DNA from: Candidatus Omnitrophota bacterium | GTDB lineage: Bacteria > Omnitrophota > Gorgyraeia > Gygaellales > Profunditerraquicolaceae | Length of the DNA: 64,000 nucleotides | Assembly (NCBI GenBank): GCA_025453445.1 | Contig: JALOQJ010000006.1 | Location: 2,308 to 66,307 of the forward strand | Reading direction: 5' to 3' | Shown here: positions 1 to 64,000 of the stretch, piece after piece | Layout of the letters: each line of letters begins with the position of its first letter | Position numbering within the stretch: the first letter of the stretch is position 1 | The notes under the pieces: generated by a model | Databases searched by the model: none | What the model was told of the DNA's origin: nothing | Seen by the model: only the letters and a program-made list of their open reading frames with translations | Translations under genes and position numbers: made by a program

Positions 1-16
1 AGAAGTAATAGCACCT

Positions 17-68
17 CTAAATTCCAAATCACAAATTCCAAATCACAAACAAATCCTAAATTTAAAAT
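17..68. repeat. AT-rich caaat/atttg-type intergenic repeat (copy A, single arm; possibly truncated by window edge)
   Basis: aaattccaaatcacaaattccaaatcacaaacaa is near-identical to the reverse complement of the right arm of the palindrome at 3577-3614. Confidence 0.6.
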
Positions 69-264
69 AGCCCCCTTGTAAGCGCTTTCAGAAAGTTTAT
101 CCTATAGCCTTGAAACTACAAAAGTTAAGAGGCATACTCTAAATAGGAGTTTCATTTAACATCTCCCCACCAGCCAAGTTAAGCATGTTTTTGGGGGGAC
201 GGCCGGGTTGCCCATATATTGAAAGGGATTTTTAAGGCGAGGTAACCCGGCCAATAATAATATA

Positions 265-612
265 ATGGCGAGGCTAAAAATGCGTGATTTAGTGTTTAAA
301 AATTTGGTTTCTGACGAAAAGAAAAGAAGAATAATTTCTACTTCTGAGATTAACGAGAATCAGGGGATACGCAGCATCATCCGGCGCCATTTTGTTTATA
401 TCGTAAAGGAACTAACTAATGATGAAATAAATAAGCCTTTGCCATACCTCTATGTTTTAAAGGAACGTAACAATAAAGAGCTGCGGGAAAAATTTTTCTG
501 CAGGATAAAAGGAAGTATATTAGCTGAAAATCGCGGCAAACAGTTATTAATTCTCTTCATGCATTCCCTGAAAATTACCTTTTTAAGCGCGCCACTTCTG
601 AAACAAATTTAA
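265..612 (+). CDS. hypothetical protein (115 aa), weak coding support
   Basis: ORF only; basic/Lys-rich, no recognisable domain; lies upstream of the strong promoter of the next gene. Confidence 0.3.
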   Translation: MARLKMRDLVFKNLVSDEKKRRIISTSEINENQGIRSIIRRHFVYIVKELTNDEINKPLPYLYVLKERNNKELREKFFCRIKGSILAENRGKQLLILFMHSLKITFLSAPLLKQI

Positions 613-630
613 TTGACAATAAGAGAACGT
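603..630 (+). promoter_or_regulatory. sigma70-like promoter (TTGACA-16nt-TATAAT) for the 652..3468 gene
   Basis: Consensus TTGACA at 603-608 and TATAAT at 625-630, 21 nt upstream of the ATG at 652. Confidence 0.55.
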
Positions 631-651
631 ATTGTATAATATTCTCAACTT

Positions 652-3468
652 ATGAATAGAGCTATTTCTTTTCTTATTGTTACAGCTTTTCTTGTTGTAG
701 GATTTTTTGCCTGTCAATCGCCCGCCTTTAGCCAATCTGAAGCATCTATAGCCTATCTTTGTGAAATTGCGGTTAATTTTTATAAGCAAGGTAGGTATGA
801 AGACGCGCTTTCGGAGTTTAAAAAGGTATTGCTGGTTGATCCTAATAATCCTACTGCTAAAGCCTATATCAGCGTAATTTTTAAGCCTGAGCCGGGTTCG
901 ATAACAACGCAGCCAGCAGTAGCAGGTTCAGTAGCACAAGTAACTAAAATAGCTCCTATTGCTCAGGTAAGAAAAGGAATTCCCGCCACTGCAAAACAAC
1001 CTACAGTACAACCGACTGAAACAAAGATTTCCCGTGAAGAAATTATTAACAGCACTTTAAGCAGTTTTGCTAGAAAAGATGCTGTGCAAAAAACTTCCGA
1101 AAGAACGCCTTTGGAGATTGCCGGAGTTGCTATCAGTGGAGAGGCGCAAGTCAGGATGGGGGTAACTCCTAATGATACAATTTGGAAGCGTGCAAACTGG
1201 GATATGAATGAAAAGAATTACCGTATCCTTTCTACTACTGCTTACGACAGAAAAGAAAATACTTACGATACAAGAGTTTATGATAGATTGCGGGTTAATT
1301 TAGACAGCGGTGGAGAAGAAGGTTTAAGTTTTCATAGCAATATTACAGTGGATCCCTGGAGCTATACCGGTAAAAGCAGTAAATTTATGATTGCAGGAGC
1401 TGGCGGAGATTATGCTGATCTTGAATTAAAATATTGGTCTAATACCGGCTATACTATCAATGAAAATGTTAATACAAAATACAACGGTGATTCTTTTAGC
1501 CTGCCGGAAATTAAAGTTGTGGATGGAAAAATCAGTTTACCTAGCTCGGTCAGTTCGGCATATAATAATATTTTTACTCTTCCTGATACAAAAATCTATT
1601 ATGATTTCCAGCCCCTGAGGGAAATGTGGTTTGACTATAAGCAGGATAACCTGAAATTAAGAGTGTATCCATTTGCTTATGAAAATCAGGCCTTGACTTT
1701 TGATGATCCTTTGAAATCTTCTAATAATCGCACCTGGTGGGAAGATAGCCCTTGGCTGCGTTCCTGGACGCATGGAAATTTCAACAGCGGTGCCACACCG
1801 GTTGATTTTACAAGAGGATATTGGGATAAGTCCTTGTCTTTTTTCACCCGGGACAGCGAAGGCCAACGCCTGACATCCATGCGCGGTTTCTCTTTTCAGT
1901 TTAATCCTTTGGAAGAAACTTCAATTCAAACAAGCGTAGCCTCTCCGAAGACTCTTTGGCAGGATTATTCAGAAATCGATAATTTTCTTTCAGCAACCCG
2001 CTTAAAAACAACTTTATTTAATAAAATCGGCATTGGTGTTACTGCTAACACCCGTTTAGGCTATAATATTGATAACGAAAATAAGCTTGATGCGAAGAAT
2101 TACGTTGTTGGAACAGATATCGGATACGAAATTATCGATGGGTTAAAAGCTAATTTTGAATTTCTACATTCCTTATCGAGATACGACACTACTAATTCAA
2201 CTTATCTTAGTAAACTTAGCGGTAATGCGTATCATATTTCTCTTTTAGGCCGGTTTCCTTTTGAGAGCATTATGAAAACAGACTATGGCTATGACGGGAT
2301 TAAGCCGGAAGATTGGGAAGGCTCATTTACTAAATTTCGGATTTTTGCTACACGTATGGATACGGATTATGATAACTCCTTATCATCCTATGTAGAGACG
2401 CGCGATGATGAATGGTGGAGCAGGCATTTACATTTCCGCAAGCCATTTAAGAATTATTATCAGGGAGAGGGGCAGCTTTTAAGCTGGGATGATATCAGTT
2501 CTTATGGTGTTGGAAACGGCGTTGATTACGGCCGCAGTGTTTTGGGCATGCGCGTGGAGTCTTTCTTCTGGGATAGGGCAGTAACAAACCTTTTTGATGT
2601 ACGCAATGTTCACAACACAAAGAATAAATTTCTTGAAAATACTGCGCGTGATGAGTTAACCTGGTCGATAAATGACAGATTAACTACTAAATTCCTTGGT
2701 ATATATCAGAAGATGCCGAAAACAACAGGAGGAATCGATCCTTTTATATTTGATACTACTACCGGCAGGTACCTAACAAATAGTTATATTGACGACGGGA
2801 TGAACGCAACGATATCTACCGGTTCAGCCGGCTTAGAATACAAATTCTTTGATTGGCTTTCTATGAATGGAACCTGGGAATGTACTAATGATGTATCGCT
2901 GGCTTATGATAATTACCCGAGGGGGATATTGAATAGTGCTAACCGTTCTTTTATTAGTATTGATGAGTATAACCGCAGGTACCGCGATATATTGGCATCT
3001 CTTTATAACCAGCAGTATTTCCCGAAACCGCCCTACCCGTATTACAATATTTTTAAAACCGGATTAGGCTTTAATCCTACGGAAAAACTGGGGATCTATT
3101 TTGATTATACGCGCAACCCTTTTGAAAAAGCCGGGCAGGTTGACGATAATATGAACCACGTTGGTTTTGAAGTATCTTATATGCCAATGCAGAAAATATC
3201 CGTTTTCTTTAAATATTCTTTTTCCCGCTGGCAGGACTTAGATAAGCTTCAGGCAGGCAGTACCAAGCTTTACGGCCATCACAATTTTTTCACTGAATTT
3301 ACCTACCGCAAGTCGCAAGATGAGGATCTTACCTTTCAATACGGCGAAGCAAGCAGAGATCCCTATATGGGCGGGGTTTTGGATATCGGCTGGGATCCTT
3401 ATGGCGGTTCATTGAGGACAATCGATACCCAACATATCGTCCGCCTCTATTACCGCAGAAGATTCTAG
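652..3468 (+). CDS. large secreted protein, probable outer-membrane beta-barrel protein with N-terminal TPR-like segment
   Basis: Signal peptide MNRAISFLIVTAFLVVGFFACQSPAFS; TPR-like YKQGRYEDALSEFKKVLLVDPNN; Pro/Thr/Gln-rich linker; long Y/W/N/D/T-rich body; C-terminal ...YYRRRF aromatic terminus typical of OMPs. Confidence 0.8.
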   Translation: MNRAISFLIVTAFLVVGFFACQSPAFSQSEASIAYLCEIAVNFYKQGRYEDALSEFKKVLLVDPNNPTAKAYISVIFKPEPGSITTQPAVAGSVAQVTKIAPIAQVRKGIPATAKQPTVQPTETKISREEIINSTLSSFARKDAVQKTSERTPLEIAGVAISGEAQVRMGVTPNDTIWKRANWDMNEKNYRILSTTAYDRKENTYDTRVYDRLRVNLDSGGEEGLSFHSNITVDPWSYTGKSSKFMIAGAGGDYADLELKYWSNTGYTINENVNTKYNGDSFSLPEIKVVDGKISLPSSVSSAYNNIFTLPDTKIYYDFQPLREMWFDYKQDNLKLRVYPFAYENQALTFDDPLKSSNNRTWWEDSPWLRSWTHGNFNSGATPVDFTRGYWDKSLSFFTRDSEGQRLTSMRGFSFQFNPLEETSIQTSVASPKTLWQDYSEIDNFLSATRLKTTLFNKIGIGVTANTRLGYNIDNENKLDAKNYVVGTDIGYEIIDGLKANFEFLHSLSRYDTTNSTYLSKLSGNAYHISLLGRFPFESIMKTDYGYDGIKPEDWEGSFTKFRIFATRMDTDYDNSLSSYVETRDDEWWSRHLHFRKPFKNYYQGEGQLLSWDDISSYGVGNGVDYGRSVLGMRVESFFWDRAVTNLFDVRNVHNTKNKFLENTARDELTWSINDRLTTKFLGIYQKMPKTTGGIDPFIFDTTTGRYLTNSYIDDGMNATISTGSAGLEYKFFDWLSMNGTWECTNDVSLAYDNYPRGILNSANRSFISIDEYNRRYRDILASLYNQQYFPKPPYPYYNIFKTGLGFNPTEKLGIYFDYTRNPFEKAGQVDDNMNHVGFEVSYMPMQKISVFFKYSFSRWQDLDKLQAGSTKLYGHHNFFTEFTYRKSQDEDLTFQYGEASRDPYMGGVLDIGWDPYGGSLRTIDTQHIVRLYYRRRF

Positions 3469-3482
3469 TCTAAAAAACTGTT

Positions 3483-3612
3483 AAATCCCAAATTACAATA
3501 CACAAATCACAAACAATACTACAATCACAATACCAAAGTTTAATTTTTCGTTTGGAATTTTGGTAATTTGGTATTGGGATTTGTTTGTAATTTGGAATTT
3601 GTGATTTGGGAT
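3483..3612. repeat. ~130-bp imperfect AT-rich palindrome (caaat/atttg repeat family, copy B) between convergent genes; likely bidirectional terminator or MITE-like element
   Basis: Left arm aaatcccaaattacaatacacaaatcacaaacaa vs right arm ttgtttgtaatttggaatttgtgatttgggattt; inner arms caataccaaag/tttggtattg around centre tttaatttttcg. Confidence 0.75.
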
Positions 3613-6600
3613 TTAGTCTAGATATATGTCTATTCTTTTTATGAGGCGTGACCTTATTTGTTCAGCGTAAGGCGAAGGTATGGTGTCCGAGTGTATTTCT
3701 ACTGACAAGCCATTTTTGTCAGCGAATAAGATTTTCTTGGGAGAAACTTTATTTTTCCCAAAGGTATTACATATTTTTGGGTTATGGTATATTACCTGTA
3801 CTTTACTTAAGAAGTTAAAGCTATAGGTTTTATCTTTTTTCGTAAAGAGCCAACCAACAAGCTGAGGATTGAATTTCAGATTAAGCTGATTGTGATTGTT
3901 TAGGAAAAATGGCTGCCTGCCAAGGTTCATTATCAGCCAAATCTGTAGGAATTCAGCAGTAGATCCGGAAAGCCGCGCTACAAAACCGTTGCCATGCAGA
4001 TTTTTATCCGGGAAAGCACTGCTTGTGATAAATGAAGAATTTTCCAGTACGCTGCGGCCGTATACTGTGGGCTTTAATAAAGGGATAAGTACATTTTTAA
4101 AATCTGAGTAAAATTCTTCCGAAAGCCCATGTTTTAAAATTTCCAGTATATATTTATATTCCATATGTAGCCAAATGGATTCGTTTTCCAGCCAGCCGGG
4201 GGTAAATACTTTGCACCTGCCAATTTCTTCGGGCATATCCTTTAAAGAAGCCGTTACTTTATACATCTTTAACTTTTTATCGTAAAGCGGGCTGCTTTTT
4301 ACTGCCTGATAAAGATTTTTAGCTTCAATAGCATTATTGCTTAAACGCAGAGCATGCATTTGTGATTCCAAAAAGAAGGGGATTTTTACTTGCGAAAATT
4401 TTGTCGGCCGGATATAACGGTTATCCAGCGGATCGTATTCTGTAACAGTATTAATAAAATACGCGTAATACATGCCTTCTTTTTTGTTAAATGCTTTAGC
4501 CAGGCCGAAGTCGATTTTAGCCTGCGCCTTATTCAAGAATTCGATTAATTCTCCAGCAGAAACTTCTATTTCTTTCCCGGAAAAGCCCAATAAGGTATCT
4601 TTACGAAAAGCTTCTTTTAAGGCAGTGGCTTTATCCCAATAAATATAGTCTTTGTCCGGAGAATTACTGTCAGTATGTTCCTGAATTATGCCTTTAAGGG
4701 TAGTTAGGAAGCCGCAGATTTCCTTAGTTAAAGATATTTTATCAATGGCAGTTTTTTCTAAGGCAGTTTTGATAGTAATAAGCAGCCTTTTTAATTCAAA
4801 AGTTTCGCACGTAGAAGAGCCGAAAAGAGCAGGCAGGCCGTTTAAGGCATCATACCAGTTGGGTTTATTGGCTTCCATTTCAATACCCACCCCAAAAGGA
4901 TCGAGTGAGGCGAGCTTATTTACAGCCAGGCAAAATAATTTATTCACAAGATTAGTCTGGTAAATTTCTCCTTCGCCGCAGCCAGACCGCATTTTATTGG
5001 GGAAGTGAATCCGTTTTTTAATCAGGTCTTTTTTATGTGCATCTAAAGTAACTGAATTTAACTGGCGGGGTAAGCCGTTATAGAGGGTATATTTTTCGTT
5101 TCTTGGGCGGACAACTTCGCCATTATCAAAATAGGTAAATACTTTTTTGTTAAAGAAAAGTTCTTTTAACTTCTCCGGGTATATAGATAGGTAATTTTCC
5201 AGTAAATCAAGGTTGTATGCCCAGTGGTCAGTCCAGAAGCCTTCGCCATGTTCAGCCTGCTGGATTTTAAGGCACAAGGGAATTAACAAATTAAGAAAAT
5301 CATCGTAAGGAATGTTTAGTTCAAGGTTATTTTTCTGAATAAAAAGGATTAAATTACCGGGTGTAAAAGGCCTCTTCAGGTAAGTGCTAAGTTTTTCAAT
5401 GGTTGTTGAGTCCATAAGGCCTTTTAAAAATGAATTTAGTTTAACCGTATTATCCAAAGCAAAGCTGACGCCTTTAATTACCAGGGGATTAAAACCGTCT
5501 GTTTGCAGAAGATTAAAGAAAGTAATGATATTTTCGTCTTCAATTTCAGGGTTAAACCAGACATCCATACGGCGGTTCTGATTTACATCGCGGTAATTGC
5601 CGTTTCCCTGAGAAAAATACGATGGTTGTATCTGGAATCTGTTATAGTCTCTTTCCAGGTCGCCGTGTTTTCTAGAGTAAATATAAAGAACCGACTTTTT
5701 TCCACCAGATTCAAATACTATAGGATAGCCGCCGCGTATAATATTATCAAGATAAGTCTGGCGGGTGTAGAGGTTGAATTCTTGAGAGCCGGTTTGCGTA
5801 TCAATATCATCTTGCAGCCCGTTAATAATTAATTTATTAGCCGTTCTTTTTTTGGCCAAATATCCGGATTTAATAATTTTAGGAACGAGCCTATTTAGTG
5901 TTGCTTCATTATGCATATAGCCGGAGAGGGAGTAGAAAATTTTTTCTTCTCCCGGTTTAAGCTGGAAATTAGCAGCCATGAATCCGCAGGGGGTTTTATT
6001 ATCGGTAAGTTCATTTTTTGCAGCGATAAAATTATTTTCACTAATAAATTCATAAGGACAGGAAAAGTCAGTTACCGGGCCAAAGATAGATTGAGGACTA
6101 ACAATAGGCTTTATGATCTTTGGAACTTTTTTTTCATAATGGAAAGCCAGATAAAAGTTACCTTCATCAAGATGGATCACTTCAGGCTTATCAGCAGGAT
6201 CTACGGCTAATTTATAAAAAGGAACATTTTGTTTAAGGTTGTTTACGGTCATCCATGCTTCCAGTGTCCGGCTGAGCTCTTTAAGCAGCCAATGATTCAT
6301 TCCAAAAGGAACAATTTGCGGGAGCCCGTCAAGAAACTGTATTTTTTTTGCTGTTTTAGCGGTATTTTTTACGCTGATTATTCTTACTAATGCGGCATAA
6401 GAATCATCGGGAACGGTGAAATATTCAACATTGATTTTAAGCCCAAGTGTAGCATTAGTTTCTTCAAGCTTTAAATCATACGATGAAATCTTCATTTGGT
6501 TGCTAAGTTTAAAGCCTAAATTCACAAAGCCGTTATGGAATGGTTCGTAGAATATATTTTTTTTACTTCCCGAAGAGACTTTAATAAAAGTGCGGAAACC

Positions 6601-6849
6601 CTGTAAGGATGCAAATTGCCATGATTTATTAGCAGGAGAGAATTCTAAAATAGCGTGGTCTTTGTCTTTGATACCGAAGCTGGCGATTGCCTGTCCCCGG
6701 TTAACGTAAAATACCCACATTGGAATACCGTATTTGCCGGCTATCCCTGGGAAGAAATTTGCGAAGGGCTTAGCGTAATTATAATTTTCAATGACAAATT
6801 CGCCTTCGCTATTCAGGTAATACTTTGGGATTTTAGTTTTAGCAGACAT
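3613..6849 (-). CDS. large cytoplasmic protein of unknown function (1078 aa); possibly a distant glycoside hydrolase/phosphorylase-like enzyme (very tentative)
   Basis: Long uninterrupted ORF, no signal peptide; N-terminal pattern (GEFVIENYNYAKPFANFFPG...) and GFWTDHWAYN are loosely reminiscent of GH94-type phosphorylases, but no motif could be confirmed. Confidence 0.8.
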   Translation of the reverse strand: MSAKTKIPKYYLNSEGEFVIENYNYAKPFANFFPGIAGKYGIPMWVFYVNRGQAIASFGIKDKDHAILEFSPANKSWQFASLQGFRTFIKVSSGSKKNIFYEPFHNGFVNLGFKLSNQMKISSYDLKLEETNATLGLKINVEYFTVPDDSYAALVRIISVKNTAKTAKKIQFLDGLPQIVPFGMNHWLLKELSRTLEAWMTVNNLKQNVPFYKLAVDPADKPEVIHLDEGNFYLAFHYEKKVPKIIKPIVSPQSIFGPVTDFSCPYEFISENNFIAAKNELTDNKTPCGFMAANFQLKPGEEKIFYSLSGYMHNEATLNRLVPKIIKSGYLAKKRTANKLIINGLQDDIDTQTGSQEFNLYTRQTYLDNIIRGGYPIVFESGGKKSVLYIYSRKHGDLERDYNRFQIQPSYFSQGNGNYRDVNQNRRMDVWFNPEIEDENIITFFNLLQTDGFNPLVIKGVSFALDNTVKLNSFLKGLMDSTTIEKLSTYLKRPFTPGNLILFIQKNNLELNIPYDDFLNLLIPLCLKIQQAEHGEGFWTDHWAYNLDLLENYLSIYPEKLKELFFNKKVFTYFDNGEVVRPRNEKYTLYNGLPRQLNSVTLDAHKKDLIKKRIHFPNKMRSGCGEGEIYQTNLVNKLFCLAVNKLASLDPFGVGIEMEANKPNWYDALNGLPALFGSSTCETFELKRLLITIKTALEKTAIDKISLTKEICGFLTTLKGIIQEHTDSNSPDKDYIYWDKATALKEAFRKDTLLGFSGKEIEVSAGELIEFLNKAQAKIDFGLAKAFNKKEGMYYAYFINTVTEYDPLDNRYIRPTKFSQVKIPFFLESQMHALRLSNNAIEAKNLYQAVKSSPLYDKKLKMYKVTASLKDMPEEIGRCKVFTPGWLENESIWLHMEYKYILEILKHGLSEEFYSDFKNVLIPLLKPTVYGRSVLENSSFITSSAFPDKNLHGNGFVARLSGSTAEFLQIWLIMNLGRQPFFLNNHNQLNLKFNPQLVGWLFTKKDKTYSFNFLSKVQVIYHNPKICNTFGKNKVSPKKILFADKNGLSVEIHSDTIPSPYAEQIRSRLIKRIDIYLD

Positions 6850-6854
6850 TTTTA

Positions 6855-7295
6855 TTATTCAACCCAGCAGCAGCGTGTTTTATGCGGGGAAGCCGGTGGG
6901 GTGGAACATTCGCTAAAATAACTGGCACCGCTGCCGATAAAAACAGCAAAGCAGGTTTTATCCATACTGCTACAAAAATTGTCACCTGATTCACCGGCAG
7001 GAAGATTATTATATTCAGCGCATTTAAGTTTTGGCCAGTTAGTTTTACATTCGCCATTGAGGCAAAGACCTTTTTCTGTTTTAATTACGCCATCAGCCTT
7101 AAGATTATCGGTTTCAGTATCCTTAGATGAGACTTGTTTTTTGGTTGTTTCAGAAGAAACATTACCCGATTGTCTATTTTTAGTATTATAATCTTCTTGA
7201 GCAGAAAGAATTCCAGCGTATATCATGGAGGTTAAAATTAATAAAGAAACTATAAGTGCTATTTTCAATTTCAGGTTCGTTTTGAATTTTATCAT
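6855..7295 (-). CDS. small secreted cysteine-rich protein (146 aa, 8 Cys in C-terminal 70 aa)
   Basis: Signal peptide MIKFKTNLKLKIALIVSLLILTSMIYAGILSAQ; Ser/Thr/Lys-rich linker; Cys-rich C-terminal module ending RCCWVE; 5 bp upstream of the 1078-aa gene on the same strand. Confidence 0.75.
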   Translation of the reverse strand: MIKFKTNLKLKIALIVSLLILTSMIYAGILSAQEDYNTKNRQSGNVSSETTKKQVSSKDTETDNLKADGVIKTEKGLCLNGECKTNWPKLKCAEYNNLPAGESGDNFCSSMDKTCFAVFIGSGASYFSECSTPPASPHKTRCCWVE

Positions 7296-7447
7296 ATATT
7301 TATCCCTTCTAAGTGAAATATCTTAGCTAATTTATGACACATTGTCAACCTTAAATAATAAAAATAGCAAAAAGAATTTTAAGAAGCATTTTAGCAGATT
7401 ATTTCTAGTATTGTGTAAGTTAAATGAGTAATGCCGTTTTTATTTAC

Positions 7448-7479
7448 TTTACAATTTAGTCTAAGGATGATAATATAAT
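7448..7479 (+). promoter_or_regulatory. possible promoter for gatC giving a leaderless or very short-leader mRNA
   Basis: TTTACA at 7448-7453, 17-nt spacer, TAATAT/TATAAT at 7471-7479; ATG at 7484; no Shine-Dalgarno. Confidence 0.3.
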
Positions 7480-7483
7480 CCTT

Positions 7484-7771
7484 ATGGAAATTACTAAAGA
7501 TACAGTAAAACATGTCGGGCATTTGGCACGTATCGAATTGCAGGATAAAGAGTTAGATACGCTGTCTATCCAGCTGAAGAGTATTTTGGATTTTATTGAC
7601 CAGCTCAAAGAATTGAATACGAAAGATGTGCTGCCTACCAGCCATATATTGCCTTTGAATAATGTTCTCAGGGAGGACGAATGCCGGGATTCTTTAACTA
7701 CTGAGAAAGCCCTGCAAAACGCCCCGCAGAAGAAAGATAATTTCTTTGTCGTGCCAAAAATTATCGAATAA
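7484..7771 (+). CDS. gatC: Asp-tRNA(Asn)/Glu-tRNA(Gln) amidotransferase subunit C
   Basis: 95 aa; typical GatC sequence; immediately precedes gatA-gatB. Confidence 0.9.
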   Translation: MEITKDTVKHVGHLARIELQDKELDTLSIQLKSILDFIDQLKELNTKDVLPTSHILPLNNVLREDECRDSLTTEKALQNAPQKKDNFFVVPKIIE

Positions 7772-7780
7772 GCTATAAAA

Positions 7781-9217
7781 ATGGAATTAAACAAATTAAC
7801 TGCGCATGAATTAATCGGGCAATTAGAAAGTAATAAAATAAAGCCTGATGATATTTTATCTTCGCTTAAACAAAGAATTCAATCTATTAATTCTAAGGTT
7901 AAGGGCTATGTCCGGGTTTCTGATCTTCTTAGTCCACAGCTTGAAGCCCGGAGTTCAAAACTGCCCCTAAAAGGCATTCCCGTTTCCATCAAAGATAATA
8001 TCTGTACCGAAGGGTATAATACAGAATGCTGTTCGAAAATCCTTACTGGCTTTAAGCCTCCATATGATGCGACTGTAATCAAAAAATTAAAAGCAGCAGG
8101 CGCAACCATCCTGCCGATAAAAACTAATATGGATGAGTTTGCTTTTGGCTCATCCACGGAAAATTCTTGTTTTGGGCCTACACATAACCCTTGGAATTTA
8201 GATTGTGTTCCTGGTGGTTCTTCCGGCGGATCAGCTGCAGTTGTGGCTGCTGATGAAGCTATTGTAGCGTTGGGTTCAGATACTGGCGGCTCAATCCGGC
8301 AACCGGCATCTTTTTGCGGAGTGGTTGGTTTAAAGCCTACATATGGCAGGGTATCGAGATATGGTTTAATTGCTTTTGCTTCCAGTCTTGATCAGATTGG
8401 GCCGTTGACTAAAGATGTAGAAGATAATGCCATAATGCTGAATGTAATTTCAGGCTACGATCCGCTTGATTCCACTTCAGTAAATATACCTGTGCCGGAT
8501 TATACAAAAACATTAGGGAAAAATATCAAAGGCTTAAAGATTGCTATTCCCAAAGAATATTTTATCAGCGGGATTGATTCGGAAGTCAAAACTTGTATAG
8601 AAGAAGCGATTAACCAAATGAAACAATTAGGTGCCATTACCAAAGAAGTTTCCCTGCCGCATACAAAATACGCTGTACCGGTTTATTATATTATTGCTAC
8701 AGCTGAAGCAAGTTCCAATTTAGCGCGTTTTGATGCTGTGCAATATGGTTTGCGGGTTAAGGCTGAAAATTTGATTGATATGTATAAAAAAACCCGCGAT
8801 CAGGGCTTTGGAGACGAATCTAAAAGAAGGATTATTCTAGGTACTTTTGCTTTATCTCATGGCTATTACGATGCTTATTATTCAAGGGCACTGAAGGTAA
8901 GAACATTAATTAAGAGTGATTTTGATAGCGTGTTTAAAGAATTTGACTGTATTGTCGCGCCTACTGCTCCTACTACGGCATTTAAAATCGGAGAAAAGAC
9001 AAACGATCCGTTGCAAATGTACCTCTCGGATATTTTTACTATCTCAGCAAACTTAGCAGGAATTCCGGCAATATCCGTGCCTTGTGGTTTTACTAAAAAA
9101 GAACTGCCTGTGGGCTTGCAGATTTTTGCCAAACCATTTGGCGAAGAGATAATTTTACAGGTTGCCCACACGTATGAACAAGCTACGCTGTGGCACAAAA
9201 AGAAAGCAAAATTATAA
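7781..9217 (+). CDS. gatA: Asp-tRNA(Asn)/Glu-tRNA(Gln) amidotransferase subunit A
   Basis: Amidase signature GGSSGGSAAVVAA; 478 aa. Confidence 0.95.
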   Translation: MELNKLTAHELIGQLESNKIKPDDILSSLKQRIQSINSKVKGYVRVSDLLSPQLEARSSKLPLKGIPVSIKDNICTEGYNTECCSKILTGFKPPYDATVIKKLKAAGATILPIKTNMDEFAFGSSTENSCFGPTHNPWNLDCVPGGSSGGSAAVVAADEAIVALGSDTGGSIRQPASFCGVVGLKPTYGRVSRYGLIAFASSLDQIGPLTKDVEDNAIMLNVISGYDPLDSTSVNIPVPDYTKTLGKNIKGLKIAIPKEYFISGIDSEVKTCIEEAINQMKQLGAITKEVSLPHTKYAVPVYYIIATAEASSNLARFDAVQYGLRVKAENLIDMYKKTRDQGFGDESKRRIILGTFALSHGYYDAYYSRALKVRTLIKSDFDSVFKEFDCIVAPTAPTTAFKIGEKTNDPLQMYLSDIFTISANLAGIPAISVPCGFTKKELPVGLQIFAKPFGEEIILQVAHTYEQATLWHKKKAKL

Positions 9218-10657
9218 ATGAACTACGAAGCAGTTATTGGATTGGAAGTCCACTTACATTTAAAAACCAAAACCAAGGCTTTTTGTGGCTGTTCTACGGA
9301 ATTTGGCCAAGGCGCCAATTCACAGGTCTGTCCAGTATGCTTAGGTTTCCCAGGATCTCTACCGGTTTTAAATAAATTGGCCTTGGATTTTGCAATTAAA
9401 GCAGGGTTAGGTTTAAATTGTACGATTCAATCCCACACAAAATTCGACCGTAAAAATTATTTTTATCCGGACTTACCGAAAAATTACCAGATTTCCCAAT
9501 ATGACATGCCTTTAGCAATTAACGGATATTTGGATATTGATATTGAGGGTAAAACAAAACGCATTGGCATTACAAGGGCTCACCTTGAGGAAGATGCAGG
9601 AAAATTGATCCATAAGGATAGCGAAAGCTGGGTAGATTTTAACCGCACCGGAATACCTCTTTTAGAAATTGTTACTGAGCCGGATATCAGTTCTCCGCAG
9701 GAAGCTTATGAGTATTTGAGCTGTTTAAAAAACATACTTGAGTATCTTGAGATTTCTGATTGCGATATGGAAAAAGGTTCATTGCGTTGCGACGCGAATA
9801 TCTCCCTGCGGCCTAAAGGAGCAAAAGAGCTGGGAGTAAAAACCGAGTTAAAAAATATGAATTCGTTTAAAGGGGTAAAAGATGCTCTGGGGTTTGAAAT
9901 AGAACGCCAGGCTAGAGCGCTGGAAAATGGTGAAAAAATCATTCAGGAAACTCGGCTTTGGAATATCAAAAGCATGGAGACAGTTCCTATGCGCACCAAA
10001 GAAGAGGCGCAGGATTACCGTTATTTTCCTGAACCGGATTTGCCATTATTTTTAATCAGCGCGGAAAAGATAAATGAAATTAATACAAGTATCCCTGAGT
10101 TACCGCGTCAGAAATTAGAGCGTTTTGTGCATGATTACGGTTTATCAGAATACGATGCTAAAATTATTGTTTCTTCCAAAGCATTTGCTTTAACCGCAGA
10201 AAAACTGATAAAGAAATGGCCGAATAAAATAAAAAAACCGTTGGTTAATTGGTTATGTGGTCCGCTTCTTTCTGAAGCAAACTCCAGGAATTTAAGCCCT
10301 GAAGAAATAATAATTCCCGGTGGGGATGATGAGTTAATTGATTTAATCATAGCACAGGAAGAAGGCAAAATTTCTCACCTTATCGCTAAAACTGTATTTA
10401 CTGAATCAATCGCCACAACAACATTGGCTTCAGAAATTATTAAAAAAAAGAATTTGTTTCAAATTTCTGATACCGACAGCTTAAATGCTATGATAGAAGA
10501 AGTTCTTAAAGATAACATTAAGTCGGTTGCGGATTATAGGGCAGGTAAAACTAATGCCGTAATGGCGCTGGTGGGGCAAATGATGAAAAAAACAGGCGGC
10601 AAGGCAAACCCTAAATTAGTGCAGGAGCTTTTAAAACGGAGGCTGGAAAATGCGTGA
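9218..10657 (+). CDS. gatB: Asp-tRNA(Asn)/Glu-tRNA(Gln) amidotransferase subunit B
   Basis: N-terminus MNYEAVIGLEVHLHLKTKTKAFCGC; 479 aa; start abuts gatA stop. Confidence 0.95.
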   Translation: MNYEAVIGLEVHLHLKTKTKAFCGCSTEFGQGANSQVCPVCLGFPGSLPVLNKLALDFAIKAGLGLNCTIQSHTKFDRKNYFYPDLPKNYQISQYDMPLAINGYLDIDIEGKTKRIGITRAHLEEDAGKLIHKDSESWVDFNRTGIPLLEIVTEPDISSPQEAYEYLSCLKNILEYLEISDCDMEKGSLRCDANISLRPKGAKELGVKTELKNMNSFKGVKDALGFEIERQARALENGEKIIQETRLWNIKSMETVPMRTKEEAQDYRYFPEPDLPLFLISAEKINEINTSIPELPRQKLERFVHDYGLSEYDAKIIVSSKAFALTAEKLIKKWPNKIKKPLVNWLCGPLLSEANSRNLSPEEIIIPGGDDELIDLIIAQEEGKISHLIAKTVFTESIATTTLASEIIKKKNLFQISDTDSLNAMIEEVLKDNIKSVADYRAGKTNAVMALVGQMMKKTGGKANPKLVQELLKRRLENA

Positions 10658-11939
10658 AAAATTATTTACCGGCATCATTCTAATTTTAGCTTGTTTTATA
10701 GCCACTTCTTTGGCGCTCTCGGCAATGGAAAAAAAGAAAACAGACGACCTATATAAACAGGTGGAGTTATTTTCCGATTGCCTGGCAATCGTACAAACCG
10801 ATTATGTAAGCGAAGTTGCGCCTCATGACATGATTTACGGCGCGCTAAAGGGAATGATTTCATCGCTTGATCCACACAGCCAGTTTATGGATCCGGAAAC
10901 CTATCAGGAATTAAAAGTCGATACCGAAGGTAAATTCGGCGGCTTAGGCATTGAAATCACAATTAAAGACGGATTATTAACCGTAATTACTCCCATAGAA
11001 GATACTCCAGCCTGGAAAGTAGGTTTAAAACCACAGGACCGGATTGTTAAAATAAATAATGAATTAACCCGTGATATGACCTTAACCGATGCGGTGAAAA
11101 AACTCCGAGGTAGGCCGGGCGAGGCAGTAAATATTGCCGTACTCCGGGAATCAGAAAAGAAAATACTCGATTTTAAGATTGTGCGCGACCTGATAAAGAT
11201 AAAAGATATTAAAGATGTCAGGATTATAGATGACGGTATTGCTTATATACGATTAGTTGAATTCCGGGAAAATACTGCACAAGATTTAGCAACAGCTTTG
11301 GAAAAATTAAAGAAAGATGGTATGACCGGGCTGATTATTGATTTGCGAAATAATCCGGGCGGCTTGCTTGATGCAGCAGTTGAGTCGTGCGAAAAATTCG
11401 TCGAGAAAGGTAAAGTTATCCTTACTACACGCAGCCGGATTCCCAGCCAGAATTTAGAATTTATTTGCCGGGAGAAAAACCCGCTATTAGATATACCGAT
11501 GATCGTAATGATTAATGACGGTTCAGCATCAGGCAGTGAAATACTCGCGGGTTGCCTGCAGGATTATAAGCGGGCGATTATTTTAGGGATCAAATCCTTT
11601 GGTAAAGGTTCGGTTCAGACCGTTATACCTTTAAGCGATGGCTCAGCCTTGCGCCTGACAACTAGTAAATATTATACCCCTTTGGGTAGGGAAATTCACG
11701 GCAAAGGCGTGATTCCTGACATTGTTGTTGAAGAAGGTAAAATTGAACTGGCCCCTAAAGATGATTTACAGGTAGATAAGCCGCAGAATATTTTTGATGA
11801 ACTGGAAAATAAAGACAAACGCTCGAAAGACGGCTCGGATAAGAAGGACGCCTTGACGAAAATGAAATCTGATAACCAATTAATGCGCGCGGTGGATGTT
11901 TTAAAGGCAATTAGAATCTATAAAGGGGCAAAGAAATAA
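10650..11939 (+). CDS. ctpA: carboxyl-terminal processing protease (S41 family, PDZ domain)
   Basis: N-terminal TM/signal; PDZ region; S41 motifs (GSASGSEILAG, KSFGKGSVQTV). Confidence 0.85.
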   Translation: MREKLFTGIILILACFIATSLALSAMEKKKTDDLYKQVELFSDCLAIVQTDYVSEVAPHDMIYGALKGMISSLDPHSQFMDPETYQELKVDTEGKFGGLGIEITIKDGLLTVITPIEDTPAWKVGLKPQDRIVKINNELTRDMTLTDAVKKLRGRPGEAVNIAVLRESEKKILDFKIVRDLIKIKDIKDVRIIDDGIAYIRLVEFRENTAQDLATALEKLKKDGMTGLIIDLRNNPGGLLDAAVESCEKFVEKGKVILTTRSRIPSQNLEFICREKNPLLDIPMIVMINDGSASGSEILAGCLQDYKRAIILGIKSFGKGSVQTVIPLSDGSALRLTTSKYYTPLGREIHGKGVIPDIVVEEGKIELAPKDDLQVDKPQNIFDELENKDKRSKDGSDKKDALTKMKSDNQLMRAVDVLKAIRIYKGAKK

Positions 11940-12722
11940 ATGAAACGTAATAAACTAAAGACGATTATTATTGTACTTGCCGGGCTGATGATTGCTGAAG
12001 GAATAGTAATTATTTGTTTATTGCTTGCGCGGCCGAAAAAACCGGTTATCACAGTAAGGCCGATACAGGGAAGAATCGCGATTGTAATTGATGATTGGGG
12101 TTATCATCAGGATACATTAGGGATTGCCAGCCAAATACATTATCCCTTAACAGCTGCGGTCTTACCGGGTGGAACGCATTCTAGAGATGTAGCAAAAAAA
12201 CTGCATGATATGGGGCTGGAGATAATATTGCATTTACCGATGGAGCCCTTTGAGGAGTATGGCTTGGAAAAAAATACGATTCTTGCCTCTATGAATGAAG
12301 GAAAAATCGTTAAAATCATCTCCGATGATCTTGCTAAAGTAAAATTATGTAAAGGCGTTTCAAACCATATGGGCTCAAAGCTGACTAGCGATCCTAAAGC
12401 AATGGCCGTAGTTTTTAAGGAATTAAAAAAGAGAAAGCTTTATTTTTTAGACAGCTTAGTTACTGCTAATTCCGTTTGTGCGGATTTGGCAAAAAAAATG
12501 CAGCTTAAGTTTGCCAGAAGGGATATTTTTCTCGATAATACGGAAGAGCCTGAATATATCCGGCTGCAAATCGCGAAATTAAAGAAGAAGGCAATAGTTT
12601 ATGGCAGGGCAATCGGTATCTGTCATGACCGAAGAATTACTCTACAAGTCCTAAAAGAGGTTATGCCGGAAATAGCAAGAGAAGGGTTTAAATTTGTTTT
12701 TGTTTCTGAGTTGGTGAGATAA
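11940..12722 (+). CDS. divergent polysaccharide deacetylase family protein (YibQ-like)
   Basis: N-terminal TM; IAIVIDDWGY... HLPMEP... SNHMGS motifs of the divergent polysaccharide deacetylase family. Confidence 0.7.
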   Translation: MKRNKLKTIIIVLAGLMIAEGIVIICLLLARPKKPVITVRPIQGRIAIVIDDWGYHQDTLGIASQIHYPLTAAVLPGGTHSRDVAKKLHDMGLEIILHLPMEPFEEYGLEKNTILASMNEGKIVKIISDDLAKVKLCKGVSNHMGSKLTSDPKAMAVVFKELKKRKLYFLDSLVTANSVCADLAKKMQLKFARRDIFLDNTEEPEYIRLQIAKLKKKAIVYGRAIGICHDRRITLQVLKEVMPEIAREGFKFVFVSELVR

Positions 12723-13687
12723 TGTATACACTGGGCATAGAAACATCCTGTGATGAGACATCTGTTGCCGTAGTAAAATCCGGTAGGACAATTCTTTCCT
12801 GCGAAACATCATCAAGCATGAGCCTGCACAAAAAATACGGCGGAATTGTCCCTGAGATTGCTTTTCGGATGCAGCTGGAAACAATCTCTCTGGTTGCGGA
12901 TTCAGCCATAAAAAAAGCAGGGATTAAATTAAAGGATATAAAACTGGCTGCGGTAACCGATAAACCCGGGCTTTTAGGTTCCCTGCTAGTCGGGATTTCG
13001 TTTGCCAAAGCAGTGGCTTTAAGTTTAGAAGTGCCTTTATACGAGATAAACCATCTATATAGCCATATCTATGCTAATTTTTTAGATACGAAAGAACCGC
13101 CTGCTTTTCCTTTTGTTGCTTTGATTGTCTCCGGAGGCCATACCAGTTTATTCTATATAAGGGATTTTAATAAAATCGAATTGCTTGGTTCAACTCAGGA
13201 TGATGCATGCGGTGAAGCATTTGATAAGGTGGCAAAAATTCTCGGGTTGAAATATCCCGGTGGGCCTTATATCGAGAAGTTAGCCGAAAAAGGGGATTCT
13301 CGAAGAATAAAGTTCGGTTGTTCTGATACGGATAATCCTCTGGATTTTAGTTTTAGCGGTATAAAGACAGCAGTATTATATTATGTTAACCGGAAAATCG
13401 GTAAGCTGGATAATCAGACAGCCGAAGATATTGCTGCTTCATTTCAAAAAACAGTAATTGAAGTATTGGTAAAAAAATCTTTGCTTGCCTGTCGCAAGTA
13501 TGGCACAAATCGACTTGTGGTTGGCGGCGGGGTTGCCGCAAATAATAAATTAAGAGAAACGTTGAAAAAAGAAGCAAGTGCCAATAAAATTAAAGTATAT
13601 TTCCCCACAAAAGCGCTTTGTATGGATAATGCAGCAATGGTAGCTGGCCTTGCTTGGCGCTTACTTAAGAGAGGAGGCGTAAGTTAA
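12722..13687 (+). CDS. tsaD: tRNA N6-adenosine threonylcarbamoyltransferase
   Basis: MYTLGIETSCDETSVAVV N-terminus; Kae1/TsaD family; 321 aa. Confidence 0.9.
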   Translation: MYTLGIETSCDETSVAVVKSGRTILSCETSSSMSLHKKYGGIVPEIAFRMQLETISLVADSAIKKAGIKLKDIKLAAVTDKPGLLGSLLVGISFAKAVALSLEVPLYEINHLYSHIYANFLDTKEPPAFPFVALIVSGGHTSLFYIRDFNKIELLGSTQDDACGEAFDKVAKILGLKYPGGPYIEKLAEKGDSRRIKFGCSDTDNPLDFSFSGIKTAVLYYVNRKIGKLDNQTAEDIAASFQKTVIEVLVKKSLLACRKYGTNRLVVGGGVAANNKLRETLKKEASANKIKVYFPTKALCMDNAAMVAGLAWRLLKRGGVS

Positions 13688-13688
13688 C

Positions 13689-14135
13689 ATGCTTAATGAT
13701 ATGCAAATTGTGCTGAGGTTAGTAGCGTCAGTTTTTTTAAGCGGGCTAATTGGATTGGAACGGCAGGTACAACGCCGGAACGCAGGCTTACGAACACATA
13801 TTTTAGTCTGCCTTGGATCGTGTCTTATCATGTTGACATCGTTATATGTTTTTGATATATATAATGGGGTAGCTTCCATAGATCCGTCCCGCATTGCCGC
13901 AGGCGTAATTACAGGTATCGGTTTCTTAGGCGCTGGAGCGATTTTAAGGGATCAGACAGAAATTAAAGGCTTAACTACTGCTGCCAGCCTATGGATTACG
14001 GCAGGTATAGGCTTAGCTGTTGGCTGTGGGTTTTATACCGGAGCAATTACCGCAACAATATTAACTATTGCTGTACTTCTTGTTTTAAGATATGCGGAAA
14101 GAAAAGTTCTCGACAAAGTGGCTGAAAGAAAATAA
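13689..14135 (+). CDS. MgtC/SapB family membrane protein
   Basis: LRLVASVFLSGLIGLERQ motif and multiple TM helices typical of MgtC family. Confidence 0.8.
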   Translation: MLNDMQIVLRLVASVFLSGLIGLERQVQRRNAGLRTHILVCLGSCLIMLTSLYVFDIYNGVASIDPSRIAAGVITGIGFLGAGAILRDQTEIKGLTTAASLWITAGIGLAVGCGFYTGAITATILTIAVLLVLRYAERKVLDKVAERK

Positions 14136-14148
14136 ATGGAGGTGAAAA

Positions 14149-14652
14149 ATGGCCTTTAAAAGAAAAATGGAAGAAAAAATTCTTGATGTTGATGCTGCAA
14201 TGCAGGGATCTTTAATTTTTAAAGAAGCAGTAAGCCTGAGGATTAACGGTAAATTTGAAGGCAGCCTGGAGACAAAAGGTAACCTTACTATCGGCCCCAC
14301 GGCTTTGGTTTTGGCTGATATCGTCGGGGATAATGTTATTATTGGCGGAAAGGTCAAAGGCAGGATTACCGCAAAAGACAGGCTGACGCTTTTGCCCAGC
14401 GCTATTGTTGAAGGGGATATTTATCCTGCAAAATTAAATATTGCTGAAGGCGCGATTCTCGAAGGCCGTTGCCTGATGCTGCATGATTTTTTAAACAGCG
14501 AAGAACTTGCTCGTTATCTGGAAGTAGATTTAAATTCTATCCTTGAATGGGCCAATTCAGGAAAAGTTCCTGCGGTAAAAGAAGGCGAACACTGGAAGTT
14601 TGAGAGAAAAGCAATTGATTCTTGGATTGCCTCAGGTAAAATTGGCAAATAA
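14149..14652 (+). CDS. bactofilin-domain protein fused to C-terminal excisionase-type (HTH_17) DNA-binding domain
   Basis: Bactofilin repeat GNLTIGPTALVLADIVGDNVIIGGKVKGRITAKDRLTLLPSAIVEGDIYPAKLNIAEGAILEGRCLM followed by LNSEELARYLEVDLNSILEWANSGKVPAVKEGEHWKFERKAIDSWI; strong SD GGAGGTG upstream. Confidence 0.8.
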   Translation: MAFKRKMEEKILDVDAAMQGSLIFKEAVSLRINGKFEGSLETKGNLTIGPTALVLADIVGDNVIIGGKVKGRITAKDRLTLLPSAIVEGDIYPAKLNIAEGAILEGRCLMLHDFLNSEELARYLEVDLNSILEWANSGKVPAVKEGEHWKFERKAIDSWIASGKIGK

Positions 14653-14663
14653 CTTTTTAAAAA

Positions 14664-14978
14664 ATGGCAGATGAAAAACTTTTAACCATCAGGGATGTTT
14701 CTCATGCTTTAGGCATTTCAGAGAAAGAAGTAATTGATCTCTCTGAAAACGGCGCTATTCCTGCCTATAAAATCGGCGGGGTATATTTAAGATTCAAACG
14801 CCAACAGGTGGATGAATACAGAAAAAAACACCCTGCCCAACACAAAGAAAAACCCGGCGGAAAAAAGAAGTATTCTTACTCAGACAGGGTAAGCGACTTT
14901 TTCTACTTCAATGATTTTTATATACTGGCGCTTATTGTTATCATTCTTATGCTTTTTATTATATTTCGAGGATATTAG
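14664..14978 (+). CDS. excisionase-type HTH (HTH_17) DNA-binding protein with Lys-rich linker and C-terminal transmembrane anchor
   Basis: LLTIRDVSHALGISEKEVIDLSENGAIPAYKIGGVYLRFKRQQVDEY; C-terminal hydrophobic FYILALIVIILMLFIIF. Confidence 0.7.
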   Translation: MADEKLLTIRDVSHALGISEKEVIDLSENGAIPAYKIGGVYLRFKRQQVDEYRKKHPAQHKEKPGGKKKYSYSDRVSDFFYFNDFYILALIVIILMLFIIFRGY

Positions 14979-14983
14979 GAGCA

Positions 14984-15658
14984 ATGCGAGCAAAACAAGG
15001 TTTCTGCGATTTGGGGTTTGCCAAAATAGATACGGACAGGCTTAACCGTAAAGGTTTCCCCGAAGTAATCTATTGTCCTGGAAAGGATAAAATCCATTTA
15101 AAAAAGATATCCGGCGCCTTAATAAAAAATTGCCAGGATCTGCTTTTGACGAAACTCGAAAAAAACAATTATTTATACCTTAAAAAATTTTTGCCTAAGT
15201 TAAAATATAATACTTTAGCAAAGCTAGGTTATTGCCTACAGTTACCAAATAAGAAAACTGTAGGTTTAGTAGCAGTAATTTCCGCAGGGACTTCGGACTT
15301 GCCGGTTGCTGAAGAAGCAGCGGCTACGCTGGAAGTAATGGGCAATAATGTGGCACGGATTTATGATGTAGGTGTTGCCGGAGTCCACCGTTTAATGCAA
15401 AATCTCACGGTGATAAAAAAAGCCAGCGTAATTATTGTTGTTGCCGGCATGGAAGGGGCTTTGGCAAGCCTGGTGAGCGGATTGGCAAAAAGCCCGTTAA
15501 TTGCCGTACCTACCAGCTGTGGTTATGGCGCTAGTTTTGGCGGATTAGCTGCATTATTAACAATGCTTAACAGCTGTTCACCGGGAGTTGTGGTTGTAAA
15601 TATTGATAATGGTTTTGGAGCAGGATATTTTGCCAGCTTGATTAATAAAAAGGAGTAA
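14984..15658 (+). CDS. larB: nickel-pincer nucleotide cofactor biosynthesis protein LarB (PurE-like carboxylase/hydrolase)
   Basis: GFPEVIYCPGK... AVISAGTSDLPVAEEAAATLEVMGNNV... VAGMEGALASLVSG motifs of LarB/PurE-like family; 224 aa. Confidence 0.75.
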   Translation: MRAKQGFCDLGFAKIDTDRLNRKGFPEVIYCPGKDKIHLKKISGALIKNCQDLLLTKLEKNNYLYLKKFLPKLKYNTLAKLGYCLQLPNKKTVGLVAVISAGTSDLPVAEEAAATLEVMGNNVARIYDVGVAGVHRLMQNLTVIKKASVIIVVAGMEGALASLVSGLAKSPLIAVPTSCGYGASFGGLAALLTMLNSCSPGVVVVNIDNGFGAGYFASLINKKE

Positions 15659-15664
15659 CTAACT

Positions 15665-16990
15665 ATGGCGCTTTCAGGTTTAGACATCTATAAGTTATTA
15701 CCAAAAACTAACTGCCGCGAGTGCGGCTTTGTTACTTGCCTTGCTTTTGCAATGCAGCTGGCAAAGAAAGCAGTAAGTATTGATAAATGCCCTTATTTAA
15801 GCCCGGATGCAAAGAAAACGCTTGAGACTTCCGGACAGCCGCCAATTAAGTTGGTTACGATAGGATCTGGCGAGGAGAAATTAGCAGTAGGTAATGAAAC
15901 AGTCCTTTTTCGCCATGAAGAGAAATTCCATAATCCATGCGGCATAGGCTCTATTCTTAATGATAATTTAAGTGAAAACGAAATAAAAAAACAACTGGAT
16001 ATAATCAATAAACTGAAATTTGAGCGCATCGGACAAGCCTTAGAGGTAAATCTTGTAGCAATTAAACAAAATTCTACCGCGGAAAATTTTCTTAAAGCAG
16101 TTGCGTGTGTTATGAATAATACGCGCTTAGGTTTGGTATTAATGACTGCTGAACCAAAGGCATTAAAAGAAGCCTTAAAAATTACTAAAGACAGACGGCC
16201 TCTTATTTATAGCCTAAGTGGTGATTACACAGAAGTTGCTCAATTAGCAAAAGAATTTAATGCGCCGCTTGTGGCAATAGCGCAAAATTTGGAAGCACTT
16301 TCTAGTTTAACGCAGGATTTAAACAAGCAGGGTGTTTCGGAAATAGTTTTAGATACAGGCATTAAGCCTATAAAAGACAAGATTTGGGATCTGACGCAGA
16401 TACGCAGGCTGGCGCTGAAGAAATCAAACCGCAGCTTAGGATATCCTATGCTAGTAGTGGTCGATAAAAATGATCCTGTTGAGGAGGCAATGGAGGCAGC
16501 CAGCTATGTTGCTAAATATGCCGGAATTATTTTGTTAAAAAATGTAAACACCGCAGAGGCCTTGTCATTATTAACCCTAAGGCAGAATATCTATACTGAT
16601 CCGCAGAAACCGCTGCAGATAGAGCCCAAGCTTTACCCAATAGGTAATGCTGATAAAAATTCGCCTCTTTTAGTTACTACAAATTTTTCGCTTACATATT
16701 ACACGGTATTGGGAGAAGTTGAAGCAAGTAAAATACCTTCTTATATTTTAAGCGTAGATACTGAGGGAATGTCAGTCTTAACTGCTTGGGCAGCGGAAAA
16801 GTTCACTCCGGAAAAAATCAATGATTCAATTAATAAATCCGGAGCAAAAGAGGCAGTGGCGCATAAAAAAATTATTATTCCGGGCTATGTGGCTGTAATG
16901 AGTGGTGATTTAGAAGAAGCTTCGGGGCTGCAGGTAATTGTCGGCCCTAAAGAAGCAGCAGGATTACCAGCGTTCTTGAAAAATTTGTAA
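15665..16990 (+). CDS. acsC: corrinoid iron-sulfur protein large subunit (acetyl-CoA decarbonylase/synthase gamma subunit)
   Basis: N-terminal [4Fe-4S] motif CRECGFVTCLAFAMQLA...KCP; ~441 aa; next to acsD/acsE. Confidence 0.85.
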   Translation: MALSGLDIYKLLPKTNCRECGFVTCLAFAMQLAKKAVSIDKCPYLSPDAKKTLETSGQPPIKLVTIGSGEEKLAVGNETVLFRHEEKFHNPCGIGSILNDNLSENEIKKQLDIINKLKFERIGQALEVNLVAIKQNSTAENFLKAVACVMNNTRLGLVLMTAEPKALKEALKITKDRRPLIYSLSGDYTEVAQLAKEFNAPLVAIAQNLEALSSLTQDLNKQGVSEIVLDTGIKPIKDKIWDLTQIRRLALKKSNRSLGYPMLVVVDKNDPVEEAMEAASYVAKYAGIILLKNVNTAEALSLLTLRQNIYTDPQKPLQIEPKLYPIGNADKNSPLLVTTNFSLTYYTVLGEVEASKIPSYILSVDTEGMSVLTAWAAEKFTPEKINDSINKSGAKEAVAHKKIIIPGYVAVMSGDLEEASGLQVIVGPKEAAGLPAFLKNL

Positions 16991-17031
16991 AATAGATAGT
17001 TTCGCGTGTGTCTTGTTTGTATTTTTGCGGG

Positions 17032-17322
17032 AACGTTTGCCCCGCCCCAGCGTGGCGGGGCTGCACTTCGTTCCAGCCCCTCGCTCTCCCGCAGCCGGGC
17101 CGTGGATAAAAGCGTTTTTCAATTAAGGAGCCGGCTGCGGGAACCGTGCCCGCTCGGGGGCTTCCAAGATCCCGCAAAAACACAGCCAAGCCCCACGCTT
17201 TGAAAGTTAAAGATACTTTTAAGTAGTTATATTTTAGCGGGTGGCTGACGAGACGAAGACCTTGCCGCCCGCAGCGAATAGCGAGGACGGCGAGGTGGAT
17301 CGGCAGACAGGACCCGCTAAAA
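17032..17322 (+). ncRNA. GC-rich (~60% GC) highly structured non-coding element with two tandem stem-loop domains; candidate structured RNA/leader of unknown class
   Basis: Domain 1 closed by tttttgcggga(17032-42)/tcccgcaaaaa(17170-80), containing gccccgcc-ccagcgt-ggcggggc and cccgcagccgg/ccggctgcggg stems; domain 2 closed by ttttagcgggt(17232-42)/acccgctaaaa(17312-22); no credible ORF. Confidence 0.5.
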
Positions 17323-17364
17323 ATTCAATAATATAAAGTTACATTTTATCCGGATAATAAGACT

Positions 17365-19197
17365 GTGGAGGTCGCCAAAGACACGACGATTTTGAATGCG
17401 GCTATTTCTGCAGGAGTCTATATTAAGTCTGCCTGCGGCGGGGATGGGGTATGCGGGCAATGTAAGGTCATTTTAAAAAAAGGAAAGGTTGCGGTTCAGC
17501 CGGCTGGCAGGTTGAGCCCGGAAGAAAAACAAGCAGGAATTCACTTGGCTTGCTTAAGTGAAGTGCATGGAGATTTGGAAGTAGAGATTCCCCCAGAATC
17601 AAAATTGGATTTTGAAAAACTTACTACAGATGCTTATTCAGCAGCAGAAGAAATCGAACCTCCGGCATCAATAATAAAAGAAGGGATTTTTAAACACTCA
17701 CCCCTGGCAACTAAAATTTACCTGGAGCTACCTCAGCCAAACCTTAATGATAAAATTAGTGATTTAGAAAGGCTTTACCGGCAGCTTGCAAAAATAAAAG
17801 TACCGATTTCGCAGATAAGTTTAAGCAATATTAAACGGCTGGGAGAATTACTGCGCGATTCAGACTGGAAAGTAACTGCTACTTTAGCAAAGAAGGATGG
17901 CGTTACGGAAATCGTCCATCTTGAATCAGCTGATACCTCAGGAAAAAATTTCGGGATGTGCTTTGATATCGGCACAACTACAATTTCCGCGCAATTAGTA
18001 GATTTAAATTCAAAACATACTTTAGGCGCAAAAGCCGCTTATAATAAACAGGCTAGTTTTGGCAGCGATGTGATTACGCGGATTATTTATGCCCGGGAAA
18101 AAGACGGATTGGAAAAATTACACAATGCTGTAGCTGAAGAAATGAACAGAATGATCCAGGAATTAATTAAAGAACATAATATTGATTTAAATGACGTAAA
18201 TTGCGTTGTCTGCGCCGGCAATACAACGATGATACAGCTGCTTTTAGAAATAGACCCCAGCTATATCAGAAAAGAGCCCTATGTACCTACTGCTAACTTT
18301 TTACCGGTAATCCGCGCCTCAGAAGTAGAAATAAATATTAACCCCCGCGGCCTGCTTTTCTGCGTTCCGGGAGTTTCCAGCTACGTTGGGGGCGATGTCA
18401 GCGCCGGGGTTTTATCATGCGGGCTAAACAAAGCTAAAAATTTAAGCCTCTTGATTGATATAGGCACAAACGGTGAAATAGTTTTAGGCAATAAGGACTT
18501 TTTAGTGGCATCTGCTGCTTCAGCAGGCCCGGCATTTGAGGGTTCAGGCTTAAGCTGCGGTATGCGCGCATCAGCAGGAGCAATAGAAAAAGTTAAAATT
18601 AATCCGAAAAACTTCTCCGTTGAATATAAAACAATTGGCAGTGCCCGCGCCCGCGGCATCTGCGGCTCAGGCTACATCGATATTATTTCAGAAATGCTGC
18701 GCACGGGATTGATAGATAAGCTTGGCAGGATGAAATCCGGATACAACAAAGAATTCATTATTGTTAAAAAAGAAGAGGCGGATTCTTCAGCTGATATTAT
18801 TATCAGCGAAGCGGATATCGAAAATATTAAACGCGCCAAAGCAGCGATTTATTCGGCAGCATCAGCGTTAATTCGGCATATGGGTTTCGATTTTAAAGAT
18901 CTTAAAAAAATATTTATTGCCGGCGGGTTTGGTACTTCTATTGATATAGAAAAGGCAATTACCATAGGGCTTTTGCCGGGATTAAATAAATCACGTTTTG
19001 TTTTTGTCGGTAATAGCTCGCTTGCCGGAGCCCGGCAGATACTTTTATCAGAAGAAGCAATGGAAAAAGCTGAAAAAATCGCCAAAAAAATTACTTATTT
19101 GGAATTATCAGTGGAGCCATCATATATGGACGAATATATGGCAGCTTTATTTTTTCCGCATACTGATTTAAACAGGTTTCCTTCAATTAGGCATTAA
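17365..19197 (+). CDS. corrinoid activation/regeneration protein (RACo-like): N-terminal [2Fe-2S] ferredoxin domain + ASKHA-type ATPase domain
   Basis: CGGDGVCGQCKV 2Fe-2S motif; ~600 aa; position in acs cluster. Annotated GTG start at 17365, but an upstream in-frame KVTFYPDNKT (17335-17364) suggests a different real start. Confidence 0.8.
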   Translation: MEVAKDTTILNAAISAGVYIKSACGGDGVCGQCKVILKKGKVAVQPAGRLSPEEKQAGIHLACLSEVHGDLEVEIPPESKLDFEKLTTDAYSAAEEIEPPASIIKEGIFKHSPLATKIYLELPQPNLNDKISDLERLYRQLAKIKVPISQISLSNIKRLGELLRDSDWKVTATLAKKDGVTEIVHLESADTSGKNFGMCFDIGTTTISAQLVDLNSKHTLGAKAAYNKQASFGSDVITRIIYAREKDGLEKLHNAVAEEMNRMIQELIKEHNIDLNDVNCVVCAGNTTMIQLLLEIDPSYIRKEPYVPTANFLPVIRASEVEININPRGLLFCVPGVSSYVGGDVSAGVLSCGLNKAKNLSLLIDIGTNGEIVLGNKDFLVASAASAGPAFEGSGLSCGMRASAGAIEKVKINPKNFSVEYKTIGSARARGICGSGYIDIISEMLRTGLIDKLGRMKSGYNKEFIIVKKEEADSSADIIISEADIENIKRAKAAIYSAASALIRHMGFDFKDLKKIFIAGGFGTSIDIEKAITIGLLPGLNKSRFVFVGNSSLAGARQILLSEEAMEKAEKIAKKITYLELSVEPSYMDEYMAALFFPHTDLNRFPSIRH

Positions 19198-19200
19198 GTT

Positions 19201-19947
19201 ATGGGACATGTAATTTTAGTAGCAGGAAAGGGCGGCACAGGAAAAACTACGATTAGCGCGTTGTTAGTCAGGCTGCTGAAAGAAAAAAAAGTTGGTTCTG
19301 TTTTAGCAGTAGATGCCGATCCGAACAGTAACCTGGCGGAAACTCTTGGGTTCAGCCCAAAAGAAACCATTGGTTCTATCTTAAATGATATCTCAACGCA
19401 TCCGGAGCATATCCCAACGAGCATGCCTAAAGACAGGTTTATTGAATATCGGGTACAATCGGTAATTCAGGAGGAAGAGGGTTTTGATTTATTAACTATG
19501 GGCAGGCCAGAAGGCCCAGGCTGCTATTGTTATGTTAACACGGTATTAAGGAATGTTATGGAAAAATTAGTCAACGATTATGATTATATCATTATCGATA
19601 ATGAGGCAGGACTGGAGCACCTTTCACGCAAGATTACCCGTTCAGCCGAGGCATTGGTTGTAGTCACTCAAGACACAAACGTTAGTTTAAAAGCAGCAGC
19701 GAGAATCCGCGGCATTGCTAAAGAGCTTGATATTAGAACTAAAAAAAATCTTTTGATTATTAATCGTACGGATAAGAATATCGAACAGGAGAAAATAAAA
19801 CATTTAGATCTGGATTATGCAGGTTATGTGCCTGAAGACGAAGAAATTACTAAAATGAGCTTCGACGGCAATTCTTTGCTTAAACTAAATAGCCAGGCAA
19901 TCAGCATCGATGCTTTACGCAAAATAGGAGAAAAAATATGGAGTTGA
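19201..19947 (+). CDS. cooC: CO dehydrogenase/acetyl-CoA synthase nickel-insertion accessory ATPase (CooC/AcsF family)
   Basis: Walker A VAGKGGTGKTTISALL; MinD/ParA-like fold; in acs cluster. Confidence 0.8.
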   Translation: MGHVILVAGKGGTGKTTISALLVRLLKEKKVGSVLAVDADPNSNLAETLGFSPKETIGSILNDISTHPEHIPTSMPKDRFIEYRVQSVIQEEEGFDLLTMGRPEGPGCYCYVNTVLRNVMEKLVNDYDYIIIDNEAGLEHLSRKITRSAEALVVVTQDTNVSLKAAARIRGIAKELDIRTKKNLLIINRTDKNIEQEKIKHLDLDYAGYVPEDEEITKMSFDGNSLLKLNSQAISIDALRKIGEKIWS

Positions 19948-20843
19948 TGTTTGAAAAATGGGCAGGCGCTGTTTCTGTATTAAATATTGGAGCAACTAAA
20001 GAAGAGGGCGGCACGCGCGCGAAAACGATTCAAATCGGCGGAGAAAAAACACTGCCGTTTTTATTTGCCGAGGGCGCCTTGCCGCATAAACCAGTGATTG
20101 CTTTTGAAATCTGGGATGTTCCGCCTCAAGACTGGCCGGGAGAGAAAGATGTTTTGTCCTGGGCTGAAATTTGCGCCAAGGATTACGGCGCAGAATTGCT
20201 TTGCCTGCGTTTACAGGGATCTCACCCTGATTTTGGCAATAAAAGCGCTGCTGATCAGGCAAAGTTAGTGGTACAACTATTAAAAAAGGTTTCTCTGCCT
20301 CTGGTAATTTTAGGTTGTGGTGATGATACAAAAGACAATCTGGTCCTGCCTGCATGTTGTGAGGCAGCCCGTGGCGAACGCTGTTTAATTGGCAGCGCCA
20401 CGCAGGATAGTTATAAAACTTTAACCGCCGCTGTTCTAGCAGACGGGCACAATATTATTGCCGAATCCCCGATTGATATTAACATTGCCAAGCAGCTGAA
20501 TATTCTCATCTCTGATATGGGCCTAGCCTTGGAACGTATTGCTGTTAATCCAACCATTGGTGCTCTGGGCTACGGACTAGAATATGCTTATTCCATCATG
20601 GAACGCGCACGGCTGGCAGGGCTTTCCGGAGACAAAACCTTGGCTTGCCCTTTTATTTGTTTTGTCGGACAGGAAGCCTGGAGAGCGAAAGAAGCAAAAG
20701 AAGCCGGAATAGAACAGGGAATTCTCTGGGAAGCAATTACTGCTACGGCTTTAATTCAGGCTGGTGCAGATTTATTGGTTATGCGTCATCCTAAGGCGAT
20801 CGAAAAAGTAAAAAAATATATCGGAGGACTATTTAGGAGCTAA
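19938..20843 (+). CDS. acsD: corrinoid iron-sulfur protein small subunit (acetyl-CoA decarbonylase/synthase delta subunit)
   Basis: ~300 aa CdhD/AcsD-like TIM-barrel protein between cooC and acsE. Confidence 0.75.
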   Translation: MELMFEKWAGAVSVLNIGATKEEGGTRAKTIQIGGEKTLPFLFAEGALPHKPVIAFEIWDVPPQDWPGEKDVLSWAEICAKDYGAELLCLRLQGSHPDFGNKSAADQAKLVVQLLKKVSLPLVILGCGDDTKDNLVLPACCEAARGERCLIGSATQDSYKTLTAAVLADGHNIIAESPIDINIAKQLNILISDMGLALERIAVNPTIGALGYGLEYAYSIMERARLAGLSGDKTLACPFICFVGQEAWRAKEAKEAGIEQGILWEAITATALIQAGADLLVMRHPKAIEKVKKYIGGLFRS

Positions 20844-20845
20844 AA

Positions 20846-21634
20846 ATGTTTATTATCGGTGAACTTATTAACGGTATGTACGCTAATATCGGCAGGGCAA
20901 TTAAAGAAAAAAACAAAGCAATTGTCCAAAAGTGTGCCCTAGAACAGGTAAATTCCGGCGCAGATGCTTTGGATGTTAACTGCGGCCCGGCTTCGCATAA
21001 TCCACTAAGCGATATACAATGGTTGATTGAAACTATCCAGGAAGTAACTGATAAACCTCTGGCTTTAGATTCCAGTAAAATAGAGGTAATCGAATCGGGC
21101 TTGAAGGTTATAAAAAATAAACCGATTATCAACTCTACTACTGCTGATAGCCAAAAATTGGAAAAGCTTATTCCTTTGGCAAAAAAATATCAGGCTAAAT
21201 TAATCGGCCTGACAATCAGTTCTAAAGGCATACCGCAGAACAAAGACCAGAGGCTAGAGCTGGCAGCTTTGATAATTGCCGCTTGCATTGATCATGATTT
21301 TTCCGTAGAAGATCTTTATCTTGATCCGATAGTCCTACCGGTTAACGTTGCTCAGGCACAGATGAAAGATATTCTGGAATCAATTAAAGAATTTAAAATT
21401 ATTTCTGAACCCTGCCCGAAAACTATTGTTGGTTTAAGCAATGTTTCCCAGGGGACAAATACCCGCAGCCTGATTAACCGCACATTTTTGGTGATGGCTA
21501 TTGCCAACGGCCTAGATGCGGCGATATTAGATCCTCTTGATTCAGAATTGATTGATGCTGCAATTACCGCGGATTTAATCCTGAATAAACAAATATACTG
21601 CAATTCTTATTTGCAGGCATACAGAAAGAAGTAA
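20846..21634 (+). CDS. acsE: methyltetrahydrofolate:corrinoid iron-sulfur protein methyltransferase (pterin-binding)
   Basis: 262 aa; pterin-binding (DHPS-like) fold; MFIIGELINGM...ALDVNCGP N-terminus typical of AcsE. Confidence 0.8.
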   Translation: MFIIGELINGMYANIGRAIKEKNKAIVQKCALEQVNSGADALDVNCGPASHNPLSDIQWLIETIQEVTDKPLALDSSKIEVIESGLKVIKNKPIINSTTADSQKLEKLIPLAKKYQAKLIGLTISSKGIPQNKDQRLELAALIIAACIDHDFSVEDLYLDPIVLPVNVAQAQMKDILESIKEFKIISEPCPKTIVGLSNVSQGTNTRSLINRTFLVMAIANGLDAAILDPLDSELIDAAITADLILNKQIYCNSYLQAYRKK

Positions 21635-21635
21635 A

Positions 21636-22025
21636 ATGGCACACAACAAACTGATTAGGCGCATATTGGGTTTACGTGGATTCTGGGAAAGCCTGAAGTT
21701 TGCATTAAGAGGCATGCTTTACCTCTTTGCTTATCACCGTAATATGCGGATTATTTTCACTACCGGGATAATCGTATTTTTTATCGGTTTGTTTATCATT
21801 AAATTATCCGGCCTTGAATTGGCAGTTTTGTGTATTACGATTACAGTTGTTTTTATCGCAGAGATATTCAATACGGCTATCGAGCTGGTCCTCGATATGA
21901 CGCAAAATAAATACCATACTCTGATAAAACTGATTAAAGATATTGCTGCGGGAGTAGTCTTAATTGCCTCTTTAAACGCGCTTGCCGTGGGCCTGATCCT
22001 TTTTATAAAAAAATTACTAGTTTAA
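21636..22025 (+). CDS. dgkA: diacylglycerol kinase / undecaprenol kinase family protein
   Basis: 129 aa, 3 TM; IAEIFNTAIELVLD motif typical of DgkA. Confidence 0.8.
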   Translation: MAHNKLIRRILGLRGFWESLKFALRGMLYLFAYHRNMRIIFTTGIIVFFIGLFIIKLSGLELAVLCITITVVFIAEIFNTAIELVLDMTQNKYHTLIKLIKDIAAGVVLIASLNALAVGLILFIKKLLV

Positions 22026-22031
22026 CTTTCC

Positions 22032-22646
22032 ATGCCTAAAAATATAATTATTGCCTTAACTGCCGGATTTATAATACTGGCATTAGCCTTTGCATCTGTT
22101 TTACGCTATTTTAACCGCCGGGACGCAGTCAGTTTGCGGCAAGCAAGACAGCTGGAACAAGAAAAAGAAGAAGCAGAATTTAATCAGGCTAAACTTTTGG
22201 AAGAGTTGAAAAAACAAAAATATGACGTAATCGCCTTTGAAAGTGCTTTGGCTACCGTGGAACTTCCGGCTTCCGAGAAATACGCTGATCAGGAAAAAAT
22301 AATGAAGCAGCTGAAAAGCGGCGAAGTATCCGTGTACGCCGCTTCTGATGCAATTAACGCGACTAAAATCCAGTGTGAAAAGGCCCAGAAAGAAATTATG
22401 TTTATCCGGGTCCCTGCGGCATTGCCAAAAACAACCCAGAAGCAGTTAGAGGAGGTAAAAACAGATATTGCCGCGGGCTACGCTAAAAAAACAGTGGCTT
22501 TAGATTATCTATTAAAATTTCTCGATGATGGTAAGCCGTTGTATGAGCGTAAATTTAACGAAAGCTTGAAAGATGCCCGTCAGTTTTCTACTAGCGCAGC
22601 GCTCAGCCTGTTGGAAGTAAAAAAGAAGGTAGGGTTTGAATTTTAA
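22032..22646 (+). CDS. membrane-anchored coiled-coil hypothetical protein
   Basis: N-terminal TM (IIIALTAGFIILALAFASVL) then charged/coiled-coil region; no known domain. Confidence 0.6.
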   Translation: MPKNIIIALTAGFIILALAFASVLRYFNRRDAVSLRQARQLEQEKEEAEFNQAKLLEELKKQKYDVIAFESALATVELPASEKYADQEKIMKQLKSGEVSVYAASDAINATKIQCEKAQKEIMFIRVPAALPKTTQKQLEEVKTDIAAGYAKKTVALDYLLKFLDDGKPLYERKFNESLKDARQFSTSAALSLLEVKKKVGFEF

Positions 22647-22679
22647 AAATATTGTGTTAAAATAAGCCTGCAATTATAT

Positions 22680-22756
22680 GGCGGAGTAGCTCAGCCTGAT
22701 AGAGCACGCGGCTCATACCCGCTTGGTCGGTGGTTTAAATCCACTCTCCGCCACCA
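22680..22756 (+). tRNA. tRNA-Met (anticodon CAT), elongator type, CCA encoded
   Basis: Cloverleaf: acceptor ggcggag/ctccgcc, D arm gctc..gagc, anticodon loop ctCATac, T arm ggtgg-tttaaat-ccact, 3' ACCA; G1-C72 paired; could alternatively be tRNA-Ile2 (lysidine). Confidence 0.85.
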
Positions 22757-22762
22757 ACTTTC

Positions 22763-24013
22763 CTATTTTAATCTACTCATGATTTTTAGGGTCAGGACAA
22801 GAATCCCCAATTCGATAGCTACGGTAGAAAAAGCAGCTCCCAGGTAAGAAAAAAGCCATACTGAATATAATAATACCGGAAGGCCAACCCATGCTGCTGC
22901 CACATGGATGCGTGAATAAATTTCGGATTTTCCACTCACTAACAAAAACTGAGTCCTAAAAGCATTAGCTACCACGAAGAATACCCCGACTATAAGAAAC
23001 CTTAAAGTAATTATCGTTTCGGGATAAGCTTTGCCACAAATAACGCGGACGATCAAAGGCGACAATAAAATAGCAATCGGCAGGGAAAACATGTAAGTTA
23101 CGGTAGTGGAGTGCTGCAGGCGGTACATTAATTTAAGCGAACGCTTTTTATTCTTATGAAAAATTTTGCTTAAACGCGGGTAAACTGCCTGTGTAAAAGC
23201 ATCTAAAGGGAATGATTGTATAACCCCGGCGATCTTTTCGGCAATAGCATAAAAGCCGGTCAGGGTATTGTTTGTTAAAAGGCCGACAATAAAAATCCGG
23301 GTTGTGGTATAGGTATTTATGGCAACCGTAGAAATAAAAATATTCCAGCCGGTTTTTAATTCTTCTTTAATATCTTTATAAGTCTGAAATACATACTCCA
23401 ACTTAAATTCCCTGAAAGCGATGCGCAGGCCGATAAAACCGGTAACCAGAAAAAATAGTGAATTAAAAAACGGTAGAAGCAGGTAATCTCCGGGGCCTTT
23501 GATAAAAACAAATACGGAAAGTGCATAAATTATGCCGCCGATAATGTTAATTGAAGCAGTATAAATCATTTTTTCTTTTCCTTGAAAAAACCAGGCAGGG
23601 AAAAGAGTATTACCAATGACTGCGCCAAAACTTAGAACAAAAATCAGCCATTCATTCCTGAAGCGGGGGATAAAATAAACTATTGCGGCCATAACCAGGA
23701 AACTTAGGGCAGCAAGTATGATCTTTACCGTCATTACCGAAGAGAAAATTGCGCAGGCTTTATCTTCAGCACATAGTGAAATTTTTCTTGTCGCAGAAAG
23801 GCTGAAACCATAATCTGTAATAATCATAAAATATTGCACGAATGACTGAGCAAAGGCAATCAGGCCGAATTTTTCCGGGCCGATTACCCTGATTAAATAA
23901 GGCAAAACCAGTATCGGCAGGATATAGTTTATGCCTTGCAGGGTAGAAAGGGAGAAAAAATTCTCCAAAACAATTTTTTTCTCAGCATGAGTTATAATTT
24001 TATGCTTAGCCAT
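22763..24013 (-). CDS. oligosaccharide/polysaccharide flippase (Wzx-like, MOP superfamily)
   Basis: 416 aa, ~12 TM helices, PST-family pattern. Confidence 0.75.
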   Translation of the reverse strand: MAKHKIITHAEKKIVLENFFSLSTLQGINYILPILVLPYLIRVIGPEKFGLIAFAQSFVQYFMIITDYGFSLSATRKISLCAEDKACAIFSSVMTVKIILAALSFLVMAAIVYFIPRFRNEWLIFVLSFGAVIGNTLFPAWFFQGKEKMIYTASINIIGGIIYALSVFVFIKGPGDYLLLPFFNSLFFLVTGFIGLRIAFREFKLEYVFQTYKDIKEELKTGWNIFISTVAINTYTTTRIFIVGLLTNNTLTGFYAIAEKIAGVIQSFPLDAFTQAVYPRLSKIFHKNKKRSLKLMYRLQHSTTVTYMFSLPIAILLSPLIVRVICGKAYPETIITLRFLIVGVFFVVANAFRTQFLLVSGKSEIYSRIHVAAAWVGLPVLLYSVWLFSYLGAAFSTVAIELGILVLTLKIMSRLK

Positions 24014-24118
24014 AAAATTAATTTACACTCGAAAATGCACGAAGTCAATATTTAAAATAACGTAAACAAATTTTGCTTTTAGCTTTACGCCCTGTGAATT
24101 AAGTGTTAAAATCTAACC

Positions 24119-25084
24119 ATGATTAGAGATAAAGTAAAAGGCACAATCGGCAAATATAAGCTGCTTTGTAAAAACGATAAAATCGTCATCGGCCTCTCCG
24201 GCGGGCCGGACTCAGTGGCGTTGTTATATTTATTAAACGGCCTAAAAAAAGAGTTTAAACTCCACCTGTATGCTGCGCATTTAGACCATGGCATCAGAAA
24301 AAGTTCAAAACGCGATGCTGAATTCAGCGCCTGTTTAGCAAACAAACTAAAAATTCCATTTTTTACAAGTAGAATTAATATAAAGGAGCTTGGAGGAAAA
24401 GGTTCGCTTGAAGAAATCTGCCGTAAAGCACGCCTGATTTTTTTATCCCAGATTGCCAAGGAGACCGGCGCTGATAAAATCGCATTAGGGCATAATCTCG
24501 ACGATCAGGCAGAAACCGTACTTATGCGTATCTTACGCGGCTCAGGGCTTTACGGCCTATCGGCGATACTGCCAAAAAGAACGATCAATGGCTTTGAAAT
24601 TATCAGGCCTTTAATTAATATTCAGCGTAAAGAAATAGAAAAGTACCTAAAAAAAATTAAGGTTAATCCGCAAATCGATAAAACAAACTCAAAGGATATT
24701 TACCTGCGCAACAAAATCAGGAATAAACTCATGCCGGTGCTGGAAAAGGAGTATAATTTAAATGTGAAAGTTGCCTTGAGCAACCTTGCGCAATCAAGTG
24801 CCTTAGATTACGATTATCTGGCCGCGCAAGCCAATCGAATCATGAAAAAAATAGGTAAAAAGATCGATCTGAAAAAATTCAGCCTGTTGCACTTGGCAAT
24901 GCAAAGAATGATCCTGCGCCGCCATATTGCCGAAATTAAAGGAGATACACGCAAAGTAGATTTTCAGCACATCAGAGAGATTGAGGAGTTGATTTCCAGC
25001 CGGCCATCAGGAGCTATTGTTGACCTGCCCAAAGGCGTATCTGCAGTAAAAAAGGGGAATTTCCTGTCTTTTTACAGAAGGTAA
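24119..25084 (+). CDS. tilS: tRNA(Ile)-lysidine synthetase
   Basis: PP-loop GLSGGPDSVALL; 321 aa. Confidence 0.9.
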   Translation: MIRDKVKGTIGKYKLLCKNDKIVIGLSGGPDSVALLYLLNGLKKEFKLHLYAAHLDHGIRKSSKRDAEFSACLANKLKIPFFTSRINIKELGGKGSLEEICRKARLIFLSQIAKETGADKIALGHNLDDQAETVLMRILRGSGLYGLSAILPKRTINGFEIIRPLINIQRKEIEKYLKKIKVNPQIDKTNSKDIYLRNKIRNKLMPVLEKEYNLNVKVALSNLAQSSALDYDYLAAQANRIMKKIGKKIDLKKFSLLHLAMQRMILRRHIAEIKGDTRKVDFQHIREIEELISSRPSGAIVDLPKGVSAVKKGNFLSFYRR

Positions 25085-25141
25085 ATTGTTTAATAAATCC
25101 TTGATTTTATAGCCACTTAAATATATAATATAAAATCTAAA

Positions 25142-27034
25142 TTGGAGAAAAAAATGCTAAATCAAAAGAACTTGAAAGCTAAGAAAAATAAGCTTTTCAA
25201 CCGCTCACCATGGGGTTGGATAGTGGTAATTTTCATTGTTTATCTTCTAGTAAGTTCACTGAATGTATCAGTTAATGGTGTGCCCAAAGAAATCACTTAC
25301 GGCAGTTTTTACCAGGTTTTGAAACATAATCCAGAAAAAATTATAGCCCTGACTAAGGTTGAAGTAGAACTTACCGGTGAGTTCAGTGAGCCAATAAAGA
25401 TTAATAACGAAAATATTAAATTATTCAAGGTGAATATCCCTGATAATGACCAGGAGTTGCTGGGGTTAATCAGGCAGAATGTAGCGAATTTTCAGGTTAA
25501 ACCTGCGCGTACCTTTTGGGCAGCCTTAATTTTTAACTTAGGCCCGATACTATTGTTAATTTTCTTCTGGTGGTTTATGGCTGCTAGAGGAGAACAATTG
25601 GGTAATCGAATCATGGGTTTTGGGAAAGCTAGGGCGGCAATCCATAGTGAAACAAACGAAAAGGTGACTTTTAATGACGTAGCAGGAGTAGATGAAGCTC
25701 GGGAAGAATTACAGGAGGTAATTGAATTTTTAAAGGACCCGAAAAAATTTCAGCGCTTAGGCGGTAAAATTCCCAAAGGAGTATTACTCGTCGGGCCTCC
25801 AGGCTGCGGTAAGACCCTGATTGCCCGGGCAGTTGCCGGAGAAGCGGGTGTACCGTTTTTTAGTATTTCGGGCTCGGATTTTGTCGAAATGTTCGTCGGC
25901 GTAGGCGCATCCCGCGTGCGTGATTTATTTGATCAGGGAAGAAAAGCCGGAAAAACTTCCGGAAAAGGCGCTATTATTTTTATTGATGAAATTGATGCTG
26001 TTGGCCGCTTGCGTTTTTCCGGTATTGGCGGAGGGCATGACGAAAGAGAGCAAACCCTAAACCAACTATTAGTAGAAATGGATGGTTTTGATACTGATCA
26101 GGGATTGATTTTAATTGCCGCTACTAACCGTCCGGACACGCTTGATCCGGCATTGTTAAGGCCGGGAAGATTTGACCGCACGATTATCGTTAATCTTCCG
26201 GATATTAAAGGCAGGGAAGAAATTCTTAAGGTACATACTCGTAAAATAAAACTTGCTGCTAATGTTGATTTAAAATCTATTGCCGCACAAACTCCGGGTT
26301 TTTCCGGTGCAGATCTGGCAAATCTCTGTAATGAAGCAGCTTTATTGGCTGCCCGGCATGGCAAGGAGGCGGTAGAATTGTTTGAATTTGAAAGGTCAGT
26401 GGAAAGAGTGCTGATGGGGCCGGAAAAAAAGAGCCACATTATATCTAAAAAAGAAAAAGAAATTACTAGCCTTCATGAATCCGGGCATGCACTTCTTTCG
26501 CTGCTGCTGCCGCAGGTAAATACTTTAAAAAAAGTTTCCATTATCCCCCGCGGTTTAGCTGGCGGCTATACCTTTACTCCGCCTGCTGAAGACAGGCATT
26601 ACTGGACAAAAAAAGAATTAATCGCTGAAATTACCCTGATGTTGGGCGGCAGAGCATCAGAAGAAATAAACCTGGATGAAGTTACTACTGGCGCGCAGAA
26701 CGACCTTGAAATGGCAACAGGCATGGCGCGGCGCATGGTTACCCAGTTTGGCATGTCAGAAAAAATAGGTAATGTTACTTTGGGCAAACGGGAAGGTTTA
26801 TTGTTCCTCGGCCGTGATATTATGGAGGAAAAAAATTACAGCGAACAAACCGCGCGCCTTATTGATGAAGAAATTAAACTTATCGTAGATAATGCCTATA
26901 CCCAGGCTAAAAATCTATTGCAGCAGAATTCAGAAAAACTAAAGGCCTTGTCCAATGCCCTTATTGAAAAAGAGGTCCTAAGCGGAGAAGAAGTTAAAAA
27001 ATTACTGGGGATAGAAAAACAAGACTTAGTTTAG
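25142..27034 (+). CDS. ftsH: ATP-dependent zinc metalloprotease FtsH
   Basis: AAA+ Walker [19 protein letters not shown] zinc motif; 630 aa. Confidence 0.95.
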
Positions 27035-27037
27035 AGT

Positions 27038-28237
27038 ATGCAGATCCTGCAAGCAAAGCGCTATAATGAAATAGCCTCTTTGATGCGCCAGATGAAGGTT
27101 GATCCTTACGGCATCAAAATCATGGTGCCTAAGGCGCTGACTTTCCTCATGCGCTTAAATTCGCTTTCTAATGTGGCGGCGAATATTTTAAAACAGGAAA
27201 TGCTTTCTCTGGGCGGTGATGCAGCAATTACCAAAGATGCCATCACCGGAAAAGCAAAAAAAACTGATTGCCTTCTGATAGGGAATCTTTCTCAATTTAG
27301 AAGCCTGCACAGTAAGCTGTCATTTCAGCCTTTTGGTTTAGCCAAGTTGTCGCAGGAAATTTCTTTAGGCCTGAATAATTACCAAAGGGATATTTTTATA
27401 ATTGAATTAGGCAGGTATAAGCTTAGTTTGCGGGAAGGCAACCCTAAAATCATGGGGGTTATAAATCTCACGCCAGATTCGTTTAGTGGCGATGGGCTAT
27501 ATCAGGCTAAAGACTGCTCTTTAACAAGCATTATAAGATATGCTCAAAAAATAGCAGCAGATGGGGCGGATATAATTGATGTGGGGGGAGAATCGAGTAG
27601 ACCGGGGGCAAAGCCTTTGCCCGTAAAAGAAGAATTAAAACGAACTATACCAGTAATAAAAATTTTAGCAAAAAAGATTAAAGTTCCAATATCTATAGAT
27701 ACATATAAGCCTGAAGTCGCAAAACAGGCGCTTAGCCAGGGCGCAGTTTTAGTTAATGATATTAGCGGGTTAAAGAATCCTAAAATGGCTAAGGTAATTG
27801 CGGAATTCAAAGCCGGTGTGGTAATTATGCATATGCAGGGCGTGCCGAAAACTATGCAGAAAAACCCACAATACACTTGCTTGCTTGAAGAAATTATGAC
27901 TTATCTGGATAAGGCAATTAACAAGGCGGTTTCTTCCGGCATTGACCGTCAGAAAATCATTATTGATCCGGGAATCGGCTTTGGCAAAACACCGAACAAT
28001 AATTTAGAAATTTTAAAACAGCTGCAGGCATTGCGTATACTGGGACGGCCAATAATGGCAGGCGTATCCAGAAAATCTTTTATCGGAAAAATTCTTAATA
28101 CTCCTGTGCAGGAAAGAATTAACGGTACTATAGCAAGTTGCGTCATGGCTGCAGAAAACGGAGCCAGTATTCTTCGCGTACATGATGTGAAAGAAGTAAA
28201 AGAAGCGCTTAAAATCTTTAGCAGGATAAACCAGTGA
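27038..28237 (+). CDS. folP: dihydropteroate synthase with N-terminal extension domain
   Basis: GVINLTPDSFSGDG and DIGGESSRPGA motifs; ~120-aa N-terminal extra domain. Confidence 0.85.
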   Translation: MQILQAKRYNEIASLMRQMKVDPYGIKIMVPKALTFLMRLNSLSNVAANILKQEMLSLGGDAAITKDAITGKAKKTDCLLIGNLSQFRSLHSKLSFQPFGLAKLSQEISLGLNNYQRDIFIIELGRYKLSLREGNPKIMGVINLTPDSFSGDGLYQAKDCSLTSIIRYAQKIAADGADIIDVGGESSRPGAKPLPVKEELKRTIPVIKILAKKIKVPISIDTYKPEVAKQALSQGAVLVNDISGLKNPKMAKVIAEFKAGVVIMHMQGVPKTMQKNPQYTCLLEEIMTYLDKAINKAVSSGIDRQKIIIDPGIGFGKTPNNNLEILKQLQALRILGRPIMAGVSRKSFIGKILNTPVQERINGTIASCVMAAENGASILRVHDVKEVKEALKIFSRINQ

Positions 28238-28992
28238 TGAATTTTCCTATGGATTGGAAAACAATAATTGAAATAGCTATACTTTGGTTCTTAATTTACC
28301 ATATTATGCTTTTCTTTGAAGGCACACGCGCAATCCAGGTTCTACGCGGGATTATTATCATATTGGTAGCGTTTTTTGTTATCCAAAGAATGAATCTCGA
28401 AGTAGTAGATTGGATATTTACCAAATTATTCGCGATTTCCGTAATTGCAATTCTGGTAATTTTTCATCCGGAAATCAGGCAGGGCTTAGCGCGCCTGGGG
28501 CAGCGCCACCTTTTTGGCACTGCTTTAAGAGAAGAAGAGATAAACCTTATCCTTTCTGAAATTATTAATGCTACGGAACTATTGAGCCGGGAAAAAATCG
28601 GAGCACTTATTGCAATTGAAAAAAACGATTCTTTAAACCCTTATATTGAAAGCGGAGTTGCCATAGATGCCAAGGTTTCCAGCGATTTAATTCAAACAAT
28701 TTTTACCCCAAAGAGCCTGCTTCATGACGGTGCTTTGATTATACAGCATGGCAGGGCCATAGCTGCGGGGTGCCTGTTCCCCTTAAGCGAGAGCCAGGAT
28801 ATCAACAGAATGTTTGGAACGCGCCATCGCGCTGCCTTAGGCTTAAGCGAAGAAACTGATGCAGTTATTATCATTGTTTCCGAAGAACGACAGGATATGT
28901 CCCTGGTCTATCAGGGAAAATTACATAAGGACCTGAGCCGCGAAACAATATTATCAAAGATCAAGGAGTTGCTTAAATATAAAAATGAGTAA
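28234..28992 (+). CDS. cdaA: diadenylate cyclase CdaA (c-di-AMP synthase)
   Basis: 3 N-terminal TM helices + DAC domain (DGALII, RHRAALGLSEETDAVIIIVSEE). Confidence 0.9.
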   Translation: MMNFPMDWKTIIEIAILWFLIYHIMLFFEGTRAIQVLRGIIIILVAFFVIQRMNLEVVDWIFTKLFAISVIAILVIFHPEIRQGLARLGQRHLFGTALREEEINLILSEIINATELLSREKIGALIAIEKNDSLNPYIESGVAIDAKVSSDLIQTIFTPKSLLHDGALIIQHGRAIAAGCLFPLSESQDINRMFGTRHRAALGLSEETDAVIIIVSEERQDMSLVYQGKLHKDLSRETILSKIKELLKYKNE

Positions 28993-29125
28993 AGAAAAAA
29001 TAGCTTTAATTCAAAAAATTAAATATTTGTTTACATCTCATCCCTGGCTGAAGATTATCTCGTTAGCTTTGGCAATAATCGTTTGGTTTTATGTGCGGGG
29101 CGAAATTAACCGCTTTAATTTTTAA
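28985..29125 (+). pseudogene. 46-aa ORF matching only the N-terminal TM segment of CdaR/YbbR (truncated cdaR or mini membrane partner of CdaA)
   Basis: MSKEKIALIQKIKYLFTSHPWLKIISLALAIIVWFYVRGEINRFNF*; YbbR-like start with TM helix then WFYV; overlaps cdaA stop and ends 1 nt before pdxJ ATG. Confidence 0.45.
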
Positions 29126-29126
29126 T

Positions 29127-29843
29127 ATGCTGAAACTGGGAGTAAATATAGACCACGTAGCGACTGTCAGGGAAATCAGGCATGGAATTGAACCTGAGCC
29201 TGTTAATGCCGCTTTATTGGCAGAGAGTTCCGGAGCAGACAGCATTGTTGTGCATCTAAGGGAAGACCGCCGGCACATTAAGGAAAAGGATCTTTTTGTT
29301 TTAAGAAAAACCATTAAAACAAAAATGAATTTAGAGATGTCGATTGCTCCGGAAATCGTAAAAATTGCCTGCCGGCTGAAACCTGATCAGGCAACCTTAG
29401 TCCCGGAAAAAAGGCAGGAACTGACTACCGAAGGCGGATTAGACGTTATTTCTAACCTGAAAAAAATCGCGCAGGTTAAAAATACATTAGGAGAACAAGG
29501 CATTGGCGTAAGTTTATTCATTGATCCGGAAAAAAAGCAAATTGATGCCGCTTTAAAAGTCGGAATTAAAATGATCGAACTGCATACCGGACGTTTCGCG
29601 GAAGCAAAAAATAAGCAACAAGTACAAAGGTACCTCAAAGAACTGAAAATAGCTGCTAAATATGCAAAAGCTAAAGGACTGCGTGTTTTTGCGGGTCACG
29701 GCCTGGATTATTATAATGTTTGCCTGGTAGCGGATATTAAGGAAATTGAAGAATTAAATATTGGCTATTCTATTGTCTGCCGCGCAGTGCTGATGGGATT
29801 TGAAGAGGCAGTGCGGGAAATGAAGGCTTTGATAAAAAGATGA
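29127..29843 (+). CDS. pdxJ: pyridoxine 5'-phosphate synthase
   Basis: MLKLGVNIDHVATVRE N-terminus typical of PdxJ; ATG at 29127 chosen over the annotated longer ORF start. Confidence 0.9.
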   Translation: MLKLGVNIDHVATVREIRHGIEPEPVNAALLAESSGADSIVVHLREDRRHIKEKDLFVLRKTIKTKMNLEMSIAPEIVKIACRLKPDQATLVPEKRQELTTEGGLDVISNLKKIAQVKNTLGEQGIGVSLFIDPEKKQIDAALKVGIKMIELHTGRFAEAKNKQQVQRYLKELKIAAKYAKAKGLRVFAGHGLDYYNVCLVADIKEIEELNIGYSIVCRAVLMGFEEAVREMKALIKR

Positions 29844-30196
29844 TTATCGGCACGGGAGTTGATATTACGGAAGTAAGACGGCTCCGCCAAGCAGTGGAAA
29901 AATGGGGCGATGCTTTTACAAACCGTATTTTTACTAAAGTTGAACTGGAAAACGCCAAGACACGCGGTAGTTTTTATCAGCATCTGGCCGGTAGATTTGC
30001 CGCTAAAGAGGCTGTATTTAAGGCGCTGGGAAATAAGAATCTAAATTGGAAAGATATGGAAATACTTAACGATCGTGACGGTAGGCCGCGTTGTACGATA
30101 GTACGAAGTAAAGCTAAGAATCTTCACGTACATATTTCCATTTCGCATGTAAAAAATTATGCAGTTGCCAACGCGGTTATTACAGAGAAAGCTTAA
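29840..30196 (+). CDS. acpS: holo-[acyl-carrier-protein] synthase
   Basis: MIIGTGVDITEVRRL N-terminus; 118 aa. Confidence 0.9.
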   Translation: MIIGTGVDITEVRRLRQAVEKWGDAFTNRIFTKVELENAKTRGSFYQHLAGRFAAKEAVFKALGNKNLNWKDMEILNDRDGRPRCTIVRSKAKNLHVHISISHVKNYAVANAVITEKA

Positions 30197-31022
30197 CAGC
30201 CATAAGGCTGATTTTGGGCACGTTCTTATATTAGCCGGATCTTTGAAATTTTCCGGAGCAGCGCTGCTTGCTGGTGAGGCTTGTTTACGTTCCGGCGCAG
30301 GGCTAGTTACCTTAGGCATGCCGAAAAGTTTATGCTTAGCAGTACTTAAAATAAAGGCAAAAGAAATAATGCTTCTGCCTTTAGCTGAAACAAAAGACAA
30401 AACTTTAGATATATCGGCTTTTAAGGAGATCAAAGATTTTATGAAAAAGGCTCAAGTTTTGGCTATTGGCCCGGGGTTATCAGACGATAAATCAACCCAA
30501 AGCTTAGCACGAAAAGTAATATCCGAAATTTCTAAACCTATGGTAATTGATGCTGATGGCCTTAATGCATTGGCAGGGCATTTAAGTATTTTACTAAAAA
30601 GAAAGGGTATTGGCTTACCGACAATATTAACCCCGCACCCGGGTGAAATGTCGCGGCTTTCAGGCATCAGTGCGGCAAAGGTGCAGGCAGCAAGAAAAAA
30701 AGTTGCCAAAGAATTAGCAAATGATTATAATTGCGTAATTGTCCTTAAGGGGCATAGGACAGTAGTGGCTGGCCCGAAGGTAAAAACATACGAAAATACA
30801 ACCGGAAATCCGGGAATGGCCAGTGCGGGAAGCGGCGATGTATTAACCGGTATGATAGCCGCGTTTTTGGGACAAAACTTAAATGCATTTGAGGCGACAA
30901 AATACGCCGTTTATTTGCACGGCTTAGCCGGAGACCTGGCAGGGAAAGAAAAAACACAAATTTCCCTGATTGCATCAGACATTATTGCTAAAATTCCTGC
31001 GGCAATCAGGAAGTGCTCTTAA
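30159..31022 (+). CDS. nnrD: ADP-dependent NAD(P)H-hydrate dehydratase (YjeF C-terminal domain)
   Basis: HKADFGHVLILAGS...GPGL...GSGDVLTGMIAAF motifs; exact start uncertain (38-bp overlap with acpS). Confidence 0.8.
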   Translation: MQLPTRLLQRKLNSHKADFGHVLILAGSLKFSGAALLAGEACLRSGAGLVTLGMPKSLCLAVLKIKAKEIMLLPLAETKDKTLDISAFKEIKDFMKKAQVLAIGPGLSDDKSTQSLARKVISEISKPMVIDADGLNALAGHLSILLKRKGIGLPTILTPHPGEMSRLSGISAAKVQAARKKVAKELANDYNCVIVLKGHRTVVAGPKVKTYENTTGNPGMASAGSGDVLTGMIAAFLGQNLNAFEATKYAVYLHGLAGDLAGKEKTQISLIASDIIAKIPAAIRKCS

Positions 31023-31028
31023 AAAATT

Positions 31029-31104
31029 GCCGGCATAGCTCAGTTGGTAGAGCGTCTGTTTTGTAAACAGATGGTCGGGGGTTCGATTCCTCTTGCCGGC
31101 TCCA
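31029..31104 (+). tRNA. tRNA-Thr (anticodon TGT), CCA encoded
   Basis: Acceptor gccggca/tgccggc, anticodon stem tctgt/acaga with loop ttTGTaa, T arm ggggg-ttcgatt-cctct, 3' TCCA. Confidence 0.85.
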
Positions 31105-31126
31105 TTATATATAAGAAATAGCCATG

Positions 31127-31240
31127 CTAAATTCTAAACTCGAAATCCGAAATTCTAAACAAATGCAAACGGATTAATTTAGAAAATTAAGATTTAGATT
31201 TAGTTTAGGATTTAGATATTAGAATTTAGGATTTGTTTTT
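31127..31240. repeat. AT-rich imperfect palindrome (caaat/atttg repeat family, diverged copy C) between tRNA-Thr and tRNA-Tyr
   Basis: Left arm ctaaattctaaactcgaaatccgaaattctaaacaaatgcaaac vs right arm gatttagatttagtttaggatttagatattagaatttaggatttgttt; shares aaacaaatcctaaatt with copy A. Confidence 0.6.
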
Positions 31241-31245
31241 AATAG

Positions 31246-31326
31246 GGCAGGTACCCAAGTGGCCAAAGGGGGCAGACTGTAAATCTGTTGCACTTGTGCT
31301 TCAGAGGTTCGAATCCTCTCCTGCCC
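31246..31326 (+). tRNA. tRNA-Tyr (anticodon GTA), long variable arm, no encoded CCA
   Basis: Acceptor gggcagg/cctgccc, anticodon stem gcaga/tctgt with loop ctGTAaa, long variable arm tgcacttgtgc, T arm gaggttcgaatcctc. Confidence 0.85.
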
Positions 31327-31406
31327 ATTTAAATTTCCCCGACAAGGGAAATTTAAATGGCACTAAAGCGAGCGTTAAACGGCCCGACAAGGGCCGTAGC
31401 GAGCGT
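31327..31406 (+). other. structured tRNA-operon spacer: two hairpins sharing a CCCGACAAGGG core
   Basis: Hairpin 1 ttaaatttccc-cgacaa-gggaaatttaa; hairpin 2 ggcacta-aagcgagcgttaaacggcc-cgacaa-gggccgtagcgagcg-tagtgcc with direct repeat agcgagcgt. Confidence 0.5.
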
Positions 31407-31457
31407 AGTGCCTAGACTAAAAAGCTACAAGTAAAATTTTAATAGCACTGAAAAAAT

Positions 31458-31528
31458 GCGGGAGTAGTTCAGTGGTAGAACAATAGCCTTCCAAGCTATA
31501 TATGGGGGTTCGATTCCCCTCTCCCGCT
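31458..31528 (+). tRNA. tRNA-Gly (anticodon TCC), no encoded CCA
   Basis: Acceptor gcgggag/ctcccgc, anticodon stem atagc/gctat with loop ctTCCaa, T arm ggggg-ttcgatt-cccct. Confidence 0.85.
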
Positions 31529-31529
31529 C

Positions 31530-31556
31530 TGATTTTTTCGCGAAGCGAAAAAATCA
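31530..31556 (+). terminator. perfect palindromic hairpin flanked by A/T runs (bidirectional intrinsic terminator-like) after the tRNA cluster
   Basis: gattttttcgc-gaa-gcgaaaaaatc (11-bp stem). Confidence 0.6.
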
Positions 31557-31664
31557 TCCCGAGCTGCAATGTTTTTGTGCAGTGCGAGGGATAAACAGAC
31601 GCGAAGCGAAAAAATCATCCCGAGTTACAATGTTTTTATTTAGTGCAAGGGACAAAGAATCATG
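31539..31664 (+). repeat. two tandem ~63-bp direct repeats (~85% identical), each with a cgcgaagcg(a)6 motif and an atcccgag...gagggat-type hairpin, in the leader of the thyA-like gene
   Basis: Unit 1 31539-31601 cgcgaagcgaaaaaatcatcccgagctgcaatgtttttgtgcagtgcgaggga...; unit 2 31602-31664 cgcgaagcgaaaaaatcatcccgagttacaatgtttttatttagtgcaaggga... Confidence 0.7.
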
Positions 31665-31677
31665 AAAGGAACCCCTT

Positions 31678-32442
31678 ATGGAAAGAGAATTCTTAGAGCC
31701 GGTTTTCATCGAAGCATTTGATGTAGACGATGCATGGTTCCAATGCCTGTCTGCAATCCTCGATAAAGGCCATGTTTACATGATTACCCGCGGCAGCTAC
31801 GAGGGGCAAAAACGGCTGGAATTTGATTTTGCGGTAGTGAGGATAAAAAAACCATCGCATCAGATTATTCCAATAATACCCGAAGGAATGAGTATCCCGG
31901 CGCCTACGGATATGGATTATATCCAAGGTTACCTTGGATATCTACTTACAGGGGCAAAAACCGATACCGAAGATTATACTTATGGCGAGCGCCTTGTAGG
32001 CAGGCTGCAGGATCCCGGGGCAATGGTTAAAAACATGCCGCTCAACGTTAATCAGGTAGAAGAAGTAATAAAAATTTATAAGGATAAAGGTTTCGGCACT
32101 AATCAGGCTACCATGGAAATCGGCATGCCGTCGGATATACGATTGGCTGATCCGCCATGCCTGAGAATTATCGATACACGTATTCGTTACGGAAAACTAC
32201 ACTTCATTTTATATTTCCGTTCCTGGGATTTATGGGGTGGATTTCCTTCAAACCTTGGAGGGCTGCAACTGGTAAAGCAATACATGGCCGAAGAAATCGG
32301 CGTTGAAGATGGAGAAATTATTGCTGTCAGTAAAGGTTTGCATCTTTACGAGTACAGCTGGGATTTGGCAAAAATAAGGACTAATAAAGTAAATCCCGCA
32401 GCATTAAAAGACGTTACAGCAAAAGAGGTGAAAACTAGATGA
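31678..32442 (+). CDS. divergent thymidylate synthase (ThyA) family protein; catalytic Cys present, PCH His replaced (PCL)
   Basis: ADPPCLRIIDTRIRYGKLHFILYFRSWDLWGGFPSNLGGLQLVKQYMA aligns with ThyA [46 protein letters not shown]; 254 aa. Confidence 0.65.
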   Translation: MEREFLEPVFIEAFDVDDAWFQCLSAILDKGHVYMITRGSYEGQKRLEFDFAVVRIKKPSHQIIPIIPEGMSIPAPTDMDYIQGYLGYLLTGAKTDTEDYTYGERLVGRLQDPGAMVKNMPLNVNQVEEVIKIYKDKGFGTNQATMEIGMPSDIRLADPPCLRIIDTRIRYGKLHFILYFRSWDLWGGFPSNLGGLQLVKQYMAEEIGVEDGEIIAVSKGLHLYEYSWDLAKIRTNKVNPAALKDVTAKEVKTR

Positions 32443-32954
32443 GAAGAAATACTTATAGCGGGCCGGAAAGAAGAAAATTTATCAGGTTAGACTATATAGC
32501 GCCGTTGGGTTGTAAAATTTGCAGCGAACAAACGATGAATAAGCTACTGCAGGGCTATACTGCGGATGTCAGCGAAGCAGGGCTACTTTGCAATATAAGG
32601 GAACAGGTTAAAATTAATGATATTCTTTGGCTTGCTTTTGACCGCGGTGCCTTAAGCATCTGCTCTGATATTGAAAAAAGGGCACTTATTTATCAAAACG
32701 GAATTATCGGAAAAGTGGCCCGCATCGACCAAAAAGAAGATAGCAGTTTTAATGTCGGAGTAAATTTTATAACCCGGGAAGAAAAAAATTTAAGCAATAT
32801 TTATCCTAAGATACATTTTACAAAAGACCTTCCTTTATCAACTTTGCCGGATGATGAAGCTGATGAAGAGGAACAAGATAATACTAATGCAACAGAACAG
32901 CCTGATGATAACCAGGATGAAAATACCTCTCAGGCAGAAGAAGAGAATAATTAA
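32439..32954 (+). CDS. PilZ-domain protein (putative c-di-GMP receptor) with acidic C-terminal tail
   Basis: RRKFIRL (RxxxR) and DVSEAGLL (DxSxxG) PilZ motifs; C-terminal D/E/Q-rich tail; ATGA overlap with upstream thyA-like stop. Confidence 0.65.
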   Translation: MRRNTYSGPERRKFIRLDYIAPLGCKICSEQTMNKLLQGYTADVSEAGLLCNIREQVKINDILWLAFDRGALSICSDIEKRALIYQNGIIGKVARIDQKEDSSFNVGVNFITREEKNLSNIYPKIHFTKDLPLSTLPDDEADEEEQDNTNATEQPDDNQDENTSQAEEENN

Positions 32955-32957
32955 TCG

Positions 32958-33947
32958 ATGAACATTTCTATAATAGGCGACGGAGGATGGGGTACTACCT
33001 TAGCGATACTTTTGTCAAAAAAAGGCTATCCAGTTACGCTTTGGGGCGCGTTTAAAGAATACACGGACTACCTGAATAAAAAAAGAGTGAATTCAAAATT
33101 CCTGCCCGGAATAAAAATTCCCGCAGGGATTAACATTACACACGACTTAAATGAAGCGCTGCGTGATAAAGAATTAATTGTTCTGGCTGTACCATCGCAA
33201 TATTTACGTAAGGTGATCCGGGAATTTAAAAAAACCGGCTATCCTAAAAAAAGTATTTACTTGAGCGTTACCAAAGGAATCGAGATAAGCACTCTTAAAA
33301 GAATTTCAGAAATAATCAAAGAAGAATTGGGTCCGGTAAAAACAGCTGTTCTTTCAGGGCCGACAATTGCCCATGAGGTGGCTGCGGGCAAACCGACTAC
33401 CGCTGTTATCGCTTCAAAGAATGCAGTTGTCAGAAAACGCTTGCAGGATATTTTTATCACTAAGAGATTCAGGATTTACACTAATGATGATGTAATTGGA
33501 GTGGAATTAGGGGGCAGCTTGAAGAATGTAATTGCCATAGCCTGCGGAATTTCAGACGGCCTGGGTTTTGGAGCAAACACAAAAGCAGCATTGCTTTCCC
33601 GCGGCCTGGCAGAAATTTCCCGGCTGGGCATGAAGATGGGAGCTAAAACTTCGACATTCAGCGGCATCAGCGGCTTAGGAGACCTTGTAACTACCTGCAT
33701 CAGTCAATATAGCCGCAATAGGTTTGTTGGAGAACAGATCGGTAAAGGCAGGAAGTTGAGTGAAATTAAATCCCATATGCAGATGGTTGCCGAAGGAGTG
33801 CCGACAACGCAGTCTGCATATCAGCTAAGCCTGCGTTACAAAGTAAGCATGCCGATTACAAAAGAAATATACGCTGTTCTTTATAAAAATAAATCCGCGC
33901 AACAGGCAGTTAAGGATTTAATGACTAGAAAAAAGAAAGAGGAATAA
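32958..33947 (+). CDS. gpsA: NAD(P)H-dependent glycerol-3-phosphate dehydrogenase
   Basis: ISIIGDGGWGTTLA Rossmann N-terminus and GpsA-specific central motifs; 329 aa. Confidence 0.9.
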   Translation: MNISIIGDGGWGTTLAILLSKKGYPVTLWGAFKEYTDYLNKKRVNSKFLPGIKIPAGINITHDLNEALRDKELIVLAVPSQYLRKVIREFKKTGYPKKSIYLSVTKGIEISTLKRISEIIKEELGPVKTAVLSGPTIAHEVAAGKPTTAVIASKNAVVRKRLQDIFITKRFRIYTNDDVIGVELGGSLKNVIAIACGISDGLGFGANTKAALLSRGLAEISRLGMKMGAKTSTFSGISGLGDLVTTCISQYSRNRFVGEQIGKGRKLSEIKSHMQMVAEGVPTTQSAYQLSLRYKVSMPITKEIYAVLYKNKSAQQAVKDLMTRKKKEE

Positions 33948-34045
33948 AAATATTGAGATGCATGCGGGGGCGTGCCCCGTTGCATCTCCACAACTAAAAA
34001 TATTGAGATGCATGCGGGGGCGTGCCCCGTTGCATCTCCACAATG
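33946..34045 (+). repeat. perfect tandem duplication of a 50-bp unit (2 copies, differing only in the last 2 nt), each containing a strong 8+5-bp hairpin; starts at gpsA stop, ends 3 nt before tRNA-Pro
   Basis: aaaaatattgagatgcatgcgggggcgtgccccgttgcatctccacaa x2; hairpin gagatgca-tgc-ggggg-cgtg-ccccg-t-tgcatctc. Confidence 0.85.
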
Positions 34046-34048
34046 CAA

Positions 34049-34123
34049 CGGGGCGTGGCTCAGTTTGGCTAGAGCGCTTGAATGGGGTTCAAGAGGCCGA
34101 CAGTTCAAGTCTGTCCGCCCCGA
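34049..34123 (+). tRNA. tRNA-Pro (anticodon GGG), no encoded CCA
   Basis: Acceptor cggggcg/cgccccg, D arm gctc..gagc, anticodon stem cttga/tcaag with loop atGGGgt, T arm gacag-ttcaagt-ctgtc. Confidence 0.8.
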
Positions 34124-34155
34124 CTTTTTAAAGCAGATAAAAGGAGGGTGAAGAA

Positions 34156-34509
34156 ATGGGATATTTAGGACCGGAAAGGCGTAAAAATGCGCGCATCAGC
34201 GGACGTTTTATTGTTTCATACCGCATCCTCGAAGAAAGTAACAATGTTGATATTTCACAAACAAAGAATATCAGCTTAGGCGGCATGCTCCTCACTACCA
34301 ACAGAAATTTTGAGCCCGGGACAAACTTAGCAATTGAAATCAGGCTTCCCTTTGACCCGAATCCGATAATGCTTATCGGGAAAGTGCTCGAATCGCATGA
34401 AATTACCAAAGACTTGATTTATGACACAAGAATGCAATTTTTGGCAGTTGATGAAACACACAGGGATGCTATTAATCAGACAGTAGATTATTATTTAAAA
34501 AAGAGATAG
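34156..34509 (+). CDS. PilZ-domain protein (second copy)
   Basis: ERRKNARISGRF (RxxxR) and DISQTKNISLGGMLL (DxSxxG) motifs; 117 aa. Confidence 0.65.
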   Translation: MGYLGPERRKNARISGRFIVSYRILEESNNVDISQTKNISLGGMLLTTNRNFEPGTNLAIEIRLPFDPNPIMLIGKVLESHEITKDLIYDTRMQFLAVDETHRDAINQTVDYYLKKR

Positions 34510-34538
34510 CTGGCGTTTCATGGAAGGGGACGAAGTCA

Positions 34539-35834
34539 ATGGAAAAAATTAACCTGGGTTTAATTGGTTTTGGCAATGTAGGCTCCGGCGTGGTAAAAAT
34601 CTTGCGCGAAAGAAAAACCTTCTTAAGCAAAAAAATCGGGCTGGAGATAGAAATTAAAAAAATCTGCGATAAAGACCGTTCCTCCAAACGCTGCATCACA
34701 GTTGATAAAAACCTCTTTACTTCCGAAGCAAGCGAAATTATCAATGATCCAAAAATTGACATAGTCGTAGAGTTAATTGGCGGCATACACCCTGCGAAAG
34801 AATTTATTAGCGACGCTTTAAAGAAAGGCAAGAATGTGGTTACCGCCAATAAAGCCCTGCTTGCCGAACATGGCCGGGAATTATTCGCACTTGCTATGGA
34901 CCGCGGAAAAAATATTTATTTTGAAGCTTCTGTGGGTGCTGGCATTCCGATTATTAAATCCCTGCGCGAAGGCTTAGTTGCCAATAAATTCAGCAGTATT
35001 TTTGGCATTGTTAACGGCACTTCTAATTATGTGCTAACTCAAATGTCCTGTAATAATTCTTCTTTTAATGATGCGCTTCAGGATGCAAAAAAGAAAGGAT
35101 TTGCTGAAAAAGACCCGACTTTGGATATCGAAGGCACGGATTCAGCGCATAAATTAATCCTTTTGGCTTACCTTTGTTTCGGAAAGCTGGTCAGCTTAAA
35201 CGATATTTTTGTGGAAGGAATCTCGCGCGTTTCTCTGGCAGATATTAATTACGCCAAAGAACTCGGATTCCAGGTAAAACTTTTGGCAATAGCTAAAAAA
35301 GAATCCGGAGAACTTGAATTAAGAGTTCATCCGACTTTTATACCTGAAGGCCATCTTTTATCGTCTGTCGACGGGATATTTAACGCGATATACGTCTCAA
35401 GTGATCTGGCCGGGAACCTCTTATTTTACGGCCCGGGCGCAGGACAGTTAAGCGCGGCTTCTGCGGTAGTTTCTGACATTGTTGACTTGGCGCATGACAT
35501 CAAAGCAGGGCTTTTCCGTCCCACTCTAAATATCGTTCCTGATGAGGGAGTTAAAAAATTACGCAAATTTGATGAAATCGAAAGCCGCTATTATATCCGT
35601 TTCAATGCCCTGGATAAACCGGGGGTCTTGGCAAAAATTTCCGGCATATTGGCAAAATCCGGCATTAGTATTGCCTCAGTGACCCAAAAAGAAAGGCGCC
35701 GCGCCAGCATCGTGCCGATTGTAATGATCATACATGAAGCTAAGGAAAAAAACCTGCGCGCTGCATTGAATGTTATTGATCGCTTAAACGTAATCAAGGA
35801 AAAATCAGTTGCAATAAGGATAGAGGAAGCATGA
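34539..35834 (+). CDS. hom: homoserine dehydrogenase (with C-terminal ACT domain)
   Basis: INLGLIGFGNVGSG NAD-binding N-terminus; catalytic and ACT regions; 431 aa. Confidence 0.9.
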   Translation: MEKINLGLIGFGNVGSGVVKILRERKTFLSKKIGLEIEIKKICDKDRSSKRCITVDKNLFTSEASEIINDPKIDIVVELIGGIHPAKEFISDALKKGKNVVTANKALLAEHGRELFALAMDRGKNIYFEASVGAGIPIIKSLREGLVANKFSSIFGIVNGTSNYVLTQMSCNNSSFNDALQDAKKKGFAEKDPTLDIEGTDSAHKLILLAYLCFGKLVSLNDIFVEGISRVSLADINYAKELGFQVKLLAIAKKESGELELRVHPTFIPEGHLLSSVDGIFNAIYVSSDLAGNLLFYGPGAGQLSAASAVVSDIVDLAHDIKAGLFRPTLNIVPDEGVKKLRKFDEIESRYYIRFNALDKPGVLAKISGILAKSGISIASVTQKERRRASIVPIVMIIHEAKEKNLRAALNVIDRLNVIKEKSVAIRIEEA

Positions 35835-36898
35835 AAAAAAACCATAGTTATTGCGGCATAATCGAGAAATACAGAGAGTATTTACCGGTAACAAAGAAAA
35901 CTCCTGTTATTACTCTCAATGAAGGTAATACGCCTTTAATTTATGCGCCTGCACTAAGCAAGCTCGTTGGTAAGGGTGCTGAGGTTTACCTTAAATACGA
36001 AGGGCTGAACCCCACGGGTTCCTTTAAAGACAGAGGCATGACTATGGCAATCTCCAAGGCCTGCGAAGAAGGCGCAAAAGCAGTAATGTGCGCTTCAACC
36101 GGAAATACTTCAGCTTCAGCAGCAGCATACGCAGCAAAAGCAAAGCTGAAATGCATTGTGTTGATTCCCAGCGGCGCAATTGCCTTAGGAAAACTCAGTC
36201 AGGCATTGATTCATGGAGCAAAAGTACTGGCTATTGATGGAAATTTTGATAAGGCGCTGGAATTAGCCCGGGAAATTACCAGGAGGTATTCGATTACGCT
36301 GGTTAATTCCTTAAATCCCTTCCGCATTGAAGGCCAAAAAACCGCCAGTTTTGAAATTTGCGATTACCTAGGAACTGCCCCAGATTTTCAGGTAATGCCA
36401 GTTGGTAATGCCGGAAATATCACGGCTTACTGGAAAGGTTACAAAGAATATAAATCAATCGGCAGAATTAGTGCTTTGCCAAAAATGCTGGGATTCCAGG
36501 CAGAAGGAGCTGCGCCAATCGTAAAGGGCCATCCGATCAAAGATCCACACACTATTGCTACAGCAATTAAAATCGGCAATCCGGCAAGCTGGACGCAGGC
36601 AGAAGCAGCGCGCGATGAATCCAACGGCTTAATTGACATGGTTTCTGATAAACAGATTCTCGATGCTTATAAATTATTAGCTCAAATTGAAGGTGTATTT
36701 GTTGAACCGGCATCCGCAGCATCTGTTGCCGGGCTTTTAAAACTAAGTAAAAAGGGTTATTTCAAGGCAAAGGCTAAAATTACCTGCATATTAACCGGCC
36801 ATGGCCTTAAAGATCCTGACAGGGCAATTGCTAGTATAAATAAGCCAAAAATTATAAAACCAGATTTAAAAACAATTTTAAAAGAAATTGGCTATTAA
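35831..36898 (+). CDS. thrC: threonine synthase
   Basis: PLP Lys motif PTGSFKDRG; 355 aa; follows hom. Confidence 0.9.
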   Translation: MKKNHSYCGIIEKYREYLPVTKKTPVITLNEGNTPLIYAPALSKLVGKGAEVYLKYEGLNPTGSFKDRGMTMAISKACEEGAKAVMCASTGNTSASAAAYAAKAKLKCIVLIPSGAIALGKLSQALIHGAKVLAIDGNFDKALELAREITRRYSITLVNSLNPFRIEGQKTASFEICDYLGTAPDFQVMPVGNAGNITAYWKGYKEYKSIGRISALPKMLGFQAEGAAPIVKGHPIKDPHTIATAIKIGNPASWTQAEAARDESNGLIDMVSDKQILDAYKLLAQIEGVFVEPASAASVAGLLKLSKKGYFKAKAKITCILTGHGLKDPDRAIASINKPKIIKPDLKTILKEIGY

Positions 36899-37514
36899 AA
36901 ATAAATCTGTGCTGATAACTTCCGGCCCAACATGGGTAGCGATAGATAGTGTCAGGGTTATCAGTAATATTGCTACAGGAGAAACCGGGTTATTATTGGC
37001 GGAACGGCTGGCTAAACTCGGCGCTAAAGTAACTTTAATCTTAGGCCCGGTAGAGGCATGTTGTTTAAATAAAAAAATCAGGGTATTGCGCTTTAGGTTC
37101 TTTAATGAACTAAAAAATATAATTTTTGCTGAATTAAAATCGAAAAAATACGATATTTTGATACATGCGGCTGCGGTTTCCGATTTCCGGCCGAAATTAA
37201 CTTATAAACAAAAAATAGATTCCCATAAAAGAGAATTACGGCTGAATTTAGTACCTACGCCGAAAATTATCAGTTTTATTAAGAAATTACGCAAGAACAT
37301 ATTTCTGGTGGGTTTTAAATTTATCCCTCAAGCTAAACGTTCTGTGTTAATTAAGGCATCTAATAAATTATTGCAGGAATCTGGCGCGGATTTAGTGGTT
37401 GCCAATACTATTGATAAAGCGAGATATAGTGCTTATCTGATAGAAAAAAATAGTACAGACGGCCCATTGGCTTCTAAAAAAATAATGGCTAAGCATTTGA
37501 TTAAAAGGTTTTAA
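36888..37514 (+). CDS. coaB: phosphopantothenate--cysteine ligase domain protein (stand-alone CoaB/DFP C-terminal type)
   Basis: VLITSGPTWVAIDSVRVISNIATGETG motif of CoaB; only 208 aa, no CoaC flavoprotein half. Confidence 0.7.
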   Translation: MAIKNKSVLITSGPTWVAIDSVRVISNIATGETGLLLAERLAKLGAKVTLILGPVEACCLNKKIRVLRFRFFNELKNIIFAELKSKKYDILIHAAAVSDFRPKLTYKQKIDSHKRELRLNLVPTPKIISFIKKLRKNIFLVGFKFIPQAKRSVLIKASNKLLQESGADLVVANTIDKARYSAYLIEKNSTDGPLASKKIMAKHLIKRF

Positions 37515-38377
37515 TGCGCAAATTCCTGCTGATTCCGCTGTTTTTTGTTTTGGCGAATTTTATCTATGCCGAAGATTCGCCTAAGCCAACTGCCTGGGTG
37601 AATGATTATGCGCAAGTTATCTCCAGCGAGTACAGGGAAAAAATAAATTCCTTGATTCAAGAATTAGAGCGAAAAACCTCGGCGGAAGTTTTCGTAGTTA
37701 CTAAAGAATCAATTGCTCCTTATGACGAAAAATCTTATGCGCGAATGCTCTTTGACAGCTGGAAACCGGGGAAGATCGGTAAAGATAATGGTGTGTTGAT
37801 ATTACTGGCAGTAAAAGAACGGCGCTGGCGCATTGAAACCGGCTATGGTGTTGAAGGAATTTTACCTGATTCTCTTTGCGGGCAAATCGGCCGTAATTAC
37901 ATTGTTCCTTATTTTAAAAACGGCCAATACTCAGAGGGCCTTTATTACGGGGTAGAGGCGATTGCAAAGGTTATTTCAGGTGAAAAACTTGCATTACCTA
38001 CAGGATCAAGAAACAAAGCTAAACCACCTGTAGCCTTTTTTGTTTTCTTCGGATTTTTCTTTTTCTTATTGTGGAATTTACCCTGGCCGATTTTTATCGG
38101 CCTGCCTTTTACTGCGATTTTCACTACTGCCTTTTGGCAACTTTCACCTGTTGCAGGAATATCTGTAATTTGCGGATACATTGCTTCTATGGCAATCAGG
38201 TATATGTATTGGTCGAAACTTCCGCCTGAAAAACGCAAAAACTTTTTCAGCGTTCAAACATACGGTGGCAGGTTTTCTTCCGGAGGATTTGGGGGTAGCT
38301 CTGGAGGCGGAGGAGGCGGATTTTCAGGAGGAGGCGGAGGAGGCGGCGGTGGCGGAGGTTCAGGAGGCGGATTTTAA
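37514..38377 (+). CDS. TPM-domain (YgcG-like) membrane protein with Gly-rich C-terminal tail
   Basis: Signal/TM, TPM phosphatase-like domain, TM helices, C-terminal GGGGS-type low complexity. Confidence 0.8.
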   Translation: MRKFLLIPLFFVLANFIYAEDSPKPTAWVNDYAQVISSEYREKINSLIQELERKTSAEVFVVTKESIAPYDEKSYARMLFDSWKPGKIGKDNGVLILLAVKERRWRIETGYGVEGILPDSLCGQIGRNYIVPYFKNGQYSEGLYYGVEAIAKVISGEKLALPTGSRNKAKPPVAFFVFFGFFFFLLWNLPWPIFIGLPFTAIFTTAFWQLSPVAGISVICGYIASMAIRYMYWSKLPPEKRKNFFSVQTYGGRFSSGGFGGSSGGGGGGFSGGGGGGGGGGGSGGGF

Positions 38378-38388
38378 AGGAGGAAAGA

Positions 38389-38955
38389 ATGTATAAAACT
38401 ATGGTTACACTGGGTATTATTGTCGGAATTATTATTTTAGGGCTAGTAACCGTAATTTCTGTTTATAACGGAATCGTTTCTAAACATGAAACTATTGCTG
38501 CGAAATGGGCACAAGTGGACAATCAACTACAGAGACGTAATGACCTTATTCCAAATTTGGTAAATACTGTTAAGGGGTATGCTGCGCATGAAAAAACAGT
38601 TTTTGAAAATATTACCAATGCCCGCTCACAATGGGCAAAAGCAAATACAATAGAAGAAAAGGTTCAGGCTGCCAAAGCAACTGATGCTGCATTGGCAAGA
38701 TTACTATTAGTTGTAGAAAACTACCCTGATTTAAAAGCCAGCACTAATTTTCTTGCTCTGCAGGATGAATTGGCCGGCACTGAAAACCGCATAGCAGTTG
38801 AACGTATGCGTTATAACGAAGCAGTCAAAGATTATAACATCAGCGTGCGCACATTCCCGGGAAATATTATTGCTGGTTCCTGCGGTTATAAAGTAGCTAC
38901 AGAATACTTTAAATCTGAAGAAAAAGCAAAAACAGTTCCTGAGGTAAAATTTTAA
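38389..38955 (+). CDS. lemA: LemA family protein
   Basis: N-terminal TM and conserved LemA region (VYNGIVSKHETIAAKWAQVDNQLQRRNDLIPNLV); 188 aa. Confidence 0.85.
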   Translation: MYKTMVTLGIIVGIIILGLVTVISVYNGIVSKHETIAAKWAQVDNQLQRRNDLIPNLVNTVKGYAAHEKTVFENITNARSQWAKANTIEEKVQAAKATDAALARLLLVVENYPDLKASTNFLALQDELAGTENRIAVERMRYNEAVKDYNISVRTFPGNIIAGSCGYKVATEYFKSEEKAKTVPEVKF

Positions 38956-40151
38956 TGAAGTATATCGTTATAGTTCCGGATGGAATGGCGGATTACCCGA
39001 TTAAAGAATTAGGCGAACGCACAGCCATTGAGGCTGCGCGCACGCCGAATATGGATTTAATTGCCAGAGAAGGCATTTTAGGACGGGTAAAAACCATTCC
39101 AGAAAAAATGAGCCCTGCTTCTGACGTAGCAAATATTTCTATTTTAGGCTATGACCCGGGACAATATTATACCGGCAGGGGACCTTTAGAAGCAGCGAAC
39201 CTAGGAGTAGAACTGGAAGAGGGAGATGTCGCCTTCAGATGCAACCTGATTACTGCTTCTAACGATACGCTTGTGGATTATAGCGCAGGACATATTAAAT
39301 CCGAAGAAGCCGCGATAATCATCAATTATATCGACAAATGCCTTGGTACCAACCGGATTAAATTTTATCCCGGAGTCAGCTATCGGCATTTAATGTTGGT
39401 AAAAAGAGGTGCGGAGCAGCATCTGGAAAATTTAAAATGCCGTCCACCGCATGATATTACAGGCCAGAGTATTTCAAAAAATTTACCAAAAGGCGATAAC
39501 GCTGATTTTTTGATTAATTTAATGCAGGAATCGCGCAAAATTCTGGAAAACCATGAGATAAATTTAGTGCGTGTTGATCTTAAAGAAAACCCGGCAAATA
39601 TGATTTGGCTCTGGGGACAGGGAGAGAAACCAGCCTTTGCGCCATTTAAAGAAAAATTCGGTTTAACCGGCAGTGTAATTTCTGCGGTTGACCTGATTAA
39701 AGGATTAGGCAGGCTTCTCGGCCTTGAAGTAATCAATGTAGAAGGCGCTACCGGATATTACGATACTGACTACGGAGGTAAAGCAAGGGCTGCTTTAAAA
39801 TCGCTTGAGAAAAACGATTTTGTTTTTGTGCATATTGAAGCGCCTGATGAAGCAGGGCATAACGGCGATTTGCGGGAAAAAATTACTGCTATTGAACGCT
39901 GCGATACATTAGTCTTGGGCACAATACTAGAAACGCTTAAAGGTAAAGATGATTTTCGTATTCTGATTTTACCTGATCATGCGACACCGGTAGCGCTCAA
40001 AACGCATGTTGCTGATCCGGTATTTTTTGGCATGTATGGCAGCGGAATTTCAAAAGGCGGATTTTTAAATTTCAGCGAAAAAGAAGCACTTAAATCCGAG
40101 CTTAATTTTGAAAAAGGCCATGAATTAATGGGGTATTTTCTTAAAAAATGA
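38955..40151 (+). CDS. apgM: 2,3-bisphosphoglycerate-independent phosphoglycerate mutase, archaeal-type (ApgM family)
   Basis: MKYIVIVPDGMADYP N-terminus and metal-binding motifs of the ApgM family; 398 aa. Confidence 0.8.
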   Translation: MKYIVIVPDGMADYPIKELGERTAIEAARTPNMDLIAREGILGRVKTIPEKMSPASDVANISILGYDPGQYYTGRGPLEAANLGVELEEGDVAFRCNLITASNDTLVDYSAGHIKSEEAAIIINYIDKCLGTNRIKFYPGVSYRHLMLVKRGAEQHLENLKCRPPHDITGQSISKNLPKGDNADFLINLMQESRKILENHEINLVRVDLKENPANMIWLWGQGEKPAFAPFKEKFGLTGSVISAVDLIKGLGRLLGLEVINVEGATGYYDTDYGGKARAALKSLEKNDFVFVHIEAPDEAGHNGDLREKITAIERCDTLVLGTILETLKGKDDFRILILPDHATPVALKTHVADPVFFGMYGSGISKGGFLNFSEKEALKSELNFEKGHELMGYFLKK

Positions 40152-41737
40152 ACTCCCTAGTTATTGCCGGCATTGCTTTCATAACACTTTTTTTAGCCTA
40201 TAGATTTTACGGCAGGAAACTAACTAACCTTTGGAATATTGACTCCAAGCGTTCTACTCCGGCATTTTCTAAATACGATAGCGTTGATTATATCCCGGCA
40301 AAAAATTGGCTGGTGCTTTTTGGGCATCATTTTTCTTCGATTGCCGGAGCAGGCCCGATAATCGGGCCTGTAATTGCAGTAATGCTGTGGGGGTGGCTGC
40401 CGGCCTTATTATGGGTAATTTTAGGCACTATTTTTATCGGTAGCGTACATGACTTCGGTTCTTTAGTTACATCTATCAGAGAAGGTGGTTCATCAGTTGC
40501 TGATATTGCCCAACATGTAATTTCCCGTCGGGCAAAATTATTGTTTTCCTTCTTTGTCTGGCTGGCATTAATTCTGGTAATTGCGGTATTTGCCTGGCTG
40601 TGCGCAGATACATTTGTTAAAGAACCAAAAATCGTCTTACCATCTCTTGGCTTGATACCAGTAGCAATGCTTATTGGATATTTATTATATCATCTACGCG
40701 TTAATACAGTGTTGGCAACTATTTTAGGGCTTTCGGCTTTAGTAGGATTAATTTTCTTAGGTAATATTATTGCAATCCATAGCACGGTTACCGTCTGGGT
40801 TATAGTTTTGATGATTTATTGTTTTTTTGCTTCGATCTTACCGGTAGATATACTTTTGCAGCCCCGGGATTATTTATCCAGTTTTTTATTATTTTTCGGA
40901 ATGGGCGCAGGTTATCTAGGCCTAGCATTATCCCGGCCCAAACTTACCATGCCGCATTATATTAGTTTTAGCTCAAGCGAAGGGTATCTTTGGCCGGCAT
41001 TATTTATTACTGTTGCTTGTGGCGCGGTTTCCGGATTTCACGCCCTGATTGCTAGCGGTACAACTTCAAAACAAATTGCTAATGAACGCTATGCCAAACG
41101 TATCGGTTTTGGCGGAATGATTACTGAAGCATTAGTTGCGGTATTGGCAATCATCGCCGCGGCAATCCTCTTTATGCCCGGAGATAACTTTAATCTGGCG
41201 CTAAAAAATTCCGGGCCGATCGGAATATTTGGAAAAGGTTATGGCTTAATGACCTTGGGCGTACTGGGAGAACACGGACAGCTGATCGCAATAACTATAT
41301 TAAATGCTTTTATTCTCACCACACTTGATACAGCAACGAGAATTTCTCGCTATTTAAGCGAGGAAATCTTTAATATTAGAAACCGCTATATTTCCACTTT
41401 TATTATCATTCTTTTAAGCGCAACTTTGGCATTAAGCGGTAAATGGCAGAAAATCTGGCCGGCATTCGGCGCCTCAAACCAATTGGTTGCAGCATTAGCG
41501 TTGTTTGTTTTAAGCTGTTGGCTTTTGAGTAAAAATAAACCGGCGCAACTTACTTTAATACCGGCTTTTTTTATGTTAATTACTACCGTCATTGCGCTGA
41601 TATTGCAAATGAAAAAGTATGCCAGACAGGGAGAATCACTGCTTTTTTTTGTAAGCTTAATTTTAATTATTTTAGCGGGTTTCATGACTTATGAAGTTAT
41701 CAAAAAAATCTACTTCGGGAGAAAAAAACATGCATAA
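40148..41737 (+). CDS. cstA: carbon starvation protein A family transporter
   Basis: FGHHFSSIAGAGPIIGPV motif; ~16 TM; 529 aa. Confidence 0.85.
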   Translation: MNSLVIAGIAFITLFLAYRFYGRKLTNLWNIDSKRSTPAFSKYDSVDYIPAKNWLVLFGHHFSSIAGAGPIIGPVIAVMLWGWLPALLWVILGTIFIGSVHDFGSLVTSIREGGSSVADIAQHVISRRAKLLFSFFVWLALILVIAVFAWLCADTFVKEPKIVLPSLGLIPVAMLIGYLLYHLRVNTVLATILGLSALVGLIFLGNIIAIHSTVTVWVIVLMIYCFFASILPVDILLQPRDYLSSFLLFFGMGAGYLGLALSRPKLTMPHYISFSSSEGYLWPALFITVACGAVSGFHALIASGTTSKQIANERYAKRIGFGGMITEALVAVLAIIAAAILFMPGDNFNLALKNSGPIGIFGKGYGLMTLGVLGEHGQLIAITILNAFILTTLDTATRISRYLSEEIFNIRNRYISTFIIILLSATLALSGKWQKIWPAFGASNQLVAALALFVLSCWLLSKNKPAQLTLIPAFFMLITTVIALILQMKKYARQGESLLFFVSLILIILAGFMTYEVIKKIYFGRKKHA

Positions 41738-42950
41738 GAAACTGATCGTCCAGAAATTCGGAGGCTCATCAGTTGCCAATGTGGAACGTATCCAAAATGT
41801 AGCTAAAAGAGTCGTTAGCTACCGCAAACAAGGCTATAATTTAGTAGTAGTAGTATCTGCCCTGGGAGATACTACTGATGAACTGATTACACTGGCAAAT
41901 AAAATTAACGCTGACGCATCAGAACGTGAAATGGATATGCTTTTATCCACTGGTGAGCAGATTTCCGTGGCGTTATTGGCTATGGCGATACATAAATTAG
42001 GCGAAGAAGCGATTTCATTTACCGGCGCACAGGTAGGCATTATTACCGATGACAGCCATACCCGGGCGCGGATCATTAAAATCAATGCCGATAAAATCAG
42101 AGAAGAGCTGAAAAAAGGAAAAATTATTATTGTTGCCGGTTTTCAGGGCGTTACCTTAACACAAGATATTACTACTCTTGGCAGGGGCGGTTCTGATCTG
42201 ACTGCCGTAGCATTAGCAAAAGAATTACATGCAGATGAATGCGAAATATATACTGATGTTGAAGGAATTTTTACTACAGACCCGCGGGTAGAACCAAAAG
42301 CAAGAAAAATCGACTGGATTACCTATGATGAAATGCTGGAGATGGCTTCTTTAGGAGCACAGGTAATGCAAGCGCGCTCTATAGAAGTAGCTAAAAAATT
42401 TAACGTGCCGATTCACGTTCGCTCGTCTTTTTCCGATAAGACCGGCACAATGATTGTTAAGGAGGTTAAGAGAATGGAAGAAGTTGTCGTTAACGCAATT
42501 ACTTTAAATCGCAACGAAGCAAAAATTACCATTTGCAATGTCCCGGACAAGCCGGGAGTAGCAGCAAAAATATTTAAAGACTTGGCAAGTGCAGGCGTGA
42601 ATGTTGATATGATCGTGCAAAATGTCAGCCATCTTCGCCAGACTGATATTTCTTTTACAATCAGCAAAGCAGAGGCATCAAAAGCAATTAAATTGACAAA
42701 GAAAGCTTCCAAGCAGATAGAAGCCGGAGAAGTATTGGAAGATGAGGATATTGCCCGCGTTTCCATTGTAGGCGTAGGAATGAAATCGCATTCGGGTGTA
42801 GCAGCGGGGATGTTTGATACTCTAGCTAAAAATAAAATCAATATCGAAATGATTTCTACTTCTGATATCAGTATTTCCTGTATTATTAAAAATACACAAG
42901 CGGAAGCCGCTGTCCGGTCGCTGCATGAAAGATTCGGGCTGGCCAAGTAG
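41730..42950 (+). CDS. lysC: aspartate kinase (with tandem ACT domains)
   Basis: LIVQKFGGSSVAN N-terminus; ACT domains; start taken at internal MHKK (ORF extends to 41691). Confidence 0.9.
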   Translation: MHKKLIVQKFGGSSVANVERIQNVAKRVVSYRKQGYNLVVVVSALGDTTDELITLANKINADASEREMDMLLSTGEQISVALLAMAIHKLGEEAISFTGAQVGIITDDSHTRARIIKINADKIREELKKGKIIIVAGFQGVTLTQDITTLGRGGSDLTAVALAKELHADECEIYTDVEGIFTTDPRVEPKARKIDWITYDEMLEMASLGAQVMQARSIEVAKKFNVPIHVRSSFSDKTGTMIVKEVKRMEEVVVNAITLNRNEAKITICNVPDKPGVAAKIFKDLASAGVNVDMIVQNVSHLRQTDISFTISKAEASKAIKLTKKASKQIEAGEVLEDEDIARVSIVGVGMKSHSGVAAGMFDTLAKNKINIEMISTSDISISCIIKNTQAEAAVRSLHERFGLAK

Positions 42951-42965
42951 AACAGAGGTGACTAA

Positions 42966-44531
42966 ATGTTAAAAGTAAAAATATACGATACTACTTTACG
43001 CGATGGCGCACAGTCAGAAGGCATTTCATATTCTGTCACGGATAAAATCCGCGTTACCCAAGAGCTGGATAAGCTGGGCATACAATATATCGAAGGCGGC
43101 TGGCCAGGCTCTAACCCCAAAGATATGGAATTTTTCCGCAAAGCTGCCAAACTGCGCCTAAGAAATAGCGTACTAGCAGCTTTCAGCATGACTCGGCGCA
43201 GTGGCATTTCCGCAGCAGAAGATAGCAATATTAAAGCCCTGGTAAAATCCGGAGCCAAAATTATTACTATCGTAGGAAAAACATGGGGATTGCACATAGA
43301 AGATGTTTTAAAAATCAGCCTTGATGAAAACCTGAAGATGATAAAAGATACAATTCAGTATTTAAAATCCAAAGGTATAATTGTTTTCTATGACGCGGAA
43401 CATTTCTTTGATGCTTACAAAGCAGATAAAGAATACAGCCTGAAGTGCCTGCTCACAGCAGAAGAAGCAGGCGCAGAAGCAATTTGCCTTTGCGACACTA
43501 ATGGCGGAACACTGACTTCAGAAATTACTAAAATTATCACAGCAATCAAGCCTAAAATTAAGGTATGTTTGGGTATTCATTGCCACAATGACTGTGGGCT
43601 TGCAATAGCCAACTCAATCGCCGCAGTTGAAGCCGGATGCACAATGGTACAAGGCACAATTAATGGTTATGGCGAACGCTGTGGAAATGCAGATTTAATC
43701 CCGATTATCGCTAACCTGCAATTAAAACTTAACATTAACTGCATCCGCGATGAGAATTTAAAAGAACTGGCCCACGTATCGCATTTTATCAGTGAAATCA
43801 GCAATTTACGCGTGAAAAACGACCAACCATTTATTGGCGATTCGGCTTTTGCCCACAAAGGCGGAATGCACATTAACGCGGTGATGAAAAACCCGGCTAC
43901 TTATGAACATATCGAGCCTGACCTCGTGGGTAACCGCCGCCGGATTCTGGTTTCCGAATTGGGCGGGAAAACCGGAATTATGCTACGCGCCAAAGCAATG
44001 GACTTGGATTTAAGTAAAGAGGACCCTAAAACAAAAAAGATTTTAAAGCTATTGCAAGATTTAGAACATAGCGGCTACCATTTTGAAGCAGCAGAAGCTT
44101 CTTTTGAGCTCTTGGTAAAAAAGGCCTTAAAAAAATACGGCAAATTTTTTGAACTGGAAAGTTTCCGTGTAGTTGTAGAAAAACAATCAAATAAAAAAAT
44201 CACTTCTGAAGCAATTATGAAAGTGAGAGTAAAGGGCGTGCGTGAACACACTGCTGCCGAAGGCGACGGCCCGGTAAATGCCCTGGATAATGCCCTGCGT
44301 AAAGCCTTAAAAGATTTTTACCCGATGCTTTCAAAAATGCGCTTGTCGGATTTTAAGGTGCGTGTATTAGATGAAAAGGCCGGCACTGCTGCTAAGGTGC
44401 GCGTATTAATCCAGTCGCAGGACGAAATAGACACCTGGAATACTATTGGTGTCTCAGAAAATATTATCGAGGCCAGCTGGCAAGCGCTCGTAGACAGCGT
44501 AGAATATAAATTGCTTAAAGATAAGGCTTAA
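42966..44531 (+). CDS. cimA: citramalate synthase (LeuA/HMGL-like family, LeuA-dimer C-terminal domain)
   Basis: YDTTLRDGAQSEGISYS N-terminus; 521 aa; CimA vs LeuA assignment by size/sequence flavour only. Confidence 0.7.
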   Translation: MLKVKIYDTTLRDGAQSEGISYSVTDKIRVTQELDKLGIQYIEGGWPGSNPKDMEFFRKAAKLRLRNSVLAAFSMTRRSGISAAEDSNIKALVKSGAKIITIVGKTWGLHIEDVLKISLDENLKMIKDTIQYLKSKGIIVFYDAEHFFDAYKADKEYSLKCLLTAEEAGAEAICLCDTNGGTLTSEITKIITAIKPKIKVCLGIHCHNDCGLAIANSIAAVEAGCTMVQGTINGYGERCGNADLIPIIANLQLKLNINCIRDENLKELAHVSHFISEISNLRVKNDQPFIGDSAFAHKGGMHINAVMKNPATYEHIEPDLVGNRRRILVSELGGKTGIMLRAKAMDLDLSKEDPKTKKILKLLQDLEHSGYHFEAAEASFELLVKKALKKYGKFFELESFRVVVEKQSNKKITSEAIMKVRVKGVREHTAAEGDGPVNALDNALRKALKDFYPMLSKMRLSDFKVRVLDEKAGTAAKVRVLIQSQDEIDTWNTIGVSENIIEASWQALVDSVEYKLLKDKA

Positions 44532-44537
44532 AGTTCA

Positions 44538-47291
44538 ATGAATGATATACCTACCCGCTATGATCCAAGGAAAACTGAAGATAAGTGGTATAAGCTTTGG
44601 GAAGATGAAAATTTATTTGCTGCAAAACCCAACTCAGACAAGAAACCATTCTGCGTAGTTATCCCGCCGCCAAATGTTACCGGTATCTTACACATGGGCC
44701 ATGCCCTGAATAATACTATTCAGGACATACTTATCCGCTACCATAGAATGCTCGGAGACGAATCACTTTGGATGCCCGGGACTGACCATGCTGGTATTGC
44801 TACTCAAAATGTAGTCGAGAAAGCTATTGCCAAAGAAGGATTAAAGCGGCAGGATTTAGGCAGGGAAAAATTTATTCAGCGGGTTTGGCTTTGGAGAGAA
44901 CAATATGGTTCAACGATCATCCATCAATTAAAAAAACTGGGCGCATCCTGCGATTGGCAGCGCCTGCGCTTTACCATGGATGAAGAATACTCAAAATCTG
45001 TAATTGATGTTTTTGTAAAATTATATGAAAAAGGCCTGATTTACCGCGGCAGTTACATTATTAACTGGTGCCCGCGCTGCCAGACTGCATTATCTGATGA
45101 AGAAGCTCCGCATCACGAATTACAGAGTAATTTATATTATTTACGCTATCCCCTGAAAGATAATCCTCAAGAATTCATAATAGTAGCAACTACACGGCCG
45201 GAAACCATGCTGGGCGACACTGCTGTGGCAGTTAATCCTAAAGATAGACGCTATAAGCATCTCGTCGGAAAAATTTTAATTCTGCCGTTAGTAAAGCGGG
45301 AAATTAGAATTATTGCTGACCCAATGGTGGATATGGAATTCGGTACTGGAGCGGTCAAAGTTACGCCTGCGCACGATCCCAATGATTATGCCTTAGGCAA
45401 AAAGCACGGGTTGGAATTTGTTAATGTAATGCATCCTGACGGTAAAATGAATGAATTTGCCGGCGACTATCAGGATATGGATAGATTTGAAGCCAGAGAA
45501 GTAATCTTAGAAGATTTATTAGAACAGAAACTCCTGGAAAAAATCACTCCTCATACTTTATCTGCGGGGCACTGCTACCGCTGCCACACAATAATCGAGC
45601 CCTATTTATCAAAGCAATGGTTTGTAAAAATGAAACCCTTGGCAAAACCGGCAATCGAAGCAGTTAAAAAGGGAAAAATTAAATTCCATCCTGATCGCTG
45701 GACTAAGGTCTATTTGAACTGGATGAAAAATATTCAGGATTGGTGTATCTCCCGTCAAATCTGGTGGGGGCACCGCCTGCCTGTATACTACTGTAAAAAC
45801 TGCCAGCAGTCAGCTATCAGCAAACAGCAATCAGCTAAAAACGAGTTGACAGCTGAAAGCAGAAAGCTGAAAGCTGAAGAAGGAGTCATTGTATCAAAAA
45901 TTAAACCAGCTAAGTGCCCTTATTGCGGATCTAACGAGATCTATCAAGACGAAGATGTCCTGGATACTTGGTTTTCTTCTTGGCTTTGGCCATTTGCCAC
46001 TTTTTATTGGCCTTTTCAGCAATCAGCTAAAAACGAGCTGACAGCTGAAAGCAACAAGCTGAAAGCTGAATTAGAATATTTTTACCCCACCTCAGTGCTT
46101 GTAACAGCCCCTGAAATTATCTTTTTCTGGGTAGCAAGAATGATTATGTCCGGCTTTGAGTTTATGGGTAAACTGCCCTTTAAAGACGTCTATATCCATG
46201 GCACAGTGCGCGATATCGAAGGTAAAAAAATGTCCAAGTCTCTCGGTAATATCATTGATCCGCTGGAAATTATCAATAAATACGGCACAGATGCCCTACG
46301 CTTCAGCCTGATTTCGATTACCGCAGAAGGCCAGGACGTTTTTCTCTCCAAAGAAAGATTTGAGCAAGGGAGAAACTTTGCCAATAAAATCTGGAATGCC
46401 TCAAGGTTTATTTTAATGAATTTAGAATCACCTCAAGACAAAGCCGATCTCTGCGTATTTTTTAAAAAAGAAAATCTCAGTTTAGTAAACCGTTGGATCT
46501 TAAGCCGTTTTTATTCTACGCTTAAAGCAATCAATAAAGACCTTGATAATTTTAAATTTAATGAAGCGGCTAACTTACTTTACGGATTTTTCTGGCATGA
46601 ATTCTGCGATTGGTATCTGGAACTAATCAAACCGGAAATAAAAACCAAGCAAAACCAGCTGGTGATGTATAAAATTTTGGAGAAATTCTTACGTGTAGCA
46701 CACCCATTTATGCCTTTTATCAGCGAAGAAATCTGGCATTTAATTAGAAACGAACAAGCTTCAAGCATTATGCTGCAACCATGGCCGCACATACAAGAGG
46801 AAATAATCGATAAAAAAGCGGAAATTGAGACAGAATTATTATTTAAAATTATCAGCGAAATCAGAAATCTGCGCATAGCAATCGAAGTAAAGCCCGAGCA
46901 AAGGGTAAATGTATCGCTTTATCCGCATACAAAAGCTATTGCCAGCCTCTTGGAGCAAAATTCTGCCTTATTGATTAATCTGGCAAAGATTGAAAAATTG
47001 GAATTGCTGAAAAAAAACTTAAGGCCTGATGCGACAATTACCTCAGTAGCGGAAGATATAGATATTTACCTGCACTTCAGCGGCCTCTTGGATATTGCCG
47101 CCGAGCAACAGAAAATCAAAGACAAAATTTCGCTGCTTGAAAAAAGCTTAAACGGTAAAAACAGCAGGTTATCTAATAAAGAATTTATGAAAAATGCTCC
47201 GGAAGATATCATTGTTAAGGAAAAAGAAAGCCGCGACAAGCTAATTGCTGAAATAAAACGTCTGGAGAAGATGCAAAATGAGCTGTGTTAA
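44538..47291 (+). CDS. valS: valyl-tRNA synthetase, carrying two in-frame ~18-aa repeat insertions
   Basis: HMGH and KMSKS class I motifs, anticodon-binding and C-terminal coiled coil; 917 aa. Confidence 0.95.
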   Translation: MNDIPTRYDPRKTEDKWYKLWEDENLFAAKPNSDKKPFCVVIPPPNVTGILHMGHALNNTIQDILIRYHRMLGDESLWMPGTDHAGIATQNVVEKAIAKEGLKRQDLGREKFIQRVWLWREQYGSTIIHQLKKLGASCDWQRLRFTMDEEYSKSVIDVFVKLYEKGLIYRGSYIINWCPRCQTALSDEEAPHHELQSNLYYLRYPLKDNPQEFIIVATTRPETMLGDTAVAVNPKDRRYKHLVGKILILPLVKREIRIIADPMVDMEFGTGAVKVTPAHDPNDYALGKKHGLEFVNVMHPDGKMNEFAGDYQDMDRFEAREVILEDLLEQKLLEKITPHTLSAGHCYRCHTIIEPYLSKQWFVKMKPLAKPAIEAVKKGKIKFHPDRWTKVYLNWMKNIQDWCISRQIWWGHRLPVYYCKNCQQSAISKQQSAKNELTAESRKLKAEEGVIVSKIKPAKCPYCGSNEIYQDEDVLDTWFSSWLWPFATFYWPFQQSAKNELTAESNKLKAELEYFYPTSVLVTAPEIIFFWVARMIMSGFEFMGKLPFKDVYIHGTVRDIEGKKMSKSLGNIIDPLEIINKYGTDALRFSLISITAEGQDVFLSKERFEQGRNFANKIWNASRFILMNLESPQDKADLCVFFKKENLSLVNRWILSRFYSTLKAINKDLDNFKFNEAANLLYGFFWHEFCDWYLELIKPEIKTKQNQLVMYKILEKFLRVAHPFMPFISEEIWHLIRNEQASSIMLQPWPHIQEEIIDKKAEIETELLFKIISEIRNLRIAIEVKPEQRVNVSLYPHTKAIASLLEQNSALLINLAKIEKLELLKKNLRPDATITSVAEDIDIYLHFSGLLDIAAEQQKIKDKISLLEKSLNGKNSRLSNKEFMKNAPEDIIVKEKESRDKLIAEIKRLEKMQNELC
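45824..45877 (+). repeat. 54-nt intragenic repeat copy 1 in valS (encodes QQSAKNELTAESRKLKAE)
   Basis: cagcaatcagctaaaaacgagttgacagctgaaagcagaaagctgaaagctgaa; ~51/54 identical to copy 2. Confidence 0.85.
46019..46072 (+). repeat. 54-nt intragenic repeat copy 2 in valS (encodes QQSAKNELTAESNKLKAE)
   Basis: cagcaatcagctaaaaacgagctgacagctgaaagcaacaagctgaaagctgaa. Confidence 0.85.
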
Positions 47292-48117
47292 AGAAATTGA
47301 CTTAAAAGCTCTGATTCAATTTGCTCTAAAAGAGGATATTGGTTCAGGGGATATCACTAGCGAGGCCTTTATTCCAAAAAATAAATTCGTAAAAGCTGTG
47401 CTACTGGCAAAAGAACCCTGCATAATTTGCGGCCTGCATGTAGCGCAAACCGCCTTTAATACGCTGGATAAAACTATCCATTTCAAACCCCTGATAAAAG
47501 ATGGCGCTAAAGTGAAAAAAGATAAGGTAATTGCGCGCATTGAAGGAAATGCGAGGAGCATCTTAAGCGCAGAGAGAGTAGCGCTTAATTTTCTGGCGCA
47601 TCTTTCAGGGATAGCCACGCTCACCAGAAAATTTGTCGAAGCAGTGAAACCTGCTTATGTCAAAATTATCGATACCCGCAAAACTATCCCCGGCTTGCGC
47701 CTTTTACAAAAATATGCCGTAAGATGCGGCGGAGGATATAACCACCGTTTCAGCCTTGATGAAATGCTGATGATAAAGGATAATCATCTCAAAATCATCA
47801 AAAGCTATGGATTCCTCAGGCTTAAACCGGGAAACAAAAGAAAAAAACTTGAATGCGAAGTAACGAGTTTAAAGGAATTCAAGGAGGCGCTTGAATTACA
47901 GCCTGATATTATTATGCTGGATAATATGACTTTAAAAAAAATGCGTTCTGCTGTGCTGACTAACCGTAAATCCGCTCATCCGATAATCTTAGAGGCATCC
48001 GGAGGCATCAACTTAAAAAATATAAAAAAAGTCGCCTCAAGCGGAATCAATCTTATTTCCATCGGCGCATTAACTCATTCTGCGCCATCCAGCGATATAA
48101 GTCTCGAAATTAAATAA
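47278..48117 (+). CDS. nadC: nicotinate-nucleotide pyrophosphorylase (quinolinate phosphoribosyltransferase)
   Basis: QPRTase family pattern; 279 aa. Confidence 0.85.
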   Translation: MSCVKEIDLKALIQFALKEDIGSGDITSEAFIPKNKFVKAVLLAKEPCIICGLHVAQTAFNTLDKTIHFKPLIKDGAKVKKDKVIARIEGNARSILSAERVALNFLAHLSGIATLTRKFVEAVKPAYVKIIDTRKTIPGLRLLQKYAVRCGGGYNHRFSLDEMLMIKDNHLKIIKSYGFLRLKPGNKRKKLECEVTSLKEFKEALELQPDIIMLDNMTLKKMRSAVLTNRKSAHPIILEASGGINLKNIKKVASSGINLISIGALTHSAPSSDISLEIK

Positions 48118-48139
48118 GAGAAAGTAAGTTATCCACAGA

Positions 48140-48165
48140 GTAGGGGACGTTTAAACGTCCCCTAC
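48140..48165. repeat. perfect 11-bp-stem palindrome gtaggggacgt-ttaa-acgtcccctac between nadC and uvrB
   Basis: Self-complementary sequence, no T-tract; possible RNA hairpin or protein-binding site. Confidence 0.5.
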
Positions 48166-48177
48166 CAGAGATTATTC

Positions 48178-50145
48178 ATGGAAGACTTTAAATTAGTTTC
48201 ACAATTTAGGCCCTGCGGCGACCAGCCTAAGGCAATCAGGGAATTAACCAAATCCATTACTTCCGGAAAAAGATACCAGACTTTACTGGGGGTCACTGGC
48301 TCAGGAAAAACTTTTACTTTAGCCAATGCTATCGCCCAAATAAACCTGCCTACCCTGGTAATTTCACATAATAAAACACTTGCCGCGCAATTATACTCTG
48401 AATTTAAAGAATTTTTTCCCCATAATGCCGTGGAATATTTTGTCAGCTATTATGATTACTACCAGCCCGAGGCATATGTTCCTTCTACTGATACCTACAT
48501 AGAAAAAGACGCTTCTATCAATGACAGGCTTGACCGGCTGCGGCTTTCAGCAACTACTTCCTTAATGAGCCGCAAAGACGTAATTATTGTAGCTTCAGTA
48601 TCCTGTATTTATAACCTCGGCAGTCCTGATGATTACCGGGATATGCTTGTATTTATCAGAAAGGGCGAAAGCATTGCCCGCGATGAACTTATTTTAAAAC
48701 TGATTCAGATACAATACGTTCGAAATGATTATGAATTTGTGCGCGGAAAAATCAGGGTAAGAGGCGACAGCCTTGAGGTATTTCCTTCCTACGGCGAGAT
48801 TGCTTTGCGCCTTGAATTATCGGGCGAGAAAATAGAGAAAATCAGCGAGATTGACCCTTTATCCGGCAAAACTTTAAACCAACTAGACAAAACCGCGATT
48901 TATCCGGCCAAGCATTTTATCGTCTCTGGAGATAAAATCGAAGGTGCAGTGAAATCCATTAGGCAAGAATTAGAGCAACAGCTTAAATTCTTAAGAAATA
49001 AAAATAAACTACTGGAGGCGCAGCGCCTTGAATCGCGCACTAATTATGACTTGGAAATGCTCAAAGAAATAGGTTATTGCCACGGAATCGAAAACTATTC
49101 CCGGCATCTCAGTGCCAGGCCTGCGGGTTCCCGGCCATTCTGTATGATTGATTATTTTCCCGCTGATTTTCTTACTATTATCGATGAATCGCATGTCACT
49201 GTGCCGCAAATTAGAGGAATGTATGAAGGTGATCGTGCCAGAAAAAGGATTCTGGTTGATTATGGTTTCCGGCTCCCCTCCTGCATGGAAAACCGGCCAT
49301 TAAAATTTGAAGAATTCGACAGCCTGATAAAAAAAGAAGTATTTGTTTCTGCCACGCCCGACGAATACGAACTTAAAAAAAGCAAAGATAAGCCGATTGA
49401 GCAAATTATTCGGCCAACAGGCTTAATTGACCCGGAGATTATAATTAACCCGTCGGAAAACCAGCTCGATGATTTAATCGAAGAGGTGAAAGCGCGCGCT
49501 AAAAATGATGAACGAACGCTAGTAACCACGCTCACCAAAAGAATGGCAGAAGACTTAACAACTTATCTACAGGAAAGGGGCCTGAAGGTAAAATATTTAC
49601 ATTCCGAAGTAAAAACCATAGACCGGTCAAAAATTTTAAGGGAATTGAGGCAGAAAAATTTTGACTGCCTTGTTGGGATAAACTTATTGCGCGAAGGGCT
49701 CGATTTACCTGAGGTATCATTAGTGGCAATCCTTGATGCGGATAAAGAAGGTTTTTTGCGCTCAGCAACCAGCTTAATTCAGGTTGCCGGCCGCGCAGCC
49801 CGTAATATCAATGGTAAAGTAATCATGTACGCGGACACAATTACCCGCTCTATGAAAAAAGCAATCGGCGAAAGCAACCGCAGAAGAATAATACAATTAG
49901 AATTTAACAAGAAAAATAACATTACGCCGCGCTCAATTCAAAAAGCAATCAAACAAGGTATCGAAGACTTGGAGGAAACCGAGAATTTTATCCAGGGCCT
50001 GACCGGAATGAATAAAGAAGAATATGAGTTGAATAAATTTATTGCCGAGTTAGAATATGAAATGGAGCTGGCTAGCCGTAACTTACAGTTTGAAAAAGCA
50101 GCCATTTTAAGAGATAAAATCAGGGAGTTAAAACCAAATCTATGA
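48178..50145 (+). CDS. uvrB: excinuclease ABC subunit B
   Basis: Walker A GVTGSGKTFT, helicase motifs, C-terminal UVR domain; 655 aa. Confidence 0.95.
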   Translation: MEDFKLVSQFRPCGDQPKAIRELTKSITSGKRYQTLLGVTGSGKTFTLANAIAQINLPTLVISHNKTLAAQLYSEFKEFFPHNAVEYFVSYYDYYQPEAYVPSTDTYIEKDASINDRLDRLRLSATTSLMSRKDVIIVASVSCIYNLGSPDDYRDMLVFIRKGESIARDELILKLIQIQYVRNDYEFVRGKIRVRGDSLEVFPSYGEIALRLELSGEKIEKISEIDPLSGKTLNQLDKTAIYPAKHFIVSGDKIEGAVKSIRQELEQQLKFLRNKNKLLEAQRLESRTNYDLEMLKEIGYCHGIENYSRHLSARPAGSRPFCMIDYFPADFLTIIDESHVTVPQIRGMYEGDRARKRILVDYGFRLPSCMENRPLKFEEFDSLIKKEVFVSATPDEYELKKSKDKPIEQIIRPTGLIDPEIIINPSENQLDDLIEEVKARAKNDERTLVTTLTKRMAEDLTTYLQERGLKVKYLHSEVKTIDRSKILRELRQKNFDCLVGINLLREGLDLPEVSLVAILDADKEGFLRSATSLIQVAGRAARNINGKVIMYADTITRSMKKAIGESNRRRIIQLEFNKKNNITPRSIQKAIKQGIEDLEETENFIQGLTGMNKEEYELNKFIAELEYEMELASRNLQFEKAAILRDKIRELKPNL

Positions 50146-50879
50146 ATTTATTAGCTGTTGACATCGGAAATACTAATATAAATTTCGGGATTTTTTGCAA
50201 AAATAAACTTGCCAGAGAATTCAGCATGCCTACAAGGGATTATAACCTGAAATCATTCAAGCGAATGCTTGGTAAAAGCTGCATCAACGATACGGTAATT
50301 TGCAGCGTAGTGCCGGATGTTACCGGAATACTTGCAATTGATTTAAAAAAAATTACAGGCAGTAAACCATATATTATAGGTAAGAACCTGGCTATACCTG
50401 TAAAAAATCTTTACCGCAAACCCAAACAAGTAGGCCAGGATCGGCTGGTAAATGCCTATGCCGGAATAAAACTGTTCGGCTCACCCCTGATCGTGGTTGA
50501 TTTCGGCACAGCAATTACTTTTGATGTAGTCTCAAAAAATAAAGAATACATGGGAGGCATGATTATTCCCGGCTTAAAAATATCCTTAAATACTTTAGCG
50601 CAAAATACCGCTTTGCTGCCAAAAATAAATTTGCAAAAACCTTCTGAGTTTATTGGCCGCGATACAAAAAGCAGTATGCTCAGCGGATTAGTTTACGGTT
50701 TTGCAGCACTTACCGATGATTTGGCTAAAAGAATAAAACAAAAAATCGGCAGGCATGCTAAAGTAATCGGCACAGGCGGGAATATCCGTTTAATCGCTAA
50801 ATTCTGCCAAGAAATAAATACAGTCGACCCTTATCTGACTCTGAAAGGATTGTTATTGGCTTACAATAACAGGAGGTGA
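50142..50879 (+). CDS. coaX: type III pantothenate kinase
   Basis: MNLLAVDIGNTNINFGIF N-terminus; 245 aa. Confidence 0.9.
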   Translation: MNLLAVDIGNTNINFGIFCKNKLAREFSMPTRDYNLKSFKRMLGKSCINDTVICSVVPDVTGILAIDLKKITGSKPYIIGKNLAIPVKNLYRKPKQVGQDRLVNAYAGIKLFGSPLIVVDFGTAITFDVVSKNKEYMGGMIIPGLKISLNTLAQNTALLPKINLQKPSEFIGRDTKSSMLSGLVYGFAALTDDLAKRIKQKIGRHAKVIGTGGNIRLIAKFCQEINTVDPYLTLKGLLLAYNNRR

Positions 50880-50883
50880 TCTA

Positions 50884-51888
50884 ATGTCAGAATTACGCTA
50901 TAACCTGATTTCACGTGAACTGGTAATCATTGCCACTGAACGCGCAAAACGGCCGGAAGATTTTAAAAAAGCAAAAAAAGAAAAAATAGAGCTGCCGGAA
51001 TATAGAGCAGACTGCCCTTTTTGCCCAAAAAACGAAAAACTATCCCCTCCGGAAACTTTTTCTATTCTCAACGGAAATTCATGGAGAACGCGGGTAATCC
51101 CCAATAAATTCAGCGCACTTTCACCCGATGCCTCAAGAATTCGCACTAATAAAAGCGTTTACTACCGTAAAATTGACGGTTATGGCTTTCATGAAGTAAT
51201 TATTGAACACCCGAAACACAATATGATTATCGCGCTAATGTCTTACCAAGACGTTGAAAATATCATAAAAACCTACCACGCGCGCTATACCGATATTCAG
51301 AATAAAGAAGGCATTGAAGCGATTGTTATTTTTAAAAATCACGGGCCCTCAGCAGGAACATCTCAGGAACATCCGCATTCTCAGTTGATCGCCACACCAG
51401 TAGTGCCGCCTCAAATAAGAGAGCGCGTAGAACAATCAACAAGATTTTATGACGGTACAGGCCAGTGCATGTTTTGCGTAAGTTTAGACGAAGAGCTAAA
51501 AGATGATAAAAAGAGAATAGTTACCGAAACTGAGCATTTTGTTTCTCTGATTCCCTATGCTACTTTATCGCCGTTTGCCACGCGAGTTACCCCTAAAAGA
51601 CACATGCCTTCTTTTGCCGATATTAACGAAGCTGAAATAAAGGACCTGGCGATTAATTTAAAAGATACTCTTGCAAAGCTCTATTACGGACTGGACAATC
51701 CGGATTTCAACTATACTATCCGTTCTATTCCGGTGCACGAATATGGACGGGATTATTTTCACTGGTACTTAAGCATTATCCCGCGCATCAGCCGGCCTGC
51801 GGGATTTGAACTTGGCTCAGGCATATTTATTAATTCCTCTTTACCGGAGGAAGGCGCGGCATTTTTAAGACAAGTAAAAATACCGTAG
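50884..51888 (+). CDS. galT: galactose-1-phosphate uridylyltransferase family protein (HIT-like)
   Basis: CPFCP zinc motif and HPHSQ (HxHxQ) active site; 334 aa. Confidence 0.8.
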   Translation: MSELRYNLISRELVIIATERAKRPEDFKKAKKEKIELPEYRADCPFCPKNEKLSPPETFSILNGNSWRTRVIPNKFSALSPDASRIRTNKSVYYRKIDGYGFHEVIIEHPKHNMIIALMSYQDVENIIKTYHARYTDIQNKEGIEAIVIFKNHGPSAGTSQEHPHSQLIATPVVPPQIRERVEQSTRFYDGTGQCMFCVSLDEELKDDKKRIVTETEHFVSLIPYATLSPFATRVTPKRHMPSFADINEAEIKDLAINLKDTLAKLYYGLDNPDFNYTIRSIPVHEYGRDYFHWYLSIIPRISRPAGFELGSGIFINSSLPEEGAAFLRQVKIP

Positions 51889-51956
51889 ATTGTCATTATG
51901 ACACAATTAAAATTAATATTGCATAACATCCTTATTATGGTAAACTGAATAAAGTT

Positions 51957-52460
51957 ATGAAAAATATTGTCCTATTATTCCTGATTTTAAACTTTCTATC
52001 CGGCTGCGCCAGTTATAAATACCAGAAGAGCCAGTCTACTACAGGCAATACTGTCTACCTTGTAGCGCGGGATGATAAGGTTATCCCGGAATATACAATT
52101 GGCCCGGATAAAACTTATCCCGACTTAAAAGTTGCTCAAGAACGTTTTAAGAGGCGCCGGGGAATGGTTGAATATTACTATAAGAATATGAACTATATCA
52201 TGAACCGTTTTCACGAAGGAGTAGATGTCTATGGCGGGCTAATACTAGGCATGGCAACAGCCCCATTCCGCACGCCTTTTGTGGCAGTTGGGGATTACCG
52301 CTATAACCATAATCCGCAGTATAAAGAAAAAGTTGACGCGATATATGCGAAGGAAGATGCGGATGAAGAAGCGCGTATTGCCAAGCTAAAAGTAGCCCTA
52401 AACGATTACATGCAAAAGGATTTCGCCTTAGAAGAAAAGAAGCAACCAACGGAAAAATAA
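51957..52460 (+). CDS. lipoprotein of unknown function
   Basis: Lipobox LSGC after signal peptide; 167 aa. Confidence 0.65.
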   Translation: MKNIVLLFLILNFLSGCASYKYQKSQSTTGNTVYLVARDDKVIPEYTIGPDKTYPDLKVAQERFKRRRGMVEYYYKNMNYIMNRFHEGVDVYGGLILGMATAPFRTPFVAVGDYRYNHNPQYKEKVDAIYAKEDADEEARIAKLKVALNDYMQKDFALEEKKQPTEK

Positions 52461-52468
52461 AAAAATAC

Positions 52469-52496
52469 TTGACAAGAATTTTTTTTTCTTTATAAT
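52469..52496 (+). promoter_or_regulatory. sigma70-like promoter of groES-groEL (TTGACA-16nt-TATAAT)
   Basis: TTGACA 52469-52474, TATAAT 52491-52496. Confidence 0.6.
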
Positions 52497-52522
52497 TGGC
52501 ACTCTTGAGTAAGGACTGCTAA
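52496..52522 (+). promoter_or_regulatory. CIRCE-like operator (HrcA binding site) overlapping groES promoter
   Basis: TTGGCACTC-N9-GACTGCTAA vs consensus TTAGCACTC-N9-GAGTGCTAA (one mismatch per arm). Confidence 0.7.
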
Positions 52523-52558
52523 CAAAAACAAATATTTTATTACAGGAGGTGTAGAAGC

Positions 52559-52849
52559 ATGGATATCAAACCATTAGGAGACAGAGTGGTAATTAAACCC
52601 TTGGAGGCGGAAACTAAAACCAAAGGCGGCATTGTCCTGCCTGATACTGCCAAGGAAAAACCCCAAGAGGGAAAAGTCATCGCAGTAGGAAAAGGCAAAA
52701 CACTTGATAACGGAACTTTACAGGCTTTAGAAGTCAAGGTAGGAGACAAGGTATTATACGGCAAATATTCCGGCAACGAAATTACCAACAAAGAAGGCGA
52801 AGAACTATTAATTATGCGCGAAGATGATATTCTCGCGATTATCAAATAA
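52559..52849 (+). CDS. groES: co-chaperonin GroES
   Basis: 96 aa; typical GroES sequence; SD GGAGGTG. Confidence 0.95.
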
Positions 52850-52867
52850 GAAGGAGAGTGAAGAATT

Positions 52868-54505
52868 ATGGCAAAGCAACTTTTATACAGTGATGAAGCA
52901 CGCCGGAAAATTTTAAGCGGCGTTGAACAATTAGCTGCTGCAGTTAAAGTAACTTTAGGGCCCAAAGGCCGCAATGTGGTAATTGATAAAAAATTCGGCT
53001 CACCCACTATCACCAAAGACGGTGTTACAGTAGCAAAAGAAATTGACCTTGAAGATCCTTTTGAAAATATGGGCGCCCAGATGGTCAAAGAAGTCGCGGA
53101 AAAAACTTCTGATATCGCTGGTGACGGCACCACTACAGCTACTATATTAGCAGAATCAATTTTTCGCGAAGGCCTAAAGAACGTTACTGCCGGCGCAAAC
53201 CCAATGGCTTTAAAGCGCGGGATTGAAAAAGCAGTCGAAAAAGTCGTCGAGGAACTTGGCAAACTTTCTACACCGATTAAAGATAAAAAAGAAATTGCTC
53301 AGGTCGCTACTATTGCCGCAAATTCCGACAATGCAATCGGCGAATTAATTGCCGAAGCAATGGACAAGGTCGGTAAAGACGGAGTAATTACCGTTGAAGA
53401 AGCAAAATCAACTGCCACTACTTTAGATGTAGTAGAAGGTATGCAGTTTGATCAAGGATATCTTTCTCCGTATTTTGTCACAGACGCAGAAAGAATGGAA
53501 GTGCTCTTAGAAGATCCTTTTATTTTGATTTATGAGAAAAAGATTTCCTCAATCAAGGACATCCTGCCTTTGCTTGAGAAAATCGCCCGTGTGGGAAAAC
53601 CGCTTCTAATCGTAGCAGAAGAAGTTGAAGGCGAAGCATTAGCTACATTAGTAGTAAACAAAATCCGCGGTACTTTTGTTGCTTGCGCAGTTAAGGCTCC
53701 CGGATACGGAGACAGGCGCAAAGCCATGCTTGAGGATATTGCCATTCTTACCGGAGGCAAAGCAATCACCGAAGACCTCGGTATCAAGCTAGAGAATATC
53801 GAAGTAGAAGACCTGGGCCGGGCAAAGAAAGTCAAAATAGACAAGGAAAATACCACTATTGTCGAAGGCGTAGGAAAACCTGCTGCGATTAATGCCAGGA
53901 TCGCCCAGATCAAGAAACAAATCGAAGGTACTGATTCTGATTATGATAAAGAGAAACTTCAAGAACGTTTGGCAAAAATCGCCGGCGGAGTTGCTGTGAT
54001 TAATGTCGGCGCTGCCACAGAAACTGAAATGAAAGAGAAAAAATCCAGGGTAGAAGATGCCCTACATGCAACTCGTGCCGCATCACAAGAAGGGATTGTT
54101 CCTGGCGGCGGAGTAGCATTAGTGCGCGCTATCGCTGCTTTGGATAAATTCAAGCTTGATGGTGATGAAAAAATCGGCGTGGCAATTGTCAAACGCGCGA
54201 TTGAGGAACCTTTAAGGCAGATCGTGGAAAACGCCGGACTTGAAGGCTCAGTAGTAGCACAACGCATTAAAACAGAAAAAACCAATGTTGGTTATGATGT
54301 TAATCAAGATGCATATGTAGACATGATTGAGGCGGGAGTAATTGATCCTACGAAAGTTACCCGTTCAGCATTACAAAACGCTTCCAGCATTGCAGCCTTG
54401 TTATTAACTACCGAAGCATTAATCGCTGACAAGCCGGAAAAGGAAGATAAGATGCCTCCAATGCCGGGCGGCGGAATGCCAAGTGGCATGGGCGGAATGT
54501 ATTAA
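52868..54505 (+). CDS. groEL: chaperonin GroEL
   Basis: 545 aa; [10 protein letters not shown] motif; C-terminal GGM repeats. Confidence 0.97.
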
Positions 54506-54528
54506 AAAGTTGCAAATAAACAACAAAA

Positions 54529-54563
54529 AGGACGATTCTTGAAAGAGAATCGTCCTTTTTTTA
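54529..54563 (+). terminator. rho-independent terminator after groEL
   Basis: ggacgattct-tgaaag-agaatcgtcc followed by TTTTTTT. Confidence 0.85.
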
Positions 54564-54678
54564 ATTTAAAAAAAATATTGACAAAAACCCATTCTTAGTG
54601 TAAAATTCAATATTCTTATCGGAGGACCCTTCATTTCTAAACCATTGATAAATAATAAGTTATAAGGAGAGTAAGAAA

Positions 54679-55839
54679 ATGGCAGAGTGGATAGGTATAG
54701 GCAGGCGTGCACGCAGGTGTTATGGTTTTGATGAAATTGCCCTGGTGCCAGGAGCACAAACAATCAATCCTAATGAAGTCGATACCAGCTTTAAAATAGA
54801 CGGTAAAAAATTTAATGTCCCGATTATGGCTGCTGCCATGGATGGAGTAGTAGATGTAAACTTTGCCGTTGCAATGTCCAAATTGGGGGGAATTGCCGTA
54901 TTGAACCTTGACGGTATACAGACCCGCTATGAAAATCCGGATGTTGTCTTAGAGAAAATTTCCCATACTTCTGCTGAAGAAGCCACAACTTTAATCCAAT
55001 CAATTTATACCACCCCAGTCAAAGAAAAATTAATCGCCAAAAGAATTAAGCAAATTAAGGAAAAAGGCGGCATTGCAGCCCTTAGCTGTATTCCTGCTCA
55101 TGCGGAGAAATTTGGTAAAATCGCCATGCAGAATAACGCGGATATCTTCATCGTCCAGTCTACTGTCACCACAACAAAACACGTTTCTCGTGAATATAAA
55201 ACCTTGGACCTGGCTAAGTTCTGTAAATCAATGAAAATACCCGTAATTCTGGGTAATTGTGTAACTTATGAAACTACGCTTGAACTTATGCAGATCGGCG
55301 CCAGCGGCCTGTTAATCGGCATTGGCCCAGGAGCAGCCTGCACTACCCGCGGAGTATTAGGCATAGGCGTACCTCAGGTAACCGCAACAGTTGATGCTGC
55401 AGGAGCAAGGGATTTTCATTTTAAACGTACAGGAAAATACATCCCGATTATTACTGACGGAGGTATGAACCGCGGAGGCGATATCTGCAAGGCATTTGCC
55501 GCAGGCGCTGACGCAGTAATGATTGGTTCAAGTTTTGCTCACGCCAAAGAAGCGCCTGGCCGCGGCTACCACTGGGGAATGGCAACATCGCATGTAAATC
55601 TTCCCCGCGGAACGCGTATCCGCGTAGGGACAACAGGCACATTAAAAGATATCCTTTTCGGGCCGGCCAAAGTAGATGACGGCTCACAGAACTTAATGGG
55701 CGCATTAAAAACTTCGATGGGCTCATTAGGCGCTGGCACAATCAAACAAATGCATGACGTGGAGATTATTATCGCTCCTTCAATACAAACAGAAGGAAAA
55801 ATCTTCCAGGTCGGCCAAAGAGTAGGAATGGGTAAATAA
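54679..55839 (+). CDS. IMP dehydrogenase/GMP reductase family protein lacking CBS (Bateman) domains
   Basis: IALVPGAQT...PIMAAAMDGV N-terminal pattern; catalytic Cys loop GIGPGAACTTRGVLGIGVPQ; 386 aa; upstream of guaA. Confidence 0.75.
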   Translation: MAEWIGIGRRARRCYGFDEIALVPGAQTINPNEVDTSFKIDGKKFNVPIMAAAMDGVVDVNFAVAMSKLGGIAVLNLDGIQTRYENPDVVLEKISHTSAEEATTLIQSIYTTPVKEKLIAKRIKQIKEKGGIAALSCIPAHAEKFGKIAMQNNADIFIVQSTVTTTKHVSREYKTLDLAKFCKSMKIPVILGNCVTYETTLELMQIGASGLLIGIGPGAACTTRGVLGIGVPQVTATVDAAGARDFHFKRTGKYIPIITDGGMNRGGDICKAFAAGADAVMIGSSFAHAKEAPGRGYHWGMATSHVNLPRGTRIRVGTTGTLKDILFGPAKVDDGSQNLMGALKTSMGSLGAGTIKQMHDVEIIIAPSIQTEGKIFQVGQRVGMGK

Positions 55840-55900
55840 AATTAAGACTAAAACTAAAATAAAAACTAGAGGCAAAACGAAAAAAACAGAAGGAAAGCCA

Positions 55901-57439
55901 ATGCGCCAGACTATTTATATTCTGGATTTTGGCTCACAATACACACAACTGATTGCTCGCAGAGTTAGAGAGAATAAAGTTTTTTCTAAAATCATTCCCT
56001 TTAATACCCCGGCAAAAGAAATTGCAGCACTCAATCCAAAAGGATTAATTTTATCCGGAGGCCCTGCATCAGTAACCCAAAAAAAAAGCCCGCTTCCCGA
56101 TAAAGGTATTTTTAAATTAGGTATACCGATTTTAGGCGTTTGCTACGGCATGCAGGTAATTACAGAGATGCTCGGTGGAAAAGTAAAAAATACAAAATCT
56201 CGTGAATTTGGCAAAGCCGAATTATTTATTGATGATAACCACGATCTCTTCAGCCATATGCCGGGAAATTTTACCTGTTGGGCAAGCCACGGAGATTATA
56301 TCAGTAAACTTCCTCAGGGTTTCCGCACCAGCGCGCACACGATGAATGCGCCGATGGCAGCAGTTTCCAACAGGCAGCGTAAAATTTACGGCGTGCAGTT
56401 TCACCCGGAAGTAACTCATACCGACAAAGGAAACCAGATTATCGGCAACTTTCTTTTTAAAATCTGCGGCTGCTTCTCGCGCTGGACAATGCAGTCATTT
56501 GTGAAAGAAATAATCGAAAATATCAAAAAAACAGCAGGAAATGATAAGGTAGTCCTTGGCTTAAGCGGCGGAGTAGATTCTTCAGTAGCGGCAATATTAC
56601 TTCATCGGGCGATCGGTAAGAATGTTCGGTGTATTTTTATCGACAATGGCCTCTTAAGAAAAGACGAACCGCAGCAGATAAAAAATGTTTTTCGCGATAT
56701 GTACCATTTAAATTTAGACTATGTGGATAGAAGCAAGAGATTTCTCACCCGGCTTAAGGGAATTACTGACCCGGAAGAAAAAAGAAAAATTATCGGAGAC
56801 GAATTTGTAAAGATTTTTGAAGAAGAGGCGGATAAGGTAAGGGGCGTAAAATTTCTCGCCCAGGGGACATTATACCCGGACGTGATTGAATCTATTTCGC
56901 CGACTGGTGCGCCTTCAAGCAAAATCAAAAGCCATCATAATGTCGGCGGCTTGCCGGCTCACATGAAATTAAAACTCATTGAGCCTCTGCGGGATTTATT
57001 TAAAGACGAAGTACGCGCCATCGGCAGGGAATTAAGCCTGCCTGATGCAATTATTATGCGCCAGCCATTTCCCGGCCCGGGATTATCCATCCGGATCATC
57101 GGAGAAATTACCCCTGAACGCCTGGAATTATTGCGCGAGGTTGACCAAAGAGTATTCGACGAAATTAAAAAAGCCGGGCTTTACGAACAAATCTGGCAGT
57201 CTTTTGCCATACTCCTGCCAATAAAAAGCGTGGGGGTTATGGGAGACGAACGGACTTATGAAAATGTCGTAGCTATCCGCTGCGTCACATCCCTCGACGG
57301 AATGACCGCAGATTGGGTAAGGCTTCCTTATGAAATTATGGAAAAAATTTCCAACCGCATCATTAACGAAGTAAAAGGCGTTAACCGCGTAGTTTACGAT
57401 ATCAGCTCCAAACCGCCCGCAACCATAGAGTGGGAATAA
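55901..57439 (+). CDS. guaA: GMP synthase (glutamine-hydrolysing)
   Basis: GATase domain (GVCYGMQ), PP-loop SGGVDSSV, C-terminal dimerisation domain; 512 aa. Confidence 0.95.
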   Translation: MRQTIYILDFGSQYTQLIARRVRENKVFSKIIPFNTPAKEIAALNPKGLILSGGPASVTQKKSPLPDKGIFKLGIPILGVCYGMQVITEMLGGKVKNTKSREFGKAELFIDDNHDLFSHMPGNFTCWASHGDYISKLPQGFRTSAHTMNAPMAAVSNRQRKIYGVQFHPEVTHTDKGNQIIGNFLFKICGCFSRWTMQSFVKEIIENIKKTAGNDKVVLGLSGGVDSSVAAILLHRAIGKNVRCIFIDNGLLRKDEPQQIKNVFRDMYHLNLDYVDRSKRFLTRLKGITDPEEKRKIIGDEFVKIFEEEADKVRGVKFLAQGTLYPDVIESISPTGAPSSKIKSHHNVGGLPAHMKLKLIEPLRDLFKDEVRAIGRELSLPDAIIMRQPFPGPGLSIRIIGEITPERLELLREVDQRVFDEIKKAGLYEQIWQSFAILLPIKSVGVMGDERTYENVVAIRCVTSLDGMTADWVRLPYEIMEKISNRIINEVKGVNRVVYDISSKPPATIEWE

Positions 57440-57449
57440 CGGAGGCAGT

Positions 57450-60400
57450 ATGCCTCATTCTGATTTTGTCCACCTCCATCTACACACACAGTTCAGTTTA
57501 CTTGACGGCGCCTGCCGTATACATGAACTCCTGCAATTAGCAAGCCAATATAAAATGGATTCTCTGGCAATTACCGACCATGGCAACATGTTCGGTGCCA
57601 TTGATTTTTACCTTGAAGCACAAAAAGCCGGAGTTAAACCAATTATCGGATGCGAAACCTATGTCGCGCCAAAGAGTCGGCTGGAAAAAACCCTTCAGGG
57701 AGTAGAAGAAGCGTCAAATCATTTAATACTCCTGGCAAAAAATGAAACCGGATACCGTAATTTAATGAAACTGGTATCTTTAGCCTACCTAGAAGGTTTT
57801 TATTACAAGCCGCGCATTGATAAAGAAATCCTTGCGCAATATAAAGAAGGCTTAATCGGCATGACTGCCTGCCTGAAAGGCGAAGTTCCCAGCCTGCTGC
57901 GGCAGAAACGCTACAACGATGCTTTGAAATCTGCCGATGAATTTGCCAGTATTCTCGGAAAAAATAATTTTTACCTTGAGCTGCAGGAAAACATGATCCC
58001 TGAACAAACAATAGTTAATGAAGGCCTGGTAAAAATTTCTAAAGAATTGAAACTTCCTTTAGTTGCCACTAATGACGTACATTACTTAATGCGCGAGCAT
58101 GCCTTAAGCCATGAAGCGCTTCTTTGTATCCAGACTCAAACTACCCTCGATGACCCGAACCGGATGAAGCTGCAGACCAATGAATTTTATTTCAAATCGC
58201 CAGCAGAAATGAAAAAACTTTTCAGCTGGTGCCCGGAAGCAATTGCAAATACCGTAGAAATTGCCAGCCGCTGTAATTTAGAATTGGATTTTTCTTCCAT
58301 ACATTTACCTAAATATGATCCGCCGAAAAATCAGACTAAAGAGGCATTTCTTAAGGAATTGTGCCAGCGCGGCCTCGAAAAACGTTTTGGCTCAGCTATC
58401 AATAACACAATACAAGAACGCCTTGAACACGAACTTAAAATTATCCAAGATATGGGTTTTACCAGTTACTTTTTAATAGTCTGGGATTTTATTCATTATG
58501 CTAAAGCTAAGGGTATTCCTGTTGGCCCGGGGAGAGGCAGTGCTGCAGGCAGCCTGGTAAGCTATCTTTTGGGGATTACCGACATCAATCCTCTGCAATA
58601 CGGCTTGCTTTTTGAAAGATTCCTTAATCCTGAACGGCTGGGTTTGCCGGATATCGACATTGATTTCTGTTACGAACGCCGGCAGGAAGTAATTGATTAT
58701 GTGACCAAAAAATACGGCAGGGAAAACGTTGCACAAATTATTACTTTCGGAACAATGCAGGCACGCGCTGTAGTCAGGGATGTTGGCAGAGTAATGGGCA
58801 TTGCCTATGCTGATGTTGACCGGCTGGCTAAAATGATCCCTCCTGATCCAAATATGACCCTGAAAGATACCTTAGCCCAAGAGATTGAATTAAACACACT
58901 TTATAAAACTGATTCTCAGATTACACAGCTCTTAAATACCGCTATAGCACTAGAAGGATTAAACCGGCATGCTTCCATACACGCTGCTGGCGTAGTCATT
59001 TCTGATAAACCCCTCGATACCTACAGCCCATTATTCAAAACCCAGGACGATCAGATTACTACCGGATACAGTATGGGCGCATTGGATAAAATAGGCCTTT
59101 TAAAAATGGACTTTTTAGGCCTGCGCACCCTGACCGTTATTGACCAAACGTTAAAAATTACTAAAAAAACTAGGAATAAAGTCGTAGATATCGAATGCAT
59201 ACCCCTTGATGATCCCAATACTTATAAACTTCTATGCGCTGCTCATACTATCGGAATATTTCAGGTAGAAAGCTCCGGCATGCGCGACCTGCTAAAGAAA
59301 CTTGAGCCAGAACGTTTTGAAGATTTAATCGCGCTTTTAGCATTATACCGTCCGGGCCCGATTGGCTCAGGTATGCTTGACGATTTTATCCAACGTAAAC
59401 ATAACCTTATTCCGGTAAGGTACGAGCACCCAAAACTCGAGACTGTGTTAAAAGAAACTTATGGAATTATGGTCTACCAGGAACAAATCATGCAGATTGC
59501 TTCTGTGTTGGCAGGCTTTAGCCTTGCTCAAGCAGATATTCTACGTAAAGCAATGGGCAAAAAAATTCCCGAGGTAATGGAAAAACAGAGAAAAAATTTC
59601 GTCCATGGCTGTATAAAAAACGAAATCAGAGAATCAACAGCCACTAAAATATTTGACTTAATTGAATATTTCAGCGGATATGGTTTTAACAAAAGCCATA
59701 GTGCAGCATACGCTTTAATTTCCTACCGTACAGCATATCTGAAGGCAAATTATCCGGTAGAATTCATGTGCGCTTTGCTTACTTCAGAACGCGATAATAC
59801 CGATAAAATAGTCGAGTATGTTAATGAAGCTGAACACATGGGAATTACGATTTTACCGCCTGATATTAACGAAAGTGATGCCTTATTCAAAGTTATAGAC
59901 GATAAAACTATCCGTTTCGGGATGCTGGCGATAAAAAATGTAGGCGCCGGCGCCATTGAATCAATTATTGAAGCAAGAAAAAAAGAAAAAGTTACTTCCC
60001 TGGAACAATTATGCGAAAATCTTGATCTACGTTTAGTAAATAAAAAAGTTTTAGAAAGCCTGATTAAATGCGGAGCACTGGACTATTTCGGACAACCGCG
60101 AGCCCAGATGGTGGCGGGCCTGGAAAAGATCCTCGAACATTCTTCAAGAACGCAGAAAGAGCGCTCAAAAGGGCAGCTTTCATTCTTTGACTCAGGACCG
60201 ACAAGCCAAAACGGTTTTATAAATGCCCGGCTTGACCTACCGTCAATCAAAGAATGGCCTGAACCGCAGATTTTGGCCTTTGAAAAAGAAATGCTTGGGT
60301 TTTATGTTTCCGGCCATCCTTTAGCACGCTATGCAGGGCAATTAAAAAGATTCGCATCCACTACTATCGGCAATATCAGCCTGCATCATGATGATGATGA

Positions 60401-60890
60401 AGTAAAAATTGTCTGCCTGATTGCCAAGATTAAACAAACATTGACCCGCGCCAAGCAGGAAAAAATGGCGATTTTAAAGCTGGAAGATTTGGAGGGCATC
60501 GTAGAAGCACTGGTTTTTCCGCAGGCATTCCAGAAAGTATCACGTTACATTCTGCCTAATGCCGTAGTCTTAGTCACGGGAAGGCTGAATCTCAAGGAAG
60601 ATACTCCTAAAATCATCGTTAATGACCTCCTACCAATGGATGCTGCCTATAAACTTATCACAGGAATGAACATTAATCTTTCAGGCATGCAGGAAAACCT
60701 TTTTCTTTCTTTGAAAGAACTGCTCCTTTCTAATACAGGCAGAACTCCGGTATATCTGCATTTAAATACACCTGCCAAATCCCGGGTGCAATTGGTGGTA
60801 GGCGAAAACCTCTACGTCAACCCATCTGAAAAATTGATTCAAGATGTCATAGATTTACTGGGAGAAGAAAAACTATCCCTGGTAATTTAG
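57450..60890 (+). CDS. dnaE: DNA polymerase III alpha subunit
   Basis: PHP domain (HLHLHTQFSLLDGA), polymerase core, OB fold; 1146 aa. Confidence 0.95.
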   Translation: MPHSDFVHLHLHTQFSLLDGACRIHELLQLASQYKMDSLAITDHGNMFGAIDFYLEAQKAGVKPIIGCETYVAPKSRLEKTLQGVEEASNHLILLAKNETGYRNLMKLVSLAYLEGFYYKPRIDKEILAQYKEGLIGMTACLKGEVPSLLRQKRYNDALKSADEFASILGKNNFYLELQENMIPEQTIVNEGLVKISKELKLPLVATNDVHYLMREHALSHEALLCIQTQTTLDDPNRMKLQTNEFYFKSPAEMKKLFSWCPEAIANTVEIASRCNLELDFSSIHLPKYDPPKNQTKEAFLKELCQRGLEKRFGSAINNTIQERLEHELKIIQDMGFTSYFLIVWDFIHYAKAKGIPVGPGRGSAAGSLVSYLLGITDINPLQYGLLFERFLNPERLGLPDIDIDFCYERRQEVIDYVTKKYGRENVAQIITFGTMQARAVVRDVGRVMGIAYADVDRLAKMIPPDPNMTLKDTLAQEIELNTLYKTDSQITQLLNTAIALEGLNRHASIHAAGVVISDKPLDTYSPLFKTQDDQITTGYSMGALDKIGLLKMDFLGLRTLTVIDQTLKITKKTRNKVVDIECIPLDDPNTYKLLCAAHTIGIFQVESSGMRDLLKKLEPERFEDLIALLALYRPGPIGSGMLDDFIQRKHNLIPVRYEHPKLETVLKETYGIMVYQEQIMQIASVLAGFSLAQADILRKAMGKKIPEVMEKQRKNFVHGCIKNEIRESTATKIFDLIEYFSGYGFNKSHSAAYALISYRTAYLKANYPVEFMCALLTSERDNTDKIVEYVNEAEHMGITILPPDINESDALFKVIDDKTIRFGMLAIKNVGAGAIESIIEARKKEKVTSLEQLCENLDLRLVNKKVLESLIKCGALDYFGQPRAQMVAGLEKILEHSSRTQKERSKGQLSFFDSGPTSQNGFINARLDLPSIKEWPEPQILAFEKEMLGFYVSGHPLARYAGQLKRFASTTIGNISLHHDDDEVKIVCLIAKIKQTLTRAKQEKMAILKLEDLEGIVEALVFPQAFQKVSRYILPNAVVLVTGRLNLKEDTPKIIVNDLLPMDAAYKLITGMNINLSGMQENLFLSLKELLLSNTGRTPVYLHLNTPAKSRVQLVVGENLYVNPSEKLIQDVIDLLGEEKLSLVI

Positions 60891-60899
60891 ATTTTTCCC

Positions 60900-60926
60900 T
60901 TGACACTGTAAGCTTTTGGTTATAAT
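60900..60926 (+). promoter_or_regulatory. sigma70-like promoter upstream of hup
   Basis: TTGACA 60900-60905, TATAAT 60921-60926 (15-nt spacer; alternative TAATAT at 17 nt). Confidence 0.45.
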
Positions 60927-60966
60927 ATACTTACAACATAAAGGTAAGTTTATAAAGGAGAGGAAA

Positions 60967-61239
60967 ATGACTAAAAAAGATATAATCCTGAAGGTCTCTG
61001 ACGAAACCAATTTAAAACAGATAGATGTCAAAAAAGTAGTGCAGAAAACATTTGACTGTATACTCCAGGCATTAGTAAGGGGAGAAAAAATTGAGTTGCG
61101 TAATTTCGGGGTTTTTAAAATTAAACAAAGAAAAAGCCGCACCGGCAGAAATCCACGCACGGGCCAAGTAGTCCCTGTCCCGCCCAGAAAAGTAGTCGTC
61201 TTTAAACCTGGCTTGGAAATGAAACAGGAAATAAAATAA
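60967..61239 (+). CDS. hup: HU/IHF family DNA-binding protein
   Basis: MTKKDIILKVSDETNL...GEKIELRNFGVFKIKQRKSRTGRNPRTG; start set at ATG 60967 after SD AAGGAGAGG. Confidence 0.9.
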   Translation: MTKKDIILKVSDETNLKQIDVKKVVQKTFDCILQALVRGEKIELRNFGVFKIKQRKSRTGRNPRTGQVVPVPPRKVVVFKPGLEMKQEIK

Positions 61240-61271
61240 CCATTAAGACTCGCCTCTAAAAAAACTTACAT

Positions 61272-62513
61272 ATGTATAAAAGAGTTTCCGGAACAAAAGA
61301 TATTTTGCCTGATGAAGTCATTTGCTGGCAAAAAATAGAAGAAATCAGCCGAAGGATTTTTTCGCTTTATAATTATCAGGAAATCCGACCGCCGATTATT
61401 GAGGATGCCGGGCTTTTCAACCGCTCTTTGGGTGAATTTACGGAAATCGTCCAGAAACAGATGTTCCTGATCAAAAATCTGGAGGACACATATGCGCTTC
61501 GGCCTGAAGGCACTGCTTCAATAGTCCGCTGCTTTATTGAAAATAATCTTGATAAAACCAATGGCTTTGTAAAACTGTATTATATGGGCCCAATGTTCCG
61601 GCTGGAACGGCCGCAAAAGGGCCGCCTGCGCCAATTCCATCATATCGGCACTGAGGTAATCGGCTCAACCGCTCCAGAGGTAGACATAGAGGTAATTTCT
61701 CTCGCGGATGAACTCTTGAAGGCTTATTCGATTTCCGGATATAAGATTAAAATCAATAGTATTGGTTGCTCTAAAGACAAAAAAGCGTTGATTAGTACTA
61801 TCAATAAAAAATTGGAAGGCGAGCTTGAAAATCTCTGCGCAGACTGCAACGAAAGATTTAAACATAATGTTTTACGTATCCTAGATTGCAAAAATGAAGC
61901 CTGCCAGGCTGTAATTAACAAAATAGGCGTAGCCCACGAACACCTTTGCCCTGATTGCCTAAAACATTTCTCCGCAGTAAAACAAGGGCTCGACACCTTA
62001 AAAATCGAATACGAAGTATCACCGCTTTTGGTGCGTGGTCTTGACTATTACACCAGCACTGTATTTGAAATAAAACACCCTGATTTAGGGGCTCAAGATG
62101 CCGTTGGTGCGGGAGGTAGATACGATAACCTTGTCAAAGAACTGGGCGGTCCACAATTAGGGGCGGTCGGGTTCGCCTTTGGGGTAGAAAGATTACTTTT
62201 GGTCACAAAAATACAAGAACACATAGACACTAGTAAAAACTTAGTTTATGTTATAAGCTTAGGTGACGAAGCAAGAAAAGAAGGACTAAAGTTATTAAAT
62301 AGCTTGCGTAAGGAAGGAATTCCCAGTAGTACGGATTATGAGATTATGTCTTTAAAAGGTGCCATGCGTTCGGCAAATGATGCTGCGGCAAAATTTGTAG
62401 TAATTATTGGAGAGGATGAATTAAAGAAAAATGTTGTGATGCTAAAAAATATGCAGACTAGCGAACAAAAAGAAATCACACAAAAAGACTTAATTAAAGA
62501 ATTAAAATGTTAA
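61272..62513 (+). CDS. hisS: histidyl-tRNA synthetase
   Basis: Class II motifs; 413 aa. Confidence 0.9.
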   Translation: MYKRVSGTKDILPDEVICWQKIEEISRRIFSLYNYQEIRPPIIEDAGLFNRSLGEFTEIVQKQMFLIKNLEDTYALRPEGTASIVRCFIENNLDKTNGFVKLYYMGPMFRLERPQKGRLRQFHHIGTEVIGSTAPEVDIEVISLADELLKAYSISGYKIKINSIGCSKDKKALISTINKKLEGELENLCADCNERFKHNVLRILDCKNEACQAVINKIGVAHEHLCPDCLKHFSAVKQGLDTLKIEYEVSPLLVRGLDYYTSTVFEIKHPDLGAQDAVGAGGRYDNLVKELGGPQLGAVGFAFGVERLLLVTKIQEHIDTSKNLVYVISLGDEARKEGLKLLNSLRKEGIPSSTDYEIMSLKGAMRSANDAAAKFVVIIGEDELKKNVVMLKNMQTSEQKEITQKDLIKELKC

Positions 62514-63901
62514 GAACCCACACCTGCGGACAATTAAATGCAAACGAAGCCGGAAAAGAAGTTACCCTTTGCGGCTGGGTAGCCACGCGGCGCGACCATG
62601 GAAAATTGATTTTTATTGATTTGCGCGACCGTTACGGCCTGACACAAATTACTTTTATCCCGAGAGATGCCGGCGAATCTTATAAAGTAGCGCAGGATAT
62701 CCGCGCAGAGTATGTACTGAAGGTAACCGGAGTAGTGAACAAGCGGCCGGCGAATACTATTAACCAAAAAATGGCTACAGGCGAAATTGAAGTCCTGGCA
62801 AAAAATGTAGAAATTTTAAATTCCAGCCTCACTCCGCCTTTTGAAATTCAGGATGCGCTTGATGTTACCGAGGAAATGCGCCTAAAATACCGCTATCTTG
62901 ATTTAAGAAGAAAAAAGATCTTTGATAATTTCAGCTTAAGGCATACGGTTTATCGGGTAACACGCAATTTTCTCGACAGCCAAGGCTTTATTGAATCAGA
63001 AACACCGATTCTGACCAAATCTACTCCTGAAGGCGCGCGTGATTATCTTGTGCCGGCAAGGCTTTGTCCGGGTGAATTTTTCGCCTTACCGCAATCGCCG
63101 CAGCTGTTTAAACAAATTCTCATGGTTTCAGGAATTGATAAATACTATCAGATTGCCAAATGTTTCCGTGATGAAGACCTGCGTGCCGACCGCCAGCCCG
63201 AATTTACGCAGCTGGATCTAGAGATGTCTTTTCCGGATGAAAACGATATTTTCGCGATAATCGAACCACTGATAAAGCTGATTTTCAAAGAAGCTAAAGG
63301 AATGGAAATAAAAATTCCTTTTCCACGGATGAGTTACGCAGAGGCGCAACAAAAATACAATACCGACAAACCAGATTTAAGAAAAGATCAAAATACTGAA
63401 TTTGCTTTTTGCTGGCTGACTGATTTTCCTTTATTTAAATACAATACGGAAGAAAAACGCTGGGAGAGCGAGCATCATCCTTTTACAGCCCCGGCAACAG
63501 CAGATTTAGAAATACTCGAGAAATCTCCCGAAAAAGTAAAGTCGCGTTCCTATGACTTAGTTTTAAACGGCGTAGAATTAGGCTCAGGCTCAATCAGGAT
63601 ACACGATCAGAAACTGCAGGAAAGGATTTTTAAAATCATCGGGATCAAAAAAGAGGAGGCTGAAGCCCGCTTCGGCTTCCTTCTGGAAGCGTTTCTTTAC
63701 GGCGCTCCACCGCACGGCGGATTTGCTTTTGGCATGGACAGATTATTGGCAATTTTGGCGGGTGAAGCAAGCATCAGAGAAGTCATTGCTTTCCCTAAAA
63801 CCGCCAAAGGAATCTGCCCGTTAACCAGCGCGCCTTCAAGCGTAGATGAAAAACAATTAAAAGAATTAAACATCAACATTATAAAAAGGAGGAAGGAATG
63901 A
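62507..63901 (+). CDS. aspS: aspartyl-tRNA synthetase, short form lacking the bacterial GAD insertion (likely non-discriminating)
   Basis: N-terminal OB fold MLRTHTCGQL..., class II core, QSPQLFKQ motif; only 464 aa. Confidence 0.85.
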   Translation: MLRTHTCGQLNANEAGKEVTLCGWVATRRDHGKLIFIDLRDRYGLTQITFIPRDAGESYKVAQDIRAEYVLKVTGVVNKRPANTINQKMATGEIEVLAKNVEILNSSLTPPFEIQDALDVTEEMRLKYRYLDLRRKKIFDNFSLRHTVYRVTRNFLDSQGFIESETPILTKSTPEGARDYLVPARLCPGEFFALPQSPQLFKQILMVSGIDKYYQIAKCFRDEDLRADRQPEFTQLDLEMSFPDENDIFAIIEPLIKLIFKEAKGMEIKIPFPRMSYAEAQQKYNTDKPDLRKDQNTEFAFCWLTDFPLFKYNTEEKRWESEHHPFTAPATADLEILEKSPEKVKSRSYDLVLNGVELGSGSIRIHDQKLQERIFKIIGIKKEEAEARFGFLLEAFLYGAPPHGGFAFGMDRLLAILAGEASIREVIAFPKTAKGICPLTSAPSSVDEKQLKELNINIIKRRKE

Positions 63902-64000
63902 AGGGGCTAAAAATATTTTACTTACTGGGTTTGGCATTATGTTTTCTTTTGTCAGGATGCGTAGTGAGAACCTACGAGGCCACCAAAGACAGAGTAGACC
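63898..64000 (+). CDS. lipoprotein (partial, truncated by window end)
   Basis: MKGLKIFYLLGLALCFLLSGC signal peptide with lipobox; runs off the window. Confidence 0.5.
   Translation, partial: MKGLKIFYLLGLALCFLLSGCVVRTYEATKDRVD

What the first reader, a model, noticed from the sequence alone, without database searches (positions are those of the whole stretch)
14149..14978. Bactofilin fused to an excisionase-type HTH, next to a membrane-anchored HTH protein
The first gene (167 aa) encodes a complete bactofilin polymerisation domain joined to a C-terminal HTH_17 (excisionase/MerR-like) DNA-binding domain. The next gene (104 aa) encodes another HTH_17 domain, a Lys-rich linker and a C-terminal transmembrane anchor. 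A filament-forming scaffold with its own DNA-binding domain plus a tail-anchored DNA-binding partner suggests a small DNA-tethering or positioning module. Bactofilins are known as scaffolds for ParAB and cell-wall enzymes, but I do not recognise this fused architecture from characterised bactofilins.
Basis: partly seen in the sequence, partly recalled or inferred. Interest (0 to 1): 0.7.

Follow-up and report, generated by a model that had tools for sequence, protein, structure and literature searches.

The report
Omnitrophota bactofilin fused to winged helix
A filament-forming scaffold protein of the little-studied Omnitrophota bacteria carries an extra folded domain of a type that normally grips DNA, and its gene almost always sits next to a gene for a small membrane-anchored partner. 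The pair is real, strongly conserved and uncharacterised, but the extra domain lacks the residues that related proteins need to bind DNA.

Summary
ORF A (14149-14652, 167 aa) is a complete bactofilin beta-helix joined to a C-terminal HTH_17 winged helix. ORF B (14664-14978, 104 aa) has a winged helix, a disordered linker, an invariant aromatic juxtamembrane helix and a C-terminal transmembrane helix.

The module is restricted to Omnitrophota among all named hits. At least 427 species-level genomes encode A. A is the most conserved gene of its 10-gene block. A and B are adjacent in 77 of 77 close loci and in 7 of 8 divergent main-family contexts with unrelated neighbours. I found no paper describing the fusion.

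The DNA-tether interpretation is only partly supported. A's winged helix is acidic in 83 of 83 clade members. It has Glu or Asp where BldC, RacA and RicO have the arginine that DNA binding requires. Its wing tip is variable and acidic. The Lys-rich linker of B is not conserved.

My best reading (confidence 0.4) is that A polymerises on the membrane through an MFSKKKK-like N-terminus, that B is its dedicated membrane partner, and that A's winged helix is a docking domain. If DNA is held at all, B is the likelier binder, which would make the pair a split analogue of RocS/RicO/RacA-DivIVA tethers. I rate it a new variant of a known kind, interest 0.5.

The parts
14138..14144 (+). Shine-Dalgarno-like GGAGGTG, 4 nt upstream of the ATG of A
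   Evidence: Read directly from the sequence. It supports the 167-aa start rather than the 161-aa start used in the NCBI record (P0003).
14149..14652 (+). Gene A: bactofilin-winged-helix fusion, 167 aa plus stop
   Evidence: ORF; Pfam Bactofilin plus HTH_17; 1471 homologous clusters with the same two domains; AF2 pLDDT 88.
14149..14178 (+). A residues 1-10, MAFKRKMEEK: basic N-terminus resembling the bactofilin membrane-targeting sequence
   Evidence: In the 83-sequence clade alignment, M1 is present in 82, A2 in 79, F3 in 82, K4 in 71, K5 in 79 and K6 in 65. The global bactofilin membrane-targeting consensus is MFSKKKK, with F2 and K4/K7 critical in BacA (PMC12448750). The N-terminal charge is +1 to +4 in 37 of 41 members of the wider family. 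Membrane binding is inferred, not tested.
14179..14472 (+). A residues 11-108: bactofilin beta-helix domain
   Evidence: Pfam 82.4 bits, profile 2-97 of 98. phmmer to BacA 2n3d (E 1e-6) and Thermus bactofilin 6ria. Foldseek to 2n3d gives TM 0.83 normalised to the target, rmsd 2.2. G101-A-I-L104 aligns with the GAFF motif that holds BacA F130, and position 104 is L, F, M or I in 83 of 83.
14473..14496 (+). A residues 109-116: short junction xMLHDFLN between the beta-helix and the winged helix
   Evidence: C108 (just before it), M110 and D113 are 83 of 83, L111 is 82, F114 is 79 and N116 is 76. In the wider family the linker is 4-21 residues. The AF2 model shows a short strand at 114-115.
14488..14637 (+). 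A residues 114-163: HTH_17 / excisionase-type winged helix, acidic
   Evidence: Pfam and TIGR01764 hits above their cut-offs. The AF2 topology is alpha1 117-124, alpha2 128-137, beta 143-145 and 148-152, alpha3 153-161. Foldseek to BldC 6ama gives rmsd 1.4-1.5 over 49 residues. Net charge is -1 to -5 in 83 of 83. E133 is Glu or Asp in 83 of 83, at the position of BldC Arg30.
14664..14978 (+). Gene B: tail-anchored winged-helix protein, 104 aa plus stop, 11 nt after A
   Evidence: ORF; HTH_17; 886 homologous clusters of about 103 aa; AF2 model; adjacent to A in 77 of 77 close loci.
14679..14828 (+). B residues 6-55: HTH_17 winged helix
   Evidence: Pfam 37.1 bits. AF2 shows H9-16, H20-28, E34-37, E41-45, H46-55. 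R10, E20, Y35, G39, R43 and F44 are invariant in 80 sequences, and D25 (D57, E13, N9) sits at the position of BldC Arg30.
14829..14876 (+). B residues 56-71: variable linker predicted to be disordered (Lys-rich only in this genome)
   Evidence: pLDDT is below 50 for residues 62-67. No residue is conserved at positions 56-73. Charge ranges from -4 to +4.
14877..14921 (+). B residues 72-86: juxtamembrane helix with the invariant aromatic motif D-F-F-Y-F-N-D-F-Y
   Evidence: D78, F79, Y81, F82, D84, F85 and Y86 are 80 of 80. AF2 shows helix 72-82. The motif is retained in 6 of 7 divergent B orthologues (27-40% identity for the four aligned).
14922..14975 (+). B residues 87-104: C-terminal transmembrane helix and a tail of 3 residues or fewer
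   Evidence: The Kyte-Doolittle maximum is 2.75 at residues 85-103, with 0-4 residues after the hydrophobic stretch in all 80. AF2 shows helix 84-103 with pLDDT 88-95.

Best explanation
The two genes encode a co-inherited two-protein module built on a bactofilin. Among all named hits it is restricted to Omnitrophota.

Shown for protein A: (i) a short basic N-terminus, MAFK(K/R)K, that resembles the bactofilin membrane-targeting consensus MFSKKKK; (ii) a complete bactofilin beta-helix that keeps a hydrophobic residue at the position whose mutation stops BacA polymerising; (iii) a folded winged helix of the excisionase/MerR-like type in place of the usual disordered C-terminal tail, joined through a nearly invariant 8-residue junction.

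Shown for protein B: it is predicted to be a tail-anchored inner-membrane protein, with a cytoplasmic winged helix, a variable disordered linker, an invariant aromatic juxtamembrane helix (DFFYFNDFY) and one C-terminal transmembrane helix.

Inferred: A polymerises on the cytoplasmic face of the membrane, and B is its dedicated membrane-integral partner (a client or an extra anchor), as PbpC is for BacA.

Inferred: the winged helix of A is a docking domain, for B or for another partner, and not a canonical DNA reader. It is acidic in every clade member and has Glu or Asp at the position of the arginine that DNA binding requires in BldC, RacA and RicO.

Inferred and weaker: if DNA is the cargo, it is held by the winged helix of B, which is basic (+4 to +11) in several lineages. 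In that case A supplies the self-association that coiled coils supply in RocS, RicO and RacA, and A plus B would be a split analogue of those chromosome-membrane tethers.
For: Domains and folds.

Functional coupling of A and B: they are adjacent in 77 of 77 close Omnitrophota loci that have downstream DNA. They are adjacent in 7 of 8 divergent main-family contexts whose neighbours differ, namely L083, L086, L088, L089, L090, L091 and L092. The two genes overlap by 4 nt in L083.

Strong constraint on A: median identity is 77.8%, against 54-70% for GatB, TsaD, CdhD and the other genes in the same loci.

Membrane-targeting-like N-terminus: with PMC12448750. That paper also shows that membrane-bound clients help recruit a bactofilin to the membrane.

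Polymerisation-interface residue kept hydrophobic in 83 of 83.

A's winged helix is not canonical: its net charge is -1 to -5 in 83 of 83 and negative in 38 of 41 of the wider family. The BldC contact residues K26, R30, K33 and R47 correspond to N129, E133, N136 and W149, and the wing tip at 147-148 is variable and acidic. Its closest free-standing relative, P0288, has Lys or Arg at these positions.

Precedents for winged helices used in protein contacts: CbpM (3ucs) is among the structural matches; B. subtilis bactofilins BacE and BacF bind the MerR-like HTH protein BacR, which is encoded next to them (PMC13649987); and the HTH of RodZ binds MreB (from my own knowledge; papers listed).

B orthologues keep the winged helix, the aromatic motif and the terminal transmembrane helix at the 27-40% identity measured for four of them.
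Against: No direct test of A-B contact was possible.

Charge complementarity between the two winged helices is weak: rho -0.26, p 0.02 within the clade and not corrected for phylogeny; not significant across 8 lineages.

An acidic recognition helix does not exclude DNA binding. Glu can contact cytosine, as in CAP (from my own knowledge). A keeps W134, S130 and K150, which correspond to the BldC contacts W31, T27 and R48.

The very short invariant junction could cap the C-terminal polymerisation face of the beta-helix, so A might form only dimers. pTM is 0.64, so the orientation of the two domains is uncertain.

One main-family lineage (L087, basic HTH, +4) and the distant clade (L085, L093) lack B, so A-type proteins can work without it.
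Confidence: 0.4

Rival explanations
1. Both winged helices bind DNA. The bactofilin polymer presents an array of DNA-binding domains at the membrane, and B adds a second, integral-membrane DNA anchor. The module would position or compact the chromosome, or a specific locus, as RacA-DivIVA, RocS, RicO or BacNOP-PadC-ParB do.
For: The architecture parallels RocS and RicO, which combine a MerR-type winged helix, a self-association module and a membrane anchor. A transmembrane segment can replace the amphipathic helix of RocS (bioRxiv 10.64898/2026.03.06.710092). RacA and BldC are among the best structural matches to A's C-terminal domain. Bactofilins already organise ParABS in Myxococcus (PMC5703909). 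B's winged helix is basic (+4, +7, +11) and has Lys or Arg at the key position in some divergent lineages. BldC-type domains form head-to-tail filaments on DNA (PMC5859096), which would suit display on a polymer.
Against: A's winged helix is acidic in 83 of 83. It has Glu or Asp at the position of the arginine whose loss abolishes DNA binding in BldC (R30A), RacA (R19A) and RicO (R18A). It lacks three further basic contacts and has a variable acidic wing tip. In this clade B also has Asp at that position and is only about +2. No repeated candidate binding sites were found near the locus.
Confidence: 0.25
2. This is a BacR-like regulatory switch. One or both winged helices act as a transcription regulator, and its access to DNA is controlled by sequestration on the membrane-bound bactofilin polymer. 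The module would sense envelope or polymer state and adjust gene expression.
For: In B. subtilis the MerR-like HTH protein BacR is encoded next to bactofilins. It binds them, they recruit it to the membrane, and it then loses DNA binding (PMC13649987). The Omnitrophota fusion would be a Rosetta-stone version of that partnership.
Against: B is permanently anchored by a transmembrane helix and A is covalently fused, so neither can relocate to the nucleoid without proteolysis. There is no DUF4004 hit. Only 13 nt separate the upstream mgtC-like gene from A, which leaves no room for an autoregulated promoter or operator. The key DNA-contact residues are missing.
Confidence: 0.12
3. A is not a filament. 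The rigidly attached winged helix caps the C-terminal end of the beta-helix, so A forms only N-to-N dimers or small oligomers. The bactofilin domain would then be just a dimerisation or spacer module of a small membrane-peripheral adaptor.
For: The junction is only about 5-8 residues and nearly invariant. AF2 places a short extra strand at residues 114-115 directly after the last turn of the beta-helix. Canonical bactofilins have disordered tails that leave both ends free.
Against: The hydrophobic end residue (L or F at 104) is conserved. Relatives with the same architecture have linkers of up to 21 residues. The very high conservation of the whole beta-helix fits a polymer lattice. Domain packing could not be inspected because no coordinates are returned.
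Confidence: 0.1
4. The pair is part of a mobile element or defence system, that is, an excisionase/recombination directionality factor or the MAD1 component of a MADS system, and its position next to a bactofilin domain is incidental.
For: JGI names the proteins 'excisionase family DNA binding protein'. There are weak hits to MADS MAD1 (NCBIfam 41.7 and 34.4 bits; PADLOC E 1e-3 and 1e-6).
Against: The MAD1 scores are far below the cut-off of 80 bits. There is no integrase, tRNA or repeat boundary next to the genes. The genes sit in a conserved housekeeping block, GatB-CtpB-TsaD-...-CdhD, in 80 genomes. No relative was found in 2.9 million viral contigs.
Confidence: 0.02

Closest known systems
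Canonical bactofilins (C. crescentus BacA, Thermus thermophilus bactofilin, H. pylori CcmA)
   Same: The same Pfam domain over its full length. The same predicted beta-helix fold (Foldseek to 2n3d, TM 0.83). A short basic N-terminus with a hydrophobic residue followed by lysines, like the MFSKKKK membrane-targeting consensus. A hydrophobic residue at the polymerisation-interface position.
   Different: Canonical bactofilins end in a disordered tail. A ends in a folded, highly conserved winged helix attached through a nearly invariant 8-residue junction, and it has a dedicated partner gene. Polymerisation and membrane binding of A are untested.
BacR (YhbD, DUF4004) with bactofilins BacE/BacF of Bacillus subtilis (PMC13649987)
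   Same: A MerR-like HTH protein is genetically linked to bactofilins and physically bound by them, and the complex sits at the membrane.
   Different: They are separate polypeptides. BacR has a DUF4004 C-terminal domain, has no transmembrane helix and binds DNA. They occur in Bacillota. Neither A nor B hits DUF4004. Here one HTH is fused to the bactofilin and the other is anchored by a transmembrane helix.
RocS / RicO / RacA-DivIVA chromosome-membrane tethers of Bacillota (bioRxiv 10.64898/2026.03.06.710092; RacA structure 5i44)
   Same: The parts list is the same: a MerR-type winged helix, a self-associating module and a membrane anchor. RacA is a structural match to A's C-terminal domain.
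   Different: Self-association there is by coiled coil, not by bactofilin, and all parts are in one chain or use DivIVA. The arginine that DNA binding requires (RacA R19, RicO R18) is Glu or Asp in A and Asp in B of this clade. No sequence-level family relationship was shown.
BldC and excisionase-type winged helices (Xis, RdfS; HTH_17 / TIGR01764)
   Same: Pfam and TIGRFAM membership above the cut-offs. The same alpha1-alpha2-beta-beta-alpha3 topology, rmsd 1.4-1.5 A to BldC. These domains oligomerise head-to-tail.
   Different: The BldC DNA contacts K26, R30, K33 and R47 are N, E, N and W in A. Net charge over the same region is about -2, against about +6 for BldC and +4 for RdfS. A and B score far below the BldC subfamily cut-off (16.1 and 12.6 bits against 77).
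BacNOP-PadC-ParABS scaffold of Myxococcus xanthus (PMC5703909)
   Same: A bactofilin scaffold linked to chromosome organisation.
   Different: The link there runs through the adaptor PadC and through ParA/ParB. The bactofilin carries no nucleic-acid-binding fold, and no ParB-like protein is encoded next to A-B.
RodZ-MreB (from my own knowledge; papers listed)
   Same: B resembles RodZ in its layout: a cytoplasmic HTH, a juxtamembrane segment and a single transmembrane helix. The HTH of RodZ binds a cytoskeletal polymer rather than DNA.
   Different: RodZ has an XRE-type HTH and a periplasmic domain, and it partners an actin homologue. B is tail-anchored with 3 or fewer residues outside the membrane. 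No RodZ family hit was seen.

Membership tests
Bactofilin (PF04519 / DUF583) | Sequence match to the family model over its full length, above the curated cut-off | tested here: met
   82.4 bits against a cut-off of 27.9, profile positions 2-97 of 98. phmmer to BacA 2n3d gives E 1e-6 and to Thermus bactofilin gives E 4e-6.
Bactofilin (PF04519 / DUF583) | Right-handed beta-helix fold | tested here: met
   The AF2 model has pLDDT 93-98 across residues 21-110, all strands. Foldseek to 2n3d gives TM 0.83 normalised to the target, rmsd 2.2 over 103 residues. This is a prediction, not an experiment.
Bactofilin (PF04519 / DUF583) | N-terminal membrane-targeting peptide (consensus MFSKKKK: hydrophobic residue 2, lysines at 4 and 7) | tested here: inconclusive
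   The MAFK(K/R)K motif is conserved (F3 in 82 of 83, K4 in 71, K5 in 79), and it resembles the consensus in PMC12448750, shifted by one residue. Membrane binding was not tested.
Bactofilin (PF04519 / DUF583) | Nucleotide-independent polymerisation through hydrophobic end-to-end interfaces (BacA F130) | not testable with these tools
   The aligned position 104 is L, F, M or I in 83 of 83, which is compatible with polymerisation. Whether the attached winged helix leaves the interface free could not be examined.
HTH_17 / excisionase-type winged helix (PF12728, TIGR01764) | Sequence match above the curated cut-offs | tested here: met
   A scores 45.3 bits (cut-off 27) and 33.5 bits (cut-off 28.8). 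B scores 37.1 and 32.1 bits.
HTH_17 / excisionase-type winged helix (PF12728, TIGR01764) | alpha1-alpha2-beta-beta-alpha3 winged-helix fold | tested here: met
   AF2 secondary structure. Foldseek to BldC, RdfS, Xis and RacA gives rmsd 1.3-2.8.
HTH_17 / excisionase-type winged helix (PF12728, TIGR01764) | Basic DNA-contact residues on the recognition helix and wing (BldC K26, R30, K33, H46, R47, R48; RacA R19) | tested here: not met
   In A these positions are N129, E133 (Glu or Asp in 83 of 83), N136, a variable 148, W149 and K150. In B they are K21, D25 and E28. A's domain has a net charge of -1 to -5.
HTH_17 / excisionase-type winged helix (PF12728, TIGR01764) | Binds DNA | not testable with these tools
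   This needs EMSA, fluorescence polarisation or DAP-seq.
BacR / DUF4004 (PF13171) | DUF4004 domain with an N-terminal MerR-like HTH, about 210 aa, cytoplasmic | tested here: not met
   There is no PF13171 hit at E of 0.1 or lower for A or B. Length and architecture also differ. It is a functional analogue only.
MADS defence system component MAD1 (NF047737) | Equivalog score of at least 80 bits, and neighbouring MADS genes | tested here: not met
   The scores are 41.7 and 34.4 bits. The PADLOC hits are weak. The neighbours are housekeeping genes.
Magnetosome protein MamR (NF040990) | Equivalog score of at least 100 bits | tested here: not met
   B scores 14.1 bits.
RocS / RicO / RacA family | MerR-type winged helix with the essential Arg, plus a coiled coil (plus an amphipathic helix in RocS and RicO) | tested here: not met
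   There is structural similarity to the RacA DNA-binding domain only. The Arg is replaced by Glu or Asp. The AF2 models show no coiled coil. No HMM of that family was available to test sequence membership.

The most novel reading that the evidence does not exclude
A and B together are a minimal chromosome-membrane (or nucleoid-organising) tether in which a bactofilin polymer itself, not an adaptor such as PadC or DivIVA, carries or clusters the DNA-binding winged helices. This would be a cytoskeletal DNA-anchoring system specific to the ultra-small Omnitrophota and convergent with RocS, RicO and RacA. In this reading, the acidic winged helix of A either reads DNA non-canonically or gates DNA binding by B.
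Probability: 0.25. Interest if true: 0.75.

Novelty: new variant of a known kind. Interest (0 to 1): 0.5.

Why it matters
Bactofilins are widespread scaffolds, and their clients are normally recruited by disordered tails or adaptors. A bactofilin with a folded, extremely conserved winged-helix domain plus a dedicated tail-anchored partner would be a new way of wiring a bactofilin to its cargo. The module is present in hundreds of Omnitrophota species and is more conserved than the GatB and TsaD genes in the same locus, so it is probably central to the cell biology of a phylum with no cultured model and almost no described cytoskeleton. It also extends the recently reported physical link between bactofilins and MerR-like HTH proteins (BacR) to a second phylum, here as a gene fusion. 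Finally, it offers a compact two-protein system (167 and 104 aa) that can be tested entirely in vitro or in a heterologous host.

Tried and rejected
- The genome scan with the 22-sequence alignment A1 failed because the alignment was too diverse. I repeated it with A2.
- The AlphaFold database fold library was not available.
Models are returned without coordinates or PAE, so neither domain packing in A nor any interface could be inspected.
- BLASTP of A's winged helix against B's found no alignment, so the two are not recent duplicates.
- The promoter and terminator scan gave counts close to the shuffled expectation and no clear operon boundaries.
- Rfam found only four tRNAs.
- The repeat search found no candidate binding-site arrays near the locus.
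- The charge anticorrelation between the two winged helices is weak and uncorrected for phylogeny (rho -0.26, p 0.02). Across 8 lineages it is not significant.
- Apparent stand-alone relatives of the bactofilin half (P0261, P0265, P0267, P0268, P0270, P0291) look like truncated, frameshifted or chimeric gene calls, so they could not serve as a split-gene control.
- I considered and rejected a mobile-element or defence origin.
- I considered a magnetosome link because of the weak MamR hit and the MamF_MmsF neighbour in L085. The MamR score is 14 bits against a cut-off of 100, and the neighbour belongs to a distant paralogous clade.
Full report
**1. The observation**

The window has two adjacent + strand ORFs exactly as reported: A at 14149-14652 (167 aa) and B at 14664-14978 (104 aa), separated by 11 nt.

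- A matches Pfam Bactofilin over the whole model (residues 11-108, 82.4 bits, E 2.8e-23). It also matches HTH_17 (residues 114-163, 45.3 bits, E 1.1e-11).
- B matches HTH_17 (residues 6-55, 37.1 bits). All of these scores are above Pfam's gathering cut-offs.
- Both also pass the TIGR01764 'excisionase family' domain cut-off.
- AlphaFold2 models agree with the domain calls. A is a beta-helix (residues 11-105) followed by an alpha1-alpha2-beta-beta-alpha3 winged helix (117-161), mean pLDDT 88.3 and pTM 0.64.
- B is a winged helix (6-55), a low-confidence stretch (61-71), a helix at 72-82 and a helix at 84-103 with pLDDT 88-95.
- Foldseek against the PDB matches A to C. crescentus BacA (2n3d, target TM 0.83) and Thermus bactofilin. 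It matches the C-terminal domain to BldC (rmsd 1.4-1.5 A), RdfS, RacA, Xis and CbpM.
- A GGAGGTG Shine-Dalgarno sequence lies 4 nt upstream of the ATG at 14149. The NCBI record for this MAG starts the protein at Met7 (161 aa, P0003), which removes a conserved N-terminal motif.

**2. Where the module occurs**

- The window comes from an Omnitrophota MAG. Proteins identical to A and B are recorded on the same 74,463-bp NCBI contig named 'Candidatus Omnitrophica bacterium' (P0003 and P0121).
- A has 1,471 homologous 90%-identity clusters at E of 1e-5 or lower. The best 120 all carry both Pfam domains, are 161-173 aa long and are 79-100% identical. Every named one is from Omnitrophota.
- B has 886 clusters of about 103 aa at 60-100% identity among the best 120 listed.
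- An exhaustive search of 1.84 billion cluster representatives returned about 22 further full-length fusions at 25-57% identity. The rest were plain bactofilins.
- A profile built from the divergent fusions again recovered about 75 two-domain proteins. Every named one is from Omnitrophota or 'PVC group', and hits from other phyla are plain bactofilins.
- At least 427 GTDB species-representative genomes encode a relative.
- No relative was found in 2.9 million viral contigs.

**3. Gene context**

- In the 80 best species-level loci the order GatB-CtpB-polysaccharide deacetylase-TsaD-(MgtC)-A-B-(LarB)-CdhD-RACo is conserved.
- B directly follows A in all 77 loci that extend far enough. MgtC is missing in 5 loci and LarB in 7.
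- That synteny alone could reflect relatedness, so I looked at divergent members.
- B still follows A when the neighbours are DnaE and a kinase/regulator with a chorismate-binding enzyme (L086), or a SPOR protein and a TPR/PDZ protein (L088). The same holds next to a giant protein and ACPS/YdjC (L090), SNase/TilS (L083, where A and B overlap by 4 nt), and tRNA_bind/YjbQ (L091). It also holds for L089 and L092.
- One main-family lineage (L087) lacks B. Its fused winged helix is unusual in being basic (+4).
- A distant clade (25-30% identity; L085, L093) also lacks B.
- A and B are therefore a co-inherited pair, and MgtC and LarB are dispensable neighbours.
- Within the 80 loci A is the most conserved protein of the block, with median identity 77.8% against 54-70% for the nine others, including GatB at 65.8% and TsaD at 63.1%. 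The loci were ranked by identity to A, which inflates this somewhat.

**4. Anatomy of A**

- The N-terminus MAFK(K/R)K is nearly invariant: F3 in 82 of 83, K4 in 71 and K5 in 79. It is basic across the wider family.
- It resembles the bactofilin membrane-targeting sequence: BacA MFSKQAKS, global consensus MFSKKKK, with F2 and K4/K7 critical (PMC12448750).
- The GAFF motif of BacA holds F130, whose mutation abolishes polymerisation. It aligns with G101-A-I-L104 of A. Position 104 is L, F, M or I in 83 of 83.
- The junction C108-x-M-L-H-D-F-L-N116 is almost invariant in this clade. It is replaced by linkers of up to 21 residues in other clades.

**5. Is A's winged helix a DNA-binding domain?**

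The fold says yes, but the residues say probably not in the usual way.

- Aligned to BldC, the published DNA contacts (PMC5859096) map as follows.

| BldC residue | Role in BldC | Position in A |
|---|---|---|
| K26 | base contact | N129 |
| T27 | phosphate | S130 |
| T29 | phosphate | L/M132 |
| R30 | base contact; R30A abolishes binding | E133 (E70, D13 of 83) |
| W31 | phosphate | W134 |
| K33 | phosphate | N136 |
| H46 | minor groove; H46E abolishes binding | 148 (variable: D/E/N/G) |
| R47 | minor-groove docking | W149 |
| R48 | minor-groove docking | K150 |

- The same arginine is essential in RacA (R19). The mutation R18A in RicO is described as equivalent to it (bioRxiv 10.64898/2026.03.06.710092; PMC5859096 states that the RacA arginine corresponds to BldC R30).
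- The domain's net charge is -1 to -5 in 83 of 83 clade members. It is negative in 38 of 41 members of the wider family. Over the same region the aligned parts of BldC and RdfS are about +6 and +4 (my count).
- The closest free-standing relative, P0288, is a protein of three tandem HTH_17 repeats and has Lys or Arg at these positions.
- The recognition-helix surface (N129, S130, E133) is itself strongly conserved. That points to a conserved ligand that is not DNA read in the canonical mode.

**6. Anatomy of B**

- The winged-helix core is conserved, with R10, E20, Y35, G39, R43 and F44 invariant.
- The position of BldC R30 is D25 (D57, E13, N9 of 80).
- Positions 56-73 are unconserved, so the Lys-rich run is specific to this genome.
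- The most conserved element of the whole protein is D78-F-F-Y-F-N-D-F-Y86 (seven positions at 80 of 80). It sits immediately before the terminal hydrophobic helix, which is followed by 0-4 residues.
- Divergent B orthologues (27-40% identity for the four aligned) keep the winged helix and the terminal transmembrane helix, and six of the seven keep the aromatic motif.
- Their winged helices are often basic (+4, +7, +11) and have Lys or Arg at the key position in two lineages. In the window clade the domain is only about +2.
- A's and B's winged helices are not detectably similar to each other by BLASTP.

**7. Interpretation**

Shown:
- The architecture of both proteins.
- The restriction of named hits to one phylum.
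- The co-inheritance of the pair.
- The strong constraint on A.
- A membrane-targeting-like N-terminus.
- A conserved hydrophobic residue at the polymerisation position.
- Loss of the canonical DNA-contact residues in A.

Inferred:
- A polymerises at the membrane.
- B is its dedicated membrane-integral partner, by analogy with BacA and its membrane-bound client PbpC, which can substitute for the membrane-targeting sequence (PMC12448750).
- A's winged helix is a docking domain.

Precedents for the docking reading:
- B. subtilis bactofilins bind the MerR-like HTH protein BacR, which is encoded next to them, and hold it at the membrane (PMC13649987).
- CbpM, a MerR-like fold used for protein binding, is among the structural matches.
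- The HTH of RodZ binds MreB (from my own knowledge).

I give this reading 0.4.

The parts list (winged helix, self-association, membrane anchor) is exactly that of RocS, RicO and RacA-DivIVA, and B is basic in several lineages. A hybrid model, in which B holds DNA and A clusters B, is attractive but untested.

A BacR-like regulatory switch (0.12) is disfavoured for two reasons. Both winged helices are permanently tethered, and only 13 nt separate A from the upstream gene. A mobile-element or defence origin is effectively excluded.

**8. Comparison with what is known, and novelty**

- A is a member of the bactofilin family by sequence and predicted fold.
- Both proteins are members of HTH_17 by sequence and fold, but they fail the DNA-contact-residue test.
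- Neither is a member of DUF4004/BacR, MADS MAD1, MamR or the BldC subfamily.
- Four full-text searches found no paper that describes a bactofilin-HTH fusion or any Omnitrophota bactofilin. Databases carry only automatic names ('polymer-forming cytoskeletal protein', 'excisionase family DNA binding protein').
- I therefore rate it a new variant of a known kind. It is a well-supported, testable lead, and its cargo and mechanism remain open.

Noticed in passing
L085:1-6850 and L093:179-6730: A distant Omnitrophota clade of bactofilin-HTH_17 fusions (25-30% identity to A; P0420, P0376, P0490, P0491) lacks the B partner. In L085 it follows a MamF_MmsF protein, an HTH_31 regulator, an actin-like protein (Volactin PF25216), a ParA/CbiA ATPase with a C-terminal AMPK1_CBM domain and two unknown proteins. 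In L093 it precedes a histidine kinase, a sigma54 response regulator and a gas-vesicle protein. This could be a separate cytoskeletal or positioning cluster.
   Followed up: partly
window:16991-17330: A GC-rich, hairpin-rich insert of about 340 nt lies between the CdhD and RACo genes. It is absent from the 80 related loci (only the last 35 nt or so, next to RACo, are shared) and has no Rfam match.
   Followed up: partly
window:33945-34043: Two perfect 49-nt tandem copies (start-to-start spacing 50 nt) begin at the last base of the ORF ending at 33947. Each contains a GC-rich inverted repeat (GCATGCGGGGGCGTGCCCCGTTGCATC).
   Followed up: no
window:31539-31660: Two 61-nt tandem copies (84% identical) lie directly after the cluster of three tRNA genes at 31029-31528.
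   Followed up: no
window:17-59 and 3574-3616 (also 31128-31162): A 43-nt inverted repeat (93% complementary) rich in AAATC/CAAAT units brackets the 938-aa ORF at 652-3468. A third, partial copy lies in the tRNA cluster.
   Followed up: no
window:14149-14166: The NCBI record for this MAG starts protein A at Met7 (161 aa, P0003). That omits the conserved MAFKRK motif, which is supported by a GGAGGTG ribosome-binding site and by conservation in 83 sequences. The start site is probably mis-annotated.
   Followed up: yes
P0288 (from; sequence): A 231-aa protein consists of three tandem, basic HTH_17 repeats. It is the closest free-standing relative of A's winged helix (E 1.9e-18). Its source organism is unknown.
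   Followed up: no
L088:1-3289 and L090:1-3787: In two divergent lineages the A-B pair lies within 2 kb downstream of very large ORFs (more than 1,303 aa and more than 2,280 aa, both running off the locus) that have no Pfam hit on record. In L090 the large ORF is the immediate upstream neighbour. In L088 a SPOR gene and a TPR/PDZ gene lie between.
   Followed up: no
window:14984-15658 and L089:1829-2581: A LarB-type gene (nickel-pincer cofactor biosynthesis, 280 bits against a cut-off of 175 in the window) follows A-B in the window clade. An AIRC-domain gene, the same Pfam family as the window's LarB, follows A-B in a lineage only 37% identical in A. LarB is missing in 7 of the close loci. This may be ancestral synteny rather than a functional link.
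   Followed up: partly

Follow-up and report, generated by a model that had tools for sequence, protein, structure and literature searches.

Dispersed intergenic repeats that fold into hairpins are known from bacteria, and D1, the larger of the two elements described below, is closest in behavior to the ERIC/IRU sequences, with a looser resemblance to REP/BIME clusters and to the MITEs of bacteria. The ERIC/IRU sequences of Enterobacteriaceae are imperfect palindromes of ~127 bp that lie in transcribed intergenic regions, often inside operons and in either orientation. They are non-coding, occur in size variants that arise through internal insertions and deletions, show no obvious transposase or target duplication, and are predicted to act, if at all, through hairpins in the mRNA. 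The REPs are 20-40 bp long and consist of an 8-9-bp stem with a 4-5-nt loop and a terminal tetranucleotide tag; these extragenic, GC-rich, multi-copy sequences stabilize upstream mRNA segments and insert without target duplication (Di Nocera et al., 2013, PMC3733652).

The window analyzed here, a stretch of 64,000 nucleotides from a Candidatus Omnitrophota bacterium, encodes part of an acs (Wood-Ljungdahl) gene cluster on its forward strand, to which all coordinates below refer. The spacer between acsC, a gene of the corrinoid iron-sulfur protein large subunit type (15665-16990), and the RACo-type reductive activator gene (17365-19197, GTG being the first canonical start) comprises positions 16991-17364. 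The preliminary description had located a structured element between acsC and a RACo-like gene, and the Pfam domain sets of the two flanking genes bear this placement out (CdhD, 6e-101, and FeS, 3.6e-13, upstream; Fer2, RACo_linker, Raco_middle and RACo_C_ter downstream). Open reading frames of 65 and 80 amino acids overlap the element in a mechanical list of such frames; in the JGI annotation of the identical contig (L001), the spacer is free of called genes. Most probably, the spacer stretch consists of two non-coding palindromic repeat elements, here denoted D1 (17004-17198, ~195 nt) and D2 (17232-17322, ~90 nt), which represent separate families of hairpin repeats dispersed in the genomes of Omnitrophota.

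The 5′ end of the RACo gene (17323-17364) appears damaged when compared to L001, where a segment of 15 nt (AAATGACTATGGAAA) that includes the RACo ATG is present but is missing from the window between 17329 and 17330; apart from this gap, the two sequences are identical in this region. The codons at 17332-17364, upstream of the listed GTG and in frame with the RACo open reading frame, encode the conserved first strand of the ferredoxin domain (YKVTFYPDNKT); they are preceded by TAA, and there is no start codon. The loss either is genuine, in which case RACo is truncated or silenced in this strain, or results from a consensus error beside the repeat.

D1 and D2 are two very stable hairpin domains. 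The element is GC-rich as previously described, with a GC content of 0.588 over 17032-17322 (0.626 in D1 and 0.615 in D2), but the background is higher than the ~37% that had been assumed, the mean of the window being 0.407. The two domains are separated by an AT-rich segment (17199-17231; GC 0.18). The four stem pairs quoted in the preliminary description are all present. These are the core of the D1 outer arms (TTTTTGCGGGA, 17022-17032, and TCCCGCAAAAA, 17170-17180), two inner stems of D1 (GCCCCGCC, 17039-46, with GGCGGGGC, 17054-61; and CCCGCAGCCGG with CCGGCTGCGGG, inside 17087-17142), and the closing stem of D2 (TTTTAGCGGGT, 17232-17242, and ACCCGCTAAAA, 17312-17322). The outer arms extend beyond these cores to 29 nt with 83% complementarity in D1 (17004-17032 and 17170-17198) and to 28 nt with 75% complementarity in D2 (17215-42 and 17312-39). 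The near-identical closing stems of the two proposed tandem domains belong to different repeat families and do not reflect a tandem duplication of one domain. Folding greatly exceeds chance expectation: the predicted folding energy of the entire gap is -150.2 kcal/mol (z -6.6), with -94.8 kcal/mol (z -4.5) for D1 and -47.3 (z -6.75) for D2, and the minus strand of the gap folds equally well (-154.5 kcal/mol, z -6.6).

Dispersed copies of D1 were identified by scanning a metagenome collection with a strict pattern of the D1 5′ arm that matches the window and the spacers of two relatives (L003 and L039). The pattern matched 49 metagenome contigs, of which about 48 carry a full-length D1 (~155-200 nt, with the matching 3′ arm) between flanks that are mutually unrelated. 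A covariance model (R1) built from 34 of the copies finds ~52 sense-strand copies in the pattern-matched loci, several contigs holding two or three within 6-9 kb. The window itself contains a full-length copy that matches model positions 1-164 with 134 bits (E 2.5e-31), compared to only 26 bits for the antisense strand; the conserved sequence of its subfamily probably begins a few bases earlier, with GTTTC at 16999-17003. The closest relatives of this copy (94.9% identity in L090 and 94.4% in L123) both reside at unrelated loci; one of these two copies precedes ribF and the other follows an M48 peptidase gene. More generally, the neighbors of D1 are housekeeping genes, such as those for heptosyltransferases, a PP-loop ATPase, MgsA, PEBP and RibF; additional copies are found between argF and argG, after argH, and next to an M48 peptidase gene beside a MazE/PIN pair. 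The alternative of a selfish, GC-rich palindromic insertion, which the preliminary description had also entertained, is supported by these dispersed copies in unrelated contexts.

Nearly all copies for which two neighbors are known (29 of 31) are located between co-directional genes, and their orientation relative to these neighbors is unbiased (17 sense and 12 antisense; binomial p 0.46). Clustering of all flank open reading frames, combined with Pfam searches, revealed no transposase, RAYT or reverse transcriptase and no recurrent partner gene. The apparent top cluster was rejected as a partner because it comprises tgt together with spurious frames read through the repeat. The tgt gene is a neighbor of D1 at five loci, one of which (L121) duplicates another (L083). 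At the four distinct loci (L083, L084, L131 and L089), D1 lies upstream of tgt on the opposite strand, directly abutting it in the first three and at a distance of ~670 nt in L089. Since L083, L084 and L131 carry different D1 subtypes, tgt is a second recurrent site besides the acsC-RACo junction.

No second copy of D1 was detected in the 64-kb window, either by BLAST with short words or by cmsearch with R1, so that for the source genome the copy number is an extrapolation from related metagenome contigs. TTTTNGCGGG also occurs at three other positions in the window (29686, 41670 and 63753), none of which is a hairpin element. The window also contains, at 3482-3615, an intergenic AT-rich imperfect palindrome unrelated to D1 and D2 (arms of ~35-48 nt, 71-83% complementary), and, at 33945-34043, a perfect tandem duplication of 50 nt that immediately precedes a gene for tRNA-Pro(GGG) (34049-34124). 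This tRNA gene was found by ARAGORN and is unlisted in the Rfam scan at gathering thresholds. Each 50-nt copy forms a hairpin and holds GGGGCGTG, the first bases of this tRNA gene. Many metagenome contigs begin or end inside D1 or within ~200 nt of it (L002, L097, L098, L105, L113, L125, L127 and L128), as would be expected if the repeat interrupts short-read assemblies.

D2 (nhmmer profile match E 4e-18) represents a second dispersed family with conserved termini (GCGGGTG and CAGGACCCGC) and a variable interior. At least 9 copies were found, with the additional ones in L123 (two), L109, L099, L110, L025, L095 and L104. In L123, D2 is located downstream of D1, in the same order as in the window, and before ribF; both elements are near-identical to those of the window, but neither the interval that separates them nor the sequence on either outer side is related. 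D1 is also accompanied by two further recurrent modules, namely a long hairpin that starts with ATATTTTGCCGAGG..AAGCGTGCATTAGAAATTTTTCGGCAA..GTGTGCGAGGATTTACGAC and a second module that starts with TAAATGAATCTGACGGGTTTTCGAGCGAAT. They are found just 3′ of D1 in ten loci (L102, L104, L105, L115, L116, L118, L125, L126, L129 and L130) and also in L108, L109, L122 and L123, and together with D2 form mosaic clusters reminiscent of BIMEs.

The state of the same junction in other Omnitrophota indicates how the spacer came to be filled. A search with the RACo protein yielded 80 loci, nearly all of them in MAGs labelled Omnitrophota, with 54-70% identity, which places the window in this phylum; the species representatives retrieved in this way include no close relative of the organism represented by the window. 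Among the 73 loci with both acsC and RACo, the median length of the spacer is 27 nt, and in 41 (56%) the spacer does not exceed 60 nt (8-60 nt, mostly 8-33). A tight junction thus prevails and is probably ancestral (~10-30 nt), which implies that D1 and D2 are insertions. The corresponding spacer holds a homologue of D1 in L003 (nhmmer E 1.8e-5; 137 bits with R1), L052 (96 bits) and, in a short form, L039 (67 bits), and a short antisense copy in L020. In L129, the acsC stop codon is followed by another hairpin module, a full-length antisense D1 (135 bits) and the RACo start. The longer spacers are filled by several unrelated hairpin repeats, for example, of the GGGACGTCTTTG... and GGGGACAC... 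types. GC-rich hairpin repeats of other kinds (GGGACGTCTTTG..., GGGGACACTTT... and GGGACNGTCCC types), at times as arrays of two or three, are present in the spacers of L004, L007, L011, L015, L019, L036, L037, L048, L058 and L062.

Strongly folding inserts, which represent several unrelated repeat families, were found in 22 of the 73 acsC-RACo spacers but in only 9 of 362 other co-directional gaps (Fisher p 3e-12), a ~12-fold enrichment within the same loci that is based on crude ORF calls. This enrichment hints at a permissive or useful site for intercistronic hairpins; it could reflect selection for a hairpin or, equally, the presence of the sole insertion-tolerant junction in a tightly packed cluster. 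Within the 80 genome loci, D1 matches are confined to the acsC-RACo spacer, and this restriction could result from long vertical retention instead of repeated insertion.

The comparison with known repeat classes can now be made in more specific terms. The characteristic features of generic dispersed palindromic intergenic repeats are all found here, namely many copies in unrelated contexts, hairpins on both strands, and extragenic, non-coding placement. Like ERIC, D1 is a long imperfect palindrome (in the ~100-200-nt class) that is located in an intergenic region of an operon, occurs in both orientations and in size variants, and shows no obvious transposase or target duplication; unlike ERIC, it is GC-rich within an AT-rich genome, has a branched interior with covarying sub-hairpins and resides in Omnitrophota. 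With the REP/BIME/REPIN group, D1 and D2 share the nature of extragenic, GC-rich, multi-copy hairpins, with different units side by side between co-directional genes. In its dimensions D1 is, in contrast, unlike a REP, being 155-200 nt long; its stem spans ~23-29 bp and its interior is branched. The start of most D1 copies, GCGTC, resembles the CGTC tag of REPs (D1 positions 2-5); this is the only likeness to the tagged class, and membership of D1 among CGTC-tagged REPs or REPINs was rejected on the grounds of size and architecture. No gene for a RAYT (Y1 transposase) was found among the examined open reading frames in the flanks of the D1 copies.

The resemblance to MITEs (Correia/NEMIS, RUP, Nezha) includes the size range, the non-coding character, the dispersed and operon-internal location, and the terminal inverted repeats, which in D1 are the ~29-nt arms (83% complementary) conserved across the family. 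D1 differs from MITEs in that its interior is conserved and covarying rather than freely drifting. In addition, no target-site duplication was detected at the ~48 D1 insertion flanks, which are only AT-rich. The scan for exact 5′-arm matches revealed no insertion sequence whose ends would mark it as a parent element; a matching 3′ arm lies within 300 nt in almost all of the 49 pattern matches, and no transposase is enclosed. This combination fits single-strand transposition with hairpin recognition (REP/RAYT, IS200/IS605) better than cut-and-paste MITEs. Integron attC sites, retrons, group II intron fragments, omega/bridge-RNA and small ribozymes were also considered and rejected, there being no motif, partner gene or Rfam match for any of them. 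Literature searches for Omnitrophota repeats retrieved no description of D1 or D2.

The D1 family shows a conserved architecture that goes beyond the outer palindrome. The outer stem, P1, is formed by the two 29-nt arms (5′ strand, 17004-17032; 3′ strand, 17170-17198), and its pairs hold throughout the 34 copies. It encloses a hairpin, P2 (17039-17061), with perfect 8-nt arms containing GCCCCGC/GCGGGGC and a conserved loop CCCAGCGTG, and a long optional hairpin, an expanded form of P3 (17087-17142), with perfect 12-nt arms and an AT-rich loop. According to the alignment, the expanded P3 is limited to some subfamilies (L085, L090, L099, L122 and L123) and is absent in L003 and most other copies. 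When a hand-drawn structure consisting of P1, 7 bp of P2 and the base of the variable P3 was scored on the 34 copies, 91.8% of the cells were paired, vs 32-49% when the partner column was slid. Changes on both sides are observed at 17 pairs, and all seven pairs of P2 and all four of P3 covary; the stems thus covary, and the formation of the D1 hairpin is maintained by compensatory changes. This covariation does not demonstrate an RNA function because the stems of palindromic repeats also covary between subfamilies. The default RNAalifold consensus and a majority vote over minimum free energy structures yielded no more than the outer stem and P3, given that the internal folds vary among the copies.

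These features bear on a rival explanation, namely, that D1 is a multi-copy, polar, functional module of structured RNA or single-stranded DNA, which might serve as a guide RNA, as a scaffold RNA or in recognition by an unknown mobile system, and in which the hairpin palindrome is only a part of a more specific fold. The polarity of D1 is pronounced, with a sense-strand score that exceeds the antisense score by more than 100 bits, and two unpaired blocks (TCGCTCT and TGCCCGCTC), as well as the P2 loop, are invariant in all subfamilies. In addition, a CGCTC-like motif occurs five times in the D1 alignment, on one strand only, the hairpins expand in a modular fashion, and a C(UUCG)G tetraloop is present in some copies; the complete covariation of P2 and P3 points in the same direction. 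The polarity and the invariant unpaired blocks are not explained by a plain palindrome; the blocks could be protein-binding sites on DNA or parts of a specific single-strand fold. However, conserved blocks of this kind are equally expected for sites bound by a transposase or a host protein, and the diversity of internal folds, the mutually unrelated flanks, the random orientation with respect to host transcription and the failure to find a recurrent partner gene all count against a dedicated RNA, as does the lack of a conserved promoter or terminator. The wobble asymmetry test also gave no functional strand, with no enrichment of G.T (G.U) over A.C cells (22 vs 39). A functional module of this kind is therefore considered improbable. 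A somewhat broader proposal, still unlikely in our assessment, builds on the invariant unpaired motifs, the fully covarying sub-hairpins and the modular expansions: D1 would be more than a palindrome, namely a conserved, polar and structured module, of RNA or of single-stranded DNA, that belongs to a mobile or regulatory system as yet undescribed; separately or in addition, the acsC-RACo junction would repeatedly have recruited unrelated hairpin repeats under selection for the AcsC:activator ratio.

Far less credence can be given to a cis-regulatory leader or riboswitch, sensing, for example, corrinoids or folate and controlling RACo and the downstream acs genes. Such a role appeared attractive in the preliminary description, given that the element lies just upstream of RACo within a corrinoid-dependent operon and folds strongly, and the covariation of its stems across homologues would be compatible with it. 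In structure, GC richness and location upstream of a corrinoid or folate gene, the D1-D2 pair is indeed similar to cobalamin and THF riboswitches, but it differs from them in matching no model, in not being locus-specific, in its independence of orientation and in being missing from most orthologous spacers. No Rfam family, including the cobalamin and THF riboswitches, reaches even E 10 on the element within 16700-17700, where a permissive cmscan gave only a chance snoRNA match (E 1.4) outside of it. A scan of the whole window at gathering thresholds reported four tRNAs only, and nine loci of the family searched against Rfam yielded no match on D1 or D2. Genuine riboswitches in these genomes are detectable by the same scan, as shown by an FMN riboswitch (L122, 1533-1676; 116 bits) that is located ~800 nt downstream of a D1 copy and is unrelated to the repeat.

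Furthermore, the spacers of at most 60 nt in 56% of the relatives have no room for an aptamer, and the copies that are 94-95% identical to the D1 of the window adjoin ribF or an M48 peptidase gene, neither of which is linked to corrinoids; a cofactor-sensing role is therefore not supported. Nor was an expression platform detected, there being no terminator-like or RBS-sequestering feature. A consensus scan of 16800-17500 found no intrinsic terminator and three weak promoter-like matches of no diagnostic value, and because T-runs lie 5′ and A-runs 3′ of the GC stems in both domains, neither strand reads as a terminator. The absence of an orientation bias across the family extends to the junction itself, where D1 is antisense in L129 (full-length) and L020 (short), and the case of L129 is decisive against the riboswitch idea. 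Conservation and covariation in related genomes had been suggested as a check on the leader interpretation; both were observed, but across dispersed repeat copies rather than orthologous leaders, and hence do not discriminate between a leader and a repeat. Taken together, these observations render a riboswitch or other cis-regulatory leader of the operon highly improbable. Finally, an artefact of assembly or a foreign fragment of recent origin, which the GC content 20 points above the surrounding sequence might suggest and the preliminary description had allowed for, can practically be dismissed, given that the independent JGI contig L001 carries the element unchanged, that a Logan contig of the same organism (L002) terminates after the first 44 nt of D1, as is usual for assemblies at repeats, that homologous elements fill the acsC-RACo spacer of other Omnitrophota and the D1 family is widespread in Omnitrophota metagenome contigs, and that the scanned viral contigs contain no match to the D1 pattern.

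Under the preferred interpretation of the spacer as a pair of dispersed palindromic repeats, D1 and D2 would have spread as non-autonomous mobile DNA; no pair of empty and filled sites was found in close relatives. Once inserted, the two elements would be co-transcribed with the acs operon, and, irrespective of orientation, their stable hairpins would form a structure in the mRNA between the two cistrons that blocks 3′ exonucleases or offers a site to a double-strand-specific RNase, and that uncouples the translation of RACo from that of acsC. The outcome, by analogy with REP/BIME and ERIC in enterobacterial operons, would be that less of the catalytic activator is made in proportion to the abundant structural subunit. 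It is conceivable, although less likely than not, that D1 and D2 exert a selected effect on the expression of the operon instead of being tolerated passengers.

The identification of these repeats removes a tempting false lead, in that a GC-rich structured element within a corrinoid operon does not represent a novel riboswitch for a cofactor. It also defines at least two repeat families, found in neither Rfam nor the searchable literature and apparently undescribed, in Omnitrophota, a poorly studied group that is known almost only from metagenomes and in which such repeats break assemblies and mimic regulatory RNAs. A single Wood-Ljungdahl junction that is recurrently filled by unrelated hairpin repeats constitutes a small, testable case, which could show whether mobile palindromes are tolerated at this site or have been co-opted to tune the stoichiometry of the operon.

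Follow-up and report, generated by a model that had tools for sequence, protein, structure and literature searches.

How does translation begin in a gene whose conserved N-terminus is encoded, in frame, upstream of every canonical start codon? The question is raised by a RACo gene within the stretch of DNA analyzed here (the window; 64,000 nt in all), which reads CAA TAA TAT AAA GTT ACA TTT TAT CCG GAT AAT AAG ACT GTG GAG GTC across the region where the protein should start. ATG, GTG and TTG are absent from the codons that separate the in-frame TAA from the GTG at 17365 (0/11), and that GTG is the first canonical start, as the initial annotation had recognized. A product begun there (V15), or from the TTG at 17392 (L24), would be without the entire first strand of the N-terminal ferredoxin domain. 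The initial annotation had read the upstream codons as this strand, and offered three ways out of the puzzle: a non-canonical initiator, a sequencing error, or an unusual start tied to a structured element immediately upstream. Its reading of the strand is sound, given that a full-length database protein (P0001) matches the 621-aa frame from 17332 at 100% identity, although the tally of 10 codons from 17335 overlooked the TAT (Y) at 17332-34 and should be 11. The features discussed below are collected in Table 1.

Table 1. Coordinates of the RACo start region and its surroundings, numbered from the first letter of the window.
Feature	Position	Strand	Remarks
acsC, large subunit of the corrinoid iron-sulfur protein, upstream of RACo	15665..16990	+	Pfam CdhD, E 6e-101, plus FeS domain
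el1, GC-rich structured repeat module of 197 nt, bounded by imperfect terminal inverted repeats of ~29 nt	17003..17199	.	
el2, 82-nt rod-like hairpin repeat module	17237..17318	.	
In-frame TAA stop; in the intact allele directly 5' of ATG ACT ATG GAA AAA	17329..17331	+	
Deletion junction	17330..17331	+	15 bp of L001, L025 and L002 missing
Orphaned codons YKVTFYPDNKT, residues 4-14 of intact RACo (strand beta-1 and turn)	17332..17364	+	
Longest canonical ORF remaining, GTG start, 610 aa, RACo residues 15-624	17365..19197	+	
cooC/acsF-type nickel-insertion ATPase	19201..19947	+	Pfam CbiA and AAA_31
acsD, small subunit of the corrinoid iron-sulfur protein	19938..20843	+	Pfam CdhD
acsE, methyltetrahydrofolate:corrinoid methyltransferase	20846..21634	+	Pfam Pterin_bind

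That the gene is RACo-like, as first proposed, is borne out by domain content, structural alignment and genomic context. The frame from 17332 matches Fer2 (Pfam, E 4e-12), which is the N-terminal plant-type [2Fe-2S] ferredoxin domain, together with RACo_linker, Raco_middle and RACo_C_ter (Pfam, E 6e-19 to 1e-98). It aligns collinearly with the crystallized RACo of Carboxydothermus hydrogenoformans (3ZYY; residues 1-622 to 1-630, E 3e-166), and its nearest named database relatives are Candidatus Omnitrophota. The four cysteine ligands expected of the [2Fe-2S] domain are present, in a pattern, C38-x5-C44-x2-C47...C77, that is invariant among 32 Omnitrophota homologues; what the window copy lacks is residues 1-3 and the start codon. 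Within 15665-21634, RACo is encoded beside its substrate, CoFeSP (acsC/acsD), and the methyltransferase acsE. By sequence, then, the gene appears to be an ordinary RACo within a Wood-Ljungdahl cluster, RACo being the enzyme that reductively activates the corrinoid iron-sulfur protein at the expense of ATP. In activators of this type, electrons are donated by the [2Fe2S] cluster, carried on the plant-type ferredoxin domain, and a flexible link connects this domain to the ASKHA ATPase core (PMC7317905).

Homologues place the missing N-terminus precisely. The best database match is P0001, a protein of 624 aa beginning MEKYKVTFYPDNKTVEV..., which exceeds the window frame by three N-terminal residues (MEK-YKVTFYPDNKTVEV...). 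Alignment of homologues had been suggested as a means of judging whether the first strand is needed, and it is kept: the K-[V/I]-T-F-x-P strand occurs at residue offset 4 in 108 of the 122 homologues checked (88%), and the N-termini listed are nearly all M-[E/D]-K-[F/Y/L]-K. In 3ZYY the N-terminus is MAEYKVLFKPDQK, and its residue 1 pairs with residue 1 of intact RACo. The Carboxydothermus and window proteins share the motif M-x-x-Y-K-V-x-F-x-P-D-x-K, the four Pfam domains and the acs-cluster context; between the Carboxydothermus enzyme and P0001 there is no notable difference, whereas the window copy departs from it in having lost the start codon and codons 2-3 through a 15-bp deletion.

The deletion becomes apparent on comparison with sibling assemblies. 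Two public contigs encode P0001: one from JGI (3300037461, 28.5 kb; L001, or L025 in its longer form) and one from NCBI (GCA_025490975.1; L002). In BLAST alignments, L001 matches window positions 11338-25197 with 0 mismatches over 13,875 bp and a single 15-nt gap, L025 spans 7338-26186 (18,864 bp, 1 mismatch) with the identical 15-nt gap as its only interruption, and L002 shows the same gap with 1 mismatch in 3.6 kb. The bases absent from the window are ATG ACT ATG GAA AAA, aligned at 17329/17332 (alignment A1). In L002 the extra bases read ATGACTATGGAAAAA, and in the same alignment the siblings have ...CCCGCTAAAAATTCAATAA ATGACTATGGAAAAA TATAAAGTT... where the window has ...TTCAATAA TATAAAGTT..., the placement of the gap being ambiguous over a 2-nt AA microhomology (17329/17330 through 17331/17332). 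RACo in the siblings begins MEKYKVTFYPDNKT, and the 624-aa products called there have MEK at the N-terminus and match the window frame at 100% identity. The initial annotation had foreseen that a corrected sequence might create an upstream ATG; assemblies that are otherwise near-identical to the window do contain one.

More distant loci, to which the initial annotation had also pointed, tell the same story. At the homologous point, both a more diverged strain (L003, from ENA; flanking genes 82% identical at the nucleotide level) and an orthologue with 74% identical RACo protein (L004) read ATG GAA AAA TTY AAA GTT, and the gene order acsC, RACo, cooC, acsD, acsE is common to the window, L001, L003 and L004. 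The occurrence of ATG GAA AAA in L001/L025, L002, L003 and L004 alike argues that the ancestral and normal start of RACo is a plain ATG, and that the deletion is private to the window. That the siblings and L003 are instead the aberrant sequences is effectively excluded, since MEK is conserved among homologues. The loss of these 15 bp takes away both candidate ATGs along with the codons for E2 and K3, and sets a pre-existing upstream TAA directly against codon Y4. The first strand stays in frame because the number of bases lost is divisible by three and because the event is apparently recent, with only 1 SNP in 18.9 kb between the window and L025. The reading we favor, at a probability of about 0.93, is that the window RACo is apparently startless through this 15-bp loss, its native start being a plain ATG and its first strand having been kept in frame. 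As such, the window copy resembles an ordinary gene lesion or pseudogene-type annotation problem, in which a start codon is lost to a small deletion or an assembly indel: a single in-frame indel is private to it, the siblings being otherwise near-identical, and an annotator has fallen back on a downstream start to give a 601-aa product. Nothing about it is unusual by that standard, the sole special point being the multi-copy repeat that adjoins it.

Initiation at a non-canonical codon within 17332-17364, so that the first beta-strand would be translated with no ATG, GTG or TTG, is the more exotic answer. Conserved non-AUG initiation is known, as in the case of infC, which uses AUU. The window RACo bears a superficial likeness to genes of this kind in that conserved N-terminal residues are encoded with no canonical start ahead of them, and its 11 upstream codons are indeed intact and in frame, a conservation of frame that first prompted the idea, but that intactness is explained by the recent loss of a multiple of three. 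Furthermore, infC-type genes conserve the unusual codon among orthologues, whereas at the orthologous position here no conserved non-AUG/GUG/UUG initiator was found, all siblings and orthologues having ATG GAA AAA. Nor do the 11 codons offer a plausible initiator: AUA, AUU, AUC and CUG are all missing, and the only near-cognate, AAG at 17359, lies two codons ahead of the GTG. No near-cognate codon in a ribosome-binding context was seen, the TAA being followed directly by TAT AAA GTT with no Shine-Dalgarno in view. We consider non-canonical initiation, as suggested at the outset, highly improbable.

A more prosaic proposal holds that GTG 17365 (or TTG 17392) is the native functional start, in a lineage whose RACo has a shortened ferredoxin domain. 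No listed homologue begins at the GTG-equivalent, although one listed N-terminus (MPDNKT...) is truncated near there, and the full-length gene is present in near-identical genomes. Structure also weighs on the matter. An AlphaFold2 model of P0001, with a mean pLDDT of only 65 but 84-85 over residues 1-20, has strands at residues 3-9 and 13-18, so that residues 1-14 hold all of strand beta-1; the domain affected is the one whose [2Fe2S] cluster is the electron donor of the enzyme (PMC7317905). On the other hand, RACo without its whole N-terminal domain has been crystallized (4C1N chains align from residue 126), the ATPase core folding alone; GTG 17365 does open the longest canonical ORF, and a 601-aa NCBI record is consistent with use of the TTG. 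Inspection of the sequence upstream of GTG 17365 revealed no Shine-Dalgarno (GGAGG-type) motif, in a window where ~58% of long ORFs have a Shine-Dalgarno-like motif. Overall, a native downstream start is very improbable, and loss of an ancestral ATG remains our preferred account.

The spacer between acsC and RACo (16991-17331) deserves separate attention. At 65-75% G+C, against 41% G+C for the window, it folds far better than shuffled sequences (z = -4.7 to -6.2), which vindicates the early suggestion of a structured element upstream. Two modules make up this cassette. The terminal arms of el1 are 29 nt long and 83% complementary, and the folding z-scores of the module are -4.8 (+ strand) and -6.1 (- strand); across 14 aligned copies, compensatory double changes are seen at 20 of the 49 predicted pairs, for example GCCCCGCC/GGCGGGGC vs GCATTTCC/GGAAATGC vs GCACCGCC/GGCGGTGC. 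The hairpin of el2 folds with z -6.2. At gathering thresholds over the whole window, Rfam returned no family for the structure, and at E-value thresholds over 16900-17450 and four other loci it returned only CbSR3 in the window region, at a chance-level E of 6.4, and one unrelated weak hit. A hammerhead ribozyme was considered for el2, which has CUGACGAG in the window, and was rejected: most copies have CUGCCGAG, breaking the core, and Rfam is silent. Terminator-like sites were absent from the results of a promoter/terminator scan, in which the promoter-like hexamers were all weak.

Far from being peculiar to RACo, the modules are widely dispersed. BLAST identified ~21 further copies of el2 (94-100% identical) and 16 further copies or fragments of el1 (72-97% identical) on other contigs; a 22-nt core of el2 matched 16 metagenome contigs, almost every one of them from a single JGI sample, and el1 also occurs in two Omnitrophota MAGs in a genome collection. 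Scans of viral contigs for the el1/el2 cores gave no matches. The copies outside the window lie on L003, L006-L021, L023 and L024. Apart from overlap with the starts of two probably over-extended ORFs (L014, L017), copies are intergenic, the nearest gene end usually being 4-50 nt away; they face either way with respect to their neighbors, which are unrelated genes such as cysS, tmk, uvrC, miaA and fabF, among others. The two modules usually sit ~50 nt apart, but occur separately in L006 and in opposite relative orientation in L011. Gene callers and ORF finders read through the modules (L003 7777-7932, L006 5339-5551, L014 1898-3268 and L017 9407-10210), giving small spurious ORFs or N-terminal extensions, for instance of UvrC and LigT.

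In these respects, the cassette behaves like a modular intergenic repeat of the MITE/REP/BOX type, rather than a RACo-specific leader. Small non-autonomous repeats of this kind in bacteria—MITEs, REP/BIME and BOX-type modular elements—have been reviewed (PMC10969869, PMC3184786). Like them, el1 and el2 are multi-copy, shorter than 400 bp, intergenic, found in both orientations and devoid of a gene of their own, and they share terminal inverted repeats, stable hairpins and modules that occur together or apart. They differ in that neither a target-site duplication nor a cognate transposase was identified: the flanks of 14 el1 copies contained no convincing duplication, and ten neighboring ORFs scanned beside repeat copies included no transposase (8 gave housekeeping-type Pfam families, 2 no match). 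They differ further in being modules of 65-75% G+C in a 41% G+C genome, with no Rfam family. No paper linking Omnitrophota with MITE/REP/BOX-type repeat terms came up in a literature search, and the el1/el2 family is apparently undescribed.

Could such an element nevertheless drive an unusual start, whether by ribosome shunting or bypassing, or by providing the start codon itself, as an intron or an invertible switch might? Its GC-rich fold is very stable and extends to ~17323, leaving 6-8 nt to the junction, and L003 carries the same cassette in the opposite orientation, the whole of it being reversed at 7571-7938 relative to window 16991-17331. Yet L004 has no cassette at the orthologous site (2997-3001), where only 3 nt separate acsC from RACo. 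RACo thus has the same ATG GAA AAA with the cassette forward, reversed or absent, and the cassette therefore plays no part in the RACo start. The repeat is, moreover, dispersed between genes beside unrelated housekeeping functions in both orientations, and matches no Rfam family, introns and riboswitches included. An element-driven start, the last of the original proposals, can be given almost no credence, and a plain ATG lost from the window copy accounts for the gene.

The reversed cassette of L003 raised the related prospect of an invertible promoter switch, which was rejected as the simplest reading given that the elements are dispersed genome-wide and that the two copies belong to different repeat subfamilies. 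The el1 of L003 is 92% identical to copies elsewhere and 77.6% to the el1 of the window, which in turn is 93.6% identical to the L020 copy; between the window and L003, conservation is highest for el2 (98.8%), then the flanking genes (82%), then el1 (77.6%). Since the two el1 copies fall into different subfamilies, their arrangement points to independent insertion or turnover, and not to a simple inversion. The acsC-RACo spacer has been hit or turned over more than once.

Two further places in the window drew notice in their own right. Directly 5' of tRNA-Pro(GGG) (34049-34124), which was found by ARAGORN and is absent from the Rfam gathering-threshold listing, lie two tandem copies of a ~50-nt unit (33946-34047; …aatattgagatgcatgcgggggcgtgccccgttgcatctccacaa), each with a hairpin and a stretch resembling the 5' end of this tRNA. 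The second GC-richest island, 38258-38390, is coding: in it, ORF 37514-38377 ends with a C-terminal glycine-rich, low-complexity tail of the GGSGGGGG type, after which comes a strong ribosome-binding site (AGGAGG) serving the next gene.

Returning to the start of RACo, the initial annotation had counted a sequencing error among its options. A sequence lesion there is, in the form of the 15-bp deletion that emerges from comparison with the siblings and that no observation contradicts; as to its nature, a genuine recent deletion allele is slightly favored over an assembly or consensus artefact. The contig is otherwise near-identical to its siblings, and so is not a noisy assembly, and the junction has only 2-nt microhomology, with no repeat long enough for a de Bruijn assembler to skip 15 bases. 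An artefact is suggested by the occurrence of the deletion in one of three assemblies (1/3) of a near-clonal population, and by the proximity of the junction (6-8 nt) to a multi-copy repeat prone to contig breaks, L002 for example ending inside el2. The lesion shows in the public record as well, where the protein of this contig, MCU0651715.1 (NCBI; same protein cluster, 74,463-bp contig), is a 601-aa product, compared with 624 aa for the intact protein. Its size suggests a start at TTG 17392 (L24) and a truncated call caused by the deletion, and is consistent with an annotator having been forced to the downstream TTG. Database look-ups for other contigs encoding a 610-aa or 601-aa product returned none, so that the deletion allele is known from this one source; this, too, weighs towards an artefact.

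Were this a real allele, RACo would be a null or hypomorph: any product would start at GTG 17365 (V15) or TTG 17392 (L24), without strand beta-1 of the cluster-binding domain, and no Shine-Dalgarno was seen before GTG 17365. A bolder scenario, which we regard as doubtful, would have the deletion as a genuine allele at consensus frequency in one sample, knocking down RACo and lying at the edge of an undescribed el1/el2 repeat family, in which el2 may have a role as a functional RNA or as a DNA hairpin that binds protein; insertion and turnover of the repeats would have displaced an ancestral acsC-RACo junction of 3 nt, at which translation was probably coupled, and left the RACo initiation region prone to mutation.

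These results have no bearing on how translation is initiated, RACo having a normal ATG start that is lost in the window copy. For users of public data, the 601-aa protein is a truncated call, to be treated as a lesion or verified against reads. The el1/el2 family is a modest, separate lead, as a repeat that breaks assemblies and inflates ORF calls in Omnitrophota genomes. For strain-level metabolic inference the point is a small one: were the deletion real, this would be a population with a defective activator of the Wood-Ljungdahl corrinoid protein.

Follow-up and report, generated by a model that had tools for sequence, protein, structure and literature searches.

The window analyzed here is a stretch of 64,000 nt from a Candidatus Omnitrophota bacterium (GenBank assembly GCA_025453445.1, contig JALOQJ010000006.1). 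Its valS gene (Table 1) encodes a valine--tRNA ligase (ValRS) that is 100% identical to NCBI entry MCU0651742.1 (MAG: valine--tRNA ligase, Candidatus Omnitrophica). The gene order leuA-like/valS/nadC/uvrB is kept in relatives. The best solved relative of the product is the T. thermophilus ValRS (1GAX), and relative to this enzyme the protein carries two insertions, with the conserved ValRS motifs intact on both sides. The first is located in the loop of a Cys4 knuckle, between CKNC (residues 419-422) and CPYC (residues 460-463), and is called site 1. The second is found in the WP...FYP linker (site 2), between WP (residues 491-492) and LEYFYPTSVLVT. The initial annotation had described two in-frame copies of a repeat at these positions, and this placement is borne out: both copies begin at the first base of a codon in the valS ORF, copy 1 lies between the two Cys pairs, and copy 2 lies between WP and LEYFYPTSVLVT as an insertion relative to 1GAX. 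The assignment of copy 1 to the editing region has to be amended, as the editing (CP1) domain covers approximately residues 190-340 and the Cys knuckle is outside it.

The two copies are identical at 51 of 54 bases and their starts are 192 nt (64 codons) apart. The three differences consist of a synonymous TTG/CTG change and an AGA/AAC change (R to N). The repeat had been reported earlier with its coordinates 1 to 2 nt out of register, and the corrected positions are listed in Table 1. Sub-patterns of 36 and 31 nt (with up to three mismatches) each matched only the two copies in the 64 kb, and 100 dinucleotide-preserving shuffles gave no match. Chance similarity was therefore ruled out. The site-1 element is longer than the copy first described: the shared core is 54 nt and the full site-1 element is approximately 73-81 nt. 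The copies differ by a 21-nt indel. Since 21 nt equals three heptamers and seven codons, it is the sole slippage step that preserves the reading frame.

Table 1. Features of the valS locus and two intergenic hairpins in the window (positions are those of the window).
Feature	Position	Strand	Basis
Intergenic hairpin between convergent ORFs (context); inverted heptamer arrays AAATCCC/AAATCAC versus TTTGGRA	3478..3620	.	
Intergenic heptamer-array hairpin between two tRNA genes (context); AAATYCK/AATTTAG, z = -2.7	31120..31240	.	
valS, valine--tRNA ligase, 917 aa, host gene	44538..47291	+	ORF listing
Site-1 element, full quasi-palindrome; about five CAGCWRT heptamers, loop, about five CTGAAAG-type heptamers	45804..45876	+	RNAfold, TRF
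Three extra left-arm heptamers (21 nt, encoding QQSAISK), present at site 1 and absent from site 2	45804..45824	+	
Copy 1 of the 54-nt direct repeat, residues 430-447, QQSAKNELTAESRKLKAE	45825..45878	+	repeat comparison
Hairpin loop AAAAACG of the site-1 element	45837..45843	+	RNAfold structure
Codon AGA (Arg) of copy 1, at the in-frame TGA expected of an uninterrupted CTGAAAG array	45861..45863	+	codon listing
Hairpin of the site-2 element (loop AAAAACG at 46029-46035)	46013..46051	+	RNAfold
Copy 2 of the 54-nt direct repeat, residues 494-511, QQSAKNELTAESNKLKAE; left arm cut to two heptamers	46017..46070	+	
Codon AAC (Asn) of copy 2, in place of the expected TGA	46053..46055	+	codon listing

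Each copy is an imperfect palindrome with a left arm (CAGCWRT)n, the loop AAAAACG and a right arm (CTGAAAG)n. Similar A-rich loops are seen again in the repeat families A, D, E, and F. TRF detected period-7 arrays at 45804-45835 (4.6 copies), 45847-45878 (4.6 copies), and 46036-46070 (5.0 copies). The internal repetition noticed earlier is more exactly a strict 7-nt periodicity, with the arrays arranged as an inverted pair that makes up a hairpin. RNAfold of 45798-45884 (site 1) gave -30.9 kcal/mol (z = -5.0), a value equalled by none of 200 shuffles; 46011-46076 (site 2) gave -19.8 kcal/mol (z = -3.2), equalled by two of 200. As 7 and 3 have no common factor, the 7-residue periodic peptide encoded by an array does not depend on the insertion phase. 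The sense reading of CTGAAAG is LKAES*K, so that one base change per 21 nt is needed to remove the TGA. Such a change is present in every in-frame copy exactly at the would-be TGA, which is replaced by CGA in the related loci L001, L002, and L003 and by TTA or GCA in the in-frame arrays of other proteins. The inserts of 18-25 aa contain no splicing motifs and have no Rfam match, which indicates that they are neither an intein nor an intron.

We compared the two sites in 120 Omnitrophota ValRS orthologues. The main length variation was found at site 1 (sd 11 aa) and site 2 (sd 8); further variable positions are aa 207-213 (the third), 736-743, and 633-648. In many Omnitrophota lineages the sites are empty, with 1-3 aa at site 1 and KESED at site 2. 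The segments are thus absent from canonical ValRS as well as from these orthologues, in agreement with the earlier view that they are in-frame insertions. Occupied sites carry at least six unrelated repeat families, which form hairpins in the loci whose DNA was examined, and the peptides encountered include KSQIPNPKSQ, GLSPQGTVP, TMNNEPSTMN, and DKRLAISDKQ. The six families are scattered over a ValRS tree that is poorly resolved, which leaves the number of independent gains uncertain. The nearest relative (82% identity) has other families at the sites, without the A-type peptide. A-type elements are found in other Omnitrophota at site 1 (P0056) and at site 2 (P0083, P0026, P0041, and P0003), and this assignment was confirmed at the DNA level for P0056, P0083, and P0003. 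The insertions had been expected to be lineage-specific; the presence of A-type elements at the same sites in other Omnitrophota, and the repeated occupation of these sites by at least six families, indicates that they are not simply so.

That the site-1 insert might be confined to this lineage was likewise rejected. A homologous element is located at site 1 of L003 and has the same arm end and loop, TCAGCTAAAAACGA. The site-2 copy is homologous to site 2 of L001 and L002. Hairpins are predicted in several relatives (L003 site 1, z = -6.3; L001 site 2, z = -4.0), including L004, in which they are built from other heptamers (site 1, z = -3.7; site 2, z = -6.0), and L128, which has C-type hairpins. 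The number of arm units varies among L001, L002, L003, and P0121. Comparison with the empty-site orthologue L132 detected only trivial 3-nt overlaps (CAG or GAA) and no target-site motif or microhomology.

Inserts of one protein tend to resemble each other. A common peptide of at least 5 aa is shared by sites 1 and 2 in 9 of 60 proteins (15%), as compared with 0.8% of cross-protein pairs; for hs3 and site 2 the figures are 11% within a protein and 1.5% across proteins. At the DNA level, sites 1 and 2 of L003 match at 36 of 39 positions, L004 contains three E-type copies in one locus, and L128 has an exact inverted copy (30/30). L131 likewise shows clustering within one gene. In L126, L127, and L128 only the family and short stretches are shared, and not all hairpin z-scores reach significance. 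No further copy of the valS element was found in 74 kb of this genome, and no additional copies were present in the flanks of L004 (11 kb) or L128 (4.4 kb). The unrelated protein P0121 is encoded by a gene with five or six in-phase A-type units, and the rest of its 9.3-kb locus has none.

Related arrays are more widely distributed. L033 contains an intergenic hairpin carrying both arm types, and in-frame arrays are found in LeuRS, UvrA, a histidine kinase, and T2SS-F. The coding status of arrays was taken from individually inspected, Pfam-confirmed cases, as ORF cover is unreliable in GC-rich genomes. CTGAAAG arrays occur in many phyla, and genome RUG12186 has them on several contigs (L028, L037, and L040). 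The array search gave 124 matches across 120 genome loci. A metagenome scan with arm end, loop, and right arm, run on a collection that lacks the relevant samples, returned one unrelated AT-rich array (L125), missed the contig of L003 itself, and is no indication of absence. A word-indexed protein search with both insert peptides joined gave two candidates sharing words, none of them scored, and is uninformative on distant copies. A 20-mer match near position 5370 of L003 was rejected as an element copy; it is ordinary LemA gene sequence matched by chance. In each genome, the arrays in intergenic DNA close to valS differ in unit type from the valS inserts. The first intergenic hairpin in Table 1 (-50.4 kcal/mol, z = -8.0) has the same architecture as the valS element and a different unit type. 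In other Omnitrophota, the AAATCCC-type unit is seen in frame in valS site 1 as KSQIPNPKSQ.

On balance we favor the explanation that the locus carries two in-frame copies of one heptamer-array quasi-palindrome, tolerated by the enzyme, copied locally between permissive loops, and without a dedicated function. Heptamer-array hairpins, common in Omnitrophota DNA, would arise and change in length by replication slippage. Copying to new places would take place mainly over short distances, probably by template switching or gene conversion between nearby repeats, though it may instead be a form of transposition. Within genes, arrays would persist only where a loop can accommodate extra residues and the frame stays open. 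In ValRS such permissive places would be the Cys4 knuckle loop, the WP...FYP linker, and a few others. In this genome, we infer that the copy of one site was recently copied onto the other, in whichever direction, or that the two were homogenised; a three-heptamer slippage of 21 nt and three point changes would then have followed. The translated product is presumably a hydrophilic, probably flexible helical appendage, and its neutrality is assumed. The inserts are most likely tolerated selfish or slippage-born DNA rather than a functional module. The initial annotation had also offered a duplicated indel as an explanation. The near-identity of the copies is indeed most probably due to copying between the sites; what was copied is a structured repeat element and not an arbitrary sequence.

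Three observations fit local copying less well. A 14-nt arm end together with the loop is identical between site 1 here and in L003, and the host genes are only ~69% identical, which fits a maintained or mobile family better than a purely local origin. The exact inverted copy in L128 is not easily explained by simple gene conversion, and the sharing in L126, L127, and L128 is limited. The search of this genome covered 74 kb, and a dispersed family may be present elsewhere in it. The main alternative is a true dispersed mobile element of the RPE, MITE, or REP type (RPE, Rickettsia palindromic element), mobilized by a trans-acting enzyme, in which case each valS site would have received an independent insertion of the same active master variant. 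The units are discrete, the same arm end and loop recur at site 1 of two divergent hosts, and the same families are met at different sites, in unrelated proteins, and in different phyla. The L128 inverted copy, the spread of arrays over contigs of RUG12186, and the intergenic L033 copy with both arm types also speak for such an element. We nevertheless regard this alternative as unlikely, although it is the one to be taken most seriously. The two copies are within 250 nt of each other and no other copy exists in 74 kb, including an estimated ~6 kb of intergenic DNA; the same within-gene clustering is seen in L004, L128, and L131; and intergenic arrays close to valS differ in unit type. Moreover, there are no target-site duplications beyond 3 nt, no terminal inverted repeats apart from the arrays themselves, and no associated transposase was found in the 74 kb.

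Selection at the protein level is a different way to account for two nearly identical segments. The two charged helical peptides could have been selected as ValRS appendages, for example as a tRNA-binding surface or as paired helices. The peptides are rich in Lys and Glu, and they would be placed in the catalytic body near the tRNA-contacting regions of class Ia synthetases. The AF2 model predicts, with low confidence, helices in both inserts, at 420-432 and 439-445 (site 1) and at 503-511 (site 2). The pLDDT of the whole model is 73.6 and that of the inserts is only ~33-76, below 50 for site 2. Such an adaptation appears improbable to us, because orthologues carry unrelated peptides at the same sites or nothing at all, and the nearest relative does without the A-type peptide. 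Third-position identity is 0.63-0.79 in the inserts versus 0.44-0.53 in the flanking conserved codons, and within the inserts third positions are conserved to the same degree as the other two, which points to a DNA-level and not a protein-level constraint.

A role of the hairpins in the valS mRNA, as cis-regulatory pause, processing, or stability elements, is equally hard to support and, in our estimate, slightly less probable still. In its favor, significant hairpins are found here and in relatives despite their different sequences. Against it, the sites are empty in many orthologues, the inserts match no Rfam family, and a terminator scan found no terminator-like site and no U-tract on the + strand at the inserts. 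Some inserts are single-armed and form no hairpin at all (L002 sites 1 and 2, L003 site 2, and the B-type inserts).

Independent growth of each array by slippage from similar seeds, with the likeness being convergent, is highly unlikely. Heptamer arrays are indeed slippage-prone (PMC4679880, PMC4692102), and both the 21-nt indel between the copies and the hypervariable arrays among relatives are consistent with slippage. However, slippage cannot yield an identical non-repetitive core, and the copies share the loop AAAAACGAG, the irregular unit YTGACAG, and the order of unit variants at 51/54 identity. An assembly artefact (a collapsed or chimeric repeat) can be dismissed almost entirely: the gene is known from one metagenome-assembled contig and a 54-nt repeat exceeds typical assembly k-mers, but both copies are in frame with highly conserved ValRS sequence between them, the layout recurs in L003, L004, L128, and L131, which are independent assemblies of other samples made with other pipelines, and a second record (L130) agrees with another part of the contig at every base.

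Selfish or slippage-born DNA in essential genes is best known from the RPEs and from the idea of the birth of protein segments. With the valS locus and its orthologues, a further system that differs in mechanism becomes available, in a phylum that has received little study. The elements are tiny, they are built from the commonest class of long simple repeats in bacteria, and their coding behavior follows from the arithmetic of 7 versus 3. They provide a natural experiment on which enzyme loops tolerate insertions and how repeats spread over short distances: a few ValRS loops are hit by many families, the sites of a gene tend to share a family of their own, and exact direct and inverted copies occur within one gene. 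A bolder proposal, which we put forward tentatively and consider rather doubtful, is that heptamer-array quasi-palindromes constitute an unrecognised coding-compatible repeat class. It would spread preferentially in cis, inserting in either orientation within one gene, and would repeatedly seed peptide segments in the same loops of essential enzymes. Examples may include ValRS at up to five loops, LeuRS, UvrA, and DnaE, in Omnitrophota and other phyla. If true, it would amount to a general and ongoing birth of protein segments, distinct from RPEs, REPs, and MITEs. In practical terms, the inserts inflate length variation; in MAG studies, marker genes such as valS may therefore be misaligned, misplaced in phylogenies, or given wrong domain predictions, and internal repeats of 50-80 nt are able to break short-read assemblies.

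Among known small repeats, REPs are extragenic palindromes of 20-40 bp with a terminal GTAG or CGTC tag and a link to RAYT transposases (PMC3733652), and MITEs have terminal inverted repeats and target-site duplications. The valS element resembles REP/BIME sequences and MITEs as a small hairpin-capable palindrome, and its intergenic relatives here are located between convergent genes, as REPs are (PMC3733652; PMC10969869). It differs from REPs in being intragenic, 54-81 nt long, and bounded by CAGC... and ...CTGAA without a GTAG/CGTC tag. It differs from MITEs in that no target-site duplication beyond the 3-nt overlaps with L132 is seen and the inverted parts are the arrays themselves. PARCEL is a coding repeat with dyad symmetry in its DNA that undergoes intragenomic shuffling (PMC2996958), three features shared with the valS element. 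PARCEL units, however, encode a 25-residue amphipathic protein motif in long tandem tracts of proteins of unknown function, whereas the valS element is present as one unit per site in loops of a housekeeping enzyme, for which Pfam lists synthetase domains only.

Another similar case is the small dispersed repeats (SDR) of Nostoc, reportedly described by Elhai and colleagues in 2008 as sequences of 21-27 nt, some of them hairpins, that are often found inside heptamer arrays. They are said to appear as insertions relative to orthologous sequences and to be cyanobacterial, mostly intergenic, and dispersed in hundreds of copies. They are not known to recur as in-frame inserts in particular loops of a single enzyme. 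Very small size, hairpin formation, a heptamer-array context, and insertion relative to orthologues are the features in common. Within the literature covered, a search found no earlier description of such elements in Omnitrophota and none of heptamer-array hairpins inside genes.

Heptanucleotide arrays are the most abundant long SSR class in bacteria, explained by polymerase slippage, and have been described as cyanobacterial STRR, Beggiatoaceae TAACTGA, and Xanthomonas/Nostoc GGGAATC arrays; inverted array pairs were noted in Xanthomonas, and for TAACTGA the consequences for reading frame and stop codons have been considered (PMC4679880, PMC4692102). The valS element shares their tandem 7-nt units, arranged head-to-tail as detected by TRF, and their hypervariable copy number, with the 21-nt indel being consistent with slippage. 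Those arrays are overwhelmingly intergenic and mostly direct repeats. In contrast, both copies here are inside valS, with arrays of other unit types in the intergenic DNA of the window, and each consists of two inverted arrays that form one hairpin, is translated in an essential enzyme, and is copied as a unit.

The closest parallel in mode is provided by the RPEs, which are 100-150 bp in length; a shorter RPE-7-like insert of 63-84 bp is carried in frame by PheT, also an aminoacyl-tRNA synthetase (PMC1779305). Both RPEs and the valS element form stable hairpins, are inserted in frame in essential genes without disrupting the ORF, and are tolerated as an extra peptide. RPEs and the relatives of the valS element are also found in intergenic DNA and show lineage-specific proliferation. 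RPEs are interspersed in many copies per genome, confined to Rickettsiales, and devoid of tandem heptamers. The valS element is shorter at 54-81 nt, has heptamer-array arms, clusters in one gene of an Omnitrophota host, and is present in only two copies in 74 kb, with family-level relatives in L033 and other proteins. Homology to RPEs is not indicated, given the CAGCWRT/CTGAAAG heptamers and the absence of an Rfam match, a separation made by composition and host. The comparison with RPEs made in the initial annotation is thus apt for the mode of working (a hairpin, in frame, with intergenic relatives) and does not extend to length or heptamer construction. It was concluded that the valS heptamer-array element is best read as a tolerated repeat, RPE-like in its mode and different in its build.

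The valS gene of the window encodes a ValRS (P0001) identical to NCBI MCU0651742.1 (Candidatus Omnitrophica/Omnitrophota MAG). The initial annotation had described a near-identical 54-nt repeat within this gene, and the repeat proved to be real: the two copies share 51 of 54 bases at a spacing of 192 nt (64 codons), and 36- and 31-nt sub-patterns (up to 3 mismatches) had no third place in the 64 kb and no match in 100 shuffles. Both copies begin on valS codon boundaries and encode QQSAKNELTAES(R/N)KLKAE, so the in-frame claim also stands; the original coordinates covered the same repeat with the register off by 1 to 2 nt. Copy 1 is located between the two Cys pairs (site 1) as described, but the label "editing region" has to be dropped since the Cys knuckle is outside the editing domain. 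The placement of copy 2 in the linker after WP (site 2) was correct. Both copies are insertions relative to Thermus thermophilus ValRS (1GAX). In an AF2 model of the window ValRS (pLDDT 73.6, best PDB match 1GAX) the inserts are low-confidence helices.

Coordinates of valS, its inserts and other repeats (window positions unless a locus is named)
Feature	Coordinates	Location	Basis or value
valS, valine--tRNA ligase, 917 aa	44538..47291	+ strand	ORF call
54-nt direct repeat, copy 1	45825-45878	valS (+), between CKNC and CPYC	
54-nt direct repeat, copy 2	46017-46070	valS (+), between WP and LEYFYPTSVLVT	
Period-7 array, unit CAGCAAT, 4.6 copies	45804-45835	site 1	TRF
Period-7 array, unit TGAAAGC, 4.6 copies	45847-45878	site 1	TRF
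Period-7 array	46036-46070	site 2	TRF
Three extra left-arm heptamers	45804-45824	site 1	
Hairpin loop AAAAACG	45837-45843	site 1	predicted fold
Folded segment	45798-45884	site 1	-30.9 kcal/mol, z = -5.0, 0/200 shuffles as good
Folded segment	46011-46076	site 2	-19.8 kcal/mol, z = -3.2
Inverted-heptamer hairpin, AAATCCC/AAATCAC	3478-3620	intergenic, between convergent ORFs	-50.4 kcal/mol, z = -8
Inverted-heptamer hairpin	31120-31240	intergenic, between tRNA genes	
Inverted-heptamer hairpin	19-49	intergenic	
Inverted-heptamer hairpin	L130 13416-13552	intergenic	
Two perfect 49-nt tandem copies, spacing 50 nt, GC-rich hairpin GAGATGCATGCGGGGGCGTGCCCCGTTGCATCTC in each	33945-34043	directly after ORF 32958..33947	-51.8 kcal/mol, z = -6.2; possibly a duplicated terminator or other small repeat element
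61-nt unit x1.9, 84-87% identity	31539-31656	downstream of three-tRNA cluster (31029-31528), upstream of ORF 31678...	weak fold (z = -2.0); no Rfam match
9-nt unit array GGAGGCGGA, about 6 copies	38303-38358		probably encodes a Gly-rich stretch
E-type hairpin	L004 10620-10680	valS, hs3	
C-type element	L128 1002-1030	valS, hs3	
Period-7 arrays	L001 13643-13679; L002 13298-13507; L004 13363-13587	nadC	
Period-7 array	L001 8332-8374	leuA-like gene, N-terminus	
Period-7 array	L001 4406-4436	PALP enzyme, C-terminus	
P0121 gene	L131 1639-3003		

The internal repetition noted earlier turned out to be a strict 7-nt periodicity (TRF). Within each insert one array roughly complements the other, which makes the insert an imperfect palindrome. 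The additional left-arm heptamers at site 1 account for a 21-nt indel between the copies, and 21 nt is the smallest heptamer slippage step that keeps the frame. In pure (CTGAAAG)3 a TGA occurs in every frame. At the would-be TGA codon, copy 1 has AGA and copy 2 has AAC, which explains two of their three differences; relatives have CGA, and in-frame arrays in other proteins have TTA or GCA. Since 7 and 3 have no common factor, a heptamer array encodes one periodic heptapeptide in any phase. The CTGAAAG array reads LKAES(stop)K on the sense strand; the antisense reading, LSAFSFQ, is stop-free and hydrophobic and was found in membrane proteins in 3/3 recognisable hosts (L024, L056, and L057).

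Alignment of 120 Omnitrophota ValRS (67 to 82% identity to the window ValRS) showed that length variation peaks at site 1 (sd 11 aa) and site 2 (sd 8 aa), followed by aa 207-213 (hs3), 736-743, and 633-648. The hs3 position is flanked by YYLRYP and VATTRPE, where the editing domain begins, and holds an element belonging to the respective genome; in locus L001 this is a different heptamer array (valS about aa 207-240). Empty sites are common among Omnitrophota lineages (1 to 3 aa at site 1, KESED at site 2), with L132 as an example at the DNA level. Low-complexity sequences of six or more unrelated families occupy the filled sites: A, the window's own (SAIS.QPSA...LKAESRKLKAE), B (KSQIPNPKSQ), C (GLSPxGTVP), D (EFIVHS...TMNNE), E (HIAYRIS...DKRLAISDKQ), and F (SKLQA...ACSLQ). 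These families are scattered across a poorly resolved ValRS tree. P0002, the closest relative at 82% identity, carries family B at site 1 and family C at site 2, and family A is found elsewhere at site 1 in P0056, the ValRS of locus L003, and at site 2 in P0083, P0026, P0041, and P0003. The two sites are thus recurrent hot spots and do not reflect a single lineage-specific event: the predicted insertions were seen against lineages with empty sites, but lineage specificity was not. Insert DNA of families A, C, and E consists of heptamer arrays or short palindromes, with significantly more stable folds than shuffled sequence (site 1: L003, z = -6.3; L004, -3.7; L128, -2.4; site 2: L001, -4.0; L004, -6.0; L128, -2.5). 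One-armed inserts without a hairpin are found in L002, L003 (site 2), L126, and L127.

Insert sequences are shared between sites of one gene. A common peptide of at least 5 aa links sites 1 and 2 in 9 of 60 proteins vs 0.8% of cross-protein pairs; the corresponding values are 11% vs 1.5% for hs3 and site 2, and 5% vs 0.7% for site 2 and hs633. The DNA of sites 1 and 2 in L003 matches at 36/39 positions including an idiosyncratic ending. L004 valS carries three E-type hairpins (site 1, site 2, and hs3), variants that are absent from its 11-kb flanks. L128 valS carries three C-type elements, absent from its 4.4-kb flanks, and its hs3 copy is the exact reverse complement of the site-2 copy (30/30). 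Since this element matches its own reverse complement at only 22/29 positions, the inverted orientation is real.

We examined 74 kb of the window's genome (the window plus L130, a second record that overlaps it by 5,572 nt with 0 mismatches and adds 9.9 kb) and found no further copy of the valS repeat. The intergenic hairpins of the window and L130 have unit types (AAATCCC/AAATCAC, AATTTAG, and AAATTCG) that differ from those in valS; the AAATCCC unit corresponds to KSQIPNPKSQ, a peptide that other Omnitrophota encode in frame at site 1 of valS. When the 30-aa site-1 segment was searched exhaustively with HMMER against 1.84 billion representative proteins, P0121 alone was significant (E = 5.5e-11, with six stretches matched). 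P0121 is 454 aa long, with a short N-terminal segment followed by Pro-rich low-complexity sequence and no Pfam domain. Its gene contains in-phase A-type hairpin units, (ATCAGCN)x4 - loop - (AGCCGAN)x3-4, five by DNA scan and a sixth visible in the protein; no such motifs occur outside the gene within the 9.3-kb L131 locus. The right-arm motif was found at at least 120 loci in many phyla (one genome per species; L005-L124). Among the matches listed, CTGAAAG/CTTTCAG arrays occur in Acidobacteriota, Planctomycetota, Bacteroidota, Cyanobacteria, Chloroflexota, Desulfobacterota, and CPR, and some genomes carry them on several contigs. Some matches are intergenic inverted-array hairpins, among them L033 (Omnitrophica), where the two arm types of the valS element occur together; others are translated in frame within genuine, Pfam-confirmed proteins (LeuRS, UvrA, histidine kinase, and T2SS protein F). 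In the Omnitrophota loci, period-7 arrays are frequent in intergenic and genic positions (nadC and a leuA-like gene), usually with unit types unlike those of the same locus's valS. In-frame heptamer arrays in Omnitrophota are therefore not confined to valS, as they also lie inside neighboring genes of relatives.

We favor short-range copying between two permissive, array-bearing valS loops as the origin of the pair. Template switching or gene conversion would have made the copy, and the 21-nt slippage and three substitutions would have come afterwards. Work on RecA-independent recombination describes a steep distance dependence for such copying. A genuinely mobile element family is the leading alternative. 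It draws its strongest support from the wide distribution of the elements, from the exact inverted copy in L128, and from the site-1 elements of the window and L003, which have an identical 14-nt arm end plus loop (TCAGCTAAAAACGA) in host genes of only about 69% identity. (Both organisms, that of the window and that of L003, occur in one metagenome, JGI sample 3300037461.) Random dispersal with selection does not fit two near-identical copies so close together, and the intergenic DNA of the 74 kb has no copy, although it provides a much larger tolerated target than the loops of valS. Convergent independent slippage at each site is unlikely, as slippage cannot regenerate the non-repetitive core common to both copies. 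This misfit and that of random dispersal leave short-range copying as the favored origin.

A protein-level function of the inserts is also unlikely. The insert peptide is not conserved among ValRS orthologues, and insert identity to L001, L002, and L003 shows no codon-position pattern; third-codon identity is 0.63 to 0.79 in the inserts vs 0.44 to 0.53 in conserved flanking codons. RNA-level regulation by the hairpins is unlikely; no Rfam family or terminator-like site was found at the inserts. An assembly artefact is unlikely as well. We infer that the inserts are neutral. The single valS locus is of moderate interest, and the general pattern behind the valS inserts is of higher interest.

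Heptamer-array quasi-palindrome is the most fitting description of the valS element, and the earlier interpretation as a small insertion element comparable to RPEs (Rickettsia palindromic elements) is supported in part only. RPEs include in-frame hairpin inserts in essential proteins, one of them a synthetase (PMC1779305). The valS element resembles them in its mode of action, being hairpin DNA that is in frame and tolerated in loops of an essential protein, but it is not a member by length, composition, or taxon, and its copies within the 74 kb are the two in valS only. Its building blocks belong to the heptanucleotide SSRs, a known slippage-prone class (PMC4679880, PMC4692102). The valS element is a variant of what is already known as in-frame palindromic repeats and heptamer SSRs.
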